Below, one piece after another: positions 1-51,273 of a stretch of 51,273 bases of DNA. The notes below the pieces were generated by a model. It saw only the letters and a list, made by a program, of their open reading frames with translations. It did not search any database and was not told the origin of the DNA. The stretch spans positions 1 to 51,273 of the forward strand of contig DASWJW010000075.1 in the NCBI GenBank assembly GCA_036396955.1, in the 5' to 3' direction. Positions within the stretch are counted from its first letter, which is position 1. Every line of letters starts with the position of its first letter. A program made the translations under genes and the position numbers. The stretch is from Planctomycetota bacterium. Its GTDB lineage: Bacteria; Planctomycetota; UBA1135.

Positions 1-162
1 CCGCGCGGCCTGGTCGGGCGCGCGGCGATCGCGTGGCAGCGTGGCGGAGTGGGGCCGCGCTACAGTCCGCTCGGACTCCGCAAAGGGCATGCACCGTTCA
101 TGACCGGCTTTCCCCGCAGACCATCGCTCTCGCGGCACGTGGCGGTGCCCTGAACGGGCTCG

Positions 163-912
163 ATGGGAATGCACGCCGAGAACGACCCCCAAGCAGCGCG
201 CGTACGGCGCTTCCTGACCCGCGCGAGCATGCAGGCGGCACTTCCTTACCTGGTGATCGGCGGTCTGCTGGGGCTCGGAGTCCTCCTCGCCGGCCGGGAA
301 CTCGAGCACCACGTCGGGGCGATCGAATCCTGGATCGCGGCCTCCGGGCGGTGGGGAATCGTCGCCTTCGTCGGCCTGTTCGTCGTCGCGAGTTCGATCC
401 TGGCGCCCGACTCCGTGCTCTGCCTCCTTGCGGGCGCGCTGTTCGGAGTGAACCGGGGGACCGCCGCGGTCGTCGCCGGCAGCCTGCTGGCCGCATCCTT
501 GCAGTTCCTGCTCTCGAGACGCCTGCTGCGGGCCAGGATCACGCGGCTGATCGCGGCGCGCGCCTCGCTCGCTGCGATCCAGCGCGCGGTCACCCACCGG
601 GAATTCCGGATGCAAGCGCTGCTTCGGCTCATGCCGCTGAACCCGGCGACCGTCAACTACCTCCTCGGCGCGGCCGGCGTGCGGTTCGGCGGCTTCCTGC
701 TCGCATCACTCGCGCATGTCCCCATCCTTGCCATCGAGGTCTACTTCGGCCACGCCGGCAAACACGTGGCGCGGATCGCCGGGGCGGAGAAAGGCACCGA
801 CCGCATGCACGACCTCGTGCTCCTCGGCGGCGTGGTGGTCTGCGTGGTGGCCCTGGTCCTGATCACCAGGACGGCCCGCAAGGCGCTCACGGCCGCGGTC
901 GCCGAACCCTAG
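163..912 (+). CDS. DedA / TVP38-TMEM64 (SNARE-associated) family integral membrane protein
   Basis: 249-aa ORF with several hydrophobic helices. It carries the family-typical stretch ILAPDSVLCLLAGALFGVNRGTAAVVAGSLLAASLQFLLSRRL. The start may be a downstream Met (MQAALPYLV). TAG stop. Confidence 0.7.
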   Translation: MGMHAENDPQAARVRRFLTRASMQAALPYLVIGGLLGLGVLLAGRELEHHVGAIESWIAASGRWGIVAFVGLFVVASSILAPDSVLCLLAGALFGVNRGTAAVVAGSLLAASLQFLLSRRLLRARITRLIAARASLAAIQRAVTHREFRMQALLRLMPLNPATVNYLLGAAGVRFGGFLLASLAHVPILAIEVYFGHAGKHVARIAGAEKGTDRMHDLVLLGGVVVCVVALVLITRTARKALTAAVAEP

Positions 913-943
913 GCCGAAGCGAGGACCCGGCCGCGCGCGGACC

Positions 944-1834
944 TCACGACAAGCGCCCCATCTTGCCGCTCTGGAAGTCGGCGATTGCCTGCTGGATTTC
1001 CTGCCGGGTATTCATCACAAAGGGGCCGTGGCCGGCGACTGGCTCGTCGATCGGTTCTCCCGCCAGCAGCAGCGCGCGCACTCCCATGGCACCGTCGATG
1101 CGGATGCCCCCGCCATCGCGCTCGAAGAGCGCGACTTCGGCGGACTCGACCGACTCCGTCTCGTTCACGCGCAGCGAGCCTTCGAGCACCACCAGCGCCG
1201 TAGTCCAGCCCTTCTCCAGCGCCAGGTCGAAACTGTCGGCGCTCGCGAGCCGGAGATCCCACACCTGCATGGGCGTGTGGGTCTGCGCCGGTCCGGTCCG
1301 TCCTTGGAACGCGCCGGCGATCACTCGCACGATGCCCTTGCCCCCGGGCAAGGCGACGGCGGGAATCTGGGAGTCGAGGATGTGCTGGTAGCGTGGAGCC
1401 ACGCCCTTGTCCTTGGCGGGCAGGTTGACCCAGAGCTGCACCATCTCGAACTTGCCGCCGGTGCGCGCGAAGTCGCGGCCGTGGAATTCCTCGTGCACCA
1501 GGCCGGACGCCGCGGTCATCCACTGCACGTCGCCGGGGCCGATGCTCCCGCCTCCGCCGGCGGAATCGCGGTGCTCGACCTCGCCGTGGTAGACGATCGT
1601 CACCGTCTCGAAGCCGCGGTGCGGATGCGAGCCCACGCCGCGCCGTTCCGTGGTCGGCGGGAACTCCGCGGGACCGGCGTAGTCGAGCAGCAGGAACGGT
1701 GTGAGCACCGCGCCCAGCTCGGGATAGGCAAAGAGGGTGCGCACGGGAAATCCGTCCCCCACCCAGTGCCGGTCAGTGGAGCGCTGGATGCGCTGCAGTT
1801 TCTTGAAGGGGCGGCCTGAGTTCGTGGTCTGCAT
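944..1834 (-). CDS. Pirin family (bicupin) protein
   Basis: The track ORF 944..2038 contains HWVGDGFPVRTLF...LLLDYAGP...GVGSHPHRGFETVTIVYHGEVEHRDSAGGGGSIGPGDVQWMTAASGLVHEEFH, the canonical pirin metal-binding cupin region. I place the start at the internal ATG (MQTTNSGRPF, cat at 1832-1834). The upstream 68 codons are Arg-rich and look non-coding. Confidence 0.88.
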   Translation of the reverse strand: MQTTNSGRPFKKLQRIQRSTDRHWVGDGFPVRTLFAYPELGAVLTPFLLLDYAGPAEFPPTTERRGVGSHPHRGFETVTIVYHGEVEHRDSAGGGGSIGPGDVQWMTAASGLVHEEFHGRDFARTGGKFEMVQLWVNLPAKDKGVAPRYQHILDSQIPAVALPGGKGIVRVIAGAFQGRTGPAQTHTPMQVWDLRLASADSFDLALEKGWTTALVVLEGSLRVNETESVESAEVALFERDGGGIRIDGAMGVRALLLAGEPIDEPVAGHGPFVMNTRQEIQQAIADFQSGKMGRLS

Positions 1835-2037
1835 CGATCCGGCTCCGGCGGCGCATCGGCGCCGCTCTGCGCCAAGCCTAGCGGGCATTCTCCCCGTGCG
1901 AAACGCCCACGGTCTTCGGTGGGACCTGGGATGGATCCAGCGGGTCCACTCACGCTCATCGGCCTCGCCACCGAAGAAACGAGCGGCCACGTGGTGGTCG
2001 GTGGCGGCGCCGAATCGATCGAGCCGGTCGATTTGCA

Positions 2038-5000
2038 ATGGCCGTCGCCCGGGTTGGGCAAGGTAAGCTGGCGCGTTCTACAAGCCGCGTGCGACGGAAT
2101 GCGCCCGCTCTCCCGAACCAGAGCAGCCTCGATTCACCGATGGACGATTCAAGCAAGCCAGCGAACCCGGAGTCCCCCGCGGTCGAGTCCGGATTCCGGC
2201 AGCAGCTGGAGAAGACCTACGGCGCGGGCGTCGATCCCAGCGTTTCGCTGGTCGACGACTCCGAGGCGAAGATCGGTACGGCCGATCCCACCGCCAGGCT
2301 CGCGGGCCCCGGCAAGGACAAGAAGGAGCGCTACCGGCTCGATGGCGAGATCGCCCGCGGTGGCATGGGCGCCGTCTTCAAGGTCTTCGACACGGACCTG
2401 CGCCGCACCTTGGCCATGAAGGTGGTCCTGTCCCAGTCCGGCGGCGAGTCCGCTCCCGGCGCGCCCCGGCCCAAGTTCGAGCAGCAACTGCTCAGCCGCT
2501 TCTTGGAAGAAGCGCAGATCACCGGCCAGCTCGACCACCCCGGCGTGGTCCCGGTGCACGAGATCGGCATCGACCGCGACGGCAAGGTGTACTTCACCAT
2601 GCGGATGGTCAAGGGCCAGAGCCTCGACGCCATCTTCGACCTGGCGCGCAATCGTGAGGGCGGCTGGAACCCGGTCCGCGCGGTCGACGCGGTCCTCAAG
2701 GTCTGCGAGACGATGGCCTACGCGCATGCCAAGGGCGTGATCCACCGAGACCTCAAGCCCGCCAACGTCATGGTCGGCAAGTTCGGCGAGACCTACGTGA
2801 TGGACTGGGGGCTCGCCAAGGTGATGAGCGCCAAGGGCCGCGAGGAACGGCCCGCCGCGCCGGAGGACACGGCGCTCAGCATCATCCAGACCGACCGCGA
2901 GAGCGCGCTCCAGGTCGACCCGCAGTCGCCGCTCCTCACGCTGGACGGCGCCATCCTCGGCACGCCCCACTACATGGCGCCCGAGCAGGCCGCCGGGCGC
3001 ACGCACGAGATCGGCCCGCTGTCCGACGTGTACTGCGTGGGCGCCATGCTCTACCGGCTGCTCACCGGCAAGCCGCCGTACTTCCACGTCAAGCGCTCGG
3101 TGCGCGACGTTCTGCTCGCGGTGCTCGCCGGTCCGCCCCTGGCGGTCGCCGAAAGCGCGCCGAACATGCCGCCGGAACTCCTTGCCATCTGTGCGAAGGC
3201 CATGGCCTACGCCCCCGCGGACCGCTACTCGAGCATGATGGCGATGGCCGAGGACTTGCGCGCCTATCTCGACGGACGCGTGGTGCGTGCCCACGCGGCC
3301 GGCGCGTTCGCGCAATTCCGCAAGTGGGTGCTCCGCAACCGGGTCACGGCCGCGGCGCTTGCGGCGGTGTTGCTGCTCGCGGTGGGCGGAACCGTCGGCT
3401 TGTTCCTCTTGCAGCAGGGCAAGGTCCGCGCCGTCACGGCCGAACGCGCGCTGACTCTGATCGCCAAGAACCAGGCCGAGACCAACGAAGCCCGCGCGCT
3501 GCGCCAGGGCTACCTCGCCAGCCTGATCGCCAGCGACGTGAGCTTGCGCGCCAACGAGATGCCCGAAGCGCGGCGCTCGCTGGCCGACTGCGATCCCGCG
3601 ATGCGCGGCTGGGAATGGCTGCACTTGGACTTGAAGGCCGATACCAGCCTGCTGCAGCTCGACGGGCACGAGGGGCGCATCCAGCAAGTGGGATTCTGCC
3701 CCGACTGCGCGCAGGTGCTCTCGGCTTCCGCCGACGGCACGGTGCGGCTCTGGGACTCGGTGACCGGTGAGCTGCGCAGGAGCTACGCGGGGCACGACGG
3801 GCCGGTGACGGCGGCGGTCTTCCTGCCCGACGGCCAGCGCGTGCTCTCGCTCGGCGGCCTGGACTCGCGCTCGCTGCAGATCTGGGGTGCGAACACGGGA
3901 AATCTCTCGAGCGTCCACGAAGAGCCGGCCCCCGTGCACGCGCTCGCGCTCGTGCCGGGCACGGAGTCGGTCGCTTTCGCCTCCGGAGACAGCGCGCTCA
4001 AACTCTTCGAATTGCGCGACTGGAAACCGCTCTGGACCATGGACGAACATGGCCTTAAGGTCAACGCCGTGGCCGTGGACCCGTCCGGCCGCATCGTGGC
4101 CTCGGCTTCCCAGGATCGAAGCGTTCGGGTCACCGAAGTCGCTTCCGGCGAGGTCCTGCTGCTCCTCGAAGCGCACGAAGCCGCGGTCAACGCCGTCGCC
4201 TTCGGCCCTCGAGGAGAGCGCTTGGCCTCGGGATCGGACGACGGCACCGTGCGCATCTGGGACGCCCGGACCGGCGCCGAGCTGGGCGTCCTGCGCGGCA
4301 ACGATCCGGTGTACGCGCTGGCGTTCAGTCCCGACGGAAAGCGGCTGGCATCGGGCTCTTTCGACAAGACCTTGCGCATCTGGGATCTCGAGACGATGCG
4401 CCAGACCGCAGTGCTGCGGGGTCACGACCGCTTCGTTTCCTCGCTGGCCTTCAGCGGCGACGGACACTTGCTTCTCTCCGGTGCCGACGATGGCAGCGTG
4501 CGTCTCTGGGACGCCGCCCAGGGCGCCGCGGTCAGCTCCTTCGCCGCACCCGCCGAACTCAGCGCGATCGCCGTGAGCCCCGACAGCCGGAGGATCGTCA
4601 CGGGTTCCGCATGGCCGGGTGCGCTGGAATTGCGCGAGGCGGGCAGCGGCCGGGTCTTGCGCACCTTCCCCGAGCTGGACGACGCCGTGACCGCGCTGGC
4701 CTTCCGGGCGGACGGGACGCACTTCGTCGCCGCCACGGAGGAAATGGCTTCGCTGTACGTGTGGCAGGTGGAATCCGGAGAGTTGGTGGCGACTCTCGGA
4801 CCCCACGATGCTTCCGTGACCTCGGCCGACTACTCGCCCACGGACGACCAGGTGGCTTCCGGATCCGACGACTCCTCGGTGCGCATCTGGAACGCACGGA
4901 CCGGCGAGCAGCTCGCCGACTTGCGCGGCCACGAACAGCCGGTGACCGCGGTGCGCTTCCTGCCGGACGGAAAGCGAGTCGTCTCGGCGTCGCAAGACCG

Positions 5001-5445
5001 TACGGTGCGGATCTGGAACTTGGAGTCCGGCGACACCGAACGCGTACTGACCGGACACCGGGACACCGTGTGGTCCTTGGCCATCAGCCCCGACGGCTCA
5101 CGCATCGCTTCGGGCGGCGGCGACAACGCGATCCGGATCTGGGACGTCGCAAGCGGCGCGATGGTGCACGAGCTGCTCGGCCACGAAGCGCGGGTCTCGG
5201 CGCTCGACTTCAGCGGCGACGGAAAACGACTGGTTTCGGGTTCCTACGACCGGACTTTGCGACTCTGGGACCCGGCGGACGGCGCAGCCCTGCTCGCCTT
5301 GCGCGGCCACCAGGAATTCGTGACCGGCGTCGCCTTCAGTCCCGACGGCGCCCGCATCGTTTCGGTTTCCGCCGACAAGACCCTGAAGAGCTGGGAGACC
5401 ACGCCGGCGCTCGCTCGCTTCCGGGCGCGCGAACAAGGCGACTGA
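2038..5445 (+). CDS. Ser/Thr protein kinase - single TM segment - 14 WD40 repeats
   Basis: Hanks kinase motifs are present: GEIARGGMGAVFKV, AMKVV, HRDLKPANVMV, DWGLAK, GTPHYMAPEQ. A hydrophobic segment VTAAALAAVLLLAVGGTVGLFLL lies at nt 3343-3411. After it come 14 WD40-like units (GH...SPDG...SGSxDxTxRxWD). The alternative start is ATG 2140 (MDDSSKP). Confidence 0.9.
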   Translation: MAVARVGQGKLARSTSRVRRNAPALPNQSSLDSPMDDSSKPANPESPAVESGFRQQLEKTYGAGVDPSVSLVDDSEAKIGTADPTARLAGPGKDKKERYRLDGEIARGGMGAVFKVFDTDLRRTLAMKVVLSQSGGESAPGAPRPKFEQQLLSRFLEEAQITGQLDHPGVVPVHEIGIDRDGKVYFTMRMVKGQSLDAIFDLARNREGGWNPVRAVDAVLKVCETMAYAHAKGVIHRDLKPANVMVGKFGETYVMDWGLAKVMSAKGREERPAAPEDTALSIIQTDRESALQVDPQSPLLTLDGAILGTPHYMAPEQAAGRTHEIGPLSDVYCVGAMLYRLLTGKPPYFHVKRSVRDVLLAVLAGPPLAVAESAPNMPPELLAICAKAMAYAPADRYSSMMAMAEDLRAYLDGRVVRAHAAGAFAQFRKWVLRNRVTAAALAAVLLLAVGGTVGLFLLQQGKVRAVTAERALTLIAKNQAETNEARALRQGYLASLIASDVSLRANEMPEARRSLADCDPAMRGWEWLHLDLKADTSLLQLDGHEGRIQQVGFCPDCAQVLSASADGTVRLWDSVTGELRRSYAGHDGPVTAAVFLPDGQRVLSLGGLDSRSLQIWGANTGNLSSVHEEPAPVHALALVPGTESVAFASGDSALKLFELRDWKPLWTMDEHGLKVNAVAVDPSGRIVASASQDRSVRVTEVASGEVLLLLEAHEAAVNAVAFGPRGERLASGSDDGTVRIWDARTGAELGVLRGNDPVYALAFSPDGKRLASGSFDKTLRIWDLETMRQTAVLRGHDRFVSSLAFSGDGHLLLSGADDGSVRLWDAAQGAAVSSFAAPAELSAIAVSPDSRRIVTGSAWPGALELREAGSGRVLRTFPELDDAVTALAFRADGTHFVAATEEMASLYVWQVESGELVATLGPHDASVTSADYSPTDDQVASGSDDSSVRIWNARTGEQLADLRGHEQPVTAVRFLPDGKRVVSASQDRTVRIWNLESGDTERVLTGHRDTVWSLAISPDGSRIASGGGDNAIRIWDVASGAMVHELLGHEARVSALDFSGDGKRLVSGSYDRTLRLWDPADGAALLALRGHQEFVTGVAFSPDGARIVSVSADKTLKSWETTPALARFRAREQGD

Positions 5446-5465
5446 CGGCGCTCGTCGCCGGACGG

Positions 5466-6032
5466 CTAGCTGCCGGTCGTCGACGAGGCGGGCGAAGAGT
5501 CCGTTTCGCCGGCCAGCGGATAGCCCTGGTCGCCGGGCTTGCGGCCGTCGATCAGCAGAACCTTCACGCCGTCGGGCACCTCGGTCGACAGCACGATGGC
5601 GAGCGCACCCACCGACTTGCCGACCAGCACTCCAGCCGCTCGGGCCGTCGGCGCCACCGAAGGCTTGGCCGAGATGTCGCCGCGGAAGACCTTGCCGTAC
5701 CAGTACTTCTTGAGCTGGTCGGCGTTCATCTTGTAGACCTGGGCCTGGAGAAGCTGCTGCTCAACCGATTGGCGCGGCCGCAGATAGAGCACGCACTTCT
5801 GCTCGGACGGCCAGTACTCGCGGTCGAGGCGCATGTACGCCCGCAAGTCGGCGAAATCGAGATTGGAGACCGGATTGTCCGGATGGACGATCACCGCCAG
5901 CTCGATCGTCGCCACGCCCGCGGGGCTCGGCTCCTGCCCCTCCGGCGACCACCGGAGGGTCCCCGCCAGAAGCAGCGGGAGGGCGAACGGGAACAGGGCG
6001 AGAGTCCTCAATTTGGGCCGTTCGGCGATCAT
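5466..6032 (-). CDS. small exported PBP-like (PstS-family-like) protein
   Basis: 188-aa ORF with an N-terminal signal-like segment (LALFPFALPLLLAG). The body IELAVIVHPDNPV...LRAYMRL...KKYWYGKVFRG...GALAIVL resembles single-lobe phosphate-binding-protein-like domains. Its ATG overlaps the porin stop (ATGA at 6029-6032). The functional call is tentative. Confidence 0.55.
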   Translation of the reverse strand: MIAERPKLRTLALFPFALPLLLAGTLRWSPEGQEPSPAGVATIELAVIVHPDNPVSNLDFADLRAYMRLDREYWPSEQKCVLYLRPRQSVEQQLLQAQVYKMNADQLKKYWYGKVFRGDISAKPSVAPTARAAGVLVGKSVGALAIVLSTEVPDGVKVLLIDGRKPGDQGYPLAGETDSSPASSTTGS

Positions 6033-7264
6033 ATCACGAACGCGAGCTGGGCCGCCACCGAGACGAAATCGCCACGAGTCACTCCGCCGGCGCCGCGCAG
6101 TTGCTCATTGCCCATGTTGACCTCGAGCTTGAGTGCGGCGTTGGGAGCCAGCTCGAAGCGCACGCCGGTGGTCTGGATCCAGGCGTTCAGGTCGCGGTCG
6201 AAGGGCGAGTAGAACGGGTCGCCCATCCGCATGTCGCGGTAATCGACGCGCAAGTAGGGGGTCACGTCCCCCACCGTGTAGCCGGCCTGGAGATAGCCGG
6301 TGTTGTGCGGGAAATTGGCGCCGTTGAGGCGGGCCTCGTCGCTGATGTACGCGAATTCGGAAAGCAGCTGCAAGCCGCCCTCCTGGTACTCGGCGAAGGC
6401 GGAGACGATGAACTGGCGCATCGACAGGCCCCGGGCCGGAATCGGCGAGGCCATGTTCGCGGGCAAGGAGTCGTAGCGGACGGCACTGCCGACCTGGAGC
6501 GCTTGCCAGCACTCGGGGGCGAAACTCAGGCTGAAGTCCATGGCCTTGCCGTCGTTCGCGTCGAAATTGCGCTGCTTGTTGGTGGGCGTTTCGCCCCGCC
6601 CGTTGGAGAGCGCGGCGGTGTAGTTCAAGCGGCCCAGGCTCGTCTCCAATTGGCCGCCCAGTTCCAGGCCGGAGTTGTGCAGCGGCAACAAGCCGCCTTC
6701 ACCCTCGAAGCGCGACAACATGGGCCGCTCAATCGTGGGCTCGAGCCAGGCACCGTGGTGAGAGGTGCGGTTCCAGCGCGAAAGCGAGTTGTGCTCCACG
6801 CCGAGCTTGGCGTAGAGCTCGTCCCCGAAGGTCCACGCGCCCCAAAGACGCTCCTGGCTCAGCTTGGTGTCCTGCCCCGAAGCGCTGATCGCCGTTTCGG
6901 ACAAGACCTGGAAGCGTTCTCCCAGCGAGGCCGTGGCGAAGAAATCGACCGCGCCGAACGCGAACGAGGTGTTGCCCATGCCCGCTCCGCTCGGCGAGTC
7001 GGACCGGACACCGGTGTCGCCGTAGATCTGGAAAGTCGCCAGGACGTCGCCGTAGGAGGCCACCAGGCCGAGGTGCTCTTCCTGGGAGTCCTGCCCGAAG
7101 ACCAGATCCTCAAGCGACTCGACGCGCGACGTCAATTCCTGGTTTTCCTGGCGGAGACCCTCGACCGCCGCATTGGTGGGCGGCGGATCCTGGGCGACCG
7201 CGGGCGCGGCCAAAGCCGAGGCCAGGAGCACGGGGATGGCGATCGTGGGAGGCGGGATTCGCAA
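6029..7264 (-). CDS. outer-membrane porin, phosphate-selective porin O/P-like
   Basis: 411-aa ORF with a signal peptide ending AAPAVAQ. An N-terminal coiled-coil (LRQENQELTSRVESLEDLVF) is followed by alternating amphipathic beta-strand pattern rich in G/Y/F/N. TTG start at 7264. Family assignment rests on pattern only. Confidence 0.6.
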   Translation of the reverse strand: MRIPPPTIAIPVLLASALAAPAVAQDPPPTNAAVEGLRQENQELTSRVESLEDLVFGQDSQEEHLGLVASYGDVLATFQIYGDTGVRSDSPSGAGMGNTSFAFGAVDFFATASLGERFQVLSETAISASGQDTKLSQERLWGAWTFGDELYAKLGVEHNSLSRWNRTSHHGAWLEPTIERPMLSRFEGEGGLLPLHNSGLELGGQLETSLGRLNYTAALSNGRGETPTNKQRNFDANDGKAMDFSLSFAPECWQALQVGSAVRYDSLPANMASPIPARGLSMRQFIVSAFAEYQEGGLQLLSEFAYISDEARLNGANFPHNTGYLQAGYTVGDVTPYLRVDYRDMRMGDPFYSPFDRDLNAWIQTTGVRFELAPNAALKLEVNMGNEQLRGAGGVTRGDFVSVAAQLAFVI

Positions 7265-7291
7265 GCCGCCCCAAGATAGCGGCCCGGCGCG

Positions 7292-8656
7292 CTACTTTCC
7301 CGCCGCGGCGGCGGCCAGCGCCGCGCACCGCCTGCGGTGATCGGCGAGCACTCCGGCGCAACGGGGATCCCCGGCCAGATTGCGGGCCTGGTGCGGGTCC
7401 TCGTGCAGGTCGTAGAGCTCTTCGAAGACCGGGTCCTGCCCGGGGTAGCGCGCGTAGACCCAGCGCTCGCCGCGGAGGCCCTCGCTCTGGGGAATTTGCG
7501 GATGGGCGAAGCGGTGTTCGAAGAAAAACTCCGAACGCCACGCATCGACCGGGCCGGCGAGCAAGGGCACCAAGCTGCGACCTTGCCAGCCAGCGGGCGC
7601 GGCCACACCGGCAAGCTCGAGCATGGTCGGCGCGAGGTCCAGATTGAGCGCCATTTCCGTGCGGGTCTGCGGCTTCGTCGCGCGCGGCCGGCGCGGGTCG
7701 AACAGGATCAGCGGCACGCGGATCGAGACCTCGTGGATCAGCCACTTGCCCGCCAGGCCACGCTCGCCGAGAAAGTAGCCGTTGTCGCTCACGAACAGGA
7801 TCACCGTGTTCTCGGCGCGGCCTTTCGCGGCGAGGGCTGCGCGCAGCCGGCCGAAAGCGCGGTCGACGCCGGTGATCATCCGCCAGTAGCCGCGGGTCAT
7901 GCGCTGGCGCTTCTCCTCGGTGTCGAAGCGCCAGCCCCAGCGAACCCGGCCCAGCGATTCACGCAAGAACGCGGGTTGCGCGGCGAAGAACGCCGGGTCG
8001 GACAGCGGCGGCGGCGGGACCTCCGCCCGGCCGTAGAGCCCGTCTTCTTCCGGCGGCCAGAAGTACTGCTGCGGATCGCCGTCCTCGGCGTGCGGGGCGT
8101 TGAAACTCACGGTGAGGCAGAACGGCCGGCCGTCGTCGCTCCCGAGGAAATCGATCGCGCGGTCGACGGTGATCTCGGTGAGGTGGCGCCGGCTGCCGTC
8201 GGCCTGCACTTTCGAGTAGGGATCGGGCGCCAGGGCGACGAAGGCGTCGAACATCTCTTCGCGCAAGCCCGGCGCCACCCGCACGCCCCACTTGCCGACG
8301 AAGCCGGTGCGGTAGCCGGCCGCGCGCAGCAGCGCCGGATAGCTCGCGCGCGCGTGCGCCGCCGAGATCGGCGGCGTGCCGAAGGTGTAGCCGTGCCCGC
8401 TCTCGGGCAGCGAAGTCAAGATGCTCGCGCGGCTCGCAGCGCAGATCGGCGTGGTGACGAAGGCGTTCTCGAAACGCACGCCTGCCCGCGCGAGCGCGTC
8501 CAGCTCCGGCGTCTGCAGGACCGGATGGCCGGCCACTCCCAGACAGTCTGCGCGCTGGTCGTCGGTGACCACCAGCAGCAGGTTCGGGCGCACGGGCGCC
8601 GGCGCGGCGGCTTGCAACGGCAGCAGCGCCAGGATCAGCGGAAGGACGACGCCCAT
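7292..8656 (-). CDS. sulfatase (formylglycine-dependent family), CxAxR variant
   Basis: LLLVVTDDQRADCLG...FVTTPICAASRASILTS is the sulfatase signature, but with Ala at the Pro position. Further family motifs: GKWG, DNGYFLGERG. The start is placed at ATG 8656 (MGVVLPLILALLPLQAAAP signal peptide). The track ORF extends to 8728. Confidence 0.85.
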   Translation of the reverse strand: MGVVLPLILALLPLQAAAPAPVRPNLLLVVTDDQRADCLGVAGHPVLQTPELDALARAGVRFENAFVTTPICAASRASILTSLPESGHGYTFGTPPISAAHARASYPALLRAAGYRTGFVGKWGVRVAPGLREEMFDAFVALAPDPYSKVQADGSRRHLTEITVDRAIDFLGSDDGRPFCLTVSFNAPHAEDGDPQQYFWPPEEDGLYGRAEVPPPPLSDPAFFAAQPAFLRESLGRVRWGWRFDTEEKRQRMTRGYWRMITGVDRAFGRLRAALAAKGRAENTVILFVSDNGYFLGERGLAGKWLIHEVSIRVPLILFDPRRPRATKPQTRTEMALNLDLAPTMLELAGVAAPAGWQGRSLVPLLAGPVDAWRSEFFFEHRFAHPQIPQSEGLRGERWVYARYPGQDPVFEELYDLHEDPHQARNLAGDPRCAGVLADHRRRCAALAAAAAGK

Positions 8657-8675
8657 CGGAAGGCGGAACCGCCGT

Positions 8676-9059
8676 CTACTTGCCGGAGAGCGAGCTGAAC
8701 GAATCGGCGAGGACGGCGCCGACTTCACGGTCGGCCATCAAGCGCATCATCTGGCTCTGCAGCTTGAGCTGCACCGCCGCCATGTCGCTGTCCGCCATCA
8801 GCTTCGCCTTCTCTGCCGCCGAAGGTTCCCCCATCTTGACCATCCGGGCCTTCAGTTCGTTCAGCTTCTCGACGAGCGAATCGAGTTCGCCCTTGGCGGC
8901 TTCCGCCGAGGCCTTGTCGGTGATGCCCTCGAGCGTGCCGACGAACTCACTCATCAAAGAGACGTTTTCCTTGGCGATGGACTCGTTGGTATCGCCGCCG
9001 CAGGCGAGCGGGAGCAGGCAGAGACAAAGGACGGCGAGAGTCGGGACGAAGCGCTTCAT
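8676..9059 (-). CDS. small helical lipoprotein (paralogue P1)
   Basis: The start MKRFVPTLAVLCLCLLPLACGG gives a lipobox LPLAC. The 127-aa product is predicted helical and rich in E/K/A/M. It aligns without gaps to the 15779-16162 copy. Confidence 0.6.
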   Translation of the reverse strand: MKRFVPTLAVLCLCLLPLACGGDTNESIAKENVSLMSEFVGTLEGITDKASAEAAKGELDSLVEKLNELKARMVKMGEPSAAEKAKLMADSDMAAVQLKLQSQMMRLMADREVGAVLADSFSSLSGK

Positions 9060-9108
9060 GATGGGCAAGATGGTAGCTCCAAGAGCCGGTTCCTGCTCTG
9101 GCGGTCGA

Positions 9109-10854
9109 TCAGGCGCCACTGCGCCCGTCGGCTGCGGGCAACGGCTGGCCCGCCTGCCAGCCGGCGTTGTGCAGCAGCGTGAGCAACGCGAGCACGGCCG
9201 GGCGCTGCGCGTGGCTCAAGAGCAGCAGCAGGTCGCCGCGCGCGGCCCACGACAACGCGGCGCGCGCGGCGGCGAGTTCGGAATCGCAGCGTTGCACGGC
9301 CTGCGGCGGCAGGCCGCTCGCGCACAACTCTTCATGGAGCAGCTGCACCACTTCGCCCGCGATGCGGCCGCGCTGGTATTCGGCCATTTCCTTCAGGAAC
9401 ACGCGGTCGGGCGCCGCGCGCACGGCGACCTGCGCCAGGGCGCGGATGGCGGCGTCGTCGCGGTCGCCGGCCTGGCCGAGGATCAAGGCGCGCCGTTGCG
9501 CCGGCAGCGCGGCGACCAGGTCCATGAGCGGCTCCATGGCGTGGGGGTTGTGCGCGAAATCGACCAGGACCCGCACTCCGCCGAGCTCGAATTCGTTCAA
9601 GCGGCCGGGGTTCTCCTCGGCGCTGTTCGCAAAGCTCCGCAGGCCCGCGCGGACGGCGTCGAGCGACAGGCCGAGCGCGGAAGCCACCGCGACGGCGGCC
9701 GCGGCGTTGGCTACGTTGTGCCGCGCCGCCCCGCCGAGCGTGGCCGGGATTTCGGCGACGGGCAGCACCGTTTCCCGACCGGCGGCGCCGTGGCGCACCA
9801 GCTCGCCGTCGTCGAGCACGCACGCCTCGGCGCCGGCGGCCAGGCGTTCGCGCAAGCCCGGGGCCGCTGGATCGAGGCCGAACCAGCCGACCGCCAGGTC
9901 GGGCGACAACGCGCGTTCGCGCAGCACCTCGTCGTCGGCGTTCAGGACCAGGTGCCGGGCCACGCGCGCGACCACGAACTTGGCGTCGGCCAGGCCTTGG
10001 AGGTCGCCGACCCCGAACTCGCCGAGGTGGTCCTCGGCGATGTTGGTGATCAGCGCGACCTCGGCGCGCTGCACCGCCAGACCGCGCCGCAACATGCCCC
10101 CGCGCGCGGTTTCGAGCACCGCCATCTCGACCCGCGGATCGCGCAGCACGCGCCGCGCGCCGCCGGGGCCCGACCAGTCGCCGGTGGCGACGATCTCGTC
10201 GCCGACGCCGATCCAGTCGGTGGTCGAGACTCCGGCGACCAGCCCGGCGGCGCGGATCATCGCGCGCAAGAGCCGCACGGTGGTGGTCTTGCCGTTGGTT
10301 CCCGTGACCAGCGCGACCGGCACGTCGTGGATCCGCTCCCAGTCGACTGCCTCCGGCGCCGGCAGATCGCCGGCCGGCCAGCAGCGCGCGCCGGTGCCCA
10401 GGCCCACGGAAACATGCTCGTCGTCGCTCGAGAAGGCGACGTCGCGGCACTCCGCGGCGCGCTCGAGCGTCCGCAACGCCGGGTTCGATTCCGCCTCGAT
10501 GAGAGCGCGCAGATGCGTCGCGGCCTGGTCGAAGGACGGCTCTTCCGTGCCGTCCAGACGGGCGGCAGCGGCGGCGACCGCCCATTCGTTGACCTCGGTC
10601 GCGGCGTAGAGCGCGTCGCGCGGCGCCGCGAAGCCGACGCTCGCCCCGCCGGCGAAGACGCGCACCCACAATGGCTCCTCCGCCCAGCCGACCGCGGCAA
10701 GGATCCGGCGCACACATTCCCGCCAGGCCGCGATCACGGCCCCGGCGTCGGCATCCGCCAGCCCCAGGTCCGCGACCGCCCCCGCCCGGTCCCCCAGGAG
10801 GTTCGGGCCGGTCAAGCGACGGCTGTCGCGCAGTTCGAGGCGCGCGGGTTTCAG
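9109..10854 (-). CDS. cyanophycin-synthetase paralogue with N-domain plus Mur-ligase-like M-domain, no ATP-grasp domain
   Basis: The N-terminus RLTGPNLL resembles a CphA N-terminus. The M-domain reads VALVTGTNGKTTTVRLL...VLETARGGMLRRGL...ITNIAEDHLG...LNADD and parallels the M-domain of the adjacent cphA (ITGTNGKTTTARMV...VLETARGGLLRRGL...LNADD). There is no ATG or GTG near the expected start. The candidates are CTG 10854 (overlapping the cphA TGA as CTGA), CTG 10833 and TTG 10815. Confidence 0.78.
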   Translation of the reverse strand: MKPARLELRDSRRLTGPNLLGDRAGAVADLGLADADAGAVIAAWRECVRRILAAVGWAEEPLWVRVFAGGASVGFAAPRDALYAATEVNEWAVAAAAARLDGTEEPSFDQAATHLRALIEAESNPALRTLERAAECRDVAFSSDDEHVSVGLGTGARCWPAGDLPAPEAVDWERIHDVPVALVTGTNGKTTTVRLLRAMIRAAGLVAGVSTTDWIGVGDEIVATGDWSGPGGARRVLRDPRVEMAVLETARGGMLRRGLAVQRAEVALITNIAEDHLGEFGVGDLQGLADAKFVVARVARHLVLNADDEVLRERALSPDLAVGWFGLDPAAPGLRERLAAGAEACVLDDGELVRHGAAGRETVLPVAEIPATLGGAARHNVANAAAAVAVASALGLSLDAVRAGLRSFANSAEENPGRLNEFELGGVRVLVDFAHNPHAMEPLMDLVAALPAQRRALILGQAGDRDDAAIRALAQVAVRAAPDRVFLKEMAEYQRGRIAGEVVQLLHEELCASGLPPQAVQRCDSELAAARAALSWAARGDLLLLLSHAQRPAVLALLTLLHNAGWQAGQPLPAADGRSGA

Positions 10855-13643
10855 TCTTCGATCTCGCGGGCGAGCCGCACGCCCCGCTCGTCGCGGATGA
10901 GCTGGTCGCCGGCGCCGAGTTCGAGTTCGGACTCGGGCAAGGCCGGCAGGTCCATGGGCGGGGCCCCCGCCGGCCGCGCCGCGGCCGCGCCGGCCTGGTC
11001 GGGCGCGAACTCGGTGATCTGCTTCCAGCAACGCTTGACGTTGTCGCCGAAAGCGAGCAACAGGTCGTCGGTGCGCGCGAGCCGCAGCGCGGTGCCGAGC
11101 GCCTCGACTTCGTCGGGGATCATCTGGATCCGCTCCTGCGGGACTCCGCACTCCAGGAGCGTCGCTTCGAGCATGCGCGGGACCTCGTCCAGGCCGCGGC
11201 CGCGCGGATGGTCGTCGCGGCGCACCACGTAGTGGTCGAAGTGCCCGGCGCAGTGCCTGGCGATATCGCGGACGTCCTGGTCGCGGCGGTCGCCCGGGGC
11301 CGCCAGGACCACCAACTTGCGGCCTTCGACGTCCAGGTTGTCGACCAGCTTGACCATCGCCTCGACCGCCGCCGGGTTGTGGCCGTAGTCGAGGATCACC
11401 TTGAAAGGATGGTCGTGGAACACGTTCATCCGCCCGGGCGCCTGGAAGAAGCTCGTGTCGAACGTGCGCAGGCCGTGGCGGATCTCCTCGAGCTTGACTC
11501 CCATGCTGAAACACACCGCTGCCGCGAACATCGCGTTCTGGACGTTGTGCATGGCGCGCCCTTCGAGGGTGGCCGGGATCAAGTGGGTCCACAACAAGGG
11601 GATGTGCTGGCCCTTGTCGTAGATCGTGATCATGTGGCCGCCCATCCCTTCTTCGAGCGCGACTGCGCGGCCGCCGGCGCGGATGTGCTCGCGCACCAGC
11701 GAGTGGTTCGGGTTCCTCGTCACGTAGCAGAGATGCTCGGCCTGCGTGTAGTCGGCCATCTTGAGGCACAACTCGTCGTCGGCGTTGAGCACCGCGGTGT
11801 CCTTGGCCACTTCGACCACGATCCGTTTGACCTTGGCGAGGTCTTCGAGCGTCTCGACGCCGCGCAAGCCCAGGTGGTCGGCCTGCACGTTGAGGACCGC
11901 GCCGACGTTGCAGCGCTTGTACCCCAGTCCGCGGCGCAGCAGGCCGCCGCGCGCGGTCTCGAGGACCGCGACGTCCACCGAGGGATCGCGCAGCACCATG
12001 CGCGCGGCGAGCGGACCGGTCAGGTCGCCTTCGACCGTCGCGTGGCCGTCGACGTAGACCGCGTCGGTGGTCGCCAGGCCGACGTGGCTGCCGGACATCT
12101 TGAACACGTGCGCGACCATCCGCGCGGTGGTGGTCTTGCCGTTGGTGCCCGTGATCGATGCGATGGGGATCCGCGTGGGCGAACCGGGCGGGAACAGCAT
12201 GTCGATCACCGGACCGGCGACGTCGCGCGGCGTGCCTTCGCTGGGCGCCACGTGCATGCGGAAACCCGGTGCGGCGTTGACCTCGCAGATCGCGCCGTGG
12301 GTCTCCTTGAACGAGCGCGTGATGTCGGTGGTCAGGAAATCGACGCCCGCGACGTCCAGGCCGATCGCCTTGGCGGCGCGCACGGCCATCTCACGGTTGT
12401 CGGGGTGCACTTCGTCGGTCACGTCGACCGCGGTGCCGCCGGTCGACAAGTTGCCGGTCGAGCGCAGGTACAGCAGGTCGCCCTTCTCGAGCACGGTCTT
12501 GTCGGTCACGCCGCGCAGCGCCATGAGCCGGTGCGCCTGGTGGTCGAATTCGAGGCGGGTAAGCACCTTCTCGTGGCCGATGCCGCGGCGCGGGTCGGCG
12601 TTGACCAGCGCGACCAGTTCTTCGACGTCGTGCTCGCCGTCGCCGACCACGTGGCCGGGGACGCGTTTCGACGCCGCGACGAGCGCGCCGTCGACCACCA
12701 GCAGCCGGTGGTCGAGGCCCTCGATGAAGCTCTCGACCAGCACCGTGCGGCTGTGCTCGCGGGCCTGGTCGAAGGCCGCGCGCACCGCATCGGCGTCGTT
12801 CAGGTGGGTCGACACGCCGCGGCCATGGTTGGCGTTGAGTGGCTTGACCACGACCGGCCAGCCGATCCGCTCGGCGGCGCGCACGGCTTCGCCGGCGTCG
12901 TCGACGATCGCCTGCCGCGCCACCGGCAGGCCCAGGTCGCCGAGCAGCTTGTTGGTCTCTTCCTTGTCCGAAGCGATTTCCACGGCGATGTGCCGCGTCT
13001 CGCTGGTCACCGTCGCCTGGATGCGCTTGCCGTACTTGCCGTGCCCGAACTGCACCAGGCTGTAGCGGTTGAGCCGCAGCCAGGGGATGCCGCGCGCATC
13101 GGCGGCCTTGACCAGCGCCGCGGTGCTCGGCCCCAGTGCGCGCCGCTGCGCGAAGCGGATGAAGGAATCGCGCTCGGCCGCGAAATCGAAGCCGTCTTCG
13201 CGGTCCTGCTCGAGCGGGACTTCCGCCGGCAGCAGGCTGTGCAGGAAGCGCAGCGCCAGGCGGCCGGCCTCGAGCCCGACTTCGTCGTGCTCGTACTCGT
13301 AGACCACGTCGTACTCGCCGGGCCGCCCGGTGCCGCGGGTCTTGCCGAAGGTGACGTCGGCGCCGGCCACGTTCTGCAGCTCGATCGCGACGTGCTCGAG
13401 CACGTGGCTGAGCCAGGTGCCTTCGTCCTCGCCGAGACGGCGCACGAAACCGCCGGGTTCGCCGTAGGAGCAGCCGTGTTCACGCAAGCCGGGCAGGTGC
13501 TCGAGCAGCGCAGCGGTGAACCCGCTGCCGAGCCTGGCGGTGGGCCATTCTTCGAGGACGCCCAGGTCGAGGACCTGGCGGATGACCCGGAAGTGCGCAT
13601 ACAGACTCGGGCCGAGATAGACCGATCTGGAGAGGACTTTCAC
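10851..13643 (-). CDS. cphA: cyanophycin synthetase (N, ATP-grasp G and Mur-ligase-like M domains)
   Basis: 930-aa ORF. The N-domain is MKVLSRSVYLGPSLYAHF. An ATP-grasp region follows (VVVKPLNANHGRGV...GLDHRLLVV...NLSTGGTAVDVT...). The M-domain contains GTNGKTTT. The GTG start overlaps the cyanophycinase stop (GTGA at 13640-13643). Confidence 0.92.
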   Translation of the reverse strand: MKVLSRSVYLGPSLYAHFRVIRQVLDLGVLEEWPTARLGSGFTAALLEHLPGLREHGCSYGEPGGFVRRLGEDEGTWLSHVLEHVAIELQNVAGADVTFGKTRGTGRPGEYDVVYEYEHDEVGLEAGRLALRFLHSLLPAEVPLEQDREDGFDFAAERDSFIRFAQRRALGPSTAALVKAADARGIPWLRLNRYSLVQFGHGKYGKRIQATVTSETRHIAVEIASDKEETNKLLGDLGLPVARQAIVDDAGEAVRAAERIGWPVVVKPLNANHGRGVSTHLNDADAVRAAFDQAREHSRTVLVESFIEGLDHRLLVVDGALVAASKRVPGHVVGDGEHDVEELVALVNADPRRGIGHEKVLTRLEFDHQAHRLMALRGVTDKTVLEKGDLLYLRSTGNLSTGGTAVDVTDEVHPDNREMAVRAAKAIGLDVAGVDFLTTDITRSFKETHGAICEVNAAPGFRMHVAPSEGTPRDVAGPVIDMLFPPGSPTRIPIASITGTNGKTTTARMVAHVFKMSGSHVGLATTDAVYVDGHATVEGDLTGPLAARMVLRDPSVDVAVLETARGGLLRRGLGYKRCNVGAVLNVQADHLGLRGVETLEDLAKVKRIVVEVAKDTAVLNADDELCLKMADYTQAEHLCYVTRNPNHSLVREHIRAGGRAVALEEGMGGHMITIYDKGQHIPLLWTHLIPATLEGRAMHNVQNAMFAAAVCFSMGVKLEEIRHGLRTFDTSFFQAPGRMNVFHDHPFKVILDYGHNPAAVEAMVKLVDNLDVEGRKLVVLAAPGDRRDQDVRDIARHCAGHFDHYVVRRDDHPRGRGLDEVPRMLEATLLECGVPQERIQMIPDEVEALGTALRLARTDDLLLAFGDNVKRCWKQITEFAPDQAGAAAARPAGAPPMDLPALPESELELGAGDQLIRDERGVRLAREIED

Positions 13644-14461
13644 GACCGGTTCCGGCTGGTGATCCGGGCCACGCTCGCCACTCGCGTCTCGATGTTGTAG
13701 GTCGCCCCCGCGGTGAGCACGTGCAGCCGGACGCCGATCACGCAGACCGGCTCGTGCGGCCGCGCCGAGTCCATGGACGAATACTCGATCTCGCTGGGGT
13801 CGACGATCGTGATCGCGCCGCTGCCCACCACCTCGAGTTCCTGGTCGGGTGCGATGAACGCCGCGGTGTCCTCGTCGAGGCCGATCCCGATCGGCCGCGG
13901 GTTGTACGCCAGCGCGGTGAGCAGTCGGCCCAGGCGGTCGCGCTGGCGGAAGTGCTGGTCGACGATCGCCTGCTTGGTCAGGCCGAGTCCGGGCGCCAGG
14001 GTCACCATGTCGCTGCGCGGAGTCGAGCCCTCGTCGCCGAACGCGATCATGTGCTCGGACAGGAACGAAGCCCCCGCCGAGGTTCCGGCGACGTGCAGGC
14101 CTTCTTCGGCGTGGCGGCGGCGCAGCAGGTCGGCGACCGGCGTGCCGCCGAGCGTGGTCGACAGGCGCAGCTGGTTGCCGCCGGTCAGGAAGACGCCGTC
14201 GGCGCGCTCCAGCCTGTCGAGCCAGTCTTCGCGTTCGCAGTCGGAGCGTTCTTCGAAGCCGAGGCTGCGCACGCGGCTCACGCCGAGCGTCTTGAAGACC
14301 TCTTCGTAGGCCCGGCCGGTCTCCGGCAGCTGGGAGGCGGTCGGAATGATCGCGATGCGCGCCTGGTCGCCGCCGCAGAGCTTGGCGAAACGGCCGAGAA
14401 TGGCGGCGTCGCGGACTTTTTCCTCCGCGCCGCCGATGGGAACGATGTAGCCCTGCGTCAC
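13640..14461 (-). CDS. cphB: cyanophycinase (peptidase S51), no signal peptide so intracellular type
   Basis: VTQGYIVPIGGAEEK...IIPTAS...VFLTGGNQLRL...VAGTSAGASFLSEHMI...DQHFRQRDRLGRLL matches the S51 cyanophycinase pattern, including the GTSAGA nucleophile motif. The GTG start at 14461 overlaps the iadA TGA (GTGA). Confidence 0.9.
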   Translation of the reverse strand: MTQGYIVPIGGAEEKVRDAAILGRFAKLCGGDQARIAIIPTASQLPETGRAYEEVFKTLGVSRVRSLGFEERSDCEREDWLDRLERADGVFLTGGNQLRLSTTLGGTPVADLLRRRHAEEGLHVAGTSAGASFLSEHMIAFGDEGSTPRSDMVTLAPGLGLTKQAIVDQHFRQRDRLGRLLTALAYNPRPIGIGLDEDTAAFIAPDQELEVVGSGAITIVDPSEIEYSSMDSARPHEPVCVIGVRLHVLTAGATYNIETRVASVARITSRNRS

Positions 14462-15669
14462 TGTCTGGTCTCCCGTTGCGGCCGTGCGGCCGCGGCGGCC
14501 GACGCGCCGGTTTCGAAACTGCCGAGCACGCAGCTCTCGCCGCCGCGCAGGTGCCAGCGCCCGCGCACCATCACGTCCCGCGCCAGACCGTCCGCGTCGA
14601 GGACCACCAGGTCGGCGTCGGCGCCGACGCCGATGCGGCCCTTGCCGGCCAGCCGCAGCAGCTTGGCGGGGTTGGCCGTGTAGGCGGGAAGAACCTGCTC
14701 CAAGTCCAGTCCGTCGTGCAGCAGTTCGGCGAGCGATTCGCCGAGCGCCGCCGGCCGGCCCACCGCCATGCGGGTCACGCGGCCGTCGGCGTCGAATTCG
14801 GGCAGGCAGCCGCCGCCGTCCGAGCTGACCGTGACTCGGTCGGCCGGCAGGCCGGCGTCGAAGTAGCGCCGCAGCGCCGCGCTGGCGCTCCAGGCGTCTT
14901 CGCCGGGGCCGACGGGGAAAGCCGTCAAGTCGATCGTGCAGCCCCGTTCGACGAGTTCGAGCGCTTCGTCGAACAAGGCCTTGCGGCGGTTGACGTGGGT
15001 GGGGTGGAAGATCCGTGCCGGCAGCTCGCTGCCCTCCAGCGCCGCATGCACCATCGCCAGCCCGCGCTCGCCATCGCCGAGGTGCAGGTGCAGGACGCCG
15101 GCCTTGCCGCTCATCAGGCCGCCGACGTGGCACTCGGCGGCGACGTGCAGGAACTGCTCGAGCGTCGGCTGGCTGGAGCGGTGGTCGCTGAGCGCGAGTT
15201 CGCCGACGCCGAGGATGCGGTCGACGTGCACCAGGTCGCCGCGCACGCTGCCGGTGAGCGTTGCCGGGGGCACGTGGTAGCCGCCGGTCCAGCACCAGGC
15301 GTTGAGGCCTTCGGCTTCGAGGCCGCGGCAAGTGGCGACCAGCTCGCCGGGAGTGTGCACCAGGTCGTCGGTGCCGAGCAGGCCGATCACCGTGGTGGTG
15401 CCGCCGCGGGTGAACTGCGAAATCGGCAGCGGCGGCACCCGCGTCGCGGGGCCGGCCTCGCCCCCGCCGCCGGTCGGATGCGCATGGCAGTCGATCAAGC
15501 CGGGAATCAGCCGCCGGCCGCCAAGATCGATTCGCTCGTCCACCAGGTCGCCTGGCAGGCGCAGCTCCTCCTTGCCCATCCAGACGACTTGTCCCCCGCA
15601 AACGGCGAGACAGCGGCGACCGAGGGAATTCGGGGCGAAGACCTCGGTGTCGACGAGCAGCGTGATCAC
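14458..15669 (-). CDS. iadA: isoaspartyl dipeptidase (amidohydrolase superfamily)
   Basis: PGLIDCHAHPTGGGGEAG...GTTTVIGLLGTD...GELALSDHRSS...LHLHLGDG...FHPTHVNR...SSDGGG matches the IadA pattern. The start is placed at GTG 15669 (VITLLVDTEVFAP). The track ORF begins 25 codons further upstream. Confidence 0.85.
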   Translation of the reverse strand: MITLLVDTEVFAPNSLGRRCLAVCGGQVVWMGKEELRLPGDLVDERIDLGGRRLIPGLIDCHAHPTGGGGEAGPATRVPPLPISQFTRGGTTTVIGLLGTDDLVHTPGELVATCRGLEAEGLNAWCWTGGYHVPPATLTGSVRGDLVHVDRILGVGELALSDHRSSQPTLEQFLHVAAECHVGGLMSGKAGVLHLHLGDGERGLAMVHAALEGSELPARIFHPTHVNRRKALFDEALELVERGCTIDLTAFPVGPGEDAWSASAALRRYFDAGLPADRVTVSSDGGGCLPEFDADGRVTRMAVGRPAALGESLAELLHDGLDLEQVLPAYTANPAKLLRLAGKGRIGVGADADLVVLDADGLARDVMVRGRWHLRGGESCVLGSFETGASAAAAARPQRETRQ

Positions 15670-15778
15670 GTTCTTGGGGGGGAGGACGGGTCGGGGGATT
15701 GCGCGAGTCGAATTCGGCCTGAAGCGGTCCGCAGCGCCCCGCATTCTAGCCGATGGCAGGCAGGAAGCCCTGCCCGGG

Positions 15779-16162
15779 CTACTTGGCGGACAACCCGTCG
15801 AGTACGCCTTGTAGTACCGCGTTGAGTTCGGGGTCCTTGAGGATCCGCATCATCTGCCGCTGCAGCTTGGCCATCGCCCGCGGCAGGTCCACGCCCATCG
15901 TCAGTTCCATCAGTTCGTCCGGAGTGGGCAGCTCGACCTTGGTCATCCGCTCTTGGAGATCGCGGAGCCGCGCGCCGAGTTCTTCGAGCTCGGCCTTGGC
16001 CTACTCGGCCGCCGCCACGTCGTCGACGCCGGCCAAGGTGTCGGCGACCTCTTCGAGCACGGCGAGGGTTTCTTCGGTGACCGACCGATAGGAGTCGCCT
16101 CCGCACGCAAGCGGCGCCAAGGTCGCGAGAAGGGCCAGGGAGAGTGGGAGAATGTGGTGCAT
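15779..16162 (-). pseudogene. small lipoprotein paralogue P2 interrupted by an in-frame TAG (16001-16003)
   Basis: MHHILPLSLALLATLAPLACGG (lipobox) ...VDDVAAAE-TAG-AKAELEELGARLRDLQERM...KLQRQMMRILKDPELNAVLQGVLDGLSAK-TAG. The reading frame is continuous across the TAG. The total length of 128 codons is identical to P1. By hand count roughly 50 of 127 positions are identical to P1, without gaps, including positions after the stop. Confidence 0.55.
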
Positions 16163-16191
16163 GGGGAATCGCGCGCGCAAGAGGATCTTCA

Positions 16192-16659
16192 CTACGCCGG
16201 CGCGAATCCGCCGGTGCGGATGCCGACGCCGACGATCACGAACAAGACCGACAAAATGGTGACGGGGACGACGTGCCAGGCAAGGGTGCGCAGGCCCGTC
16301 GCGTCGAGCCCGGGGAGCACGCGCAGGCGGGCGCTCAGGGCCAGGCCGACGGTGGCGGCGAGCAGCGCGAGCTTGACCAGCAAGAGCGTCCCGACGGGGT
16401 CTTCGAACGAGACCCAGTCCGCGAAATCAGGGCGGTGGTGCAGCGCCAGGACGAAACCGGAGAGCACCTGCACCAGCAGGGCGGGCATGCCGATCCGCTC
16501 GTAGCCGGACTCGAAGCGCAGCACGGCCACGACATCCCGCTCCCGCAGCGCCCGGGGCAGGATGGTGGTGGCCAGGACGAGGTGCCCCCCCGTCCACACG
16601 GTGGCGGCGAGCACGTGGATGACGATGAGCGCGTGGATCAACGAAGCCAACGGTACCAG
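16192..16659 (-). CDS. CopD-like integral membrane protein (about 4 TM)
   Basis: C-terminal part of track ORF 16192..17910: LASLIHALIVIHVLAATVWTGGHLVL...MPALLVQVLSGFVLAL...LLLVKLALLAATVGLAL...VVPVTILSVLFVIVGV. A consensus SD, AAGGAGG (16668-16674), lies 8 nt upstream of CTG 16659. TTG 16650 is the alternative start. No ATG or GTG is available. Confidence 0.55.
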   Translation of the reverse strand: MVPLASLIHALIVIHVLAATVWTGGHLVLATTILPRALRERDVVAVLRFESGYERIGMPALLVQVLSGFVLALHHRPDFADWVSFEDPVGTLLLVKLALLAATVGLALSARLRVLPGLDATGLRTLAWHVVPVTILSVLFVIVGVGIRTGGFAPA

Positions 16660-16728
16660 CGGCGCCGCCTCCTTAGAGTGGGACGGCCGACCTCCGGCCC
16701 CCGAACCCTTGCCCCCATTGGGAGAGTC

Positions 16729-18021
16729 ATGCGAGAGCGCGCGATCGATCGACGGCAATTCGTGAAAGCGGCGGGCGCCGGCCTGGCCGCGCCCTTCGTC
16801 CTCCGCAACCCCGCTTCGTTGCGGCGGACCCCGGCCAACGAGACGCTGGGCCTCGGCATCATCGGCATGGGCATCCGCGCGCGGAACGTGATGAACGGCT
16901 TCTTGCTCAACGACGCACGCGTGCGGATCCTCGCGGTGTGCGAGGTCGACGGCACCCGCCGCGAGCACTACCGGGGCGAGATCGACAAGCACTACGGCAA
17001 CGCGGACTGCGCGGCGTACGTCGACTACGGCGACCTCCTGGCGCGCGACGACATCGACGCGGTGGTGATCACCACGCCCGACCACTGGCACGTCACCCAG
17101 GCGATCCACGCCGCGCAGGCCGGCAAGGACGTCTACTGCGAGAAACCGCTCACCCACACCCTGCGCGAGGGCAGGCGGTTGATCGAGGCGGTGGCCAAGC
17201 ACGGCACGGTGTTCCAGACCGGCAGCCAGCAGCGCAGCGAGTACGGACACCGTTTCGTGAAAGCGGTCGAGTTCATCCGCAACGGCGGGATCGGCAAGCT
17301 GCTGACCGTGCACGTTGGCGTCGGAGATCCGACCCGGATCTGCGAACTGCCCGCGGAGGACCTCGAGCCCGGCCTCGACTGGGAACGCTGGCAGGGCCCG
17401 GTGCCGGCGCGCCCCTACCACAGCGACTTGAGCCCGCGCGGCGTGCACGGCCACTACCCCGACTGGCGCGCCTACGGCGAATACTGCGGCGGCTACCTCG
17501 CCGACATGGGCGCGCACCATTTCGACATCGCGCAGTGGGCCTTGGACGCCGACAGCAGCGGCCCGATCGGGGTCTCCCTGCCGCGCGACGGCGACCGCAA
17601 GCGCGGCGCGACGCTCCACTACGCCAACGGCGTCGACGTGGTGCACGGCGGCCCCAACGGCGCCACTTTCATCGGCACGAACGGCATGGTGGCGGTCGAC
17701 CGCGGCCGCTTGTCCGCCGTCCCAGGCCACGACTTCGACGCCCCCGCCGAAGCCGGCGCCGAACCGCTCGCCTTCACACTGCCGCGCAACGTCTCGCACG
17801 TCGACGACTGGATCCAATGCATCCACTCGCGCGCGACGCCGATCTGCAGCGCCGAGATCGGCGCGCGCACGGCGGCGGTGTGCCAGCTGCTCAATCTCGC
17901 GTACCGCCACGGCCGTTCGTTCCAGTGGGACCCCGTCGCCTGGAAGTTCGAAGGCGAGAACCTGCCGGCCGGGCTGATGGACTACCAGCGCCGCGACGCT
18001 TTCCCCCTGCCGCGGGGCTGA
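16729..18021 (+). CDS. Gfo/Idh/MocA family oxidoreductase with twin-arginine (Tat) signal
   Basis: MRERAIDRRQFVKAAGAGLAAPFVL is a Tat motif. It is followed by a Rossmann segment (LGIIGMGIRARN...) and by DAVVITTPDHWH and YCEKPL. GGAGAG lies upstream of ATG 16729. Confidence 0.9.
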   Translation: MRERAIDRRQFVKAAGAGLAAPFVLRNPASLRRTPANETLGLGIIGMGIRARNVMNGFLLNDARVRILAVCEVDGTRREHYRGEIDKHYGNADCAAYVDYGDLLARDDIDAVVITTPDHWHVTQAIHAAQAGKDVYCEKPLTHTLREGRRLIEAVAKHGTVFQTGSQQRSEYGHRFVKAVEFIRNGGIGKLLTVHVGVGDPTRICELPAEDLEPGLDWERWQGPVPARPYHSDLSPRGVHGHYPDWRAYGEYCGGYLADMGAHHFDIAQWALDADSSGPIGVSLPRDGDRKRGATLHYANGVDVVHGGPNGATFIGTNGMVAVDRGRLSAVPGHDFDAPAEAGAEPLAFTLPRNVSHVDDWIQCIHSRATPICSAEIGARTAAVCQLLNLAYRHGRSFQWDPVAWKFEGENLPAGLMDYQRRDAFPLPRG

Positions 18022-18029
18022 GCGCGTTC

Positions 18030-19232
18030 ATGTACACGGTCACCAAGGATCTGGTTCTGCCCGCCACCGTCACCGGTTCGTGGCCGCGCCCGCGCTGGTT
18101 CGACAAGAGCTTGTGTGGCAAGGGGCTCGACACGGCGATGCTCGACGTACAGCACCGCGAGCAATACACCGACGCGGTCGCCACGGTGTTGAGCGACCAG
18201 GAACGCGCCGGGCTCGACATCCTCACCCACGGCGACCTGCACTGCGACGACGACCTGGCCGGCCGCTCCTGGCACCACTATCCGCTGCAGCGCTGGAAAG
18301 GCTTCGCCGGCGACCACCTGCAGTCCGAAGCAACGCGCTCGCCTTGGCTGCGCTATCCGCCCGGCACGCTGCTCAACGAGATCTACACCGGCTGGCGCTG
18401 GCCGCAGGTGGTCGGCAAGATCGAGCACCGGCCGCTCGACTTCCCCAAGATCTGGCGGATCGCGCAGGCCAAGGCGCACAAGCCGGTGCGCTTCGGCACG
18501 TGCTGCACGCAGGTCATGGGCTTGTTCCTCGACTTGCACACCGACCAGTACACGGACACCCGCCAGGTGATCTGGGACATGGCCGAAGCCATGAACAAGG
18601 AGCTGCGCGCGCTGCGCGACGCCGGCTGCAAGGTGATCCAGATCGAGGAGCCGACGCTCCACTTCTGGGCCAACACTTACGGCGCCGACAGCGAAGAAGT
18701 GAAATTCATGGTCGAGGCCTACAACCGCGAAGTCGAAGGCCTGGAAGACGTGGAGATCTGGATCCACACCTGCTGGGGCAACCCCAACATGCAGCGCGTG
18801 ATCGACAACGACAGCTATGCGGCGTCCTTCGAGCTGTACATGCACGCGCTGCGCGGCGACGTGTGGACCGTGGAGATGACCGACCGCAGCTTCCGCGAGA
18901 TCGAACTCTTCGGCGCGCTGAAAGGCCGGCTGCCCAAGAAGGTCTGCGTGGGCGCGGTCAGCCACCGCAACTTGCAGGCCGACCGCGCCGAAGACGTGGC
19001 AGCTCGCATCCGCACCGCGCTCGAGCACGTCGACGCCGAGCAGCTCATCGTCTCCAGCGACTGCGGTTTCGGCCGCCAGGGCTGCAATCGCGAAATCGCG
19101 TTCTACAAGGCGACCGCCATCGCCCAGGGCTGCAACCTGGTGCGGCAGGAACTCGGCCTGGAAATGCGCTACGTGCCCGCAGCCGATCCGGCGCTGCAGA
19201 CCGACATCGTGCCCAAGACCGCCGGCGGCTGA
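18030..19232 (+). CDS. MetE-like (cobalamin-independent methionine synthase C-terminal domain family) protein
   Basis: 400-aa ORF starting MYTVTKDLVLPATVTGSWPRP. The Zn-ligand-like motifs IWIHTCWGN (HxC) and IVSSDCGFG are present. It begins 8 nt after the oxidoreductase stop. Confidence 0.8.
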   Translation: MYTVTKDLVLPATVTGSWPRPRWFDKSLCGKGLDTAMLDVQHREQYTDAVATVLSDQERAGLDILTHGDLHCDDDLAGRSWHHYPLQRWKGFAGDHLQSEATRSPWLRYPPGTLLNEIYTGWRWPQVVGKIEHRPLDFPKIWRIAQAKAHKPVRFGTCCTQVMGLFLDLHTDQYTDTRQVIWDMAEAMNKELRALRDAGCKVIQIEEPTLHFWANTYGADSEEVKFMVEAYNREVEGLEDVEIWIHTCWGNPNMQRVIDNDSYAASFELYMHALRGDVWTVEMTDRSFREIELFGALKGRLPKKVCVGAVSHRNLQADRAEDVAARIRTALEHVDAEQLIVSSDCGFGRQGCNREIAFYKATAIAQGCNLVRQELGLEMRYVPAADPALQTDIVPKTAGG

Positions 19233-19247
19233 CGCGTCGGCGTCAGC
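19228..19247. terminator. bidirectional hairpin spanning both stop codons of convergent genes
   Basis: GCTGACGC-gtcg-GCGTCAGC is a perfect 8-bp stem. It includes the TGA of the plus-strand gene (19230-19232) and the TGA of the minus-strand gene (19243-19245). There is no U-tract. Confidence 0.35.
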
Positions 19248-21306
19248 GCACCAGCCAGACCGGACTGCCGATGGCGCGCTCCTCTGGCAGGATTTCGCCG
19301 TCGTCGAAAGCGTAGCCCTGCACGCGCACGCGCACGTAGTACGCGACCCAGGGCTCGGCGGGCGGCGCGGCGTCGACCCAGTGGAAATCGACGTGGCGGC
19401 GATCGCTCGTGTAGCCGGTGTAGACCGGCACCAGGCTGCTGCCGCCGGGGATCACGCGCCGCACTTCGATCGAAAGGATGGGCGTGCTCGCCGCGACCTG
19501 GCCCTTCAAGGTCACCGGACCGCCGTCCCAGGCGATCTCCTTCCCCATCGCCGCTCCGTTCACCGTGTACCAGAGCACGGTCTGCGGACCGCTGCTCGCG
19601 TAGCAAGCGCGGTCTTGTAGCGCTCCGATCACGGCGTCCCGGCTCGGGTCGCCGACGAGCAGCGCGGTCATGCTGCCGCGCCGCCACAGCCAGCGGAGCG
19701 CCGTATCGCGGCGGGGACGCACGACCGGATAGTCCGCGGAACGCGAGAACACGCCCGCTGCGGGCCGCACGTACAAGGTGCCGTACTGCACGTGGCTGTC
19801 GCTGCCGCCGATGGCGCCGGCACGCGCGCCTTTCTGCAGGCCGTCGAGCCAGCCCAGGCCGGCGAACGGTCCGCGACCGCCGATCCCTTCCGGGTGCCGC
19901 CAGGCGCCGCCGTCGTCCTCTTCGTAATTTCCCTTGCGAGAGAGGACTTCCGCCACCGGCGCCAGGTCCGCCAGCAGCGCCGGGTCGGCGCCGTCGGCGT
20001 CATCCCAGTAGTAGTGCCGCAAGTGGTGTGGAATGGCCACCACGCGCCCGGGACGCGTGGCGAGGTCGGGCAGCAGTTCCCCCAGCGAATCCCACGCGGC
20101 TTCCGCCGACGAGCGGACCGGCAGCAGGCTGGCCGAATCGGCGGCGAGCACGCAGCGGTGCCCCTTCACTCCCGGATCATTGGGAAATTCGAAGACGCGG
20201 GTCCACTCCCATCCCGGCAGCACGAGCAGCGGGCGGAGCGGCGCCGGCCGGTCGATCTCCATGATCGAGTCGCGCCAGAAACGATCGGTGCCGGGCATCG
20301 AAACCAGGCGGTCATGGTCGGTCGCGGCAAGCACGTCGACCACGCCCCAGGCGGCCGCGCGCCAGACCAGGGCGCGCAGCGCGCCGCCGCCCTCGGAGGA
20401 CCTCCGGCTGTGATTCTGCAAGTCCCCCCACAGCAGCTGCCGGTCGCCGAGCACGCTTGCTTCGAGCAGCAGGAGCGGATTGGAGCGTCCGGCCTCCAGA
20501 CCGGCCGACTCGGCAACGAGTTCGAACGCGCCGGTCCGCTGGGGCAGGCGGATCGGAACCTGCGCGTAGCCGTTCGCCAAGGCCCCGCGCGGCATGGCCA
20601 CGAGCGATCCGCCCGGTTCGCGCAGCCGCACGGCGTCGACCCAGCCGGGAGCCGGATTGTCGCGGGAGTCGAGCACCGCGACCCGGGCGACTACCGTCGT
20701 GCCGACGGCCGCGAGCGAGGGCAGCGTGACCAGGAGGCGCCGCGGCGGCCCCGGATGCACCACGCCGCCCATGGTGGGAAATTGTTCGAAGTCGTCGCCG
20801 GCGGCGGTCTGGCGGAAGATCCAGAACAATTGTGGGTTCGCGGCCTGCGGCGTGTACAGCGGCGGCGACCCGGCCTGCGCCGTGATCCGCACGTCGAGCT
20901 TGGTGTGGGCCGGCCAGTCCGTCTGCGCCGAAATCCGGAGCTGGCGCGGGCCGAGGGTGATCAGCAGTCCGGACAGCGGTGGATCGGACGTCGCCGAGTA
21001 GTCGGTGTCGGCCAGGGAGAATCCGCCGGCGTCGGTCAAGCGGATCACCACGGCGCGGTCCGCCGCCATTCCTTGGTCGCCGATGTCGATCTGAAGGCGG
21101 ATCGGCCCGACGTCGGAATCGGCCGGCATGAGCGCCGGGGTGATGCGGACCTGCGAACCCGGCGCCACCGGATCGACCGAGAGCACTCCCGGGCGCTCCC
21201 ATTCGAGCCCGGGGAAGAAACGCTCCACCGCAGCCTGCTGGGCCGCCAGGCTGCTGCCGCAGACTAGCGCCAGTGCAAGGACGGGCGGGCCGAGAAGACG
21301 CTGCAT
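19243..21306 (-). CDS. secreted DUF3604/PHP-superfamily-like metallohydrolase
   Basis: 687-aa ORF with signal peptide MQRLLGPPVLALALVCGSSLAAQ. The C-terminal half carries LWGDLQNHS, LAATDHD, GWEWT, IPHHLRH and GGSDSHV, the PHP/DUF3604-type motif order. Confidence 0.7.
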   Translation of the reverse strand: MQRLLGPPVLALALVCGSSLAAQQAAVERFFPGLEWERPGVLSVDPVAPGSQVRITPALMPADSDVGPIRLQIDIGDQGMAADRAVVIRLTDAGGFSLADTDYSATSDPPLSGLLITLGPRQLRISAQTDWPAHTKLDVRITAQAGSPPLYTPQAANPQLFWIFRQTAAGDDFEQFPTMGGVVHPGPPRRLLVTLPSLAAVGTTVVARVAVLDSRDNPAPGWVDAVRLREPGGSLVAMPRGALANGYAQVPIRLPQRTGAFELVAESAGLEAGRSNPLLLLEASVLGDRQLLWGDLQNHSRRSSEGGGALRALVWRAAAWGVVDVLAATDHDRLVSMPGTDRFWRDSIMEIDRPAPLRPLLVLPGWEWTRVFEFPNDPGVKGHRCVLAADSASLLPVRSSAEAAWDSLGELLPDLATRPGRVVAIPHHLRHYYWDDADGADPALLADLAPVAEVLSRKGNYEEDDGGAWRHPEGIGGRGPFAGLGWLDGLQKGARAGAIGGSDSHVQYGTLYVRPAAGVFSRSADYPVVRPRRDTALRWLWRRGSMTALLVGDPSRDAVIGALQDRACYASSGPQTVLWYTVNGAAMGKEIAWDGGPVTLKGQVAASTPILSIEVRRVIPGGSSLVPVYTGYTSDRRHVDFHWVDAAPPAEPWVAYYVRVRVQGYAFDDGEILPEERAIGSPVWLVR

Positions 21307-21418
21307 GGACGTGGATGCCGAGGCGAGCAGACCCGCCGGTTCGGGGGCTGGATCGATCCTATACCGGATCGCAAGGCCGCGATACGGGCGCGAGCGCGAG
21401 CCCCGCTAGCATGCCGCC

Positions 21419-22864
21419 ATGACGCCCTTCCGAGGCACTTTCCTGCTGGCGAGCCTGCTCGCGGCTTGCGGCGGCGAGGCTTCCATCGAGGACCGGCCGC
21501 CGAACGTACTGCTGATCGTGGCCGACGACCAGGGCTTCGCGGACCTCGGAGCGGCGGGGCTCGCCGCCGACGTCGCCACCCCCGCCCTCGACGCGCTCGC
21601 CGCCCGCGGCGTGCGCTTCACCCAGGCCTACGCGAGCTCCCCGATCTGCAATCCCTCGCGCGCGGGGCTCATGACGGGAGTGCACCAGCAGCGCTTCGGA
21701 TGTTTCTGGTACGGCGGCGAAGGGCTCCGCGACGCGCGCTTCCCCACCATCGCCGAAACCCTGCGCGAGCACGGCTACGTCACCGGCTACGTCGGCAAGT
21801 TCCACTACGGCAGCGAAGACCTGCCCGGCAAGCGCAGCTTTCCGCTCGAGCACGGCTTCGACTCGCTGTACGGCTTCGCGGGCGGCCGCAAGCACTACCT
21901 GGTCCACTCCGCCGCCGCCGAAGACGCTTGGCAGGCGGTCCGCCAAGCGCACGCGCGACGCGGCCAGAGCTTGCAGCAGGGTCCGTTCTGGGTCGACGAC
22001 CGCCAGGAAGACCAGCCAGGATTCAGCACCGAGCTGCTCGGCGCACGCGCCCGGGAGTTCCTGGCGGCGAACGCCGACGAGGCCTTCTTCCTGACGCTCG
22101 CATTCAACGCGGTGCACAACTTCACGCACCAGCTGCCCCAGGAGTACCTCGACGAACACGGCCTGGCGGGCTACCGCGACTGGGATCCGGCCACCGAGGA
22201 GTACTACGACTGGTATCGCGCCGGGCGCAAGCCCAACAACCCCGAAGGCCGCGCGCAATACCTTGGCCAGCTGCACTACCTGGACCGAGAAGTCGGGCGC
22301 GTGCTCGCCGCGCTCGACGAACTCGGCCTCGCCGAACGCACGCTGGTGATCTACGTGGGCGACAACGGTGGCTCGACGCCGATCTACGCCGACAACGGCC
22401 CGCTGCGCGGCGGCAAGTACACGCTCTACGAAGGCGGGATCCGGGTGCCGCTGATCGTGGCGTGGCCGGGCCGCATCCAGGCCGGGACGGTGCGCGACGA
22501 AATGGTCAGCGCGCTCGATCTGTATCCGACCATTTGCACCGCAGCGGGCGCGACGGCCCCGCAGCATCTGGAAGGCTTCGACTTGCGGCCGCTGCTGCGC
22601 GGCGGCGACGAAGCCTGGCCGGCCCGCACGCTGTTCTGGGACACCGGCAAGGAGACCGCCGTGCGGTCGGGAAATTGGAAACTCCGCACCGCTATGGACA
22701 AGAGCCACGCGGACTACGAGATGGTCGAGCTCGAACTCGGCACCTTCCTCTACGACCTGCAGGCCGATCCCGGCGAGAGCACCGACCTGTCGGCAGCGGA
22801 GCCCGAGCGGCTCGCGGAGCTGCTCGCCACTCAGCGAGCCTGGAAGGCCTCGGTGGGCGAATAG
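21419..22864 (+). CDS. sulfatase (formylglycine-dependent), canonical CxPxR, lipoprotein-type signal
   Basis: MTPFRGTFLLASLLAACGG; NVLLIVADDQGFADLG; SSPICNPSRAGLMTG; GKFH; GDNGG; KYTLYEGGIRVPLIV. Confidence 0.9.
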   Translation: MTPFRGTFLLASLLAACGGEASIEDRPPNVLLIVADDQGFADLGAAGLAADVATPALDALAARGVRFTQAYASSPICNPSRAGLMTGVHQQRFGCFWYGGEGLRDARFPTIAETLREHGYVTGYVGKFHYGSEDLPGKRSFPLEHGFDSLYGFAGGRKHYLVHSAAAEDAWQAVRQAHARRGQSLQQGPFWVDDRQEDQPGFSTELLGARAREFLAANADEAFFLTLAFNAVHNFTHQLPQEYLDEHGLAGYRDWDPATEEYYDWYRAGRKPNNPEGRAQYLGQLHYLDREVGRVLAALDELGLAERTLVIYVGDNGGSTPIYADNGPLRGGKYTLYEGGIRVPLIVAWPGRIQAGTVRDEMVSALDLYPTICTAAGATAPQHLEGFDLRPLLRGGDEAWPARTLFWDTGKETAVRSGNWKLRTAMDKSHADYEMVELELGTFLYDLQADPGESTDLSAAEPERLAELLATQRAWKASVGE

Positions 22865-23001
22865 GGGCTTCCTTGCGGGAATTTCCGCGCGCCTCGGCCC
22901 CATTTGCCACTTCCTTGGGTTAGCCTCGAAACTCCCCGTTATCGAAGCTCCACCCCGGCCTCCGCCCCACGCCAATCCAACCCCGACGCGCTATTCCTTC
23001 C

Positions 23002-23412
23002 ATGCGCATCCTCCTTCCGCTCCTTCTCGTCACGGCCTTCGCCACGGCGGAACCCGCGCAAGACATCATCGCGCTCAACTACGCCGGCGACGTCTACAGC
23101 ATCGATCCCGCCAGCGGCGCCGACAGGTTCATCGGCGCTTCGGGCGAGGTGAACCTCAACTCGATGGCGCGCAATGGCACCGGCACGCTCTAGACCTTCG
23201 GGTCCGGTTCTCTCTACACCATCGACCCGGCGACCGGTGGCACGGTCCTCGGGCTCTCCGGCGCCGGTCTGACGCTGCGGGCCGTGGTGGCAGCCGATGC
23301 GAACGGCCACATCACCTTCAACGCGAACGTGCCCGCCGCGGCTTGCGGCCGGGTCTTCCTGCAAGCGATCGACTTGAGTTCCTGCGACACCAGCAACGTG
23401 GTCGGCCTGTAA
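23002..23412 (+). pseudogene. small secreted repeat protein interrupted by an in-frame TAG (23191-23193)
   Basis: The signal peptide is MRILLPLLLVTAFATAEP. The text reads ...DVYSIDPASGADRFIG...NGTGTL-TAG-TFGSGSLYTIDPATGGTVLG...CGRVFLQAIDLSSCDTSNVVGL-TAA. The Y-[ST]-IDP-A-[ST]-G motif recurs on both sides of the TAG in the same frame. Confidence 0.45.
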
Positions 23413-23637
23413 GGTCCGTCCCGCGCGGCCGACTGCCGCATCGTTGCGCCTCACCGTCTTCCGGGATGGTGGGGCGCTCTCAATTCCCCTGCTCGCGCCG
23501 TCGCAGCCGCCCGGTGACATGCCACCTGCAACCGATTTCGGCGCCGCGCGGCCCGGCGAAGCTGCGCTTGCACTCGTAGACGGGACCGTCGCCCGCCCTG
23601 GAAGCGGGCGCAAGAACAACAAGACAAGGAGTACAAG

Positions 23638-23916
23638 ATGAAGTGGAATCGACTCGCAATCGCGCTCCTCGCGCTGCCGGCCGTGCTGCTGTTCGCCGCG
23701 CCCGCACAGGCGCACGACGGACCCCGCCTCGGAGTGCGCGTGGCCGCGCCGCGGATCACGCTGGAATTCGGCGCGCGCCCCGGATACCACCACGTGCACC
23801 GGCCGGGCTGCGGCTGCTTCCGGCCCGCCTACCACTGGCACCGCGACCCGTGCGGCCGCGCGTACCGCCACTACGACAACCGCTGCCGGCTGGGCGGATA
23901 CGGCCGTCCCTGGTAG
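23638..23916 (+). CDS. small secreted His/Cys/Arg-rich protein
   Basis: A strong SD (AAGGAG) lies 6 nt before the ATG. The signal peptide is MKWNRLAIALLALPAVLLFAAPAQA. The mature part contains 4 Cys and about 8 His (GYHHVHRPGCGCFRPAYHWHRDPCGRAYRHYDNRC). Confidence 0.6.
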   Translation: MKWNRLAIALLALPAVLLFAAPAQAHDGPRLGVRVAAPRITLEFGARPGYHHVHRPGCGCFRPAYHWHRDPCGRAYRHYDNRCRLGGYGRPW

Positions 23917-23940
23917 AAACGTCGCCGCGACAAGGATCGC

Positions 23941-24702
23941 TCAGGCCGCCGCGGGCTTCAGGCGCGCGGCGGCCAGTTCCGCGTACAGCGGCGCCGCCCA
24001 GTCGAGCAGCGGCTCCAGTTCCTCGGGCAGCGGCACGGCCTTCTCGGCGCGGGCTTCGAAGCCGCTCGACTTCTCGACGTTCGCATACCAGTGGGGCGCC
24101 CACACGCCGAAACTCGGGTGCCGACCCGGTTCCCACGCGAGCATGGCCGGATCGAACTCCAGGCCGATCCGCTCACAGAGTGCGCGCAGCATTCCGGCGG
24201 GCTCCTGCAGCACTTCGCGGCTGTCGATCACCAGCGGGTCCTCGCCGCGGGTCGCCTGGAGATGGCGGAACATGGCCACTTGCTGGCCGAGCGCGGTGTC
24301 GAAGCGTTCGAGCGGCCCCAGCGCGCGGTGCAGGGACGCCAGCATCGCCCGCGGCTCGCGCACCAGGAAAGCGTGCACCACGCCCGGGGCGTCCAGGTAT
24401 GCGCAAGCTTGCGCGCCGGTCCTCGGATCGAAGCCCCCCACCAAGTGGTGGGCCATGTGCTTGACGAACTGCAGCGGCGCCGCGGTGGGACCTAGCAGCA
24501 CGTCCTGGAGGAGTTCGCGCGGGTCCTGCGACTGGCTCGCCAGGATCTCCGCCTGCATCGGATGCTGCTTGCCCGTGACCGCCAGGTAGTGCGCGTACAA
24601 GGGCTCGTCGATCCCTTCGCAGTCGGCGCGCTGCACGAAGGAGCGCAGCAGAGCGGTCGACACGGTGCGCGGCGCGCACCACATGGCGAGACGGAGGGTC
24701 AC
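23941..24702 (-). CDS. sulfotransferase-family protein
   Basis: 253 aa. MWCAPRTVSTALLRSF resembles the PAPS 5-prime-phosphosulfate-binding loop (PRxGST-like). The GTG start at 24702 overlaps the topB TGA (GTGA). The alternative start is ATG at 24684. Confidence 0.65.
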   Translation of the reverse strand: MTLRLAMWCAPRTVSTALLRSFVQRADCEGIDEPLYAHYLAVTGKQHPMQAEILASQSQDPRELLQDVLLGPTAAPLQFVKHMAHHLVGGFDPRTGAQACAYLDAPGVVHAFLVREPRAMLASLHRALGPLERFDTALGQQVAMFRHLQATRGEDPLVIDSREVLQEPAGMLRALCERIGLEFDPAMLAWEPGRHPSFGVWAPHWYANVEKSSGFEARAEKAVPLPEELEPLLDWAAPLYAELAAARLKPAAA

Positions 24703-27605
24703 GACTCCGACTTGCCGGCGCCCTTGACCGCGGTCTTCTTGGTGGGCTTTTTCTTGGCCGTCTTCTTCTTGGCAGTCTTCTTGGCCGCCCGCGGCTCACG
24801 CGGCTCGCGCGGCTTGAACTCGAAGCCGTGCCGGCCATTGGGCTTGAACACCAGGCGCGCGGTGAACGCACGGTCCTTCTTGGAGATGAAATCCTCGATC
24901 CACTCGGTGTGCCCGGCTTCGGGATCGAAGTAGAGGCGCAGGTCCTGCCGCGCGAGCTCACGCTTGCAAACCGTGCGCGGCACGGTCACGCCGCAACCGG
25001 GATGCTTGGCGACGTCGGGCTGCCGGCAGACGAAGTGCGTCGGCGTTTCGACGATGGCGCCGTTGGCGCAGCGCGGGCACTTGAGGAACGGCGAAGCGTC
25101 GACCTGGTAGGACACCAGTTCGGGCGCCACGCTGCTCTCGTCGTCCGAGCCCTTGAAATCGCGCACCGCCTCGAACTCGAGCGTGTGGTCGGCGTTCATG
25201 CGGACCCGCCCCGCGTAGGTGTCCCCGCGCATGCTCACGAAGCCCTCCAACGGGCCCGTGTCGCGCTCGCGCAGGAGCTTCTCGGCCACCGGACGGTTCA
25301 GGTAGCGGCCCCGGAATTCCTTCCAGAGCGTGAAATTGCAGTCGTCGGGCTCGACCGCCGCCACGGTGAGTTCCTTGAGCGAGGCGCCAGCGGCCTGGCG
25401 GGCGGCGGCGTCGAGCATGACCGAGGCATCGGCGACGAGCACGGGACCGCCGAGGGCGACGTGCACCACGGCGGTCGTGCGCTTGGCTTCCGCCGAAGTC
25501 GACACGACTCCGACCTGTGCGCCGACTGCGCGCTCCACGTCGGCGACTATTCCCGCCAGGGCGTCCTTGTCGAGACTCTTGATCTTGACGTCGAAGTGCG
25601 CGCCGCACGCCTCCTTGGAACAGCGGTAGCCCTTGAGGCCTTCGCGCACCGGCGACCCGTCGTGCGGACAGCTGCCGATCGGGTCTTCTTCGACGTAGAG
25701 ATCCTCGTAGGAGAAACTGCGCAGGCGGTCGACCAGGCTGCGGACCGAATCCTCGACCTCCTGCATGTAGTCCGCGCCCTGCAACTGCCCTTCTTCCACC
25801 TGGTAGAGATGGAATTCCATTTCGGCGGTGGCTTGGGCCTTGGCGAGGTGGTCGGCGTGGATGCGCTCGAGGAAGTCGATCAGGATGATTCCCTTGGCCG
25901 ACGGCCGCAGGGTCTTGCCGCTGCGGCTGACGTAGCCCTTGGCGATCAGCGACTCGATCGTGTCGGCGCGCGTGGCCGGCGTGCCGAGACCCTTCTGCTT
26001 GAGCGCGTCGAGGACGTCGTCGTCGTCGATCTCCTCGTGCTGCTCCAGGTCGAGGTCGCTCGCGGTCTCCATGCCCTTGAGCAGGCCGGCTTCCGTGTAG
26101 CGCGCCGCCGGACGGGTCGCGTCTTCTTGAAGCTCCAAGGCGACGATCTTGCCGCTGGCCGCCTCGCCGGGCTCGACGCCGAGCGGCGGCAGGACTTCGG
26201 ACGCCGGCGGCCGCCGGTCGACGAGCTGCCAGCCCGCGACGACCAGGCGCTTGGACTCAGTGTAGAAGACCCGCGCACCGCCGTCGGCCGCCGCATCGGC
26301 GATGCGGGTCTCGCGGACCACGTTCTGCCAGGTGCTCGCGCCCATGAACGCCGCGAGAAAGCGGCGCGTCACCAATTCGAATACCTTGCCGTCGTCGCCG
26401 CCCAGCGGGGTCGAAGGCTCGTTGCCGGTCGGCACGATCGCAAAGTGGTCGCTGACCTTGGCGTCGTCGAAGTTGCGCCGCACGTTCTGCAGGCCCTTCT
26501 CGCGCAAGCCGACGGCGGCCTCGCGCATGGCGTCCGCGCGCTCGGGTTCCGAGAAGTAGCCTCCCAGGCCCTTCCCGGCGAGGACGCCGAGGACCGTGTC
26601 GACGTGGCCGCGATAATCCGCCGGCAGCGCCATCGAATCGGTTCTCGGGTAGGTCAGGACCTTGTGCCCTTCGTACAAGCGCTGCGCGGCCGCGAGGGTG
26701 CGGCGCGCCGACAGGCCGTAGCGGCTGTTGGCCTCCTTCTGCAGGGAAGTGAGGCTGTGCAGCATCGGCGGCTTGCGCTGCGACTCGGTGACCTGCTCGA
26801 CGACCGTGGCGGGCTTGCCCTCGCACGCGGCGAGCAGCGCTTCGGCCGAGTCCTGCTCCCAGATCTTCTCCGCGTCCTTGCCGCTGCGAGACGTGCGGTA
26901 GAGACCGTCGTACTCGTGGCCGCCGGCGAGGAACGTGCCGCGCAAGCGCCAGAACGGCTTGGGTTCGTGCGCGAGCACCCTGAGCTCGCGGTGCACCAGG
27001 AGCGCCAGCGTGGGCGTCTGCACGCGTCCAGCCGACCAGACGCCGCGTTCCTTGCGGCCCTTCAGCCGTTTGGTGATCGCCCGGGTGGCGTTCATGCCGA
27101 TCAGCCAGTCGGCTTCGGCGCGGCTGTAGGCGGCGGCGCCCAGGCCGTCGAACTTGCCGGACGGCTCGAGTTTCTCGAATGCCTGGCGGATCGCCGCCGG
27201 GGTCATCGACTGCAGCCACAGCCGGAACACCGGCTTGTCGACGCCGGTGTAGTCCTGGATCTCGCGAAAGATCAGTTCGCCTTCCCGCGCCGCGTCGCAC
27301 GCGTTCACCAAGGAATCGACGTCGTCGCGACGCGCGAGTTTCTTGAGCAGGTTGAGCTGTTTGGACTGGCCCGAGCGAGCCTTGCGCCGGAATTTCTCCG
27401 GCAGGATCGGCAGCAACTCGAGCGACCAGCGCTTGAGCTCGGGGTCGTAGTCCTCGGGTTCGGCGAGTTCGAGCAGGTGGCCGACGGCCCAGGACACGAG
27501 ATAGTCCGGGCCCTCCCAATAGCCTTCCTGCTTTGCGAACTTGCCGGGCAGGCAACGGGCCAGGTCTTCCGCGACGCTGGGTTTTTCGGCGATGACGAGC
27601 TGCAT
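24699..27605 (-). CDS. topB: DNA topoisomerase III with long C-terminal extension
   Basis: The Toprim start is MQLVIAEKPSVAEDLA, followed by SWAVGHLLEL and CDAAREGELIFREI. The catalytic region reads LYEGHKVLTYPRTDS. Beyond about residue 650 there are Cys clusters (CPHDGSP...C..C; CPRCANG...CRQP...GCG), two TLWKEF/GF-type repeats and a Lys-rich tail, KKTAKKKTAKKKPTKKTAVK. The start is at ATG 27605. Confidence 0.9.
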   Translation of the reverse strand: MQLVIAEKPSVAEDLARCLPGKFAKQEGYWEGPDYLVSWAVGHLLELAEPEDYDPELKRWSLELLPILPEKFRRKARSGQSKQLNLLKKLARRDDVDSLVNACDAAREGELIFREIQDYTGVDKPVFRLWLQSMTPAAIRQAFEKLEPSGKFDGLGAAAYSRAEADWLIGMNATRAITKRLKGRKERGVWSAGRVQTPTLALLVHRELRVLAHEPKPFWRLRGTFLAGGHEYDGLYRTSRSGKDAEKIWEQDSAEALLAACEGKPATVVEQVTESQRKPPMLHSLTSLQKEANSRYGLSARRTLAAAQRLYEGHKVLTYPRTDSMALPADYRGHVDTVLGVLAGKGLGGYFSEPERADAMREAAVGLREKGLQNVRRNFDDAKVSDHFAIVPTGNEPSTPLGGDDGKVFELVTRRFLAAFMGASTWQNVVRETRIADAAADGGARVFYTESKRLVVAGWQLVDRRPPASEVLPPLGVEPGEAASGKIVALELQEDATRPAARYTEAGLLKGMETASDLDLEQHEEIDDDDVLDALKQKGLGTPATRADTIESLIAKGYVSRSGKTLRPSAKGIILIDFLERIHADHLAKAQATAEMEFHLYQVEEGQLQGADYMQEVEDSVRSLVDRLRSFSYEDLYVEEDPIGSCPHDGSPVREGLKGYRCSKEACGAHFDVKIKSLDKDALAGIVADVERAVGAQVGVVSTSAEAKRTTAVVHVALGGPVLVADASVMLDAAARQAAGASLKELTVAAVEPDDCNFTLWKEFRGRYLNRPVAEKLLRERDTGPLEGFVSMRGDTYAGRVRMNADHTLEFEAVRDFKGSDDESSVAPELVSYQVDASPFLKCPRCANGAIVETPTHFVCRQPDVAKHPGCGVTVPRTVCKRELARQDLRLYFDPEAGHTEWIEDFISKKDRAFTARLVFKPNGRHGFEFKPREPREPRAAKKTAKKKTAKKKPTKKTAVKGAGKSES

Positions 27606-27864
27606 GGTGTGGGGCGAGGCCCAGGAACCGCGGAAACCTAGTGGAAGGAGAGCCATGCGGCAAGGGCTGGAGCAAGCTCCCCATCCCATTTAAGGCGATT
27701 TGGCAGCTTCCACGGACGCTTCCACGCTCTCGAGAACCGTTGCAAGCTCATTCTGTGGAAGGACTTGGCGTCTGCGGCCTGGCCTTGAACGGGACTTTCC
27801 AGGCGATTTGCGCCGATTCAAGGCCGGCGGAGGGACGGCCGATGGAAACCATGCGGAACTGGAA

Positions 27865-28359
27865 ATGCTCGTCCCTGCCCGAAACTCCCTGCTGGCACCC
27901 CTCGGCATCGCCGTCGCCTTGACGATGGTCGCGGTCCTCGCCGCCGTGCCGGCCCCGCGGTCGAGCGCGGAACAACACAAGATCGAGCAGCTTCGGGACC
28001 GCCTCGAGTTCCTGCGCAATGCGACCTTCCGCTTCCGGATGGACCATTTCGACGATCACGGCAGCCTGCCGCTCGGACTCTCCGGCCACGATCCCGAGCA
28101 ACAGCTCCTGGGCCGCACCGGCCTGGACGGGGCGCCGTTGACGGTCGCACCCGGCGACCGGCGCGGACTCGGACCCTACCTCGACAAGCTGCCGGTGAAC
28201 CCCTTCAACGGCCTTTCCAGCATCCGCTCGCTCCCGGGCGACCAGAAGACCGCCGACTTCCAAGGCAGCCACGGCTGGGTCTACTTGCCCGCCACCGCGC
28301 GCGTGCACCCGGACTTGCCGGGCTTCGACGCTTTCGGCCGCCCCTTCTCGGACTACTAG
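27865..28359 (+). CDS. membrane-anchored pseudopilin-like (T2SS GspG C-terminal-like) hypothetical protein
   Basis: The start is placed at MLVPARNSLLAPLGIAVALTMVAVLAAV, a single N-terminal hydrophobic helix. It is followed by LEFLRNATFRFRMDHFDDHGSLP...YLDKLPVNPFNG. The canonical GFTLIE prepilin motif is absent, so the function is uncertain. Confidence 0.45.
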   Translation: MLVPARNSLLAPLGIAVALTMVAVLAAVPAPRSSAEQHKIEQLRDRLEFLRNATFRFRMDHFDDHGSLPLGLSGHDPEQQLLGRTGLDGAPLTVAPGDRRGLGPYLDKLPVNPFNGLSSIRSLPGDQKTADFQGSHGWVYLPATARVHPDLPGFDAFGRPFSDY

Positions 28360-29408
28360 CGGCCGCCGCCGTCCGGTTCGTCGGCGCACTTCGCGCGGTT
28401 GAGCAACCGCTGTGCAGCGCCGGACTCGATCGCCTCGCGCGCCAGGCCGGACGCTTGGGCCAGATCGGGCGTGCGCCCCGCCAACCGCAGCAGCAAGGCC
28501 GCGCCGAGCAGCACCGAGCGCAAGGCCGGCCCGTCGACGCCGGTGAGGGCTTGCAGATTCGAGGTTTCGGCGGAAGCCGCCGGATCGCCGTCACCGAGGC
28601 AGGGCTCGGCAGGGCCGTCCAGGAACAGGTCGGAAGGGATCAGCCGCAGCGGGACGGTGCTGCCGTGCTCCAGGATCAGGCCGCGCGTCAGTCCGCAGAC
28701 CGCCGGATCGATCGAACCTTCGACGCCCTGCACCACCAGGCCCCGCTCGTGGCCGAGCGTGCGGATCGCGCCGCCCGCGGTGCCGAGCACCGGACCGTGG
28801 CCGGCCGCGACCACCAGCGAACAGCCGGCCGGCGCCAGCAACTTGGTGACCACGTCGGGCATGCCGCGCAAGCCGATCGACTCTTCGACGTTGAGCAGGC
28901 GCGCCCAGCCCGGGTCGGCGCGCGTCGGCGACCAGCAGGCCAGACCGTCGCGGCTCAGGCGCGCGTCCACCACGTCGGCGGTGGCGGGCATCGGCCCCAC
29001 CATCCGCTCCCACACGTCGCCGAGCGTGAGGCCCGCGCCGCGCGCGTGCGGCGCGGCCTGGATCAGCACCCGTACGCCACAGGCCGCGGCCGCCGCGGCG
29101 GACGCAACGCCCAGCGGCGGTCCGCGGCGCTTGCCGAGCCGGCCGGTCGCAACCACGATCAAGCTGTCCCCGACGGCCGGGAACAGGATTCGCGCCCGAG
29201 CGGCCTCGGCGGCTCCGGTGAGTTCGTCGGCGGTCGCACCCTTGGAGCGCACCAGCGCGAAGAACGCCGCAGCCTGCTCGCTGGTCCCGTCGCCCTCGAG
29301 CAGCGCCGCAAAGACCTCGCGTGCCTCTTCGCGCCCGAGATTGCGCTGCGCGCTCCCGGCGGGCACGTTGCCAATGCGGTCGATCGCAGCTCGAATCAAC
29401 CGGCTCAT
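28356..29408 (-). CDS. glycosyl transferase family 3 / TrpD-like (TrpD2/YbiB-like) protein
   Basis: 350 aa. The N-terminal helical region LGREEAREVFAALLEGDGTSEQAAAFFALVRSKGATADELTGAAEAAR is typical of the TrpD family. I did not see the TrpD catalytic GTGGD motif. The start lies 2 nt after the bcp stop. Confidence 0.65.
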   Translation of the reverse strand: MSRLIRAAIDRIGNVPAGSAQRNLGREEAREVFAALLEGDGTSEQAAAFFALVRSKGATADELTGAAEAARARILFPAVGDSLIVVATGRLGKRRGPPLGVASAAAAAACGVRVLIQAAPHARGAGLTLGDVWERMVGPMPATADVVDARLSRDGLACWSPTRADPGWARLLNVEESIGLRGMPDVVTKLLAPAGCSLVVAAGHGPVLGTAGGAIRTLGHERGLVVQGVEGSIDPAVCGLTRGLILEHGSTVPLRLIPSDLFLDGPAEPCLGDGDPAASAETSNLQALTGVDGPALRSVLLGAALLLRLAGRTPDLAQASGLAREAIESGAAQRLLNRAKCADEPDGGGR

Positions 29409-29410
29409 GG

Positions 29411-29896
29411 TCAGCGTGCCTCCAATTCCTTGTCGAGCGCCGCCAGGACCTTGGCGGCGTGGCCCTTCACGCGCGCGTTGTCGAAGACGCGCGCGACCTT
29501 GCCGCCCGGATCGATGAGCACGGTCGAGCGCACCAGCCCCAGATAACGGTGGCTGTTCTGCTGCTTGTCCCGCCACACGCCGTACTTGGCCGCCACCTTG
29601 CGATCGTGGTCGCAGACCAGCGGGTACGGCAGGCCGAGCTCGCGCGCGAAGTCCTCGTGGGAATCGATCTGGCACGCGCTGGCGCCCACCACGATCGCGC
29701 CGCGGCGCTTGAATTCCGCGTACAGGTCGCGGAAGTCGCAGGCTTCCGCGGTGCAGCCCGGCGTGCCGTCCTTGTTGTAGAAATACAGCACCACCCACCG
29801 GCCCCGCATCTCGGTGAGACGGAAGCGGTCGGTGCGGGTGGCGTCGAGGGTGAACGACGGTGCGCGCAGGCCTACGCGCAGGACGGGATTGGGCAA
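29411..29896 (-). CDS. bcp: thiol peroxidase / peroxiredoxin Bcp
   Basis: VGLRAPSFTL...GRWVVLYFYNKDGTPGCTAEACDFRD is the canonical Bcp/PrxQ active site. It has a TTG start (caa at 29894-29896). Confidence 0.9.
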   Translation of the reverse strand: MPNPVLRVGLRAPSFTLDATRTDRFRLTEMRGRWVVLYFYNKDGTPGCTAEACDFRDLYAEFKRRGAIVVGASACQIDSHEDFARELGLPYPLVCDHDRKVAAKYGVWRDKQQNSHRYLGLVRSTVLIDPGGKVARVFDNARVKGHAAKVLAALDKELEAR

Positions 29897-29940
29897 GGAC
29901 GTCGATCCGGTTGGCGGGCAGGAAAAGGAACGGCCTGAAG

Positions 29941-29966
29941 GGGAAGCCGATTATGCCTCGGCTCCC
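29941..29966 (-). terminator. possible hairpin/attenuator between the amidohydrolase array and bcp
   Basis: On the minus strand, GGGAGCCGA-ggcataa-TCGGCT(T)CCC forms a 9-bp stem with one bulge. A T-rich stretch (TTCCTTTTCC) begins about 12 nt downstream. The geometry is weak. Confidence 0.25.
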
Positions 29967-29988
29967 GATCCCCGCCAGTCCAAGCGCG

Positions 29989-31440
29989 TCAACCGCCGTT
30001 CGTGCCGCTGGAATTCTCCGGCGCGTCGACGTCGCGCGGCTCCGCCACGTCTTTTCCGTCATCCAACGCGGCGTCGGCGCCGCCCGGCGCGGCTGCACGC
30101 AGCGCGTCGAGCGCATCGCCAGACGGCGGCTCCTGCCGCGGACGGATGTGCGCGAAATACGGCGCCGCCTGCTTGTCGTAGGCCACGCGGCCGTTGACGA
30201 CCGCCCACTGCACGAAGGTACGGTAGTCGAAGAGGTCGCCGTCGGTGACGATCAGATCGGCGTCCTTGCCGGCTTCGATCGATCCGATCCGGTCCTCCAC
30301 GCCGAGAATGCGCGCGGCGTCCAGCGTGATCGCCTTGAGAGCGGCGGCTTGCGGCAGGCCGCCGCGGATCGCGAAAGCCGCTTCCATCGGCAGCGTGAGC
30401 AGGTCTCGTCCCGCAATGCCGCCTGTGCTGATCGACGAACTCCGCGGCTGCAGCGTAAAGCGGACGCCGGCATCGTGCAGGATCCGCGCGTTCTCGATCG
30501 ACCAGCCGTTGGGCCGGTTGAAGCGATCGTCGGCCCAGTTCTTCTGCCGCGGCGAGACCACCACCATCACCCCGGCACGGCCGAGCTGCGGGGCGACCGT
30601 CCAGGCTTCGATTCCGCTGCCGACCACCGCCCGCATCGGAAAGCGCTCGAGCAGGTCGACGACCGCCAGCAGGTCGCGCGCATTGCTGCCCTGCAGCTGG
30701 GCGGTCCGGCGGCCTTCGAGCAGTTCGACGAGGTCCTTGTTGACGCCCTTGTCGGAGGGATCCTTGGCATCCTTGTCGCCATCGGCGCGCGCGCGCTCGG
30801 CGGCGTGCCGCTGGCGCAGGAATTCGCGGGCCTTCTCCAGGTCCTCGACCAATTTCCGGCGCGAAGTCGGCGAGGTCGAGCTGTACGAGAGCTCGACGAA
30901 GGGGTTCTCGCGCAAGATGTGGCCTTCGAGCGTGCCGCGGGTCAGCTTGCCGACCACGCCGTTGTTGTGGACGGTGGTCAAGCCTCCCGACAGCGCCAGG
31001 TCGACGGTCAGCGAGAACGGATCGAAGCTGTCGGCCGGCTTCGGCGGCCGGCCGAGCAAGCCGCTGGCGTCGGTGGCGACCAGTCCCGGATAGACGTGCA
31101 TGCCCGTGGCGTCGATCACGCGCGCACCCGCGGGCACGCTCACTTGCGCACCGACGGCTTCGATGCGGCCCGCGCGCACCAGAACGGTGCCCTGGTGGAT
31201 CACGCCGTCGGTGACGGTGTGGATGCGGCCGCCGACGATCGCCAGCAAGTTTTCCACGACTTCCGGCTCGGCGGCTGCTTCCGCGACTTCCTCGATCTCC
31301 TCGGCGGCCTCGACGGCCGGCTCGGGTTGCGGATCCGGCCCGGGCGGCGGCTCTTGGGCCCACCCCGCCACGGCCGCGAACAGCAGGAACACGGCGCCGG
31401 CGAGCAGCCGCCAGAAGGTTTCTCGCGAAACGGGACTCAT
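29989..31440 (-). CDS. exported amidohydrolase-fold paralogue, array member 8 of 8 (HxH strand degenerate)
   Basis: The signal/TM segment is FWRLLAGAVFLLFAAVAGWA. The N-terminal beta-sandwich reads IVGGRIHTV...VRAGRIEAVG...VIDATGMHVYPGLVATDASG, which has no HxH. The C-terminal motif is GSIEAGKDADLIVTDGDLFD. Its ATG overlaps the member-7 stop (ATGA). Confidence 0.78.
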   Translation of the reverse strand: MSPVSRETFWRLLAGAVFLLFAAVAGWAQEPPPGPDPQPEPAVEAAEEIEEVAEAAAEPEVVENLLAIVGGRIHTVTDGVIHQGTVLVRAGRIEAVGAQVSVPAGARVIDATGMHVYPGLVATDASGLLGRPPKPADSFDPFSLTVDLALSGGLTTVHNNGVVGKLTRGTLEGHILRENPFVELSYSSTSPTSRRKLVEDLEKAREFLRQRHAAERARADGDKDAKDPSDKGVNKDLVELLEGRRTAQLQGSNARDLLAVVDLLERFPMRAVVGSGIEAWTVAPQLGRAGVMVVVSPRQKNWADDRFNRPNGWSIENARILHDAGVRFTLQPRSSSISTGGIAGRDLLTLPMEAAFAIRGGLPQAAALKAITLDAARILGVEDRIGSIEAGKDADLIVTDGDLFDYRTFVQWAVVNGRVAYDKQAAPYFAHIRPRQEPPSGDALDALRAAAPGGADAALDDGKDVAEPRDVDAPENSSGTNGG

Positions 31441-32861
31441 CGGCGCTCCTCTTTCTCTTCCTTGGCGCGGTCGTAGAGCACCTTGCCTTCGCGCAGCAGG
31501 AACTGGACCTCGGCAGTGGCATCCAGCGGATCGCCGTCGAGGATCACGAAAGTCGCCGGGCCGCCGGCGACGAGCGCCGCGACGTGCTCTTCCTGGCCGA
31601 TTGCGGCCGCGGCTTCGAGCGTGATCGCGCGCAAGGCGACTCCCCGGTCGAGGCCGCCGCGGACCAATTCGCTCACGCCGGCGCGCCAATCATGGAGATT
31701 CGTCTCGGCCGAACTCCGGCCGAACCCGCCCGGTCCGCGGGTCGCCGGCGGCAGCAGGACCAGCGGTACGCCGCGCGCCGCGAGTTCCGCCGGCAAGTTG
31801 AGGCGCGTGCGGGTGAACGGCAAAAAGGACAAGCGTGCGGGCAAGTAGACGCGCTCGCCGCGCTTCTCCAGCGCGTCGAGAACTTCGTGGAGGTTGGTGC
31901 TCGAGGAGTGCATCGCGACCAGTTCCCAGGGCAGTTCGCGCTCGCCGAGGACGTCGAGCAGGTGCAGCCAGGCGGCCGCGTCGTCCACCCAGATCTGGGC
32001 GACGCGCTGCTTGCGCACCCACTCCACCACCGGCACCAGGTCGGGCTCGATCGTGGGCGGCTCGAAGGTTTCGGGCGGGGCCTTCTCCTCGGCGTCCTTG
32101 CCCTTGCCACTGCTCTTGTCGTCGCCGCCTTCGTCCTTGCCGGGCTTGGGGGTCGCTTCGCCGCCTTCCGCCGGCTTCTTCTCGTCCTTGGCGGCCTTGT
32201 CGGCGGCGGCCTTCTTCTGCTTCTCGTCCCAGTCCTTGCGGGCCTTCTCCCAGTCGGTGCGCGCCTTCGCTTCCTTTTCGATCGCCTTGTCGGCGTCCTC
32301 GAGCGCCTTGCGCAGCAACTCCTTGGAGCGGTTGTTCGAATCGAGCTCCACCTTGAGGTGCAGATCGCGTACCCGAGCCCGCGGTTGCGGCGCCGCGGCG
32401 TCCGCGTCGAGCACCGAAGTCCGGCCGGGCAGGCCGCTGCCCGGCGGATCGACTCCGACGAGCAGCACGCCGTGCTCGCGCAAGGGTTGCAAGGCGTCGT
32501 CGTCGAGCCAGAGCGAGTCGGCGGCGAGGAAACGCGCGTTGCGGCCATTGCCGCGGCTGTCGCTTTGCAACCAATTGGCGTGCGTGAGCACGTAGGGCGG
32601 CATGAGGGTGGAGCCCCCGCCGCGCAGGTCGTGGACGACCGCGCCGGTCGGAACGACCACGGCCTTGCCCAAGGCCTCGATCACGCCCTGGCGCACCACG
32701 AGCGTGGCGCTCTCCATGGCCTCGCCGTCGAGGGTCTCGATGCGGTCGACGCGGTAGACCGTCGCACGCCCGACCGGAGCCGCGTCCGCCTTTGCGGCCG
32801 GCCCGGGATCCTGCGCCGGCGCCAGGACCGCCGGCAAGAGAGCCAGGAACGCGGGGTGCAT
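31437..32861 (-). CDS. exported amidohydrolase-fold paralogue, array member 7 of 8, with K/E/D-rich insert
   Basis: The signal peptide is MHPAFLALLPAVLAPAQ. The strand at the HxH position is LMPPYVLTHANW. A charged insert lies at nt 32052-32330 (KEAKARTDWEKARKDWDEKQKKAAADKAAKDEKK...). The C-terminal motif is AALVAGGPATFVILDGDPLD. Overlap with member 6 is 1 nt (TGATG). Confidence 0.75.
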   Translation of the reverse strand: MHPAFLALLPAVLAPAQDPGPAAKADAAPVGRATVYRVDRIETLDGEAMESATLVVRQGVIEALGKAVVVPTGAVVHDLRGGGSTLMPPYVLTHANWLQSDSRGNGRNARFLAADSLWLDDDALQPLREHGVLLVGVDPPGSGLPGRTSVLDADAAAPQPRARVRDLHLKVELDSNNRSKELLRKALEDADKAIEKEAKARTDWEKARKDWDEKQKKAAADKAAKDEKKPAEGGEATPKPGKDEGGDDKSSGKGKDAEEKAPPETFEPPTIEPDLVPVVEWVRKQRVAQIWVDDAAAWLHLLDVLGERELPWELVAMHSSSTNLHEVLDALEKRGERVYLPARLSFLPFTRTRLNLPAELAARGVPLVLLPPATRGPGGFGRSSAETNLHDWRAGVSELVRGGLDRGVALRAITLEAAAAIGQEEHVAALVAGGPATFVILDGDPLDATAEVQFLLREGKVLYDRAKEEKEERR

Positions 32862-34066
32862 CAGAACCGCCTCCCGTCGCGTTCGGCGTCGTAGACGAGT
32901 TCGCCGCGGATCCACGTGCGCGTCACGAACGAGCGCGGGTCGAGCGGAAATCCGGTCCAGGCCACCATGTCGGCTTCGAGGCCCGGTTCGAGCCGGCCGG
33001 AGACGTCGTCGCACTTGAGCGCGAAAGCGGCGTACGAGGTGATTCCCTTGAGCGCGCCTTCGGGGTCGTCGTGGCCGAGCCGCACGCCCATCGCCGCCTG
33101 GTAGCTCAACTCCTCCTGCGGGACCCCGCCCGAGTCGGTGTTGTAGCCGAGCACCAGGCCGTCGGGCACGGCTTCGGCCCAACCGGCGCCGCAGCCCTGG
33201 ATCCGCGAATTGGTGCGGTCGAAGAAGAACTGCCGCGGGCCGTTCATGACCGGCACCTTGAGCTCGGCGGCGAGCTTGGCGAGCTTGTAGCCGTCGAAAG
33301 TGCCGTGGTCGATGAACGGATCGAGTCCCAGCTCCTGTTTCTGCATGGTCAGCGTCATCAACACGACCTGATAGATCTGCGTGTGCACGCTGACTGGAAT
33401 GTCCTTGGCGAGGAGCGGCTCGAAATCGCGCCAGAAGTCGCTCCAGCCGATCTCGCCGGCGGCGTAGCCCTCGGCCCAGCCGAGCCCGCGCTGCAGCGTG
33501 TCGCGGGTGTTCCAGTTCATCAGCGAACGGCCGACGAAGGGGTACCAGCGCTCGGGGTTGCCCGACTGCGCGACCTTCAACGAACCAGGATTCATGACGA
33601 GCATGTCGTCCATGTCGTGGCCGGCCATCTTGATGAGCGCCCCGAATCCGCCGATGTTCGTGCCCGACCCCGGAATGAACAGCGCGGTCGTGACTCCGCC
33701 GGCCAGCGCGTCCTTGTTGGCGGGGTTGTCTGGGTCCACGCCGATCGCAACCCGCAGGTCCGGGTTGGTCGGGTGGACCATGTCGTTGATGTCGTTTCCG
33801 GAGTCGGCCGCGTGGTTGTGCGGCTCGTGCAGGCCGGGCGCGAGCCACTGCTCGCCCAGGTCGATCACGGGAGTTCCGGGCGGCAGGTCGATCTGGTCCG
33901 CGCGGCCGACCGCGGCGATGCGCTTGCCGCGCACCAGCACGATGGCGTTGTTCAGCACGCCAGCGTCGCCGGCCGTGAAGACCTTCGCGGCCTTGAGCGC
34001 GTAGACGTCTTCGCCGGCCGGTCCTTGGAACAGCATCGGCAGCATCAGGGCGAGGATCGGGATCAT
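32861..34066 (-). CDS. exported amidohydrolase, array member 6 of 8, the only member retaining HxH
   Basis: The N-terminus is MIPILALMLPMLFQGP. The strand LAPGLHEPHNHAADSG retains HxH. Later motifs are GGVTTALFIPGSGTNIGG, VSVHTQ, IDHGT, GYNTDSGG and the C-terminal GRLEPGLEADMVAWTGFPLDP. Its ATG overlaps the member-5 stop (ATGA). Confidence 0.82.
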   Translation of the reverse strand: MIPILALMLPMLFQGPAGEDVYALKAAKVFTAGDAGVLNNAIVLVRGKRIAAVGRADQIDLPPGTPVIDLGEQWLAPGLHEPHNHAADSGNDINDMVHPTNPDLRVAIGVDPDNPANKDALAGGVTTALFIPGSGTNIGGFGALIKMAGHDMDDMLVMNPGSLKVAQSGNPERWYPFVGRSLMNWNTRDTLQRGLGWAEGYAAGEIGWSDFWRDFEPLLAKDIPVSVHTQIYQVVLMTLTMQKQELGLDPFIDHGTFDGYKLAKLAAELKVPVMNGPRQFFFDRTNSRIQGCGAGWAEAVPDGLVLGYNTDSGGVPQEELSYQAAMGVRLGHDDPEGALKGITSYAAFALKCDDVSGRLEPGLEADMVAWTGFPLDPRSFVTRTWIRGELVYDAERDGRRF

Positions 34067-36984
34067 TCTTTCGGCACCTCCCGGCCGTTCACGAACACGC
34101 GTTCGACGCGGCTGCGCAGGTCGAAGGGCGGTCCGGAATGGACCACCACGTCGCCGGCGCGGCCGGGGGCGAGGAGACCGAGCTCCTCGTCGAGACCGAG
34201 CAGCGCCGCAGCGCCGCTCGTGAGGGCCTGGAGCGCCTGGTCCGCGCCCAGTCCGTAACGGGTGGCGAGCGCCAGTGCTTCGGGCAGGAAGCGGGCGCCG
34301 CCTTGCGCGCCGGAGCGGAACGCCACCGGAATGCCCGCCGCAAGCAATTCCGCGGCGGGCACGTGGTCGCGGCCGTCCACGCGCTCGATCACCGTCGAGC
34401 TGAGCACCACGCCGCGCGACTTCTCGCGGAGCAGGTCGGCGACCTGGAGCGCGTCCTCGCCGCCGAGGATCGCGACCGGCAGTTCGTGGGCCGCGAAAGC
34501 CTCGACCGCGACGCGGATTTCGTCCGCGCGTTCGGCCTCGACGATTGCGACCGCGCGGCCTTCGAACAGCGCACGTTGGCCTTCGAGATTCCAGTCGGTC
34601 TTGGGCGGCTGCGGGCCGTCGTCCTTGGCGCGGCGCTTGCGGGTGACCGCGACCTCGCCCCCGCCGGCGTCGACTTCGGTGCGGTGGGCCTCGAACTCGG
34701 TGCTGCCCAGGCCCGCCAGTTCCACGCGGACGTTCATCAAGTCGACGCCGACGAGTTCGCCGACGATCACGACCTTGCCGATCTCGGTGTCGACCTCGAC
34801 CCGCGCGATCTTGGTGGCGGCGTCCCAGGTGCCCTCGATCTCGAAGTTCTCGCCGGGAGCCTCCGGCGACGACAGCACGATCAGCAAGCGCGCGCCTTCG
34901 TGGCGCATCCGCGCCTGGACGCTCACCGGCTGGGGCAGGCGTTCGTCTTCGATCGTGGCTTCCCACATGCCGTTGATGGGATCGACCAACTTGACCTTGG
35001 CTTCTTCGACGATCTCCGCCTCGGCGACCTCGGCCACGGGCGCTTCCGGTTCCGTCGCGGTGCCCTGCGCCAAGCGCACGCGCAGCGCGGCTTCGGCATC
35101 GGCGCCGGCCTTGCCGCTCTCTTCGGCGTGCTTGACCTCCCACTCGGCGCGCTCCTTGCGGTACTTCGCCCAGGAATCGGCGTAGGACTTGCCGCGCTTC
35201 AGCGCCTCGGCGAGCTCGTTCGCGCGCGCGAGGTGGTCGCCGCCGCGCACCGAGAACCAGACCAGCTCGTGGTCCTGCACCCAAGCGCCGTCGCCGCCTT
35301 CGGCGGCGGTCTTGACCGCCGGCCCCCCCGCGCCGTTGGGCGGCTTGGCGGCCGGTTCCAGCGCCATGGTCGTGACGCCCGCGCGCGCGACCTGCGCCCA
35401 ATCGGAGCGGTACCGCGATCCGGAGGCCAGCAGTCCGAGCAGGGCCTTGGGATCGACCCGGCCGCCGCCGATGCCGAGGCGGCCGCCGGCGTCGATGAAC
35501 CCGGGAGTCAGGTGAGCTGCGGCGCCGGCGTCGACCAGCCGCGCGCCGCGCGGGTGCGGCACGCTGCGGCCCACGGCCTCGACGCGGCCGTTGCGCAACA
35601 GGACTTCCCAGCCGCCAGTCAGCGGGGCGCCCGATCCCGTCCACAGAGTGCCGGCGCGCACGATCACCGCATCGCTTGCGGGCGCGGCGTCGGGCCGCGG
35701 CTGTTCGCGCCAGACAAGCTCGCCTTCCACGTAGACGCGCTGGACCGAGCTCGCCGGATCGAGCGGAGCGCCGGACATCACCACGAAGTCGGCATCGCGG
35801 CCAGCCAGCAGGCTGCCGGCACGGTCGGCCACGCCGAGCAGCTGGGCGGGCACCCTCGTGACCGCCGCCAGCGCAGCGCCCTGGTCCAGACCGTCGCCGG
35901 CGGCCGCCGCGGCGGCTTCGAGCAGCATGGTCCACCGGCCGAAAGGGCCGACGGCCAGCGCCACCGGCAGGCCCTGCGCATGCAGCGCGGCGAGAGCCCC
36001 GGGTTCCGGGCGGACCCAGTCCTCGGGCAAGTCGGGAGTGCCGAGGAACAAGGGCACCTGGAAGATCACGCCGGCCCCCGCCTTGGCGAGCGCGGCGGCG
36101 AAGGGCGCGGCCTCGGCGGCGCCGTCGAGCAGCAGGCGCCGACCCCATTCAGCCGCGAGATCGATCGCCGCGCGCACTTCGCCGGCGTTCGCCGCGACCA
36201 CGCGCAAGGGCTCGCGGCCCTTGAGGAACTCCGCGAAGGCGGCTCGGTGGGCGTCGTAGCTGCCGTCCAGGTAACGGGTCAGGTACCAGCTCTCGCGCAA
36301 GGCCAACAGCGCGCCGGCGCGGGAACTCGGCGCTTGCGCCTTGAGCGGCTCGTACGGCTGCTGCGAGTTGGGCGGCAGCGGCATGCGGAAGAAGCGCGGG
36401 GCCCGCCCCCACACTCCGGGGTCCAGAGAGACCCGCAAGTCGCCTCGATCGACGAGCACGCGGTTGCCGCCCGCCGTCTTGACGACCGCGCCACGGCCGC
36501 CGACCAGGCGATCGCGCGACGGCGAGAGATAGAAGGTGGTGATGCCCTTGGAAAGGACGGAGTCGAGGTCGCGCCAGGCATCGAAATCATCGATCGCGCG
36601 CCGGTCCGCACCCAGCGAGGCCTCGCCTTGCGCGTTGCCCGCGCCGGCCACGGTGCTGTCGGCCGCGACCAGGCCGGGCATGATCTCGGCGGCGCCGAGT
36701 TCGATCACCGGCAGCAAGGGCGGCAAGTCCGCGGCCGAACGGGCGACGCCCTGCACCTTGCCGTCGCCGACCAGCAGCCACGCGTCGACGAGCGGCGCCG
36801 CTGCGCCCGGCTCCTGCCAGATGCGGGCGGCGTGATAGGCGCGTTCGACCTTCACTTCGGCCTGGCGCAGCGCGTCGGCGGCCGCCGTGCGGTCCGGGGG
36901 GTCGCCGCCGCGCGAACCGATCAAGGCCGGCGCGCCGATGCCGACGGCGAGCGCCGCGGCTCCGATCCAGAGAATGCGGCTCAC
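34063..36984 (-). CDS. exported double-module amidohydrolase-fold paralogue, array member 5 of 8
   Basis: The GTG start (VSRILWIGAAALAVGIGAPALIG, a TM/signal segment) overlaps the member-4 stop (GTGA). There are two complete modules: IMPGLVAADSTV...GSLLAGRDADFVVMSGAPLDP and LTPGFIDAGGRL...GLLAPGRAGDVVVHSGPPFD. An insert of about 210 aa lies at nt 34585-35220. Confidence 0.78.
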   Translation of the reverse strand: MSRILWIGAAALAVGIGAPALIGSRGGDPPDRTAAADALRQAEVKVERAYHAARIWQEPGAAAPLVDAWLLVGDGKVQGVARSAADLPPLLPVIELGAAEIMPGLVAADSTVAGAGNAQGEASLGADRRAIDDFDAWRDLDSVLSKGITTFYLSPSRDRLVGGRGAVVKTAGGNRVLVDRGDLRVSLDPGVWGRAPRFFRMPLPPNSQQPYEPLKAQAPSSRAGALLALRESWYLTRYLDGSYDAHRAAFAEFLKGREPLRVVAANAGEVRAAIDLAAEWGRRLLLDGAAEAAPFAAALAKAGAGVIFQVPLFLGTPDLPEDWVRPEPGALAALHAQGLPVALAVGPFGRWTMLLEAAAAAAGDGLDQGAALAAVTRVPAQLLGVADRAGSLLAGRDADFVVMSGAPLDPASSVQRVYVEGELVWREQPRPDAAPASDAVIVRAGTLWTGSGAPLTGGWEVLLRNGRVEAVGRSVPHPRGARLVDAGAAAHLTPGFIDAGGRLGIGGGRVDPKALLGLLASGSRYRSDWAQVARAGVTTMALEPAAKPPNGAGGPAVKTAAEGGDGAWVQDHELVWFSVRGGDHLARANELAEALKRGKSYADSWAKYRKERAEWEVKHAEESGKAGADAEAALRVRLAQGTATEPEAPVAEVAEAEIVEEAKVKLVDPINGMWEATIEDERLPQPVSVQARMRHEGARLLIVLSSPEAPGENFEIEGTWDAATKIARVEVDTEIGKVVIVGELVGVDLMNVRVELAGLGSTEFEAHRTEVDAGGGEVAVTRKRRAKDDGPQPPKTDWNLEGQRALFEGRAVAIVEAERADEIRVAVEAFAAHELPVAILGGEDALQVADLLREKSRGVVLSSTVIERVDGRDHVPAAELLAAGIPVAFRSGAQGGARFLPEALALATRYGLGADQALQALTSGAAALLGLDEELGLLAPGRAGDVVVHSGPPFDLRSRVERVFVNGREVPKE

Positions 36985-38381
36985 TGCAGCGTCCCCTCCA
37001 GCAGGCGCTGCAAGCGCTCGTCGGTGGAACGCTCGTAGATGCGTTCGCCGCGCAGCCAGACTTCGAGGACCTTGTGGTTGGGATCGAGCGGGTCGCCGCT
37101 CAGCACCGCGAAGGTGCCGTCGGCGCCGGCGGCGATTCCGCCGAGCGAGGCGGCCAGCTTCCAGGCGGCGGCCGGGTTGCTCGTCACGGCCGCGAGCGCC
37201 GTGGCGCGCGGCACGCCTTCGCGTACGCAGACCGCGCCGAGGTAGGCCAGGCGGTCGGCGTCCATCAAGCCGCCTTGCGGCGTGAGACTGAACGCGATGC
37301 CTGCATCGGCGAGCACCTTGGGGACGAAGGTCTTGATCTCCTTCCAGGTGACCGGGTCGCGCTCGACGTGCCAGAGATCGCCGGCCAGGACCACCGGCCG
37401 GCCGGCGGCGGCCAGCACCGCGCTCGCCTTCCAGGCGTCGCCGTCGATCAGGAACACGCCGCGCGCGAGCAGGCCGTGCGTCGACAACCAGTCGTTCGCG
37501 TGGACCACGTCGGTCGCCGTCGGCGCCCAGACCCAGAGGTCGCGGTCGCCGTTGAAGATCCGCACCAGGCTGCGCTGCGGTTCGGGCAGGTCGGCCTCGG
37601 CGATCTCGCCCTTGCCGGGAAAGTCGGCGCCGAAGCGCACGAAGCCCGGATTCCGGCTCGCGCCGTCGAGCGGCGGCGGATCGTTGGCGGGGTCCTCGCC
37701 CGCGCGTTCGGCGTCGGCGAGCGCGGCGGCGCCGTCGACCAGTTCCTGCCCTTTGCGGCGCAGGAAGTCGAGCAGCCCGGCCTCGGCTTCGCGCAGCTCG
37801 GCCATCTGCGCGCTGCGGCTGTTCCCGCTGCGCGGCGCGAAGGACATCACGTGCCCCAACGGAGCGCGCAAGGTCATGTCGCCCACGGTCATGCCGTGCG
37901 GCGCCACGACCCGGCCCAGGCCGGCGATCACGGTGCTGGTGCCCTGCATCACGCCGATCGCGACCACGCCGTTGCGCCGCTCTTCTTCGAAGTAGAGCTG
38001 CGAGGGGTCGAGCGAGTCGCGGACGTCGAGGAAGGGGCCCACCGGCACGTTCTCGTTGGCGCGGTCGAGACCGCTGGTGGTGTACGCCACCTTGAAGCCG
38101 GAGAAGACCACGGCGTCGGGATGCTCGTGGAGCACCACGTCGAAGGGAATCTCGAGATCCGCCCCGCCGACGGCGGTGATCTTGCCGCCGCGGACGAGGA
38201 CGGTGCCGTTCTCGATCTCCCGGCCGTCGGCGAGGATCACGCGGCCGGCGCGCACGGCGACGTCGCCGGACTGCAAGGCCGCGGCGGAGGGCGCGAGCGC
38301 GGCGAGCAGCGCCAGCACGAGCGGCACCGGGCCGGAGCAAAGGTGGCGAAGCGGACGAGCGGGAAGGTGCGGAACGGACAT
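36981..38381 (-). CDS. exported amidohydrolase-fold paralogue, array member 4 of 8 (HxH strand degenerate)
   Basis: The signal is PVPLVLALLAALAPSAAA. The N-terminal region reads VRAGRVILADGREIENGTVLVRGGKITAVG. The HxH position is VFSGFKVAYTTS. The C-terminal motif is GGIAAGADGTFAVLSGDPLDP. Overlap with member 3 is 1 nt (TGATG). Confidence 0.72.
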   Translation of the reverse strand: MSVPHLPARPLRHLCSGPVPLVLALLAALAPSAAALQSGDVAVRAGRVILADGREIENGTVLVRGGKITAVGGADLEIPFDVVLHEHPDAVVFSGFKVAYTTSGLDRANENVPVGPFLDVRDSLDPSQLYFEEERRNGVVAIGVMQGTSTVIAGLGRVVAPHGMTVGDMTLRAPLGHVMSFAPRSGNSRSAQMAELREAEAGLLDFLRRKGQELVDGAAALADAERAGEDPANDPPPLDGASRNPGFVRFGADFPGKGEIAEADLPEPQRSLVRIFNGDRDLWVWAPTATDVVHANDWLSTHGLLARGVFLIDGDAWKASAVLAAAGRPVVLAGDLWHVERDPVTWKEIKTFVPKVLADAGIAFSLTPQGGLMDADRLAYLGAVCVREGVPRATALAAVTSNPAAAWKLAASLGGIAAGADGTFAVLSGDPLDPNHKVLEVWLRGERIYERSTDERLQRLLEGTLQ

Positions 38382-39859
38382 CAGAAGGTGACCTGGGGCC
38401 GGGCGTCGAAAGCGATCACCCCGTCCACCAGGACGAGGATCGGGCGGGAATCGGCCGCCAACGGCGGGCCGGACCAGAGGACGAGGTCGGCGTCCTTGCC
38501 GACCTCGATCGAGCCGAGGCGTTCCTGCACGCCGCAAAGGCGCGCCGCCTCGAGGGTGACCGCGGGCAGCGCCAGCGCGGGCTCCAGCCCCCACTCCACG
38601 GCGCGGCGGGCCTGGTGGATCAAACTGGCTTCGGCGCCGAAACGGCCATGCGCTTCGGCGGCGCCGAGCACGGTCGGAACCTCCGTCGCGGCGAGCAGCG
38701 CGGGCAGCGCTGGCGTCGCGAGGCCCGCGGTGGCGCGCCGGCCGCGGAACAGCCCCTGCGCGTCGGCGCTTCCGGGAACCACGATCGACAGCAAGTCGAG
38801 CGCGAAGTCGCTGACGTGCACGTGGCCGGTGGTGTCCGGCGCTCGGTAGCGTTCGGGGACTTGCGCGTCTTCGTCTTCGCAGCAGAGTTGCGGCGGCCGC
38901 ACGCCGGTGCGCCACTCGGCGAGGTTCAAGGGCCGCACCACGGCCCGGCGTGGATCGTCGAACAGCGGCCCGGTGACCACTTGCGCGCGCATCTTCTGCA
39001 GCACCGGGATGCAGCGGTAGGCCTCGGTGCCTTCCTCGATCACGAACGGCGGCAGCTGCAGTTCTTCCTGCAGCCGCTTGAGCGCCTGAAGGTCCTGGCT
39101 CTTCCGCGCCTGGATCCGCAACGGCAGCTCGCCGTCGAGCGCGGCCACCAGCGCGTCGAGGCCGGGGTCGGAGACTCCGGCGCCGGCAGCGCGCGCGGCG
39201 CGGTAGCGCGCGGCGCGGTGGAATTCGCTGCGGATCATCCGCTCCACGCCCATCCGCGTCGTCGGCCGCCGGTAGTTCATGTCGTCGGGCGAGCCGCCCC
39301 ACGGCGGCCGGTTGCCCGAACTCGGTTCGCTGCCCATCGTCACCTTGAGCGCGGCGTCTTCGACGATGACGCGCGCCGCACTGCCGGGATCGGCGAAGAG
39401 GTCGGCGGACTCGCCGCCGTGGGTTTTCACCACCGCGCCGATGCCGCCGAAGACGTTCAGCGAATCGGGGCTCAGGTAGGCCCCCGTCACGCCCTGCACG
39501 ACCGCGGTCCGGAATTCCGCCGAATCGAGTTCGGCGGTGCGTGCGACCCGCATGGAGGGCGTGGACTCGCGGGTCTGGTCGAGGGTCGCGGCGCCTACTC
39601 CCATGTAGGAGTAGGCGTCGAACAGGCCGGGACTCAATTCCGCCCCCGCGACGTGCACGTGAGCGCCGGCGGCGGAACCCCCGGCCACCACGCTGCGGAT
39701 CAGGCCGTCGGCGACGACCACCACGGCGTTCTCGAGCACGCGGCCGTCGCCGACGTGCAGGCGGTCGACGGCGATCACCAGGTCTTCGCCCGCGGCGCCG
39801 CCCGAAGGCACGGCCTGCCCGAGGGCGAGCGGAAGCAGCAAGGAGAGGGCGCAGATCAT
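38381..39859 (-). CDS. exported amidohydrolase-fold paralogue, array member 3 of 8 (HxH strand degenerate)
   Basis: The signal is MICALSLLLPLALGQA. The HxH position is LSPGLFDAYSYM. The C-terminal motif is GSIEVGKDADLVLWSGPPL. Its ATG overlaps the member-2 stop (ATGA). Confidence 0.78.
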   Translation of the reverse strand: MICALSLLLPLALGQAVPSGGAAGEDLVIAVDRLHVGDGRVLENAVVVVADGLIRSVVAGGSAAGAHVHVAGAELSPGLFDAYSYMGVGAATLDQTRESTPSMRVARTAELDSAEFRTAVVQGVTGAYLSPDSLNVFGGIGAVVKTHGGESADLFADPGSAARVIVEDAALKVTMGSEPSSGNRPPWGGSPDDMNYRRPTTRMGVERMIRSEFHRAARYRAARAAGAGVSDPGLDALVAALDGELPLRIQARKSQDLQALKRLQEELQLPPFVIEEGTEAYRCIPVLQKMRAQVVTGPLFDDPRRAVVRPLNLAEWRTGVRPPQLCCEDEDAQVPERYRAPDTTGHVHVSDFALDLLSIVVPGSADAQGLFRGRRATAGLATPALPALLAATEVPTVLGAAEAHGRFGAEASLIHQARRAVEWGLEPALALPAVTLEAARLCGVQERLGSIEVGKDADLVLWSGPPLAADSRPILVLVDGVIAFDARPQVTF

Positions 39860-40959
39860 TCGTCTTCGTCCACGGGAGCGGTCCAGACGGTGCGGCCGGC
39901 GAGCATCACCGCTTGGACGCGCGCGGCGCCGTCGAGGGGATGTCCGCTCCACAGCACCAGGTCGGCGACCGCGCCGGGAGCGATGCGGCCGCGGTCGTCC
40001 AGGCCCGCGATCGCGGCGGCATTGCCGGTGACGGCGGCCATGGCGGCGGCCGGATCGCCCGTGGCGCGCGAGTAGGCCATGGCGGTGGTGCGCAGGCCGT
40101 CGAGGACTTCGCCGCCGCGCCCGCTCCGCGTGCCGAAAGCGACGCGCACGCCGGCGCCGTGCAGGCGCTTCCAAGTCTCGAGCAGGCGCGCCGACCAGTC
40201 GCCGTCGTGGATCGCGGGGAGCACGACGAGCGCTCCGGCCAGTTCGCGGCCGTAGCCGCCGACGTCGCCCCAGGCGAGGTAGACGGCGTCGAAGCCCTGC
40301 TCGCGCGCCCGCTGGGTGGCCGCACGGGCGCCTTCCGCGGAATCGAGGTAGACCGCGACCTTGCGGCCGCGCCAGACGTCCGGGGCACGGGCGATGGCGG
40401 CGTCGAGGTCCTCGAGCGCTCCGGCCACCGCGGTCGGCCCGATCACCGGATCGGCGAAGCCGCTCGCGACCAGCGAGACGACGGCGCGCGCGCGCGGCGC
40501 GAGCATCCGGTCGACCGCCGCGCCGGTGCGCACTACGCTCGAATCTCCGGCCAGCGCCCGCGCCGGATCGGGGACCACGTGCACGGCCGTGATGCCGCGC
40601 TCCAAGGCCGCCTGCCAGTAGCGGTGGCGCAGGTCGAGCGCGTCGGCGGCGCGCAGACCGGCGTTGTTGCGGAACGCGCGTTCGGCGATCTCGCCCTGGA
40701 CCGCCACTCCGGCGGCCGCATCGATCATGCCGGGCGCGAGCACGCCGTGCAGGCGCACGACCTTGACTCCCGCCGGCTGGGGAACGTCTGCGCCCACCGC
40801 GAAGATGCGGTCGCCGCGCAACAGGATCTTGCCGTCGGGGATGACCGCTCCGTCCGGACCGATCACGCCGTCGGCGTGCAGGATCATGGCTTCTTGCGCG
40901 CGCGCGGAAGCCGCGCAGGCCAGCAGAGCGACACCGAAGGGCAGCAGGCTGCGGATCAT
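39856..40959 (-). CDS. exported amidohydrolase-fold paralogue, array member 2 of 8 (HxH strand degenerate)
   Basis: The signal is MIRSLLPFGVALLACAASARAQ. The HxH position is LAPGMIDAAAGV. The C-terminal motif is GRIAPGAVADLVLWSGHPLDG. Its ATG overlaps the member-1 stop (ATGA). Confidence 0.78.
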   Translation of the reverse strand: MIRSLLPFGVALLACAASARAQEAMILHADGVIGPDGAVIPDGKILLRGDRIFAVGADVPQPAGVKVVRLHGVLAPGMIDAAAGVAVQGEIAERAFRNNAGLRAADALDLRHRYWQAALERGITAVHVVPDPARALAGDSSVVRTGAAVDRMLAPRARAVVSLVASGFADPVIGPTAVAGALEDLDAAIARAPDVWRGRKVAVYLDSAEGARAATQRAREQGFDAVYLAWGDVGGYGRELAGALVVLPAIHDGDWSARLLETWKRLHGAGVRVAFGTRSGRGGEVLDGLRTTAMAYSRATGDPAAAMAAVTGNAAAIAGLDDRGRIAPGAVADLVLWSGHPLDGAARVQAVMLAGRTVWTAPVDEDE

Positions 40960-42323
40960 CGCCGTCCTCCCGGCAGCGCCTCGAAGGGCGCGGAAGCGTC
41001 GAACGGGCTGGCGCCCTGGAACAGCACCAATTCGGCGCGGGCGCCGCGCGCGATCCGGCCGTGGCTGCCCTCGAGCCCGAGCAGGCGCGCGGGGATCTCG
41101 GTGAGGCTGGCCCAGACCGCCGCGGGATCGGCGCCAGCGGCGATCAATTCGCCGGCGCGGAGCAGGAGCAGGCCCTGGGCGCCGTCCGAGCCCCCGCTGG
41201 CCAGCGCGACCTCGACGCCGGCGTCGGTCAGGCGCCGGTAGCGGACCGCCAGGGACCGTTCTGCGGCAGCCCGCGAACCGTGCTGCGGCGCGACCGCCAG
41301 CACCACCGCGATTTCGGCGGCGGCGAGTTCGCGCGCCAGCAGGTCGGCTTCTTCCGCGCCGACGGCGATCACGCGGTCCAGTTCGAAACGCTCCTTGATC
41401 GCAATGAGTTCGCGCAGCTCGTGTGCTTGCCCGAGGTGCACGCGCAGCGGCAGTTCGCCGTCGAGCACGCGCAGCAGCAGCTCGCGTTCGGCGTTGCGCG
41501 AAGGCTCCTTGGGACGCTCGGGCCGCTTGGGAGGACCGGATTCCGTTTTGCCGTTCCCGTCCTTCTTGTCGCCTTCGTCCTGCCCGGGCGCGCCGCCGCC
41601 GTCCTTCTTCTCCTTGTCGCCCTTCGCCTTCTTGGCGACGTATTCGTCGAGCTTCTTGGCGTATTCCTCGAGGTCCTTCGCGTGCTTTTCGAGCTTCTCT
41701 TCCCAGTCTTCCCGCGCTTCGCGATAGGTCTCGGCCTGCACCAGGGCCTCGGTCAAGGCGCCGGCGTCGGTGAGCGCGGCCACGCCTTCGCCGCGGCCGC
41801 TGCCGGTCGCCATGTCCACTCCTTCGAGTCCCGCGGGAGTGGGCAGGTCGTTGGCCGAGAAGACCACCGTCGTGCCGAGACCGCGCTGCAGTCCGCTGCC
41901 GCGCGCGGGCAAGTACGCCGCCGCAACGCCGGCGGCGCGCGCCGCCGCGACGCGCGCGGCGAGTTGCGGATCGGCGCCGGCGAGATCGACCGGAAGGCCG
42001 TCGCGCACTTGCTCGTCCCCCGGCCCGCCGTTTCCCGCGAGCAGGTCGCCAGGCAGCAGGCCGGACCACGCGTCGACGAAGCCGGCGGCGAGCGTGCCGG
42101 CGAGTTCGACCGTGCGGCCGCCGCGCGGCGCGCGCGCGGACACGGCCTGGATCTCGCCGTCGCGCACCGTCACGTACGCCGGTGCGATGCGGGTTTCCGC
42201 ATCGAGCCAGGCCGCGTCGGCCTTGTAGACCACCACGCCGCCGGCCTGCCCGGATACGACGGGGGTGAGGAGAAGCAGGGCCAGGGCCCCGGCGAGGGCC
42301 CCACGAAGGGAGAGGGGGTTCAA
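40956..42323 (-). CDS. exported amidohydrolase-fold paralogue, array member 1 of 8, with K/E/D-rich insert
   Basis: A TTG start gives MNPLSLRGALAGALALLLLTPVVSGQ. The HxH position is LAAGFVDAWSGL. A charged insert lies at nt 41496-41738 (REDWEEKLEKHAKDLEEYAKKLDEYVAKKAKGDKEKKDGGG...). The C-terminal motif is GRIARGARAELVLFQGASPFD. Confidence 0.72.
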   Translation of the reverse strand: MNPLSLRGALAGALALLLLTPVVSGQAGGVVVYKADAAWLDAETRIAPAYVTVRDGEIQAVSARAPRGGRTVELAGTLAAGFVDAWSGLLPGDLLAGNGGPGDEQVRDGLPVDLAGADPQLAARVAAARAAGVAAAYLPARGSGLQRGLGTTVVFSANDLPTPAGLEGVDMATGSGRGEGVAALTDAGALTEALVQAETYREAREDWEEKLEKHAKDLEEYAKKLDEYVAKKAKGDKEKKDGGGAPGQDEGDKKDGNGKTESGPPKRPERPKEPSRNAERELLLRVLDGELPLRVHLGQAHELRELIAIKERFELDRVIAVGAEEADLLARELAAAEIAVVLAVAPQHGSRAAAERSLAVRYRRLTDAGVEVALASGGSDGAQGLLLLRAGELIAAGADPAAVWASLTEIPARLLGLEGSHGRIARGARAELVLFQGASPFDASAPFEALPGGRR

Positions 42324-42464
42324 GACTGGCGGTGGCGACGCTCCGAAGCCGGGCGTCGCCGGGCCATCCTACGAATTTGGACAATGGAATTAGTAGGGGT
42401 TTTTCCGCCCCAAGCCCGGTGGCAGGCAGGGGATCGGGGGGTCGTACTTCTTAGACTCCGGGCC

Positions 42465-43307
42465 ATGACTGCATCGGAGCCGGCCCCCCCTCCCGCCCCG
42501 CCGGTGGTCCACCCGACCGCCGTGGTGATGCCTGGCGCCGAACTCGGCGCCGGAGTCGAAGTCGGCCCCTACGCGGTGCTCGAGCCCGGCGTCGAGGTCG
42601 GCGCCGGTTCGCGCATCGCCGCCCACGCCCAGCTGCTGGGCCGCACCGTGCTGGGTGCGCGCTGCGTGGTCGGCCCGGGGACCGTGCTGGGCGGCGTCCC
42701 CCAGGACGCCAAGTACGCCGGCGAGCGGACCCTGGTGCGGATCGGCGCCGATTGCGTCTTCCACGAGCATGCCACCGTGCACCGCGCCACCGGCGAGGGC
42801 GGCGAGACCGTGCTCGGCGCCGGGGTGCGGCTGATGGTCGGCGCCCACGTCGGCCACAACTGCACGGTGGGAGACGGCGCGATCCTGGTCAACGGAGCCG
42901 CGCTCGGCGGCCACGTGGTGGTCGGCGCGGGAGCGTTCCTGTCGCAGACCTCCGGCGTGCATCAATTCGGCCGGGTCGGCCGGCTCACGCTGGTCGGCGG
43001 CGCCACCATGCTCACGCGCGACGCGCCGCCGTTTTCCGTGGTCGTCGGCAGCTACCCGCCGCGCTGGCGGGCGCCGAATACCATCGGCCTGCGCCGCGCG
43101 GGCTTCCTCCCCGCCCAGCGCGACGCGATCCGCACTGCGCTCCGCGCGCTGTTCGCGCCCGGCGCCAACCCGCGCCAGGTCGCCGAGCAGTACGCGAACC
43201 ACGCGGATCCGAACCTCGCCGAACTCGCGGCCTTCGTGCTCGCCGGCCGCCGCCAGCTGGTCGCCCCGCCGGCGCGCGATCCGGCGGACGAAGCCGACGC
43301 CGACTGA
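42465..43307 (+). CDS. lpxA: acyl-ACP--UDP-N-acetylglucosamine O-acyltransferase
   Basis: Left-handed beta-helix hexapeptide repeats: VHPTAVVMPGAELGAGVEVGPYAVLEPGVEVGAGSRI... Further LpxA motifs are GGVPQDAKYAGE, VGHNCTVGDGAILVNGAALGGHV, VHQFGRVG, DAPPF and NTIGLRRAGF. Confidence 0.9.
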   Translation: MTASEPAPPPAPPVVHPTAVVMPGAELGAGVEVGPYAVLEPGVEVGAGSRIAAHAQLLGRTVLGARCVVGPGTVLGGVPQDAKYAGERTLVRIGADCVFHEHATVHRATGEGGETVLGAGVRLMVGAHVGHNCTVGDGAILVNGAALGGHVVVGAGAFLSQTSGVHQFGRVGRLTLVGGATMLTRDAPPFSVVVGSYPPRWRAPNTIGLRRAGFLPAQRDAIRTALRALFAPGANPRQVAEQYANHADPNLAELAAFVLAGRRQLVAPPARDPADEADAD

Positions 43308-43337
43308 ATCCGCCTTCGTCCAGCCGAATCCCCCGCC

Positions 43338-45302
<1,965 letters not shown>

Positions 45303-45326
45303 GGGTCCGCGCCGGCCGGCGGCGCG

Positions 45327-45356
45327 CTGGCAGGCGCCCGCCCCGGCTGATAGAAT
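45327..45356 (+). promoter_or_regulatory. candidate sigma70-type promoter for the riboswitch-led transcript
   Basis: CTGGCA (45327-45332), an 18-nt spacer, then TAGAAT (45351-45356), about 75 nt upstream of the riboswitch P1 stem. This is a motif match only. Confidence 0.3.
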
Positions 45357-45431
45357 CCTTGCGCCAACCGCCCTCGGGCGGGGACGCTCGATCCTTTCCA
45401 TCGCCAGGCGGGGCCCACGCCCCGCCAAAAG

Positions 45432-45599
45432 CCCTCGGGTGCCGGGAAGGAGGTGAAAATCCTCCACGGTCCCGCCGCCGTAAGCGCGGACGAGGGCTGC
45501 CGAGGGTTCCTGCAGGAACCCGGAACGCCACTGCGCCGATCGGAGCGCGGGAAGGTGCAGCCCGAGATCGATGCGCAAGTCGGAACACCGGTCCGGGGG
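45432..45599 (+). promoter_or_regulatory. cobalamin (B12) riboswitch aptamer
   Basis: Conserved core elements occur in the canonical order. GGGAAGGAGGTGAAAATCCTCCACGGTCCCGCCGCCGTAA lies at 45444-45483. GCCACTG lies at 45527-45533, paired downstream with GGGAAGG at 45549-45555. The B12-box-like AGTCGGAACACCGG lies at 45578-45591. The P1 stem pairs CCCTCGG (45432-45438) with CCGGGGG (45593-45599). The aptamer sits in the 341-nt gap between acs and the next gene. Confidence 0.85.
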
Positions 45600-45643
45600 A
45601 TGGCTTTCCCAAGTTCCGGGCGAGGTACCCGGCAGGAGTCCCG

Positions 45644-47086
45644 ATGTTCCGATCTTCCCTTCCGCGCCCCGCGTCGGCGGCGTTAGCGCTTCTCGTTCTG
45701 TCCGCACTTTGCGCCACGGACGCGCCGGCGCAGACCTTCCGCCAGGAGATTTCGCTGAGCGGCTTGGGCAACGGCAATCCGGCCAAGCCCTTCGGCATCA
45801 CGTACGAGCGCTACAGCGGCCGTTTGTTCGTCGGCGTCGCCGGCCAGTTCTTCGCCGACAACGACGTCGTCGCGCTGCTCGATCCCGACTCCAAGGCGGT
45901 GCTCGGCACCTTGCAAGCCGGCTTGTTCCCCGAGGACGTCGCCTTCGCCTACGACCAGAGCGGCCGCCCCACTTTCGGCGCGGTCACCAACTCGACCAGC
46001 GGCAGCGTCACCGTCTGGGACGCGAACACCGATGCGGTGGTCGCCACCGTGCGGCTGCCCGACCCGCAGGGCTTCGGCACCGCTTATCCCTTCGGCATCG
46101 CCGCCAGCCCCGGCGGCGGGCGATTCCACGTCACCACGCAGGACGGCAGCGGCGCGGTGTACGCGCTCGATCTCGCCGACCTCGCGCTCGATCCGGCCGC
46201 CGCATTCCAGCTCGGCGGCAACGTCGCCGGCGGCCGGCCGCTCGCCGTCGCCCGCCGGTTGTTCGTTCCGGCCACGTTCCAGGATCCCGCTTTCACCGGA
46301 TCCCTGGGCGGAATCGCCGCGGTCGATCTCGGCGCAGGCGGCGTGGCGTGGTCGCGCCAGCTCGTCGACCGCCGCGGCGCCTTCCAGTGGCCGAGCAGCC
46401 AGGCCGTGGTGGCGCTCGCCGACGGCCGCCTGATCCTGGGCGGCACCGGCTTCGAGGGCCGCCTGTACGTGCTCGAGCAGGACGGCACGCTGCAACGCAC
46501 CTTGCGGATCGGCACGCCGCAAGGCAGCGCGCACGGTCTGGCCCTGTCGCCCGACGAGTCCTTGCTGGTGGTCTGCGACCTGGCCGGCAATTCGCTGGCG
46601 GTGATCGACCTGTTGAACATGGAAGAGATCGCCGTGATCGACTTGACCGCGATCGACGGGACTTTCAAGGAGCCCAACGCCGCGGTGTTCGTCGGCGCGG
46701 AACTGTTCGTCACGCTGCAGGGGAAGGAGAGCGTGCTGGTGTTCGACGACTTCCCCGCGCCCTTGCCAGGCGGCGGCTTCGCCGGCGCGCTCACCGTCAG
46801 CGACTCGGCGCCGGCGTTGGGCGGCGCATTCGCAGTCGGCGTGAGCGGACCGGGCCGGGTGGCGATCCTCGCGAGCACCGAAGACACTGCGGCGGTGGTC
46901 GCGGGCGTCGCCCTGCTGCTCGGCCCCGCCCCGGCCGTGCAAGGCAGCGCGGCGGGCGCCGCGACGCGGACCTACACGATTCCGTCGAATCCGGCCTTCC
47001 GCGGCCGCCACTTCTTCTTCCAGGGAGTGGTCGACGTCTTCGGCGCGCCGCGCGCGACCGCGCCGCGGATGATCGTGGTCCAATAG
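45644..47086 (+). CDS. secreted beta-propeller (YVTN/NHL-like repeat) protein with C-terminal beta-sandwich-like tail
   Basis: AGGAG lies 5 nt upstream of ATG 45644. The signal peptide is MFRSSLPRPASAALALLVLSALCATDAPAQ. The body has repeated units such as PFGITY...GRLFVGVAG, PEDVAFAYD, AYPFGIAASPGGGRFHVTT, GLALSPDESLLVVCDLAGNSLAVIDL. It lies in the C-terminal part of track ORF 42752..47086. Confidence 0.8.
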   Translation: MFRSSLPRPASAALALLVLSALCATDAPAQTFRQEISLSGLGNGNPAKPFGITYERYSGRLFVGVAGQFFADNDVVALLDPDSKAVLGTLQAGLFPEDVAFAYDQSGRPTFGAVTNSTSGSVTVWDANTDAVVATVRLPDPQGFGTAYPFGIAASPGGGRFHVTTQDGSGAVYALDLADLALDPAAAFQLGGNVAGGRPLAVARRLFVPATFQDPAFTGSLGGIAAVDLGAGGVAWSRQLVDRRGAFQWPSSQAVVALADGRLILGGTGFEGRLYVLEQDGTLQRTLRIGTPQGSAHGLALSPDESLLVVCDLAGNSLAVIDLLNMEEIAVIDLTAIDGTFKEPNAAVFVGAELFVTLQGKESVLVFDDFPAPLPGGGFAGALTVSDSAPALGGAFAVGVSGPGRVAILASTEDTAAVVAGVALLLGPAPAVQGSAAGAATRTYTIPSNPAFRGRHFFFQGVVDVFGAPRATAPRMIVVQ

Positions 47087-47136
47087 GCCGCCGGCATCGC
47101 GCCAGGGCGGCCTCCTGGCGCGCACCCGCCCCGCTC

Positions 47137-47168
47137 CCGCCCCCGCCTTCCCGTCGAGGCGGGGGCGG
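47137..47168 (+). terminator. strong GC hairpin downstream of the beta-propeller gene
   Basis: CCGCCCCCGCC-ttcccgtcga-GGCGGGGGCGG is a perfect 11-bp stem 50 nt after the stop. There is no U-tract. A second 8-bp hairpin, GCGCGTTG...CAACGCGC, lies at 47192-47221. Confidence 0.4.
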
Positions 47169-47270
47169 CGTAATCTCGGCGGTCCGAATTCGCGCGTTGC
47201 GCCACAGACTCCACAACGCGCGCGCGCCTTCGTGCGTACGCAAGCGCCGAGTCCGGACTCTGGACGAGAG

Positions 47271-48272
<1,002 letters not shown>

Positions 48273-48287
48273 TCGCGCGACCGGGAG

Positions 48288-49172
48288 ATGGCGCGGCTCT
48301 CCGTTCCCGAGATCCTCCGCAAGGTGCGGAGAGTGCGTCTGGCGGCCAACCGCCAGGTCGACGACCTGTTGTCGGGCGGCTACCAGTCGGTGTTCCGCGG
48401 CCAGGGCATGGAATTCGACGAGGTGCGCGAATACCAGCCGGGCGACGACATCCGCTCGATCGACTGGAACGTGACCGCGCGCGCCGGGCGGCCTTTCGTC
48501 AAGCGCTACTCCGAAGAGCGCGAGCTCACCGTGCTGTTCGTGGTGGACGTCTCCGCCTCCGGAGTCTTCGGCTCGCAGGACGGCGCCAAGCTCGACCTCC
48601 TGATCGAACTCGCGGCGGTGCTGATGTTCGCCGCGGCGCGCAACCAGGACAAGGTCGGCCTGCTGTTCTTCGCCGGCGAAGTGCTGCAGTTCGTGCCGCC
48701 GCGCAAGGGCCGCGGCCACGTGATGCGCTGCTTGCGCGAGCTGGTGGCGGTCGAGCCCCGCGCCGGCGGCACCGACATCGCGGCTGCCGCCGAGTACTTG
48801 CGCGGGGTGCAGAAACGGCGCGCGGTGGTGTTCCTGCTCTCCGATTTCCTCGCTCCGCTCGACGAGCGCGTGCTCGCGGCGGTCAAGCACCGCCACGACT
48901 TGATCGCGGTCAGCGTGAGCGATCCGCACGAGCGCGAACTGCCGGCCGCGTGGCTGCGGCTGCTCGACCCCGAGACCGGCGAGCTGGTCGAAGCCGACGG
49001 CCGCTCTCCGGCGGTGCGGCGCGCCTTCGCCGACAAGGCCGCGCGCGGCGAGGCCCGCCTGGCCAAGACTTTGCGGCGCTCCGGCGTCGACCGCCTGCCC
49101 TTGTGCTGCGGCGAGGCCTATCTGCAGACCCTGCTCCGTTTCTTCGAGATGCGCCGACGGCGCGTGCACTAG
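48288..49172 (+). CDS. DUF58 domain protein (MoxR-associated)
   Basis: GGYQSVFRGQGMEFDEVREYQPGDDIRSIDWNVTAR...FVVDVSAS... is the typical DUF58 signature. The gene sits directly after moxR. Confidence 0.85.
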   Translation: MARLSVPEILRKVRRVRLAANRQVDDLLSGGYQSVFRGQGMEFDEVREYQPGDDIRSIDWNVTARAGRPFVKRYSEERELTVLFVVDVSASGVFGSQDGAKLDLLIELAAVLMFAAARNQDKVGLLFFAGEVLQFVPPRKGRGHVMRCLRELVAVEPRAGGTDIAAAAEYLRGVQKRRAVVFLLSDFLAPLDERVLAAVKHRHDLIAVSVSDPHERELPAAWLRLLDPETGELVEADGRSPAVRRAFADKAARGEARLAKTLRRSGVDRLPLCCGEAYLQTLLRFFEMRRRRVH

Positions 49173-49176
49173 GCCG

Positions 49177-50187
49177 ATGCGATTCTCCCGCCCGCTGTTC
49201 GCGCTGTTTCTCGCCGCCGCGCCGGCGGCTTGGAGCGCGGCGCCGCTCGCGGGCCAGGCGCCCTTGGTGCGCGACGCCGAGAACGGCGAAGTGCGCTTGC
49301 ACGTCGAACTGCGCCCGACTGCGCCGCGGCTTTCCGACCCCGTCGAACTGCGGGTCGAGATCGAAGCGCCCGAACGGCTCGAACTCGCGCCGCTGGAATT
49401 CGGCGAGCGCCTTGGCGACTTCGAGATCCGCGCCGTCCGCGAAGAGCCGTCGACTCTGCAGGACGGCCGCCTGATCGTGCGCCGCACGCTGACGCTCGAG
49501 CCGCGCCACGCCGGCACTCTGGAACTGCCGCCGCTCGCGATCGGCTGGCGCGAGCAGGACGGCAAGGTCGGCTTCGTCGAGACCGCGGCGCTGCTCGTCG
49601 AAATCGCGAGCGAGGCGCCGCCTGGCGCCGACTTCGACGCGCTGCACGGCGCCGCCGAACCGCTCGATCCCGCTCCCGCGGCGCCGCCCTGGCGGCCGAT
49701 CGGCGCCGGCGCCGTGGCGCTCGCCCTGCTGGTGCTCGCGATCCGCGCCTTGCGCCGCCGCGGACCCGCGCTCGCGGCAGCACCGCCGCCCCCGCCGACC
49801 GCCACGCCGCGGCAGCGTGCCCGCGCCGGCCTCGACGCACTGCAGCAAGCGCGGCCCGCGCCGGGCGGCGACCTGGTGCCCTTCATCGCGCGGCTGACCG
49901 GAGTCGTGCGGATCTTCGTCGAAGAAGGCTGCGGCGTGCGCGCGCCCGAGCAGACCACCGAGGAGTTCCTCCAAGCGATCGCCGTCCACCCGGACTTCGA
50001 CGGCAAGCAGCGGCAGCTCCTCTCCGGTCTGCTCGAGATCGGCGACCTGGTCAAGTTCGCGGCCGCTGCGCCCGGCGTCGAAGCCCTGGACGCGAGCCTC
50101 GCGAACGCGCGCCGCTTCGTCGACGGCTTCGGCGGTCCCGAGTCGGCCGCCGACCGGCCCTCCTATCCGCTGGAGCTCGCCGCGTGA
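49177..50187 (+). CDS. membrane protein with DUF4381-like C-terminal region (Bat-operon component)
   Basis: A signal peptide and an N-terminal beta-rich region are followed by the TM segment IGAGAVALALLVLAI. The C-terminal region ...IARLTGVVRIFVEE...EQTTEEFLQAI...LLEIGDLVKFAA is a DUF4381-like pattern. The position between DUF58 and BatA fits. Confidence 0.6.
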   Translation: MRFSRPLFALFLAAAPAAWSAAPLAGQAPLVRDAENGEVRLHVELRPTAPRLSDPVELRVEIEAPERLELAPLEFGERLGDFEIRAVREEPSTLQDGRLIVRRTLTLEPRHAGTLELPPLAIGWREQDGKVGFVETAALLVEIASEAPPGADFDALHGAAEPLDPAPAAPPWRPIGAGAVALALLVLAIRALRRRGPALAAAPPPPPTATPRQRARAGLDALQQARPAPGGDLVPFIARLTGVVRIFVEEGCGVRAPEQTTEEFLQAIAVHPDFDGKQRQLLSGLLEIGDLVKFAAAAPGVEALDASLANARRFVDGFGGPESAADRPSYPLELAA

Positions 50188-51254
50188 GCCGCTTCGACTT
50201 CGCCGACCCGCTCTGGCTGCTGGCGCTGCTCCCGCTCGCCGCGCTGGTGGCGTGGAGCTGGCGGCGCGGCCGGCGCGCCGCGGCGGTGTACTCGTCGGCG
50301 CAGTTGCTCGAAGGCCTGCCGCGCAGCACCGCGCAGCGTCTGCGGCCGGCCACGCCGTTTCTCTTGTTCCTGGCGCTCGGCCTGGTGGTGGTCGCACTCG
50401 CGCGTCCGCGCATCGGCTCCGAAGAGCACCGCGTGCGCCGCGAAGGCGTGGCGATCGTGGCCGCGATCGACCGCAGCCACTCGATGGCCGCGCTCGACTT
50501 CGAAGTCGACGGCCAGCCGATCACGCGCCTGCAGGCCGCCAAGCGGGTGCTGCGCGACTTCATCGCCGGCGGCGAAGCGCTGCCGGGCCGGCCCAGCGAC
50601 TTGATCGGCCTGGTCGCCTTCGGCGGCTACGCCGAGAGCCTCGCGCCGCTCACTTTCGACCACCAGGCGCTGCAGAGCGTGCTCGACGGCGTCGAGCTGC
50701 CGCCCGACCGGCGCGGCGAAGTGCGCGACCAGCAGGAACTGCAGCTCGCCGAACAGGAAGGCGCTACGGCGATCGGCGACGCGATCGCGCTCGGCGTCGA
50801 GCGCTTGCGTCAGATCGACGCCAAGAGCCGGGTGGTCGTGCTGCTCTCGGACGGCGAGAACACCGCCGGCGCCATCGAGCCGGCCGACGCGGCGCGGATC
50901 GCCGCCGGACTCGGCGTGCGGGTCCACACCATCGGCATCGGCCGCACGGGGCCCGCGCCCTTCCTGGTCACCGACCGCCTGGGCCGCAAACGCACCGTCA
51001 CCCAGGTGGTGCGGCTCGACGAGCGCGCGTTGCGCGAAGTCGCCGAGACCACCGACGGCAAGTACTTCCACGCCGAGAACGCCGAGGCGCTGCGCGAGGT
51101 CTACGCCGCGATCGATACCCTGGAGAAGACCGAGATCGAAGGCGAGATCTTCACCTACTACGACGAGCGCTTCCAGCTCGCGTTGCTGCCGGGCTGCGGC
51201 CTGCTCGCGCTGCTCTTCCTCGCCCGCGCCACGCGTTTCCGCACGGTGCCCTGA
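50184..51254 (+). CDS. batA: BatA-like von Willebrand factor A domain membrane protein
   Basis: The GTG start overlaps the upstream TGA (GTGA). The N-terminal TM pair is FADPLWLLALLPLAALV...FLLFLALGLVVVALARP. The VWA MIDAS motif is VAAIDRSHSM, followed by LSDGENTAG. A C-terminal TM segment is present. Confidence 0.85.
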   Translation: MSRFDFADPLWLLALLPLAALVAWSWRRGRRAAAVYSSAQLLEGLPRSTAQRLRPATPFLLFLALGLVVVALARPRIGSEEHRVRREGVAIVAAIDRSHSMAALDFEVDGQPITRLQAAKRVLRDFIAGGEALPGRPSDLIGLVAFGGYAESLAPLTFDHQALQSVLDGVELPPDRRGEVRDQQELQLAEQEGATAIGDAIALGVERLRQIDAKSRVVVLLSDGENTAGAIEPADAARIAAGLGVRVHTIGIGRTGPAPFLVTDRLGRKRTVTQVVRLDERALREVAETTDGKYFHAENAEALREVYAAIDTLEKTEIEGEIFTYYDERFQLALLPGCGLLALLFLARATRFRTVP

Positions 51255-51256
51255 CA

Positions 51257-51273
51257 TGGTCTGGCTCGACTCC
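51257..51273 (+). CDS. 5-prime end of a next Bat-operon gene (partial, runs off the window)
   Basis: ATGGTCTGGCTCGACTCC begins 2 nt after the batA stop. Only 5 full codons (and part of a sixth) are visible. Confidence 0.2.

Follow-up and report, generated by a model that had tools for sequence, protein, structure and literature searches.

Eight contiguous amidohydrolase-fold genes of a planctomycete suggest a periplasmic enzyme made mostly of dead copies of itself

The window analyzed here, a stretch of 51,273 nucleotides from a Planctomycetota bacterium, contains eight consecutive genes for related amidohydrolase-like proteins, which raises the question of whether they encode a set of separate enzymes or the parts of a single one. 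The genes, here called g1 to g8, occupy positions 29989–42323 of the minus strand, as delimited by GC3 frame analysis and stop-to-stop open reading frames, and all eight reading frames are intact. Neighboring genes overlap by 4 nt or 1 nt, leaving 0 intergenic bases, and the seven junctions from g1 to g8 read ATGA, ATGA, TGATG, GTGA, ATGA, TGATG, and ATGA on the minus strand. The first-pass annotation of this DNA had described eight adjoining minus-strand genes with zero spacing and the same seven junction sequences; the open reading frames and GC3 profile agree with the former, and the latter are identical on re-reading. Our analysis suggests that the array encodes an undescribed multi-subunit periplasmic enzyme made mostly of dead copies of itself.

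All eight products match the Pfam families Amidohydro_1 (PF01979) or Amidohydro_3 (PF07969), six of them (g2, g3, g4, g5, g6, and g8) above the gathering cut-off. The remaining two, g1 (20.9 bits with Amidohydro_1, compared to a cut-off of 25) and g7 (24.4 compared to 29.7), are clearly placed in the amidohydrolase family by BLAST among the paralogues and by a module HMM that was built from the family itself. A profile search for unrelated families returned the amidohydrolase family for every protein, and the amidohydrolase architecture earlier proposed for all eight products is borne out by Pfam, paralogue BLAST, and the family HMM alike. The top sequence match of g6 is the PDB entry 3OOQ (E 4e-40). 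By similarity, there being no curated definition of such a subfamily, the modules of the array appear to belong with a 3OOQ-like subfamily. The NCBIfam equivalogs (HutI, PhnM, NagA, AllB, and others) all score far below their curated cut-offs with the products of the array; the top score, 55.9 bits for g6 compared to a cut-off of 500 for the Xaa-Pro dipeptidase of Caulobacter type (NF051886), indicates that g6 is not a member of that family. A defence system was considered and rejected, as none of the eight proteins matches any PADLOC profile.

The distinction among the modules lies in their metal ligands. A subtype-I binuclear site consists of an HxH motif after strand 1, a carboxylatable Lys on strand 4, His on strands 5 and 6, and Asp on strand 8 (PMC11342369). 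Among the nine modules of the array, the ligand alignment places this site in g6 only (401 aa, 32861–34066), with H83, H85, K164, H228, H254, and D311, and the six ligands are invariant in 42 of 42 orthologues; more than 100 g6 orthologues were recovered in total. On the strength of these invariant ligands and the match to 3OOQ, g6 is predicted to be the sole catalytically competent module. The full ligand set is kept in none of the other eight modules (g1, g2, g3, g4, the N- and C-terminal modules of g5, g7, and g8) in any genome examined, and across their orthogroups no single one of the six is retained as a conserved ligand. Because the six ligands are missing, these eight are pseudoenzymes by the canonical criterion, and judged from the alignments the loss is old. 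The PG-[LFM]-[IV]-D strand reported in the first-pass annotation is present, but the HxH expected after it is missing in 8 of the 9 modules, and the implicit earlier view of nine like paralogues has to be replaced by one enzyme and eight pseudoenzymes. Nine independent active hydrolases are ruled out, since the metal ligands occur only in g6.

The dead modules differ in how much of the former site is left. In g1 (455 aa, 40956–42323), which has a TTG start, a signal-like N-terminus, and a long K/E-rich insert at residues ~195–285, the six ligand positions are occupied by W, G, D, H, V, and G; g7 (474 aa, 31437–32861) carries a K/E-rich insert at ~175–275. The remaining single-module pseudo-amidohydrolases, identified by Pfam and the ligand alignment, are g3 (492 aa, 38381–39859), g4 (466 aa, 36981–38381), which is the most conserved of the dead modules, g8 (483 aa, 29989–31440), whose N-terminal linker and C-terminal tail are both acidic, and, in the clade of this stretch, g2 (367 aa, 39856–40959). 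The g2 orthologue of another lineage, L055, still has the HxH, K, and D of the M-alpha site while the two M-beta His are missing, and this pattern looks like an intermediate state. Such remnants bear on the possibility that the dead modules are still enzymes, acting through a non-canonical (mononuclear or metal-free) site either as a multi-enzyme pathway or as hydrolases of varied specificity. The L055 form of g2 would fit this possibility, as would the former ligand positions of g3, where Y/F, K, Q, E, and H are conserved and K, E, and H fall at three of them, and the orthologues of g7 and g4, which often have one His and Lys left. However, in the clade of this stretch none of the eight modules keeps even HxH and Asp, the residues at the former ligand positions (W/G/D, A/G/V, Y/Y/K/Q/E/H or similar) vary among orthologues in most orthogroups, and the Pfam matches are mostly limited to the C-terminal structural region. 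We regard non-canonical catalysis by the dead modules as improbable.

The largest product, g5 (973 aa, 34063–36984), combines two pseudo-amidohydrolase modules, at residues ~45–428 and ~437–973, in one naturally fused chain, where a linker of ~10 residues separates them. Pfam, the family HMM, and the AF2 model agree on this division, which the first-pass annotation had also made. The AF2 model of g5 has a pLDDT of 81 and a pTM of 0.47, and because of the latter value the packing of the two modules is not confidently predicted. In a Foldseek search with this model both modules best match 3OOQ (TM 0.80, E 2e-24), and further matches include imidazolonepropionase, prolidases, and isoaspartyl dipeptidase; in g5, the protein modelled, the predicted fold is a (beta/alpha)8 barrel with a composite N- plus C-terminal beta-sandwich. 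The C-terminal module contains two predicted inserts. The first is a 57-residue helix (residues 584–640, positions 35065–35235), and the second is an eight-stranded up-and-down beta-barrel (residues ~672–771, positions 34672–34971, pLDDT 74) in which the motif N-G-[LM]-W is invariant. A lipocalin/calycin fold would be expected to have eight strands in up-and-down order and a GxW motif in the first of them. Lipocalins and FABPs are the top Foldseek matches of the barrel insert, with weak scores (E ~2e-3, TM 0.45–0.5), and no sequence match to it was found in Pfam or the PDB.

Each of the eight products starts with a hydrophobic segment, with the top 10-residue Kyte–Doolittle mean ranging from 2.3 to 3.0 within the first ~35 residues. 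The segment is kept in orthologues, as expected from the earlier description of a signal- or TM-like N-terminus on every product, and several of these signal-like N-termini have no basic n-region. Judging from hydropathy alone, we infer that the products are exported; the N-terminus of g5 could be a signal anchor.

The array is preceded by an intergenic region at 42324–42527, presumed from its position to hold the array promoter, which it shares with a divergent lpxA-like gene on the plus strand (42528–43307) that is conserved in the clade of this stretch. No sigma-70-like consensus was found in this region. A check for internal promoter- or terminator-like sites found neither sigma-70-like nor terminator-like sites on the coding strand inside the array, which is weak evidence, as the scan, here and upstream, was for sigma-70-like rather than planctomycete promoter types. 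On the same strand, 92 nt downstream of g8, follows a bcp-type (AhpC-TSA) peroxiredoxin gene (29411–29896), whose end is overlapped by a TrpD-family (TrpD2/YbiB-like) gene (28356–29417); the Pfam matches of both agree with the earlier assignment. A weak terminator-like hairpin (29949–29931) lies between g8 and bcp, and bcp may be co-transcribed with the array. Both genes accompany the array only in the clade of this stretch.

Is the array a peculiarity of one genome? In principle, tandem paralogues that have lost their active sites might be in decay, which would make the array a strain-specific pile-up of duplicated amidohydrolase genes on their way to pseudogenes. The order of g1 to g8 is kept in ~30 long loci of uncultured Planctomycetota, although the wider neighborhood (acs, lpxA ... 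topoisomerase) is also syntenic in the clade that supplies much of this evidence, and it recurs between other flanking genes both in Phycisphaerales and in a third lineage, which has a g7–g8 fusion. In more than 30 species-level genomes, and in three lineages, each position is filled by an orthologue. Each of the nine module positions forms a monophyletic orthogroup, with positional orthologues 40–60% identical compared to ~25% among paralogues, and from the latter value the duplications must be ancient. The –4/–1 overlaps are conserved as well, those of g4/g5 and g5/g6 in nearly all loci. For the least saturated pair, dN/dS is 0.03–0.07 for all eight genes, which indicates strong purifying selection, no weaker on the dead modules than on the live g6. 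The three-lineage synteny, the monophyly of the orthogroups, and the dN/dS values, together with the intact frames, refute the scenario of a decaying pile-up, to which we assign next to no probability. Nine-module arrays were found in dozens of marine and aquatic Planctomycetota, Phycisphaerales included. In most relatives a second catalytic copy, g6', lies between g6 and g7 and provides a tenth module, which had gone unnoticed in the first-pass annotation; this copy is kept in 27 of the 29 genomes that have it.

Smaller relatives occur outside the arrays. Among 78 three-module proteins, 68 have a pseudo-catalytic-pseudo (pseudo-HxH-pseudo) layout, and one Vicinamibacteria genome has the same layout as three separate tandem genes. 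Triads of this kind, fused or tandem, were found in Acidobacteriota, Gammaproteobacteria, Armatimonadota, and cultured-type planctomycete families. A comparison by hhalign of the nine orthogroup profiles with the triad positions A, C, and B showed no clear A-C-B periodicity; the only suggestive pairs are g1 with A, g6 with C, and g8 with B, and the score differences are small. Our searches of the published literature found neither the array nor the triad proteins described, in line with the earlier statement that no characterized system has such a layout.

From the anatomy and conservation of the array, which are read directly from the genomes, we infer an assembly and a substrate. We lean, with modest confidence, towards the reading that the eight genes jointly encode a single hetero-oligomeric amidohydrolase, exported and probably periplasmic. 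The first-pass annotation had suggested a hetero-oligomeric machine; that suggestion is strengthened by the dead yet conserved modules, the natural fusions, and the fused triads, while the assembly itself is still argued from these features. Owing to the overlapping stops and starts, the chains would be made in about equal amounts. Sec would export every one of them, and once in the periplasm the dead modules would gather around the live g6 through interfaces of the types that relatives use in their dihedral homo-oligomers (presumably D5 for 3OOQ, D4 for ochratoxinase). In such an assembly one or two subunits would be active (g6, or g6 and g6') and eight would be pseudo-subunits, serving as scaffold, gate, or substrate-binding subunits, with the remodelled pockets, the long charged helices of g1, g7, and the C-terminal module of g5, and the lipocalin-like barrel of g5 as candidate binding elements. 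The live module would hydrolyze an amide bond, most likely releasing an amino acid from a peptide or from an N-acyl, possibly lipidic, amino acid, a guess based on the nearest characterized enzymes, which are COG1228/M38 prolidases, Arg/Lys carboxypeptidase, N-acyl-amino-acid acylases, and ochratoxinase.

The same features could be produced by co-regulated but independent exported proteins, namely the g6 enzyme and seven non-catalytic ligand binders that form no stable complex. The dead modules conserve residues specific to their orthogroups where ligands used to be; these residues, a signal-like N-terminus on each protein, a number of modules that differs among lineages, and a pTM of only 0.47 for the g5 model are all consistent with independent binders. 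Such proteins, however, have no need for a fixed order and for stop/start overlaps conserved across three lineages, and the solved relatives are obligate dihedral oligomers. The recurrent fusions, that is, the N- and C-terminal modules of g5 in all genomes, g7 with g8 as one protein inside the syntenic array of L055, and the 68 pseudo-catalytic-pseudo proteins among the 78 with three modules, argue that the modules work in contact. On balance, we consider independent binders possible but rather unlikely. A further alternative is a mainly structural periplasmic or surface scaffold or lattice of amidohydrolase-fold bricks, in which catalysis by g6 would be incidental or have a maintenance role. 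With 8 of 9 modules non-catalytic, with long charged helices and K/E-rich or acidic low-complexity segments in g1, g7, g8, and g5, and with all products apparently exported, a lattice has some appeal, but it does not account for the invariance of the g6 ligands and the retention of g6', nor for the catalytic module that is almost always kept in fused three-module relatives. Because catalytic ligands and modules are retained, the enzyme looks like the point of the assembly, and we judge a lattice to be very improbable.

If the favored hetero-oligomer exists, its architecture could be more specific still. The nine or ten modules could fill the single positions of a 3OOQ-type dihedral (D5-like) periplasmic hetero-decamer, in which distinct paralogues would have taken over the places of an ancestral homo-oligomeric enzyme one by one and the eight dead ones would now serve in gating or ligand capture. 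The total in most relatives is exactly ten modules, eight dead ones plus g6 and g6', as such a decamer would need; the nine-module arrays and the three-module proteins, on the other hand, do not fit a D5 decamer. Module numbers range from 9 here and 10 in most relatives to 3 or 2 elsewhere, and for this reason no one stoichiometry fits all cases. We therefore treat the decamer as an unlikely special case.

Several consequences follow. Proteins of the array and the triads are annotated simply as "amidohydrolase family protein", which means that automatic annotation counts nine hydrolases where one exists, a miscount that matters for metabolic inference from metagenomes. Conserved in dozens of Planctomycetota, with smaller relatives in other phyla, the array is not a one-genome curiosity and offers a tractable bacterial model for the evolution of pseudoenzymes and protein complexes. 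If its products assemble, they would constitute the largest set of paralogous pseudoenzyme subunits for one bacterial active site that we could find, and a clean natural case of a transition from homo-oligomer to hetero-oligomer with division of labor.

Among known systems, the closest structure is 3OOQ, a Thermotoga maritima amidohydrolase from structural genomics with no function assigned, which, like the modules of the array, has a helical insertion separating the two halves of the barrel. It was deposited with 10 chains, and a benchmark of 10–30-chain complexes lists it as dihedral; a D5 decamer is deduced from the two. This homo-oligomer comes from another phylum and is built from a single type of chain that is catalytically complete. 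The array has nine paralogous modules that have diverged, only one of which keeps the metal ligands, and predicted export signals on all products. The COG1228/MEROPS M38 enzymes (Sgx9260 prolidases, Cc2672 Arg/Lys carboxypeptidase, long-chain aminoacylases, and ochratoxinase, a D4 homo-octamer) have the fold and subtype-I site of g6, but none has been reported with dead paralogous partners or such an operon. The nearest precedents for the proposed mechanism are the CRMP/DPYSL proteins and PyrC'. CRMPs have an amidohydrolase fold that has lost catalysis and prefer heterotetramers of paralogues, and like the putative pseudo-subunits they are dead proteins acting via oligomerization; unlike them, they are eukaryotic, cytosolic, derived from dihydropyrimidinase, not exported, of another subfamily, and without a catalytic partner. 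PyrC' is an inactive dihydroorotase-like subunit that occurs in some bacterial ATCase complexes; its partner is an unrelated enzyme, it belongs to another subfamily, and neither an eight-paralogue operon nor export is involved. The eukaryotic 20S proteasome, with 7+7 paralogues and activity confined to 3 beta types, is a paralogue-diversified ring, and so is CCT/TRiC. Their fold and function are unrelated to those of the array, and the parallel would be an analogy of evolutionary logic only, in which distinct paralogues come to occupy the positions of a homo-oligomer and mostly give up catalysis. Should the hetero-decamer be real, it would be a prokaryotic counterpart of these eukaryotic rings.

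The G+C content is about 70% across the whole window, with no compositional break at the array region, and mechanical ORF lists are therefore crowded with spurious frames. Genes were called from third-position G+C in the three phases together with stop-to-stop frames, which resolved eight consecutive minus-strand genes between positions 29989 and 42323, all with intact reading frames. Numbered g1 to g8 from the 42323 end, their products measure 455, 367, 492, 466, 973, 401, 474 and 483 aa. These are the same eight abutting genes described in the first-pass annotation, and the seven junctions that it listed read identically on the minus strand (5′ to 3′: ATGA, ATGA, TGATG, GTGA, ATGA, TGATG, ATGA), so that a stop and the start that follows it share 4 nt or 1 nt at every junction. 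Scans for promoters and terminators found no sigma-70-like promoter within the array and no terminator-like site on its coding strand. The array is followed on the same strand by genes for a Bcp-type peroxiredoxin and a TrpD-family protein, the 92-nt gap between g8 and bcp (29897–29988) containing a weak terminator-like hairpin (29949–29931, minus strand). On the 5′ side lie a divergent gene for an LpxA-like acyltransferase and then one for acetyl-CoA synthetase.

Elsewhere in the window, a compact cluster of overlapping minus-strand genes, unrelated to the array, is devoted to cyanophycin (10851–15849). It encodes a cyanophycin synthetase (10851–13643), a Peptidase_S51 cyanophycinase (13640–14461) and a conventional amidohydrolase with an uncertain start (14458 to about 15849), which is probably an isoaspartyl dipeptidase. 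Five further genes, at 2140–5445 (+), 7292–8728 (−), 21419–22864 (+), 23941–24663 (−) and 47271–48272 (+), together encode a 1101-aa WD40-repeat protein, two sulfatases, one sulfotransferase and a MoxR AAA+ ATPase; such gene content is typical of Planctomycetota. Three ORFs without a Pfam match, at 27865–28359 (+), 45644–47086 (+) and 6029–7135 (−), are well supported by high GC3; gene calling in a second assembly of the region also gives the first of them (164 aa).

All eight array proteins matched Pfam Amidohydro_1 or Amidohydro_3, mostly through the C-terminal ~100 residues. Six of the eight passed the gathering score; g1 and g7, which fell below it, are tied to the other members by BLAST and by a module-derived HMM. 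Pfam and the module HMM each place two full modules in g5, here g5N and g5C. The amidohydrolase architecture earlier ascribed to every product, and the doubling ascribed to the fifth, are thus borne out. None of the eight proteins reached an NCBIfam equivalog cut-off, the top score being 56 bits against a cut-off of 500 (Xaa-Pro dipeptidase model). With Pfam matches and all equivalog cut-offs missed, the proteins belong to the amidohydrolase superfamily and to no named enzyme family. In an AlphaFold2 model of g5 (27 orthologues as input; mean pLDDT 81, pTM 0.47), the best structural match of the modules is PDB 3OOQ, an amidohydrolase from Thermotoga maritima (TM 0.80, E = 2e-24), followed by imidazolonepropionases, COG1228 prolidases, the Cc2672 carboxypeptidase and isoaspartyl dipeptidase. 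The best sequence match of g6 is likewise 3OOQ (E = 4e-40).

A hydrophobic stretch starts every product, as the first-pass annotation had stated, and also the orthologues; these N-termini are compatible with putative Sec signal peptides. In g1–g8 and orthologues alike (for example window positions 34010–34066 and 32805–32861), the segment is very short, frequently with no basic n-region. Its end in many orthologues is P-Q-[D/E] (LPQE, APQD, FPQAE, MPQEG), a possible cleavage-site motif specific to the clade. At the site of a short helical insertion in 3OOQ, g1, g7 and g5C have long K/E-rich inserts that are helical or of low complexity; a 57-residue helix is seen in the g5 model. Module g5C also carries an insert of ~100 residues (34672–34971, minus strand) for which an up-and-down barrel of eight strands is predicted (pLDDT 74); an N-G-[LM]-W motif within it is invariant. 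A search for a sequence-level family match to this insert found none, and its top structural matches, lipocalins and fatty-acid-binding proteins, are weak (E about 2e-3, TM 0.45–0.5).

Subtype-I amidohydrolases bind two metals through six ligands: an HxH after strand 1, a carboxylated lysine, two histidines and an aspartate (PMC11342369). To read these columns, the nine modules were aligned with orthologues from two divergent genomes and then examined in sets of 33–42 sequences. In g6 the ligands are H83, H85, K164, H228, H254 and D311, and all 42 orthologues examined have the same residue at each of these positions. The complete set is missing from each of the other eight modules (W/G/D/H/V/G in g1, Y/Y/K/Q/E/H in g3, D/S/E/Q/G/G in g8), and their former ligand positions vary among orthologues. 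Only g6 qualifies as a catalytically competent subtype-I enzyme. Because the six ligands are kept in g6 alone, the operon codes, by this criterion, for a single canonical enzyme plus eight modules that are pseudoenzymes; this loss of the metal site in eight of nine modules was overlooked by the first-pass annotation. Non-canonical catalysis by the "dead" modules appears improbable. By the Nei–Gojobori method, applied to the genome pair with the least saturation (L013/L028, dS 0.6–1.0), dN/dS is 0.03–0.07 for each of the eight genes, and the value for catalytic g6, 0.05, is the same as for the dead modules. Judged from their coding sequences, the dead modules are not decaying. A decaying pile-up of copies is essentially excluded by these ratios, the intact frames and the conserved gene order.

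That order was followed with a g5 profile run against one genome per species, which returned 51 loci, and with tblastn, for which the queries were the eight array proteins plus five proteins from the flanks. About 30 loci of sufficient length, from uncultured and mostly marine or aquatic Planctomycetota (among them MAGs of UBA1135, UBA7888, NORP40, ALOHA, Arabian Sea, Antarctic and Tara origin), share the arrangement lpxA(−), g1 g2 g3 g4 g5 g6 [g6′] g7 g8 bcp trpD2 ... topoisomerase. The g4/g5 and g5/g6 overlaps (4 nt or 1 nt) recur in almost every locus of the window's clade. Only in this clade do bcp and the TrpD-like gene adjoin the array; they do not in Phycisphaerales or L055. Phycisphaerales (L003, L047–L051, including the complete genome CP159477) and a third lineage, the MAG locus L055, keep the order among unrelated flanks. 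The synteny check proposed earlier thus finds the array in three lineages. In L055, g7 and g8 form a single 887-aa protein and g5 is shorter (786 aa); its flanks are glycosyltransferase/Wzy genes. More than 100 clusters of g6 orthologues (45–65% identity; those named nearly all Planctomycetota MAGs) and about 50 of g5 were found. Positional orthologues are 40–60% identical, or 27–46% to Phycisphaerales, compared with only about 25% between paralogues within one array. A neighbour-joining tree built from 45 modules, computed without support values, resolves the nine positions as nine single clades, each with all three lineages, and the nine-fold duplication is therefore older than the lineage split. 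The array is a real, ancient and conserved feature.

The bracketed g6′ is an extra gene of ~1.2 kb (~400 aa) between g6 and g7 in 29 loci (L002, L004, the L007–L038 series and others), ~36% identical to g6 and retaining the six ligands in 27 of the 29. The usual array therefore has eight dead and two live modules. The g6′ copy is missing from L016, L039, L043 and the window, where g6 and g7 overlap directly (junction at 32861).

A phmmer search with g4 against 1.8 billion representatives gave 860 matches below 1e-10, many of them two-module (820–1000 aa) or three-module (1260–1480 aa) proteins, and a search with the g7–g8 fusion added members from Armatimonadaceae, Isosphaeraceae, Gemmataceae and Aureliella. 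This family (P0216–P0428 among its members) is widespread and unnamed, its multi-module proteins being annotated as "amidohydrolase family protein" and nothing more. Of 78 three-module proteins, 68 have HxH in the central module only; there H, H, K, H and D are each kept in 72–77 of the 78, and the flanking modules lack them. For one such protein, P0259, the best matches along the chain are, in order, the g1, g2 and g3 profiles, and its middle module carries HxH. The pseudo-catalytic-pseudo arrangement occurs as three separate tandem genes in a Vicinamibacteria genome (L053, 9242–13334), and a catalytic-pseudo pair in a Steroidobacteraceae contig (L054, 2541–5779). The g2 orthologue of L055 (722–1894) still has HxH, Lys and Asp and has lost the two M-beta histidines, apparently an intermediate stage on the way to losing the metal site. 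The planctomycete array looks like the extreme form of a general pattern, in which a 3OOQ-type amidohydrolase works beside its own dead copies.

We favor, with moderate confidence, a hetero-oligomer around g6 with the dead modules as partner subunits. Four points lead to it: the recurrent fusions (by Rosetta-stone logic), selective constraint that is equal for dead and live modules, the dihedral homo-oligomers formed by solved relatives, and the precedent of the CRMPs. Among the relatives, 3OOQ has 10 chains and is listed as a dihedral complex in a benchmark of 10–30-chain assemblies, and ochratoxinase is a D4 octamer; CRMPs are inactive amidohydrolase-fold proteins that prefer heterotetramers. 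The stop/start overlaps would yield each chain in roughly equal amounts, and the chains would be exported and then assemble around g6, or around both g6 and g6′ in arrays that have the second copy. In this complex the dead modules would be scaffold, gating or ligand-binding subunits. A hetero-decamer with position-specific subunits, built on the presumed D5 plan of 3OOQ, would fit the ten modules encoded by most relatives; nine-module arrays and three-module proteins fit no single stoichiometry, and we hold this version to be unlikely. It is possible, if rather doubtful, that the products are instead independent, co-regulated binding proteins, and a mainly structural role seems very improbable. 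For the favored hetero-oligomer, the nearest characterized relatives suggest that g6 might act on a peptide or an N-acyl amino acid and set an amino acid free, and the predicted lipocalin-like barrel is a weak pointer to a hydrophobic acyl group.

In literature searches, neither the array, nor the triad proteins, nor the function of 3OOQ was found described, and none of the eight proteins matched in PADLOC; the array appears to be undescribed so far. Its working mode can be likened to the CRMP and DHOase-like pseudoenzyme partnerships, although it is a member of neither, and its likeness to paralogue-diversified rings such as the eukaryotic proteasome, to which it does not belong, is by analogy only. 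Amidohydrolase-fold enzymes with pseudoenzyme partners are already known; what is new here is the predicted, unprecedented ratio of eight dead modules per active site, encoded as a translationally coupled and putatively exported operon.

Follow-up and report, generated by a model that had tools for sequence, protein, structure and literature searches.

One module with an intact metal site among the nine amidohydrolase-fold modules of a planctomycetal operon

Why should a bacterium encode a row of proteins of one hydrolase fold if only one of them retains the HxH strand that carries metal ligands? This question is raised by a locus on a planctomycetal contig (DASWJW010000075.1), of which the whole stretch of 51,273 nucleotides that was analyzed is called the window in the following. 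The original prediction had been one catalytic subunit embedded among seven non-catalytic scaffolding or substrate-binding paralogues.

Operon layout and common fold

On the minus strand of the window, from position 29989 to 42323, lie eight genes (M1 to M8) for nine modules of the amidohydrolase fold, as M5 is a fusion of the two modules M5a and M5b. Gene boundaries were determined by a third-position GC frame plot in combination with start-codon analysis. M1 (40956–42323, 455 aa, with an uncertain TTG start) is followed by M2 (39856–40959, 367 aa), M3 (38381–39859, 492 aa), M4 (36981–38381, 466 aa), M5 (34063–36984, 973 aa, with M5a at about 35698–36984 and M5b at 34063–35697), M6 (32861–34066, 401 aa), M7 (31437–32861, 474 aa) and, as the final gene, M8 (29989–31440, 483 aa). 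For M6 the coordinates are exact, and genes called independently on ENA contig L001 agree with them. Because of the GC3 frames and of the seven junctions, at all of which a stop codon lies over a start codon with an overlap of 1 or 4 nt, the eight overlapping genes M1 to M8 are one operon. None of the RNA runs searched for transcription of an operon gene contains the gene, and no clue to a substrate is given by the neighboring genes, i.e. acetyl-CoA synthetase, Bcp, a TrpD-like glycosyltransferase, MoxR/DUF58 and a topoisomerase.

A tenth amidohydrolase is encoded in the window at 14458–15744. It is canonical, has an HxH motif and is unrelated to the operon modules; with 366.9 bits for TIGR01975 (curated cut-off 331 bits) it is an isoaspartyl dipeptidase. 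None of the operon modules matches this model.

The modules share the fold of the amidohydrolase superfamily, a (β/α)8 barrel with a flanking composite β-sandwich domain. Modules other than M5 and M6, for which AF2 models were evaluated, are placed in this fold by Pfam Amidohydro_1/3 matches and by profile–profile comparison, hhalign of each family against M6 giving 99.8–100%. M1, with weak Pfam matches in its C-terminal part only, reaches 99.8% against the M6 family; for M7 no Pfam match is recorded in public gene calls. The NCBIfam model NF051886 for Xaa-Pro dipeptidases of the Caulobacter type is the top, weak match of most operon modules, and its best score, 55.9 bits for M6, lies below the cut-off of 500. 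Inserts are found in several modules: M1 has a K/E-rich helix and a disordered insert between strands 4 and 5 of the barrel, M3 an insert peculiar to its family in which a CCE motif is invariant, M7 a K/E-rich insert, and M5b a 56-residue helix (aa 584–639) as well as an eight-strand β insert (aa 672–771), which gave no Pfam match and PDB sequence matches at chance level (best E 0.09).

Within the superfamily, the operon modules belong to a clade around PDB entry 3OOQ, an amidohydrolase of Thermotoga maritima MSB8 from structural genomics with uncharacterized function. It is the best PDB sequence match for M6 (E 4e-40), M3 (4e-24) and M8 (8e-22), the next matches having E values of at least 1e-7. 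Weak PDB matches of M8 include CRMP/DPYSL proteins, the match being confined to the N-terminal part; many multi-module fusion proteins are among the relatives of M8. 3OOQ is also the best structural match of the M6 and M5 models with TM values of about 0.8, others reaching at most 0.57. Foldseek gave TM 0.79–0.81 for M6 (pLDDT 89.4) and 0.82, normalized on the target, for M5 (pLDDT 85.9), whose pTM of 0.48 means that the placement of M5a relative to M5b is not fixed by the model. In the alignment of M6 with 3OOQ the ligand motifs line up, HxH, LK, H, EHG and D being common to both. Unlike the operon, 3OOQ is one protein that forms a homo-oligomer of 10 chains with dihedral symmetry, its alignment leaves no room for a signal peptide, and an HxH-less partner is not known. 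It has been treated as a dihedral homomer of at least 10 chains (bioRxiv 10.64898/2026.08.06.736029).

Metal site of M6 and its loss in the other modules

M6 is the sole module with the full ligand set of a binuclear amidohydrolase, six of six residues being present (H83, H85, K164, H228, H254 and D311). Each motif quoted in the original prediction was located where expected on the minus strand. The HxH strand LAPGLHEPHNHA lies at 33809–33844 with the codons of H83 (33820–33818) and H85 (33814–33812), VSVHTQ at 33377–33394 with H228 (33385–33383), IDHGT at 33299–33313 with H254 (33307–33305) and NTDSGG at 33125–33142 with D311 (33136–33134); K164 is encoded at 33577–33575, and the eight HxH-less strands are located in the neighboring genes. 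An exact contig of the public run X1 covers the HxH codons over 33800–33950 with 0 differences. In the AF2 model the ligands are positioned at or just past the C-terminal ends of barrel strands 1, 4, 5, 6 and 8, with H83 and H85 on strand 79–84, K164 on 156–165, H228 on 225–229, H254 on 250–254 and D311 just past 306–308. M6 keeps the downstream ligands K164, H228, H254 and D311 as well, in agreement with the original prediction, and is predicted to have the binuclear metal site of the superfamily (HxH, carboxylated Lys, His, His, Asp). All six ligands are unchanged in 61 database orthologues and in all 30 M6 sequences of an E-INS-i alignment of 203 module sequences.

The ligand positions of the other modules were taken from the same alignment, whose columns are consistent with the surrounding motifs. 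It replaced a global pairwise hhalign comparison, in which large inserts had led to misplacement of several strand-5, -6 and -8 positions. At the six positions M1 reads W,G,D,H,V,G and M3 Y,Y,K,Q,E,A, with one ligand residue kept in each, which is the strand-4 Lys in M3; compared with 3OOQ, M3 shows the replacements H>Y, H>Y, H>Q and H>E. None of the six residues is kept in M2 (A,G,V,Y,L,R), M8 (D,S,E,Q,G,R) and the window copy of M4 (Y,T,V,W,L,Q). The halves of M5 read D,T,R,V,D,G (M5a) and G,R,W,E,L,G (M5b), and M7 (H,N,K,W,H,A) keeps three residues, H94, K170 and H318, and lacks the second HxH His together with the His of strand 5 and the Asp of strand 8. The HxH motif is replaced by VDAW with an invariant W in M1, IDAAAG in M2, FDAYSYMGV in M3, KVAYTTS in M4, PPYVLTHANW in M7 and VATDASG in M8; both M5a and M5b are HxH-less as well. 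Overall, the eight other modules keep 0–3 of the six ligand residues and HxH in no case, and the same is found in 152 orthologues. His at both HxH positions occurs in 0/152 sequences of the eight HxH-less families, which is a lineage-wide pattern and not chance. The observation that a single module of the nine keeps HxH is confirmed. The number of seven non-catalytic paralogues is correct for proteins, but eight modules lack HxH, as M5 is double.

The loss of ligands is no proof that all activity is lost, because the third PyrC of Pseudomonas, an amidohydrolase paralogue without zinc ligands, was reported to be active (PMC2770081). Some HxH-less modules, especially M7, M3 and those of the M4 type, could in the same way still be enzymes with a non-canonical, mononuclear or metal-free site, and the operon would then have several activities. 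The three residues retained in M7 would be in accordance with this, as would K172, E275, the strand-8 motif AEAH(D/G) and the conserved CCE/His-acid-rich loop of M3; M4 orthologues, unlike the window copy, mostly retain the first His (19/21) and the Lys (20/21). Residual metal binding may be possible in some of these modules. However, at most two or three of the six positions are conserved in any pseudo-family, and the retained residues vary in the divergent operon group; in M7 the first-strand His is changed to Tyr and the strand-6 His is found in 10/21 sequences. Furthermore, the former ligand positions, invariant in M6 and its sister M6b, are in the HxH-less families mostly conserved at or below the family median. 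Judged by this per-family conservation at the former ligand positions, no alternative ligand set was seen, as the original prediction implied, and we consider further activities of this kind rather improbable.

Selection and the second catalytic paralogue

Determination of dN/dS was restricted to close pairs, distant orthologues with saturated or undefined dS being dropped. All modules show values of 0.02–0.15 at an unsaturated dS of 0.03–0.43. The comparison across orthologues, as had been suggested, gave 0.02–0.05 for M6 and 0.04–0.15 for the HxH-less modules, including 0.065–0.10 for M1 and 0.05–0.07 for M2. The genes follow one fixed order in more than 25 metagenomic loci, most of which carry the label Planctomycetota, and the reading frames are intact across more than 25 loci at 25–60% divergence. 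The ten families are old, each being monophyletic across both operon groups, and the motifs that replace the first strand are family-specific and conserved. Because of the low dN/dS, the old monophyletic families and the conserved replacement motifs it can be stated that the HxH-less modules are kept by selection and are not decaying. Lost catalytic residues and weak Pfam scores would be expected as well from functionless duplicates in decay, but this explanation is refuted by the selection and conservation data, i.e. dN/dS at unsaturated dS, the intact frames and the age of the families, and does not fit the confident AF2 model of M5 either, so that we attach next to no weight to it. Judged from their sequences, the HxH-less modules appear to be pseudoenzymes with an enzyme fold, lost catalytic residues and purifying selection, and they are probably catalytically inactive.

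One catalytic subunit, as originally predicted, is valid for the window but not as the norm of the family. The usual operon has a second catalytic module besides M6, namely its sister M6b, which has been lost from the window. M6b follows M6 in all of the 26 related loci that cover the M6/M7 junction, and its ligands H,H,K,H,H,D are invariant in 21/21 sequences of the 203-sequence alignment. In the window M6b is absent, and the stop codon of M6 overlaps with the start of M7 (TGATG, 32859–32863, minus strand). This junction without M6b is spanned by exact contigs in other public runs, X1 and X2, and misassembly as the reason for the missing gene is ruled out by these independent contigs. In an all-against-all hhalign comparison the score of the pair M6/M6b (667) stands far above those of all other pairs (114–367). 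An origin of the ten modules by a 5+5 block duplication was rejected, as hhalign does not pair any of the expected partners (M1/M5b, M2/M6, M3/M6b, M4/M7 and M5a/M8).

Fusions, assembly and possible function

N-terminal hydrophobic segments with a 10-residue Kyte–Doolittle maximum of 2.3–3.0 occur in all eight operon proteins, that of M6 resembling a signal peptide; the maxima of two downstream cytoplasmic neighbors are 0.8–1.0. This suggests export of the operon proteins. The M5a–M5b fusion is kept in 47 orthologues of 926–983 aa. A census of the 149 closest 50%-identity representatives of M8 revealed the order pseudo-HxH-pseudo in 40 of 42 relatives with at least 1100 aa, a single-chain example of this order being a protein of 1129 aa labelled Candidatus Solibacter; the relatives of 700–1100 aa (n=20) comprise 13 HxH-pseudo, two pseudo-HxH and five pseudo-pseudo proteins. 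HxH and HxH-less genes also lie side by side in at least 10 further loci. Such gene pairs as well as two- and three-module fusions are found in Acidobacteriota and Planctomycetota.

The gene overlaps, the gene order, the M5 fusion and the HxH/HxH-less fusions converge on a catalytic subunit that is embedded among its paralogues, and overlaps, fixed order and fusions together with the homo-oligomeric relative argue indirectly for physical assembly of M6 with them. We consider it probable that one hydrolytic M6 and eight non-catalytic partners of the same fold form what is most likely one exported hetero-oligomeric particle. From the operon nine modules would be made and exported, all of them from the one amidohydrolase clade of 3OOQ. 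Because M6 alone has a binuclear-metal site, with HxH, a Lys placed for carboxylation, two His and an Asp, it would be the only hydrolytic center. By analogy to the nearest characterized relatives, the Xaa-Arg/Lys carboxypeptidase Cc2672, Sgx9260-type prolidases and ochratoxin amidohydrolases, M6 most likely cuts a peptide-like amide bond at a C-terminal residue. The eight HxH-less modules, with fold kept and ligands gone, would be retained by selection as non-catalytic partners and most likely join M6 in the particle, which would be derived from the homo-oligomer of single-gene relatives and in which they could act in scaffolding, substrate capture or gating.

The module number differs between lineages, the conserved first-strand motif differs from family to family, possibly because of distinct ligand specificities, and the loss of M6b is tolerated in the window. 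These observations would also be expected if no stable complex existed and the HxH-less proteins were independent periplasmic binding or chaperone-like proteins, for example for different peptide substrates, that are co-expressed with one hydrolase. In contrast, the recurrent covalent HxH/HxH-less fusions and the conserved M5 fusion, the stop/start overlap at 7/7 junctions, the occurrence of all families together in fixed order and the closest solved relative being a large homo-oligomer speak for a common particle, and we regard independent proteins as unlikely, albeit worth considering. For the common particle a strict decamer with one paralogue per position is not required, because the module count varies (nine in the window, 10 in the main operon group and 10–12 in the divergent group). 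Only tentatively do we propose a single periplasmic particle similar to the dihedral decamer of the 3OOQ type, in which nearly every position would be taken by a different paralogue, one (here) or two (usually) of them catalytic, with the fusions and gene pairs as simpler stages.

Among known systems, the COG1228-type peptidases Cc2672 (3MTW), prolidase eah89906 (3FEQ/3N2C), arginine carboxypeptidase 3BE7 and the ochratoxin amidohydrolases (8IHQ, 4C60) share superfamily and site type with M6, are the next-best sequence and structure matches and are homo-oligomeric. They differ from the operon in that every subunit is catalytic, and they are distant (E ~1e-7, TM ~0.57, 56 bits vs cut-off 500). 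Pseudoenzyme partners are well known in eukaryotic signaling, and in bacteria they are rare and little studied. The CRMP/DPYSL proteins, animal dihydropyrimidinase-related proteins, are amidohydrolase-fold paralogues without metal ligands that hetero-oligomerize mutually; different from the operon, they are eukaryotic cytosolic signaling proteins and assemble without a catalytic partner. In the β ring of the eukaryotic 20S proteasome distinct paralogous subunits, a minority of which keep the active site, replaced a homo-oligomeric hydrolase. Its fold is unrelated and the comparison is an analogy, assembly being proven there and proposed here. To our knowledge, PyrC' in aspartate transcarbamoylase (ATCase) is the one citable example of a bacterial amidohydrolase pseudoenzyme partner. 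As summarized in PMC2770081, this inactive dihydroorotase of Pseudomonas is required for assembly of the dodecameric enzyme (Schurr et al. 1995). According to this summary, PyrC' resembles the HxH-less modules as a bacterial amidohydrolase fold with lost metal ligands and as structural subunit of a hetero-oligomeric enzyme, but its partner ATCase is unrelated and not a catalytic paralogue, there is one type of pseudo-subunit instead of eight, and the complex is cytoplasmic. Literature searches on 3OOQ, amidohydrolase pseudoenzymes, heteromeric amidohydrolases or those with tandem or inactive domains, and Planctomycetes clusters gave no description of the present system.

For annotation it is of importance that eight of the nine modules and hundreds of relatives are probably not hydrolases despite their database names. 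A clade annotated merely as 'amidohydrolase family protein' systematically couples active and dead modules, as neighboring genes, as two- or three-module fusions and, in the extreme, as an eight- to ten-gene operon in which only one or two sites are active, and this arrangement recurs in many uncultured bacteria. If the products assemble, they would represent a clear natural case of a homo-oligomeric enzyme that became hetero-oligomeric through duplication and the loss of active sites. Should the decamer-like particle prove true, it would be a bacterial counterpart of the subunit specialization in the proteasome β ring.

Gene structure and the intact module

With a G+C content of about 70% in the window, raw ORF lists are unreliable, and genes were resolved by third-position GC frame plot and start-codon analysis. 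This revealed eight co-directional minus-strand genes from 42323 to 29989: M1 (42323..40956), M2 (40959..39856), M3 (39859..38381), M4 (38381..36981), M5 (36984..34063), M6 (34066..32861), M7 (32861..31437) and M8 (31440..29989). As M5 holds two modules (M5a and M5b), the eight genes encode nine modules. Neighbouring genes overlap at every one of the seven junctions, by 4 nt (ATGA or GTGA) or by 1 nt (TGATG). An identical ENA contig carries independent public gene calls in which M6 to M8 have the lengths given here. An N-terminal hydrophobic, signal-peptide-like segment occurs in all eight operon proteins and is absent from two downstream cytoplasmic genes; judged from sequence, the operon proteins are probably exported.

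The original prediction of a single module with an intact HxH strand was placed at 32861-34066, which is exactly the M6 gene, and all motifs quoted with the prediction, for M6 and the other modules alike, were found on the minus strand. M6 matches PDB 3OOQ, an uncharacterised Thermotoga maritima amidohydrolase, with E 4e-40 and the aligned motif pairs (3OOQ/M6) DAHSH/EPHNH, LKMAFGENP/LKVAQSGNP, RMHAH/SVHTQ, IEHGT/IDHGT and CD/TD. The six ligand residues of the binuclear-metal site (H83, H85, K164, H228, H254, D311) show no variation across 61 database orthologues. In the AF2 model (pLDDT 89.4, pTM 0.90) all six are located at or just past the C-terminal ends of barrel strands, including the downstream ligands K164, H228, H254 and D311, on whose retention the prediction also hung. 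A Foldseek search with this model gave 3OOQ as top match (TM 0.79-0.81), followed by Cc2672 and the prolidase group at about 0.57. M6 would thus be the single binuclear-metal hydrolase, and by analogy with Cc2672, Sgx9260 prolidases and ochratoxin amidohydrolases its substrate is probably a peptide-like amide at a C-terminal residue.

Elsewhere in the window, a canonical isoaspartyl (beta-aspartyl) dipeptidase (14458-15744, minus strand; TIGR01975 366.9 bits, above cut-off; HxH in IDCHAH) adjoins a cyanophycin synthetase (10851-13643, minus strand; TIGR02068 1134 bits). This dipeptidase is an ordinary separate amidohydrolase, unrelated to the nine-module operon. Further genes encode a WD40-repeat protein of 1135 aa (2038-5445, plus strand), a MoxR AAA ATPase followed by a DUF58/VWA protein (47232-49172, plus strand) and two sulfatases (7292-8728, minus strand; 21419-22864, plus strand). 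The window yielded no tRNA genes.

Ligand loss and constraint in the HxH-less modules

Pfam assigns all eight operon proteins to the amidohydrolases, weakly and mostly via the last 100 residues, and none scores near any curated NCBIfam cut-off. For every other module, hhalign establishes homology with the M6 family (99.8-100%). The top PDB match of M3 and of M8 is also 3OOQ, and the two-module AF2 model of M5 (pLDDT 85.9) aligns with it at TM 0.82 on the target.

In an E-INS-i alignment of 203 module sequences the six ligand positions read H,H,K,H,H,D in M6, W,G,D,H,V,G in M1, A,G,V,Y,L,R in M2, Y,Y,K,Q,E,A in M3, Y,T,V,W,L,Q in M4, D,T,R,V,D,G in M5a, G,R,W,E,L,G in M5b, H,N,K,W,H,A in M7 and D,S,E,Q,G,R in M8. 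His at both HxH positions is found in none of 152 sequences of the eight HxH-less families. M6 and its sister M6b, a second catalytic paralogue, show no variation at the six positions. In the other families these are mostly at or below the family's own median conservation; the few conserved exceptions are an invariant Trp in M1, Lys in M7, Glu in M3, and His and Lys of the M4 type. Intact alternative ligands in most modules would speak against pseudoenzymes, but per-family conservation revealed no fixed substitute set. The M4 of the window (36981-38381) has lost the single His (19/21 orthologues) and Lys (20/21) of its type, and its first-strand motif reads KVAYTTS versus the consensus EAH[ST]S.

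Between the window and its relatives, M6 shares 60% identity and the other modules 38-51%. The proposed dN/dS comparison, run on close orthologue pairs (dS 0.03-0.43), gave 0.02-0.05 for M6, 0.03-0.08 for M6b and 0.04-0.15 for the HxH-less modules. These low values indicate that the latter are functional proteins, strongly constrained, slightly less so than the enzyme. Ligand loss is not proof of inactivity; a zinc-ligand-free Pseudomonas PyrC paralogue was reported active (PMC2770081).

Additional parts separate barrel strand 4 from strand 5 in M1, M5b, M7 and M8. In M1, M7 and M8 these are K/E-rich helices with disordered linkers, and in M5b (34063-35697) a 56-residue helix (M5 aa 584-639) and an 8-strand beta domain modelled with confidence (aa 672-771), for which there was no Pfam match and only chance-level PDB sequence matches. 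M3 carries an insert specific to its family in which Cys-Cys-Glu is invariant (about 38855-38881, aa ~327-335, QLCCEDEDA) and is followed in orthologues by a His-, Asp- and Glu-rich stretch; this may be a loop that binds metal, or it may form a vicinal disulfide.

Related operons and the loss of M6b

Relatives were collected by scanning species-representative genomes with M5 and metagenome contigs with M6/M6b. The order M1-M2-M3-M4-M5a/b-M6-M6b-M7-M8 is common to more than 25 loci, comprising a close group (M6 identity 55-61%) and a divergent group (42-47%, one to three M6 copies). Most are labelled Planctomycetota MAGs, with one label each for Myxococcota and Phycisphaerales, and database names are limited to 'amidohydrolase family protein', 'imidazolonepropionase-like amidohydrolase' and 'hypothetical protein'. 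All ten module families are monophyletic with members from both groups in each, which makes the paralogy old. The sister families M6 and M6b are closer to each other than any other pair by a wide margin.

M6b, with all six ligands present, follows M6 directly or past extra M6 copies in 26/26 related loci covering the point (for example L004, 15567-16742). Among them is L087 (11243-12436), a close relative with 61% M6 identity that shares wider synteny with the window. Here, the final base of the M6 stop codon is also the first of M7 (junction 32859-32863), and no M6b-like sequence occurs anywhere in the window. Since two further public runs (soil, sediment) contain exact contigs of 202 bp and 234 bp that cross this junction, the loss is real, leaving this lineage with a single active module. 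One catalytic module of nine therefore holds for this organism, but not as the family norm, which is two of ten.

Fusions and a possible joint function

Translational coupling, strict co-occurrence and gene order, and the M5a-M5b fusion (kept in 47 proteins of 926-983 aa) suggest that the modules work together. The strongest support comes from multi-module fusions. From an exhaustive HMMER search with M8, the 149 closest representatives were classified by N-terminal profile, which called the nine modules of the window correctly. Among these, 40 of 42 proteins of at least 1100 aa are pseudo-HxH-pseudo, and the 20 proteins of 700-1100 aa comprise 13 HxH-pseudo, 2 pseudo-HxH and 5 pseudo-pseudo. 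The fusions originate from Acidobacteriota and Planctomycetota and bear generic names only. Separate HxH/HxH-less gene pairs occur in at least 10 further loci, so dead and live modules were joined repeatedly within the clade.

Single pseudo-HxH-pseudo chains (1129-1572 aa) are common in metagenome bins of both phyla, and two-module HxH-pseudo proteins are present as well; both types (within P0209-P0308) are annotated only as amidohydrolase family protein. In the simple two-gene relatives L040 (5248-12605), L051 and L085, a GldA/F/G-like ABC-2 transporter and a DUF4340 gene are located upstream of the HxH protein, which precedes its HxH-less partner; L051 has a mandelate racemase/enolase-superfamily gene in between.

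3OOQ has 10 chains and is counted among the dihedral homomers of a benchmark on complexes with at least 10 chains (bioRxiv 10.64898/2026.08.06.736029), which together imply D5 symmetry. Derivation of the ten-module operon from a decameric ancestor is suggestive only, as the module count varies from 9 to 12.

Together with M6, the eight dead modules would make up an exported hetero-oligomer, in which they may contribute structure, substrate capture or gating. Literature searches found no publication on this system. Pseudo-subunits of the amidohydrolase fold are already known from the CRMPs. Another is the Pseudomonas PyrC', reported to be inactive and structural (PMC2770081). The novelty is the scale and regularity: one or two live modules are accompanied by eight dead paralogues, each distinct, ancient and conserved, and other phyla have simpler forms, fused or paired.

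Follow-up and report, generated by a model that had tools for sequence, protein, structure and literature searches.

A cobalamin riboswitch precedes a conserved secreted beta-propeller gene in Planctomycetota, a candidate for B12 capture

A cobalamin riboswitch lies directly upstream of a gene for a secreted beta-propeller protein in a Planctomycetota contig of 51,273 nucleotides (DASWJW010000075.1), the whole of which is referred to here as the window, and the association of riboswitch and propeller gene is universal among the related loci examined. The locus as a whole is best explained as a B12-repressed unit that encodes a BtuG-like corrinoid-capture propeller, a reading that we hold at a probability of roughly 0.55. 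By analogy, the product would most likely be an exported, acidic corrinoid-binding (scavenging) protein, a functional counterpart of BtuG from Bacteroides. Given that every Planctomycetota relative examined has the same switch, this uncharacterised propeller family is a strong candidate for a new B12-capture protein. The features of the locus are:

45327-45356, plus strand: promoter-like element, CTGGCA and TAGAAT spaced by 18 nt, with TG before the -10 box; the sole sigma-70-like site in 45250-47300
45420-45610, plus strand: cobalamin riboswitch aptamer, RF00174, long form with P6 extension; full-length cmscan match
45449-45465, plus strand: aptamer stem-loop GGAGG-UGAAAAU-CCUCC, with compensatory changes at 3 of 5 base pairs over 28 loci
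45452-45462, plus strand: core motif GGTGAAAATCC, present in the cmscan alignment
45470-45474, plus strand: L5 loop UCCCG, the aptamer-side kissing-loop partner, equal to the published L5 consensus; 45471 covaries with 45625 in L13
45576-45592, plus strand: B12 box AAGTCGGAACACCGGTC, in register with the conserved B12-box columns of RF00174
45606-45609, plus strand: pyrimidine tract UUCC, candidate anti-Shine-Dalgarno, complementary to GGAG at 45635-45638
45616-45632, plus strand: P13 hairpin, stem CCGGG/CCCGG, L13 loop CGAGGUA at 45621-45627; in 28 of 28 loci
45634-45638, plus strand: Shine-Dalgarno (SD) AGGAG, read from the sequence, 5 nt before ATG
45644-47086, plus strand: coding sequence with stop codon, by translation, for the 480-aa secreted propeller protein; start common to 16 full-length homologues
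45644-45730, plus strand: signal peptide, residues 1-29, ending AxAQ with Gln30 invariant; in the alignment, a hydrophobic, variable N-terminus before Q30
45731-46753, plus strand: seven-bladed YVTN-type beta-propeller, residues about 30-370; 28 strands, AlphaFold pLDDT 91.6
46781-47083, plus strand: C-terminal beta-sandwich, residues about 380-480, all-beta, pLDDT 90-97, ending in conserved ...VVQ
47136-47170, plus strand: GC-rich terminator-like hairpin without U tract, 13-14 bp stem, in the fold of 47080-47240; z-score -3.3

The only Rfam match in the window, as found with cmscan, is RF00174 (clan CL00101) at 45420-45610 on the plus strand, with 67.1 bits against a gathering score of 31.5, an E-value of 1.7e-14 and coverage of the full model (1-189). 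An earlier note on this DNA had proposed a cobalamin riboswitch upstream of the gene; its location holds, but the start of the aptamer is about 12 nt further upstream than the coordinate given there. The aptamer motifs that had been named, including the GGUGNNAAUCC loop of the conserved core, GCCACUG, GGGAAGG, the B12 box and the closing P1, are all found in the cmscan alignment. The MetE-like gene at 18030-19232, which encodes a Meth_synt_2 protein, has no riboswitch, as had been stated, since the only Rfam match lies elsewhere.

Conservation of the switch was followed in a set of 28 distinct orthologous loci, all from Planctomycetota MAGs. A cobalamin-clan aptamer and a P13 hairpin are directly upstream of the gene in 28/28 loci, and the B12 box is kept in all of the leaders. 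The association persists even as the aptamer type differs between subclades, from the long RF00174 form to a compact, AdoCbl-II-like form. The Rfam gathering score is reached in 16 of the 28 loci, while eight fall below it with E-values of 5e-6 to 5e-3, always directly upstream. The last four (L008, L023, L024 and L032) comprise three weak matches and one missed, and the core motifs are visible by eye in each. L008 and L023 score 59-67 bits with a custom model, R1, whereas L024 and L032 are among the sequences from which R1 was built. The same model finds aptamers upstream of the distant subfamilies B and C (L033, L038, L039 and L113), and L035 and L036 retain the 3' half of an aptamer at a contig edge. 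At 73 loci for generic YVTN proteins R1 found no convincing aptamer upstream; these negative controls came from a metagenome scan with subfamily B, which returned mostly generic YVTN repeat proteins. The earlier note had held that a score below the gathering value, or orthologues never associated with such riboswitches, would count against its reading. The score above gathering in the window and the switch at all 28 orthologues and at the informative distant relatives leave both objections without force. A literature search on cobalamin riboswitches with propellers, YncE or Planctomycetes did not find the association, and a search of RNA runs found none with this sequence, with partial matches only in soil and sediment DNA metagenomes.

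The gene appears to have its own promoter. One sigma-70-like site was found in 45250-47300, with 0.0 expected, and in 27/28 orthologous loci a TAnnnT hexamer (mostly TAGAAT, TAGACT or TAGGAT) precedes the aptamer core by no more than 110 nt, compared to a chance expectation of 19%. Downstream of the aptamer, the stem of P13 is preserved across loci by compensatory changes (UCGGG/CCCGA, CCGAG/CUCGG, GCCGG/CCGGC and CCGGA/UCCGG). The hairpin (CCGGG-CGAGGTA-CCCGG) and the SD had both been pointed out before and both are real, with the role of the hairpin now revised from a short stem before the SD to P13, the kissing-loop partner of the aptamer. Published work gives UCCCG as the L5 consensus (PMC10327014). 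The CG(A)GN of L13 pairs with NCCG of L5 to give a four-pair kissing loop in which an L13 nucleotide is bulged. The covarying pair, 45471-45625 in the window, is U-A in 14, C-G in 11 and A-U in one of the 26 distinct sequences, and is never unpaired; 97.6% of L5-L13 cells are paired overall, as compared to 44-63% when the partners are slid. A contiguous L5-L13 pairing, such as GGCG with CGCC, misfits some loci and was rejected, while the bulged register fits all.

The riboswitch and its kissing loop are therefore present at the locus. A P13/ribosome binding site mechanism with a kissing loop has been published for btuB and env8 (PMC10327014), and the perfect L5-L13 covariation, with C-G, U-A and A-U pairs, indicates a translational OFF switch of the btuB/env8 type. 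We infer the OFF direction, which is assumed from this precedent, as well as the way in which the SD is occluded; one cobalamin riboswitch that activates is on record (PMC10327014). An AGGAG or GGAGG element is at the equivalent place in 24/28 loci. With P13 forced to form in the fold, the SD is paired with the corresponding pyrimidine tract in most orthologous leaders; in the window itself, this pairing spans just 4 bp. A terminator scan found no intrinsic terminator in the leader, and a transcription-termination mechanism was thus rejected. The minimum free energy fold of the whole leader is just slightly ahead of shuffled sequences (z -2.2) and does not reproduce the aptamer, and was for these reasons set aside in considering the mechanism.

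The gene product carries export signals and has a propeller fold. Its ATG is at 45644 rather than 45645, and the reading frame ends at 47086. The public gene call P0001 (440 aa) apparently begins at a TTG that is too far downstream. The 16 full-length homologues, at 40-51% identity, conserve the N-terminal signal peptide that had been described, and residues 1-28 have pLDDT below 50 in the AlphaFold model. The AxAQ motif followed by invariant Q30 indicates cleavage by signal peptidase I, and the family alignment has no conserved cysteine, such that the signal is not that of a lipoprotein. The earlier assignment as a beta-propeller is borne out by the TIGR02276 YVTN repeat (31.8 bits, above the cutoff of 27.85), by 1l0q as the best sequence match in the PDB, and by the seven blades of the AlphaFold model. 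The top Foldseek matches are 1l0q, 5c2v_B and 3vgz, with 1l0q, a propeller plus PKD domain, aligned over 438 columns. No Pfam family reaches its cutoff for the 480-aa protein. The terminal Q is kept in 16/17 sequences. Relatives are labelled "YncE family" in some sources, and the YncE equivalog (NCBIfam NF052280) was rejected at 17.6 bits against a cutoff of 400.

Conserved loop residues are concentrated on one face of the propeller (21/88 versus 3/53, p 0.005, with faces set by topology rules), suggesting a specific ligand. The mature proteins are acidic in all 17 cases, with net charges of -14 to -35, and acidity is common among secreted proteins. Neither His nor Cys is conserved in the family alignment, and no cofactor motif can be recognised.

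In the core family, the propeller gene is monocistronic and its neighbors vary, and it is thus the propeller gene itself that is the regulated target. The proposed check for orthologues beside btuB or btuFCD turned up no such neighbor: no btuB, btuFCD or cob gene adjoins the propeller gene in any core locus, and no TonB-dependent receptor is found in 12 annotated loci. In one subclade (8 loci), the propeller gene is followed by a gene for a small, OMP-like outer-membrane barrel lipoprotein, located in L004 at 9448-10089. At the single locus L035, a distant relative shares an operon headed by a riboswitch with a binding protein of the Peripla_BP_2 (BtuF-class) family; NCBIfam does not assign the latter specifically to BtuF. 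The strong hairpin reported 3' of the gene is present at 47136-47170, and scanning for terminators revealed no canonical intrinsic one after the gene.

The locus would thus act as a self-contained B12-repressed transcription unit, comprising a promoter of its own, the riboswitch and a single gene. When adenosylcobalamin or another corrinoid is sufficient, it would be bound by the aptamer (45420-45610), and the L5 loop (UCCCG, 45470-45474) of the ligand-bound form would kiss L13 (CGAGG, 45621-45625) of P13. Stabilized P13 would then allow the flanking pyrimidine tract to pair with or otherwise occlude the SD, which starts 2 nt past the hairpin, such that translation is off; when B12 is scarce, the gene would be translated. 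The product would be exported by the Sec pathway, with signal peptidase I cutting just ahead of the invariant Gln30. The strongly acidic propeller, with its beta-sandwich, would then most likely bind corrinoids on the conserved propeller face, thereby capturing scarce external or periplasmic B12 for uptake. In the one subclade, the co-transcribed small outer-membrane barrel lipoprotein may tether or partner the propeller.

Several other readings of the locus were weighed. Cobalamin riboswitches also regulate cobalt uptake systems (CbiMNQO, CbtAB and others), and the earlier list of established riboswitch targets is incomplete in that it lacks cobalt transporters and the accessory binders of Bacteroides. 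The propeller might therefore serve to acquire cobalt or another metal, with extracytoplasmic Co2+ or a chelate of cobalt bound to supply B12 synthesis, which would suit its strong acidity (net charge -14 to -35) and the metal-related genes nearby, CutC directly upstream in L004, L011 and L012 and YbjQ_1, a "putative heavy-metal-binding" gene, upstream of L033. Those genes, however, are upstream of the riboswitch and promoter and so are not co-regulated; the propeller gene has no cobalt transporter gene beside it, the alignment shows no evident conserved motif of the His, Cys or carboxylate-cluster kind that is typical of metal sites, and a 45-kDa propeller would be unusual as a metal chaperone, all of which make metal acquisition improbable. 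B12 riboswitches also repress B12-independent isozymes, which would allow for an enzyme that substitutes for a B12-dependent one or serves when B12 is lacking, by the logic of metE and nrdAB, such as an extracytoplasmic lactonase- or hydrolase-type propeller. We know of no B12-dependent enzyme outside the cytoplasm, and the protein would therefore have nothing to replace. The weak similarity to lactonase and SGL propellers (Lactonase in 5/17, best E 6e-5) is below cutoff and spans no more than one or two blades, the family lacks a conserved catalytic motif, and the closest folds (the YVTN S-layer protein, YncE and hydrazine synthase beta) are non-catalytic scaffolds, such that an enzymatic role is quite unlikely.

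A structural or adhesive surface component, resembling the YVTN S-layer proteins and serving, for instance, in attachment to B12-producing partners, would be under B12 control only indirectly and would bind no corrinoid. In favor of this, the surface-layer protein 1l0q of Methanosarcina, a YVTN propeller plus PKD protein, is the top match in both sequence and fold, the C-terminal beta-sandwich resembles cell-surface modules, and the gene is paired with the outer-membrane barrel lipoprotein in one subclade. A strict 28/28 association with the riboswitch despite the change of aptamer type is hard to explain in this way, given as well that riboswitches are lacking at the 73 generic YVTN loci and that conservation is concentrated on one propeller face, and we give this reading little chance.

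Most microbes need B12 but few make it, and capture proteins therefore shape microbial competition in soils, sediments and oceans. To our knowledge, almost nothing is known of accessory corrinoid scavengers outside Bacteroidota, and B12 uptake in Planctomycetota has been little studied. A B12 riboswitch that is kept in every member of a family despite changes in architecture is about the strongest pointer to a B12 function that comparative genomics can give. If the corrinoid-capture reading is correct, the family would be a second, independently evolved propeller solution for corrinoid capture and a new B12-binding scaffold, and its gene would serve to mark B12 limitation in metagenomes and metatranscriptomes. 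A wider proposal, which we consider tentative and somewhat short of even odds, is that the protein founds a new family, distinct from BtuG, of extracytoplasmic proteins that capture corrinoids with high affinity. Such a family would include the core Planctomycetota clade and at least two distant subfamilies, with uptake facilitated without an adjacent TonB-dependent BtuB, via the small outer-membrane barrel lipoprotein in some lineages and a BtuF-class binding protein in others.

Among known systems, the riboswitch resembles those of E. coli btuB and env8HyCbl in its L5 consensus UCCCG, its L5-L13 kissing loop, a P13 beside the ribosome binding site and the lack of a terminator, and it shares the bulged L13 nucleotide with env8. 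It differs in that the SD immediately follows P13 on the 3' side instead of lying within a ribosome binding site hairpin of its own, in that the anti-SD is the pyrimidine tract 5' of P13, and in that the gene controlled is neither a transporter nor a biosynthetic gene. The protein is similar in repeat class and fold to the YVTN surface-layer protein of Methanosarcina mazei (1L0Q; E 1.3e-12 with the family profile, Foldseek 5e-17), in which an Ig-like domain likewise follows the propeller, and to E. coli YncE (3VGZ; 4e-5 with the family profile, Foldseek 1.6e-13), but identity to either is about 15%. We know of neither as B12-regulated. BtuF (Peripla_BP_2) and DUF4465 (BtuH/BtuJ) are likewise extracytoplasmic, riboswitch-controlled B12-binding proteins, with binding predicted in the case of the propeller. 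Their folds are unrelated to it, and PF01497 and PF14717 gave no Pfam match in 17 family members at E up to 0.1.

BtuG, that of Bacteroides thetaiotaomicron being BT1954 and its paralogues (PDB 3DSM, 8BMZ), has reportedly been defined, by Wexler in 2018, by BlastP homology to BT1490, BT1954 or BT2095 at 1e-10. The PDB contains BtuG structures, among them 3DSM and 8BM0, yet no BtuG chain appeared in phmmer and profile searches of the PDB at E up to 10, and the suggested Foldseek comparison did not place BtuG among the best 50 of 1177 significant matches. DUF5074, a cell-surface propeller family of Bacteroidota, was also rejected, given that four members score 20-23 bits against 27.2, out of blade register, with similarity at the repeat level only. 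The protein is not considered a BtuG homologue: no similarity to BtuG could be detected in its sequence, it lacks the lipoprotein cysteine, and its gene has no btuB beside it. BtuG is a surface lipoprotein with a conserved N-terminal cysteine, has its gene beside btuB and sits as a lid on this TonB-dependent transporter, whereas the propeller protein has a signal peptidase I-type signal and its gene adjoins no btuB. BtuG is found in Bacteroidota, and the propeller protein in Planctomycetota, with an extra C-terminal beta-sandwich and a usually monocistronic gene. The BtuG analogy drawn by the earlier note thus stands for riboswitch control and the seven-bladed propeller, but not for similarity to BtuG, the lipoprotein cysteine or neighboring btuB/btuFCD. 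Both are exported seven-bladed beta-propellers behind a cobalamin riboswitch, and both are acidic. In BtuG, cationic corrinoids are bound on a negatively charged propeller face via polar side chains (PMC10404256; PMC13616437). The published overlay of the BtuG2 structure used 1L0Q, which is also the best PDB match of the propeller protein.

The Rfam scan places a cobalamin riboswitch aptamer (RF00174) at 45420-45610 on the + strand, at 67.1 bits against a gathering score of 31.5 (E 1.7e-14) and with the whole model covered. This is the sole Rfam match above gathering score in the 51,273-bp window. All of the aptamer motifs named in the earlier note are present, and the short hairpin and SD that it described do precede the propeller gene. 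Two of its positions are revised, such that the aptamer begins about 12 nt further 5' and the gene starts at the ATG at 45644.

Elements of the propeller leader in the window
45327-45356, +, sigma-70-like promoter site including a -10-like hexamer, the only such site in the region
45407-45426, +, GC hairpin GGCGGGGCC-CA-CGCCCCGCC, 3' of the putative promoter and overlapping the first aptamer positions
within 45420-45610, +, GGUGAAAAUCC loop (Rfam alignment)
45470-45474, +, C-rich L5 loop UCCCG (Rfam alignment)
within 45420-45610, +, GCCACUG and GGGAAGG (Rfam alignment)
45576-45592, +, B12 box (Rfam alignment)
within 45420-45610, +, closing P1 (Rfam alignment)
45616-45632, +, P13 hairpin with 5-bp stem and 7-nt loop, 3' of the aptamer
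45634-45638, +, SD AGGAG, 3' of the P13 hairpin

The GC hairpin at 45407-45426 could be a leader structure or the remnant of an acs terminator. The propeller ORF, of 480 residues, extends from the ATG at 45644 to a stop at 47084-47086. All homologues back this ATG. The public gene call P0001 (440 aa) starts 40 codons further 3', at 45764, on what appears to be an internal TTG. Likewise, the call P0012 at the orthologous locus L011 begins at a GTG, with a conserved SD and ATG 33 nt upstream (L011 7957-8001), and both calls appear to be 5'-truncated. The sequence of the propeller locus was not found in any RNA run by a sequencing-run search.

A word-indexed search of 5.8 billion proteins returned only 16 homologues, at 40-51% identity; wherever the source organism is labelled, it is a Planctomycetota MAG. 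Scanning one genome for each GTDB species yielded a further 19 loci, each from a MAG labelled Planctomycetota or Planctomycetales. With duplicates removed and the window included, the homologue contigs and the species scan give 28 distinct core loci, and every one has a cobalamin-clan aptamer directly 5' of its propeller gene, which answers the question raised earlier of whether orthologues share the riboswitch.

Detection of the aptamer at the 28 core loci
16 loci, Rfam gathering score reached (RF00174 or RF01689)
8 loci, sub-gathering, E 5e-6 to 5e-3 (RF01689 at 30-34 bits vs 36.5; RF01482 at 32-49 bits vs 50)
3 loci, weak in Rfam (L008, L024, L032)
1 locus, missed by Rfam (L023)

A custom covariance model, R1, was trained on 12 compact leaders from relatives, and its E-values are rough. 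With R1, L008 reaches 66.7 bits and L023 reaches 59.2 bits; as members of the training set, L024 and L032 have no independent score. The core aptamer motifs are visible by eye in all four of these loci. Two aptamer architectures occur across the subclades, the long form seen in the window, which is extended at P6, and a compact form that resembles AdoCbl-II, and the propeller gene stays behind a B12 riboswitch whichever is used. The gene is usually alone behind its riboswitch, with variable neighbours (often acetyl-CoA synthetase upstream, and MoxR/Bat, HEAT-repeat or other genes downstream). In 27 of 28 loci, the 110 nt that precede the aptamer core contain a -10-like hexamer of the form TAnnnT, most often TAGAAT, TAGACT or TAGGAT; the expectation is 19%. 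Therefore, the regulated unit is the propeller gene itself.

In the window, an operon for MoxR (AAA_3), DUF58, an unknown protein and BatA/VWA (47232-51254, +) begins 3' of a GC hairpin, which separates it from the propeller gene as had been proposed. In L001 this operon also lies 3' of the propeller locus, separated from it by one gene, and it is absent from most other loci, such that it falls outside the riboswitch unit. A short, 400-aa MetE-like protein (18030-19232, +) has the Meth_synt_2 catalytic domain only (E 1.1e-20) and, in agreement with the earlier note, no riboswitch. Short 'core-MetE' proteins are reported to use corrinoid-protein methyl donors, so this protein need not be B12-independent. 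Two adjacent cyanophycin-synthetase-like genes occupy 9109-13643 (-), one with Cyanophycin_syn N-terminal, ATP-grasp and Mur-ligase domains (10851-13643, -) and a second ORF with Mur-ligase M and C domains (within 9109-11769, -). A 1135-aa protein (2038-5445, +) contains a large WD40 block, with nine stretches that fit the WD40 model (E 4e-124); this protein is propeller-rich and unrelated to the propeller gene product.

The P13 hairpin is kept in all 28 core loci, with compensatory changes in its stem (CCGGG/CCCGG, UCGGG/CCCGA, CCGAG/CUCGG, CCGGA/UCCGG and GCCGG/CCGGC) and a loop that starts with CG(A/U/C)G. Pairing of L5 (5'-NCCG) with the hairpin loop (5'-CG-bulge-GN) was tested by aligning the aptamer stem-loop bearing the L5 segment, together with the hairpin, across all loci. 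Among the distinct sequences, the variable L5-L13 pair is U-A 14 times, C-G 11 times and A-U once, with none unpaired, and 97.6% of L5-L13 cells are paired overall, as opposed to 44-63% when the partners are slid. This pseudoknot is the L5-L13 kissing loop by which the expression platforms of cobalamin riboswitches are defined. The window L5 is identical to the published consensus UCCCG, a bulged L13 has a precedent in env8, and stabilisation of P13 by the kissing loop promotes RBS occlusion in both btuB and env8 (PMC10327014). In the core loci, the SD starts 1-2 nt 3' of P13. Folding with P13 enforced pairs the SD with a pyrimidine tract on the 5' side of this hairpin in most of these loci; in the window this pairing is limited to UUCC (45606-45609) with GGAG. 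No intrinsic terminator was found in the window leader. From this, the kissing loop, the position of the SD beside P13 and its pairing with the pyrimidine tract, we infer an OFF switch that acts on translation as in btuB/env8, including both its direction and the anti-SD.

Searched exhaustively with HMMER, the family profile separates three tiers: 12 core clusters (E below 1e-130), about 50 full-length relatives at a greater distance (1e-80 to 1e-30) and generic multi-repeat YVTN proteins. The distant relatives are mainly subfamily B (propeller-only, ~390 aa) and subfamily C (~480 aa). A metagenome scan seeded with subfamily B gave six relatives close enough for family membership and more than 70 generic YVTN loci. 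R1 matches a cobalamin-type aptamer directly upstream of the relatives at L033 (subfamily B), L038 and L113 (subfamily C) and L039, and gives no convincing match in 73 generic YVTN loci. The B12 link is thus a property of this propeller family, not of YVTN proteins generally. At L035 and L036, a 3' aptamer half (CCACUG, GGGAAGG, AGCCAGAAGACC) lies at the contig edge. Both subfamily C loci examined (L038 3519-5654, L113 11563-13722) have a gene for a ~715-aa protein with an FGE-sulfatase (EgtB/SenA-like) domain 3' of the propeller and a divergent RluB-type pseudouridine synthase upstream, in conserved synteny.

No Pfam family reached cutoff for the propeller protein, and NCBIfam gave only the generic YVTN repeat TIGR02276 (31.8 bits vs 27.85). 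DUF5074, a family of cell-surface propellers from Bacteroidota, is seen below threshold in 4 of 17 family members (P0009, P0011, P0016 and one more; 20-23 bits vs 27.2), out of blade register, and these matches look like repeat-level similarity. The closest solved structure by sequence is 1l0q, a Methanosarcina surface-layer YVTN propeller (E 9e-6 for the sequence alone and 1.3e-12 for the family profile). Confidence is high for an AlphaFold2 model computed from 17 sequences (mean pLDDT 91.6, pTM 0.89). The model comprises a disordered N-terminal signal peptide, 28 beta-strands at residues ~32-367 that form seven four-stranded blades with an N-terminal strand closing blade 7, and an all-beta C-terminal domain at ~380-480. 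Foldseek ranks 1l0q, hydrazine synthase beta and E. coli YncE highest in the PDB, ahead of generic WD40 propellers.

The secreted propeller postulated earlier is borne out by these blades and by a variable, hydrophobic N-terminus that ends AxAQ with an invariant Gln30. Together with the lack of a conserved cysteine in the 17-sequence alignment, this end indicates a substrate of signal peptidase I rather than a lipoprotein. Gln30 (45731-45733) directly follows the predicted cleavage site and could yield an N-terminal pyroglutamate. The C-terminal (V/I)(V/I)Q (residues 478-480, 47075-47083) is kept in 16 of 17 homologues and in distant subfamilies that have the C-terminal domain, and may act as a signal for sorting or docking.

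Every one of the 17 mature proteins is acidic (net charge -14 to -35, pI 4.05-4.6). With faces assigned by propeller topology, conserved loop residues number 21 of 88 on one face (D-to-A and B-to-C loops) and 3 of 53 on the other (Fisher p 0.005). The conserved face includes the GLGNGN motif, S117, D140, DGSG 167-170, Q359 and E362, and conserved polar E97, N116, Q253/D254 and N345 border its loops at strand ends. Eight loci of one subclade have a conserved gene for a 214-224-aa protein, which starts 35-50 nt 3' of the propeller gene; it is absent from the window and the window's own subclade.

Small barrel-like gene
L004 9448-10089
L011 9415-10059
L012 9462-10112
L013 3012-3686
also L027, L030, L031 and L032

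Its product carries a lipoprotein-type signal (...SC/NFIPPYS) and ends in ...GYHF, as is typical of outer-membrane barrels; with a weak similarity to OMP_b-brl and DUF3575, this points to a probable outer-membrane location. At the subfamily B locus L035 (1-4583), the aptamer half leads an operon of four genes.

Riboswitch-led operon at L035
368-1405, secreted LIC_13355-like protein
1402-2604, subfamily B propeller, start/stop overlap with its neighbour
2469-3284, Dph6-like ATP pyrophosphatase
3288-4583, Peripla_BP_2 (BtuF-class) binding protein with an extra N-terminal domain

To our knowledge, every characterised exported protein under B12-riboswitch control is a part of corrinoid uptake (BtuB, BtuF, and BtuG, BtuH and BtuJ of Bacteroides). 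Taken together, the acidity, the one-face conservation, the outer-membrane-type neighbour and the L035 operon make an extracytoplasmic corrinoid-capture protein the best explanation, at a probability of roughly 0.55. The protein might instead bind cobalt or another metal, have a role confined to B12 shortage, or act as a surface or adhesion module. Each of these is less consistent with the strict, architecture-independent association with the riboswitch and with the lack of metal or catalytic motifs in the protein.

Full-text literature searches found no report that links a cobalamin riboswitch to a YncE-like/YVTN propeller or to Planctomycetes. As a riboswitch this one is ordinary, and the novelty lies in the protein family that it regulates. 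BtuG is a seven-bladed propeller that binds corrinoid on a negatively charged face via Glu, Gln, Asn, Ser and Tyr (PMC6143338, PMC10404256, PMC13616437), and Wexler et al. state that its homologues are restricted to Bacteroidetes (PMC6143338). The BtuG-like role proposed in the earlier note is retained here, but the propeller protein lies outside the BtuG family: sequence homology is undetectable, no BtuG entry is among the best 50 Foldseek PDB matches listed for the model, the lipoprotein cysteine is missing, no adjacent btuB was found at the propeller loci examined, and the phylum is a different one. The family is a candidate for a second, independently evolved propeller solution to B12 capture.
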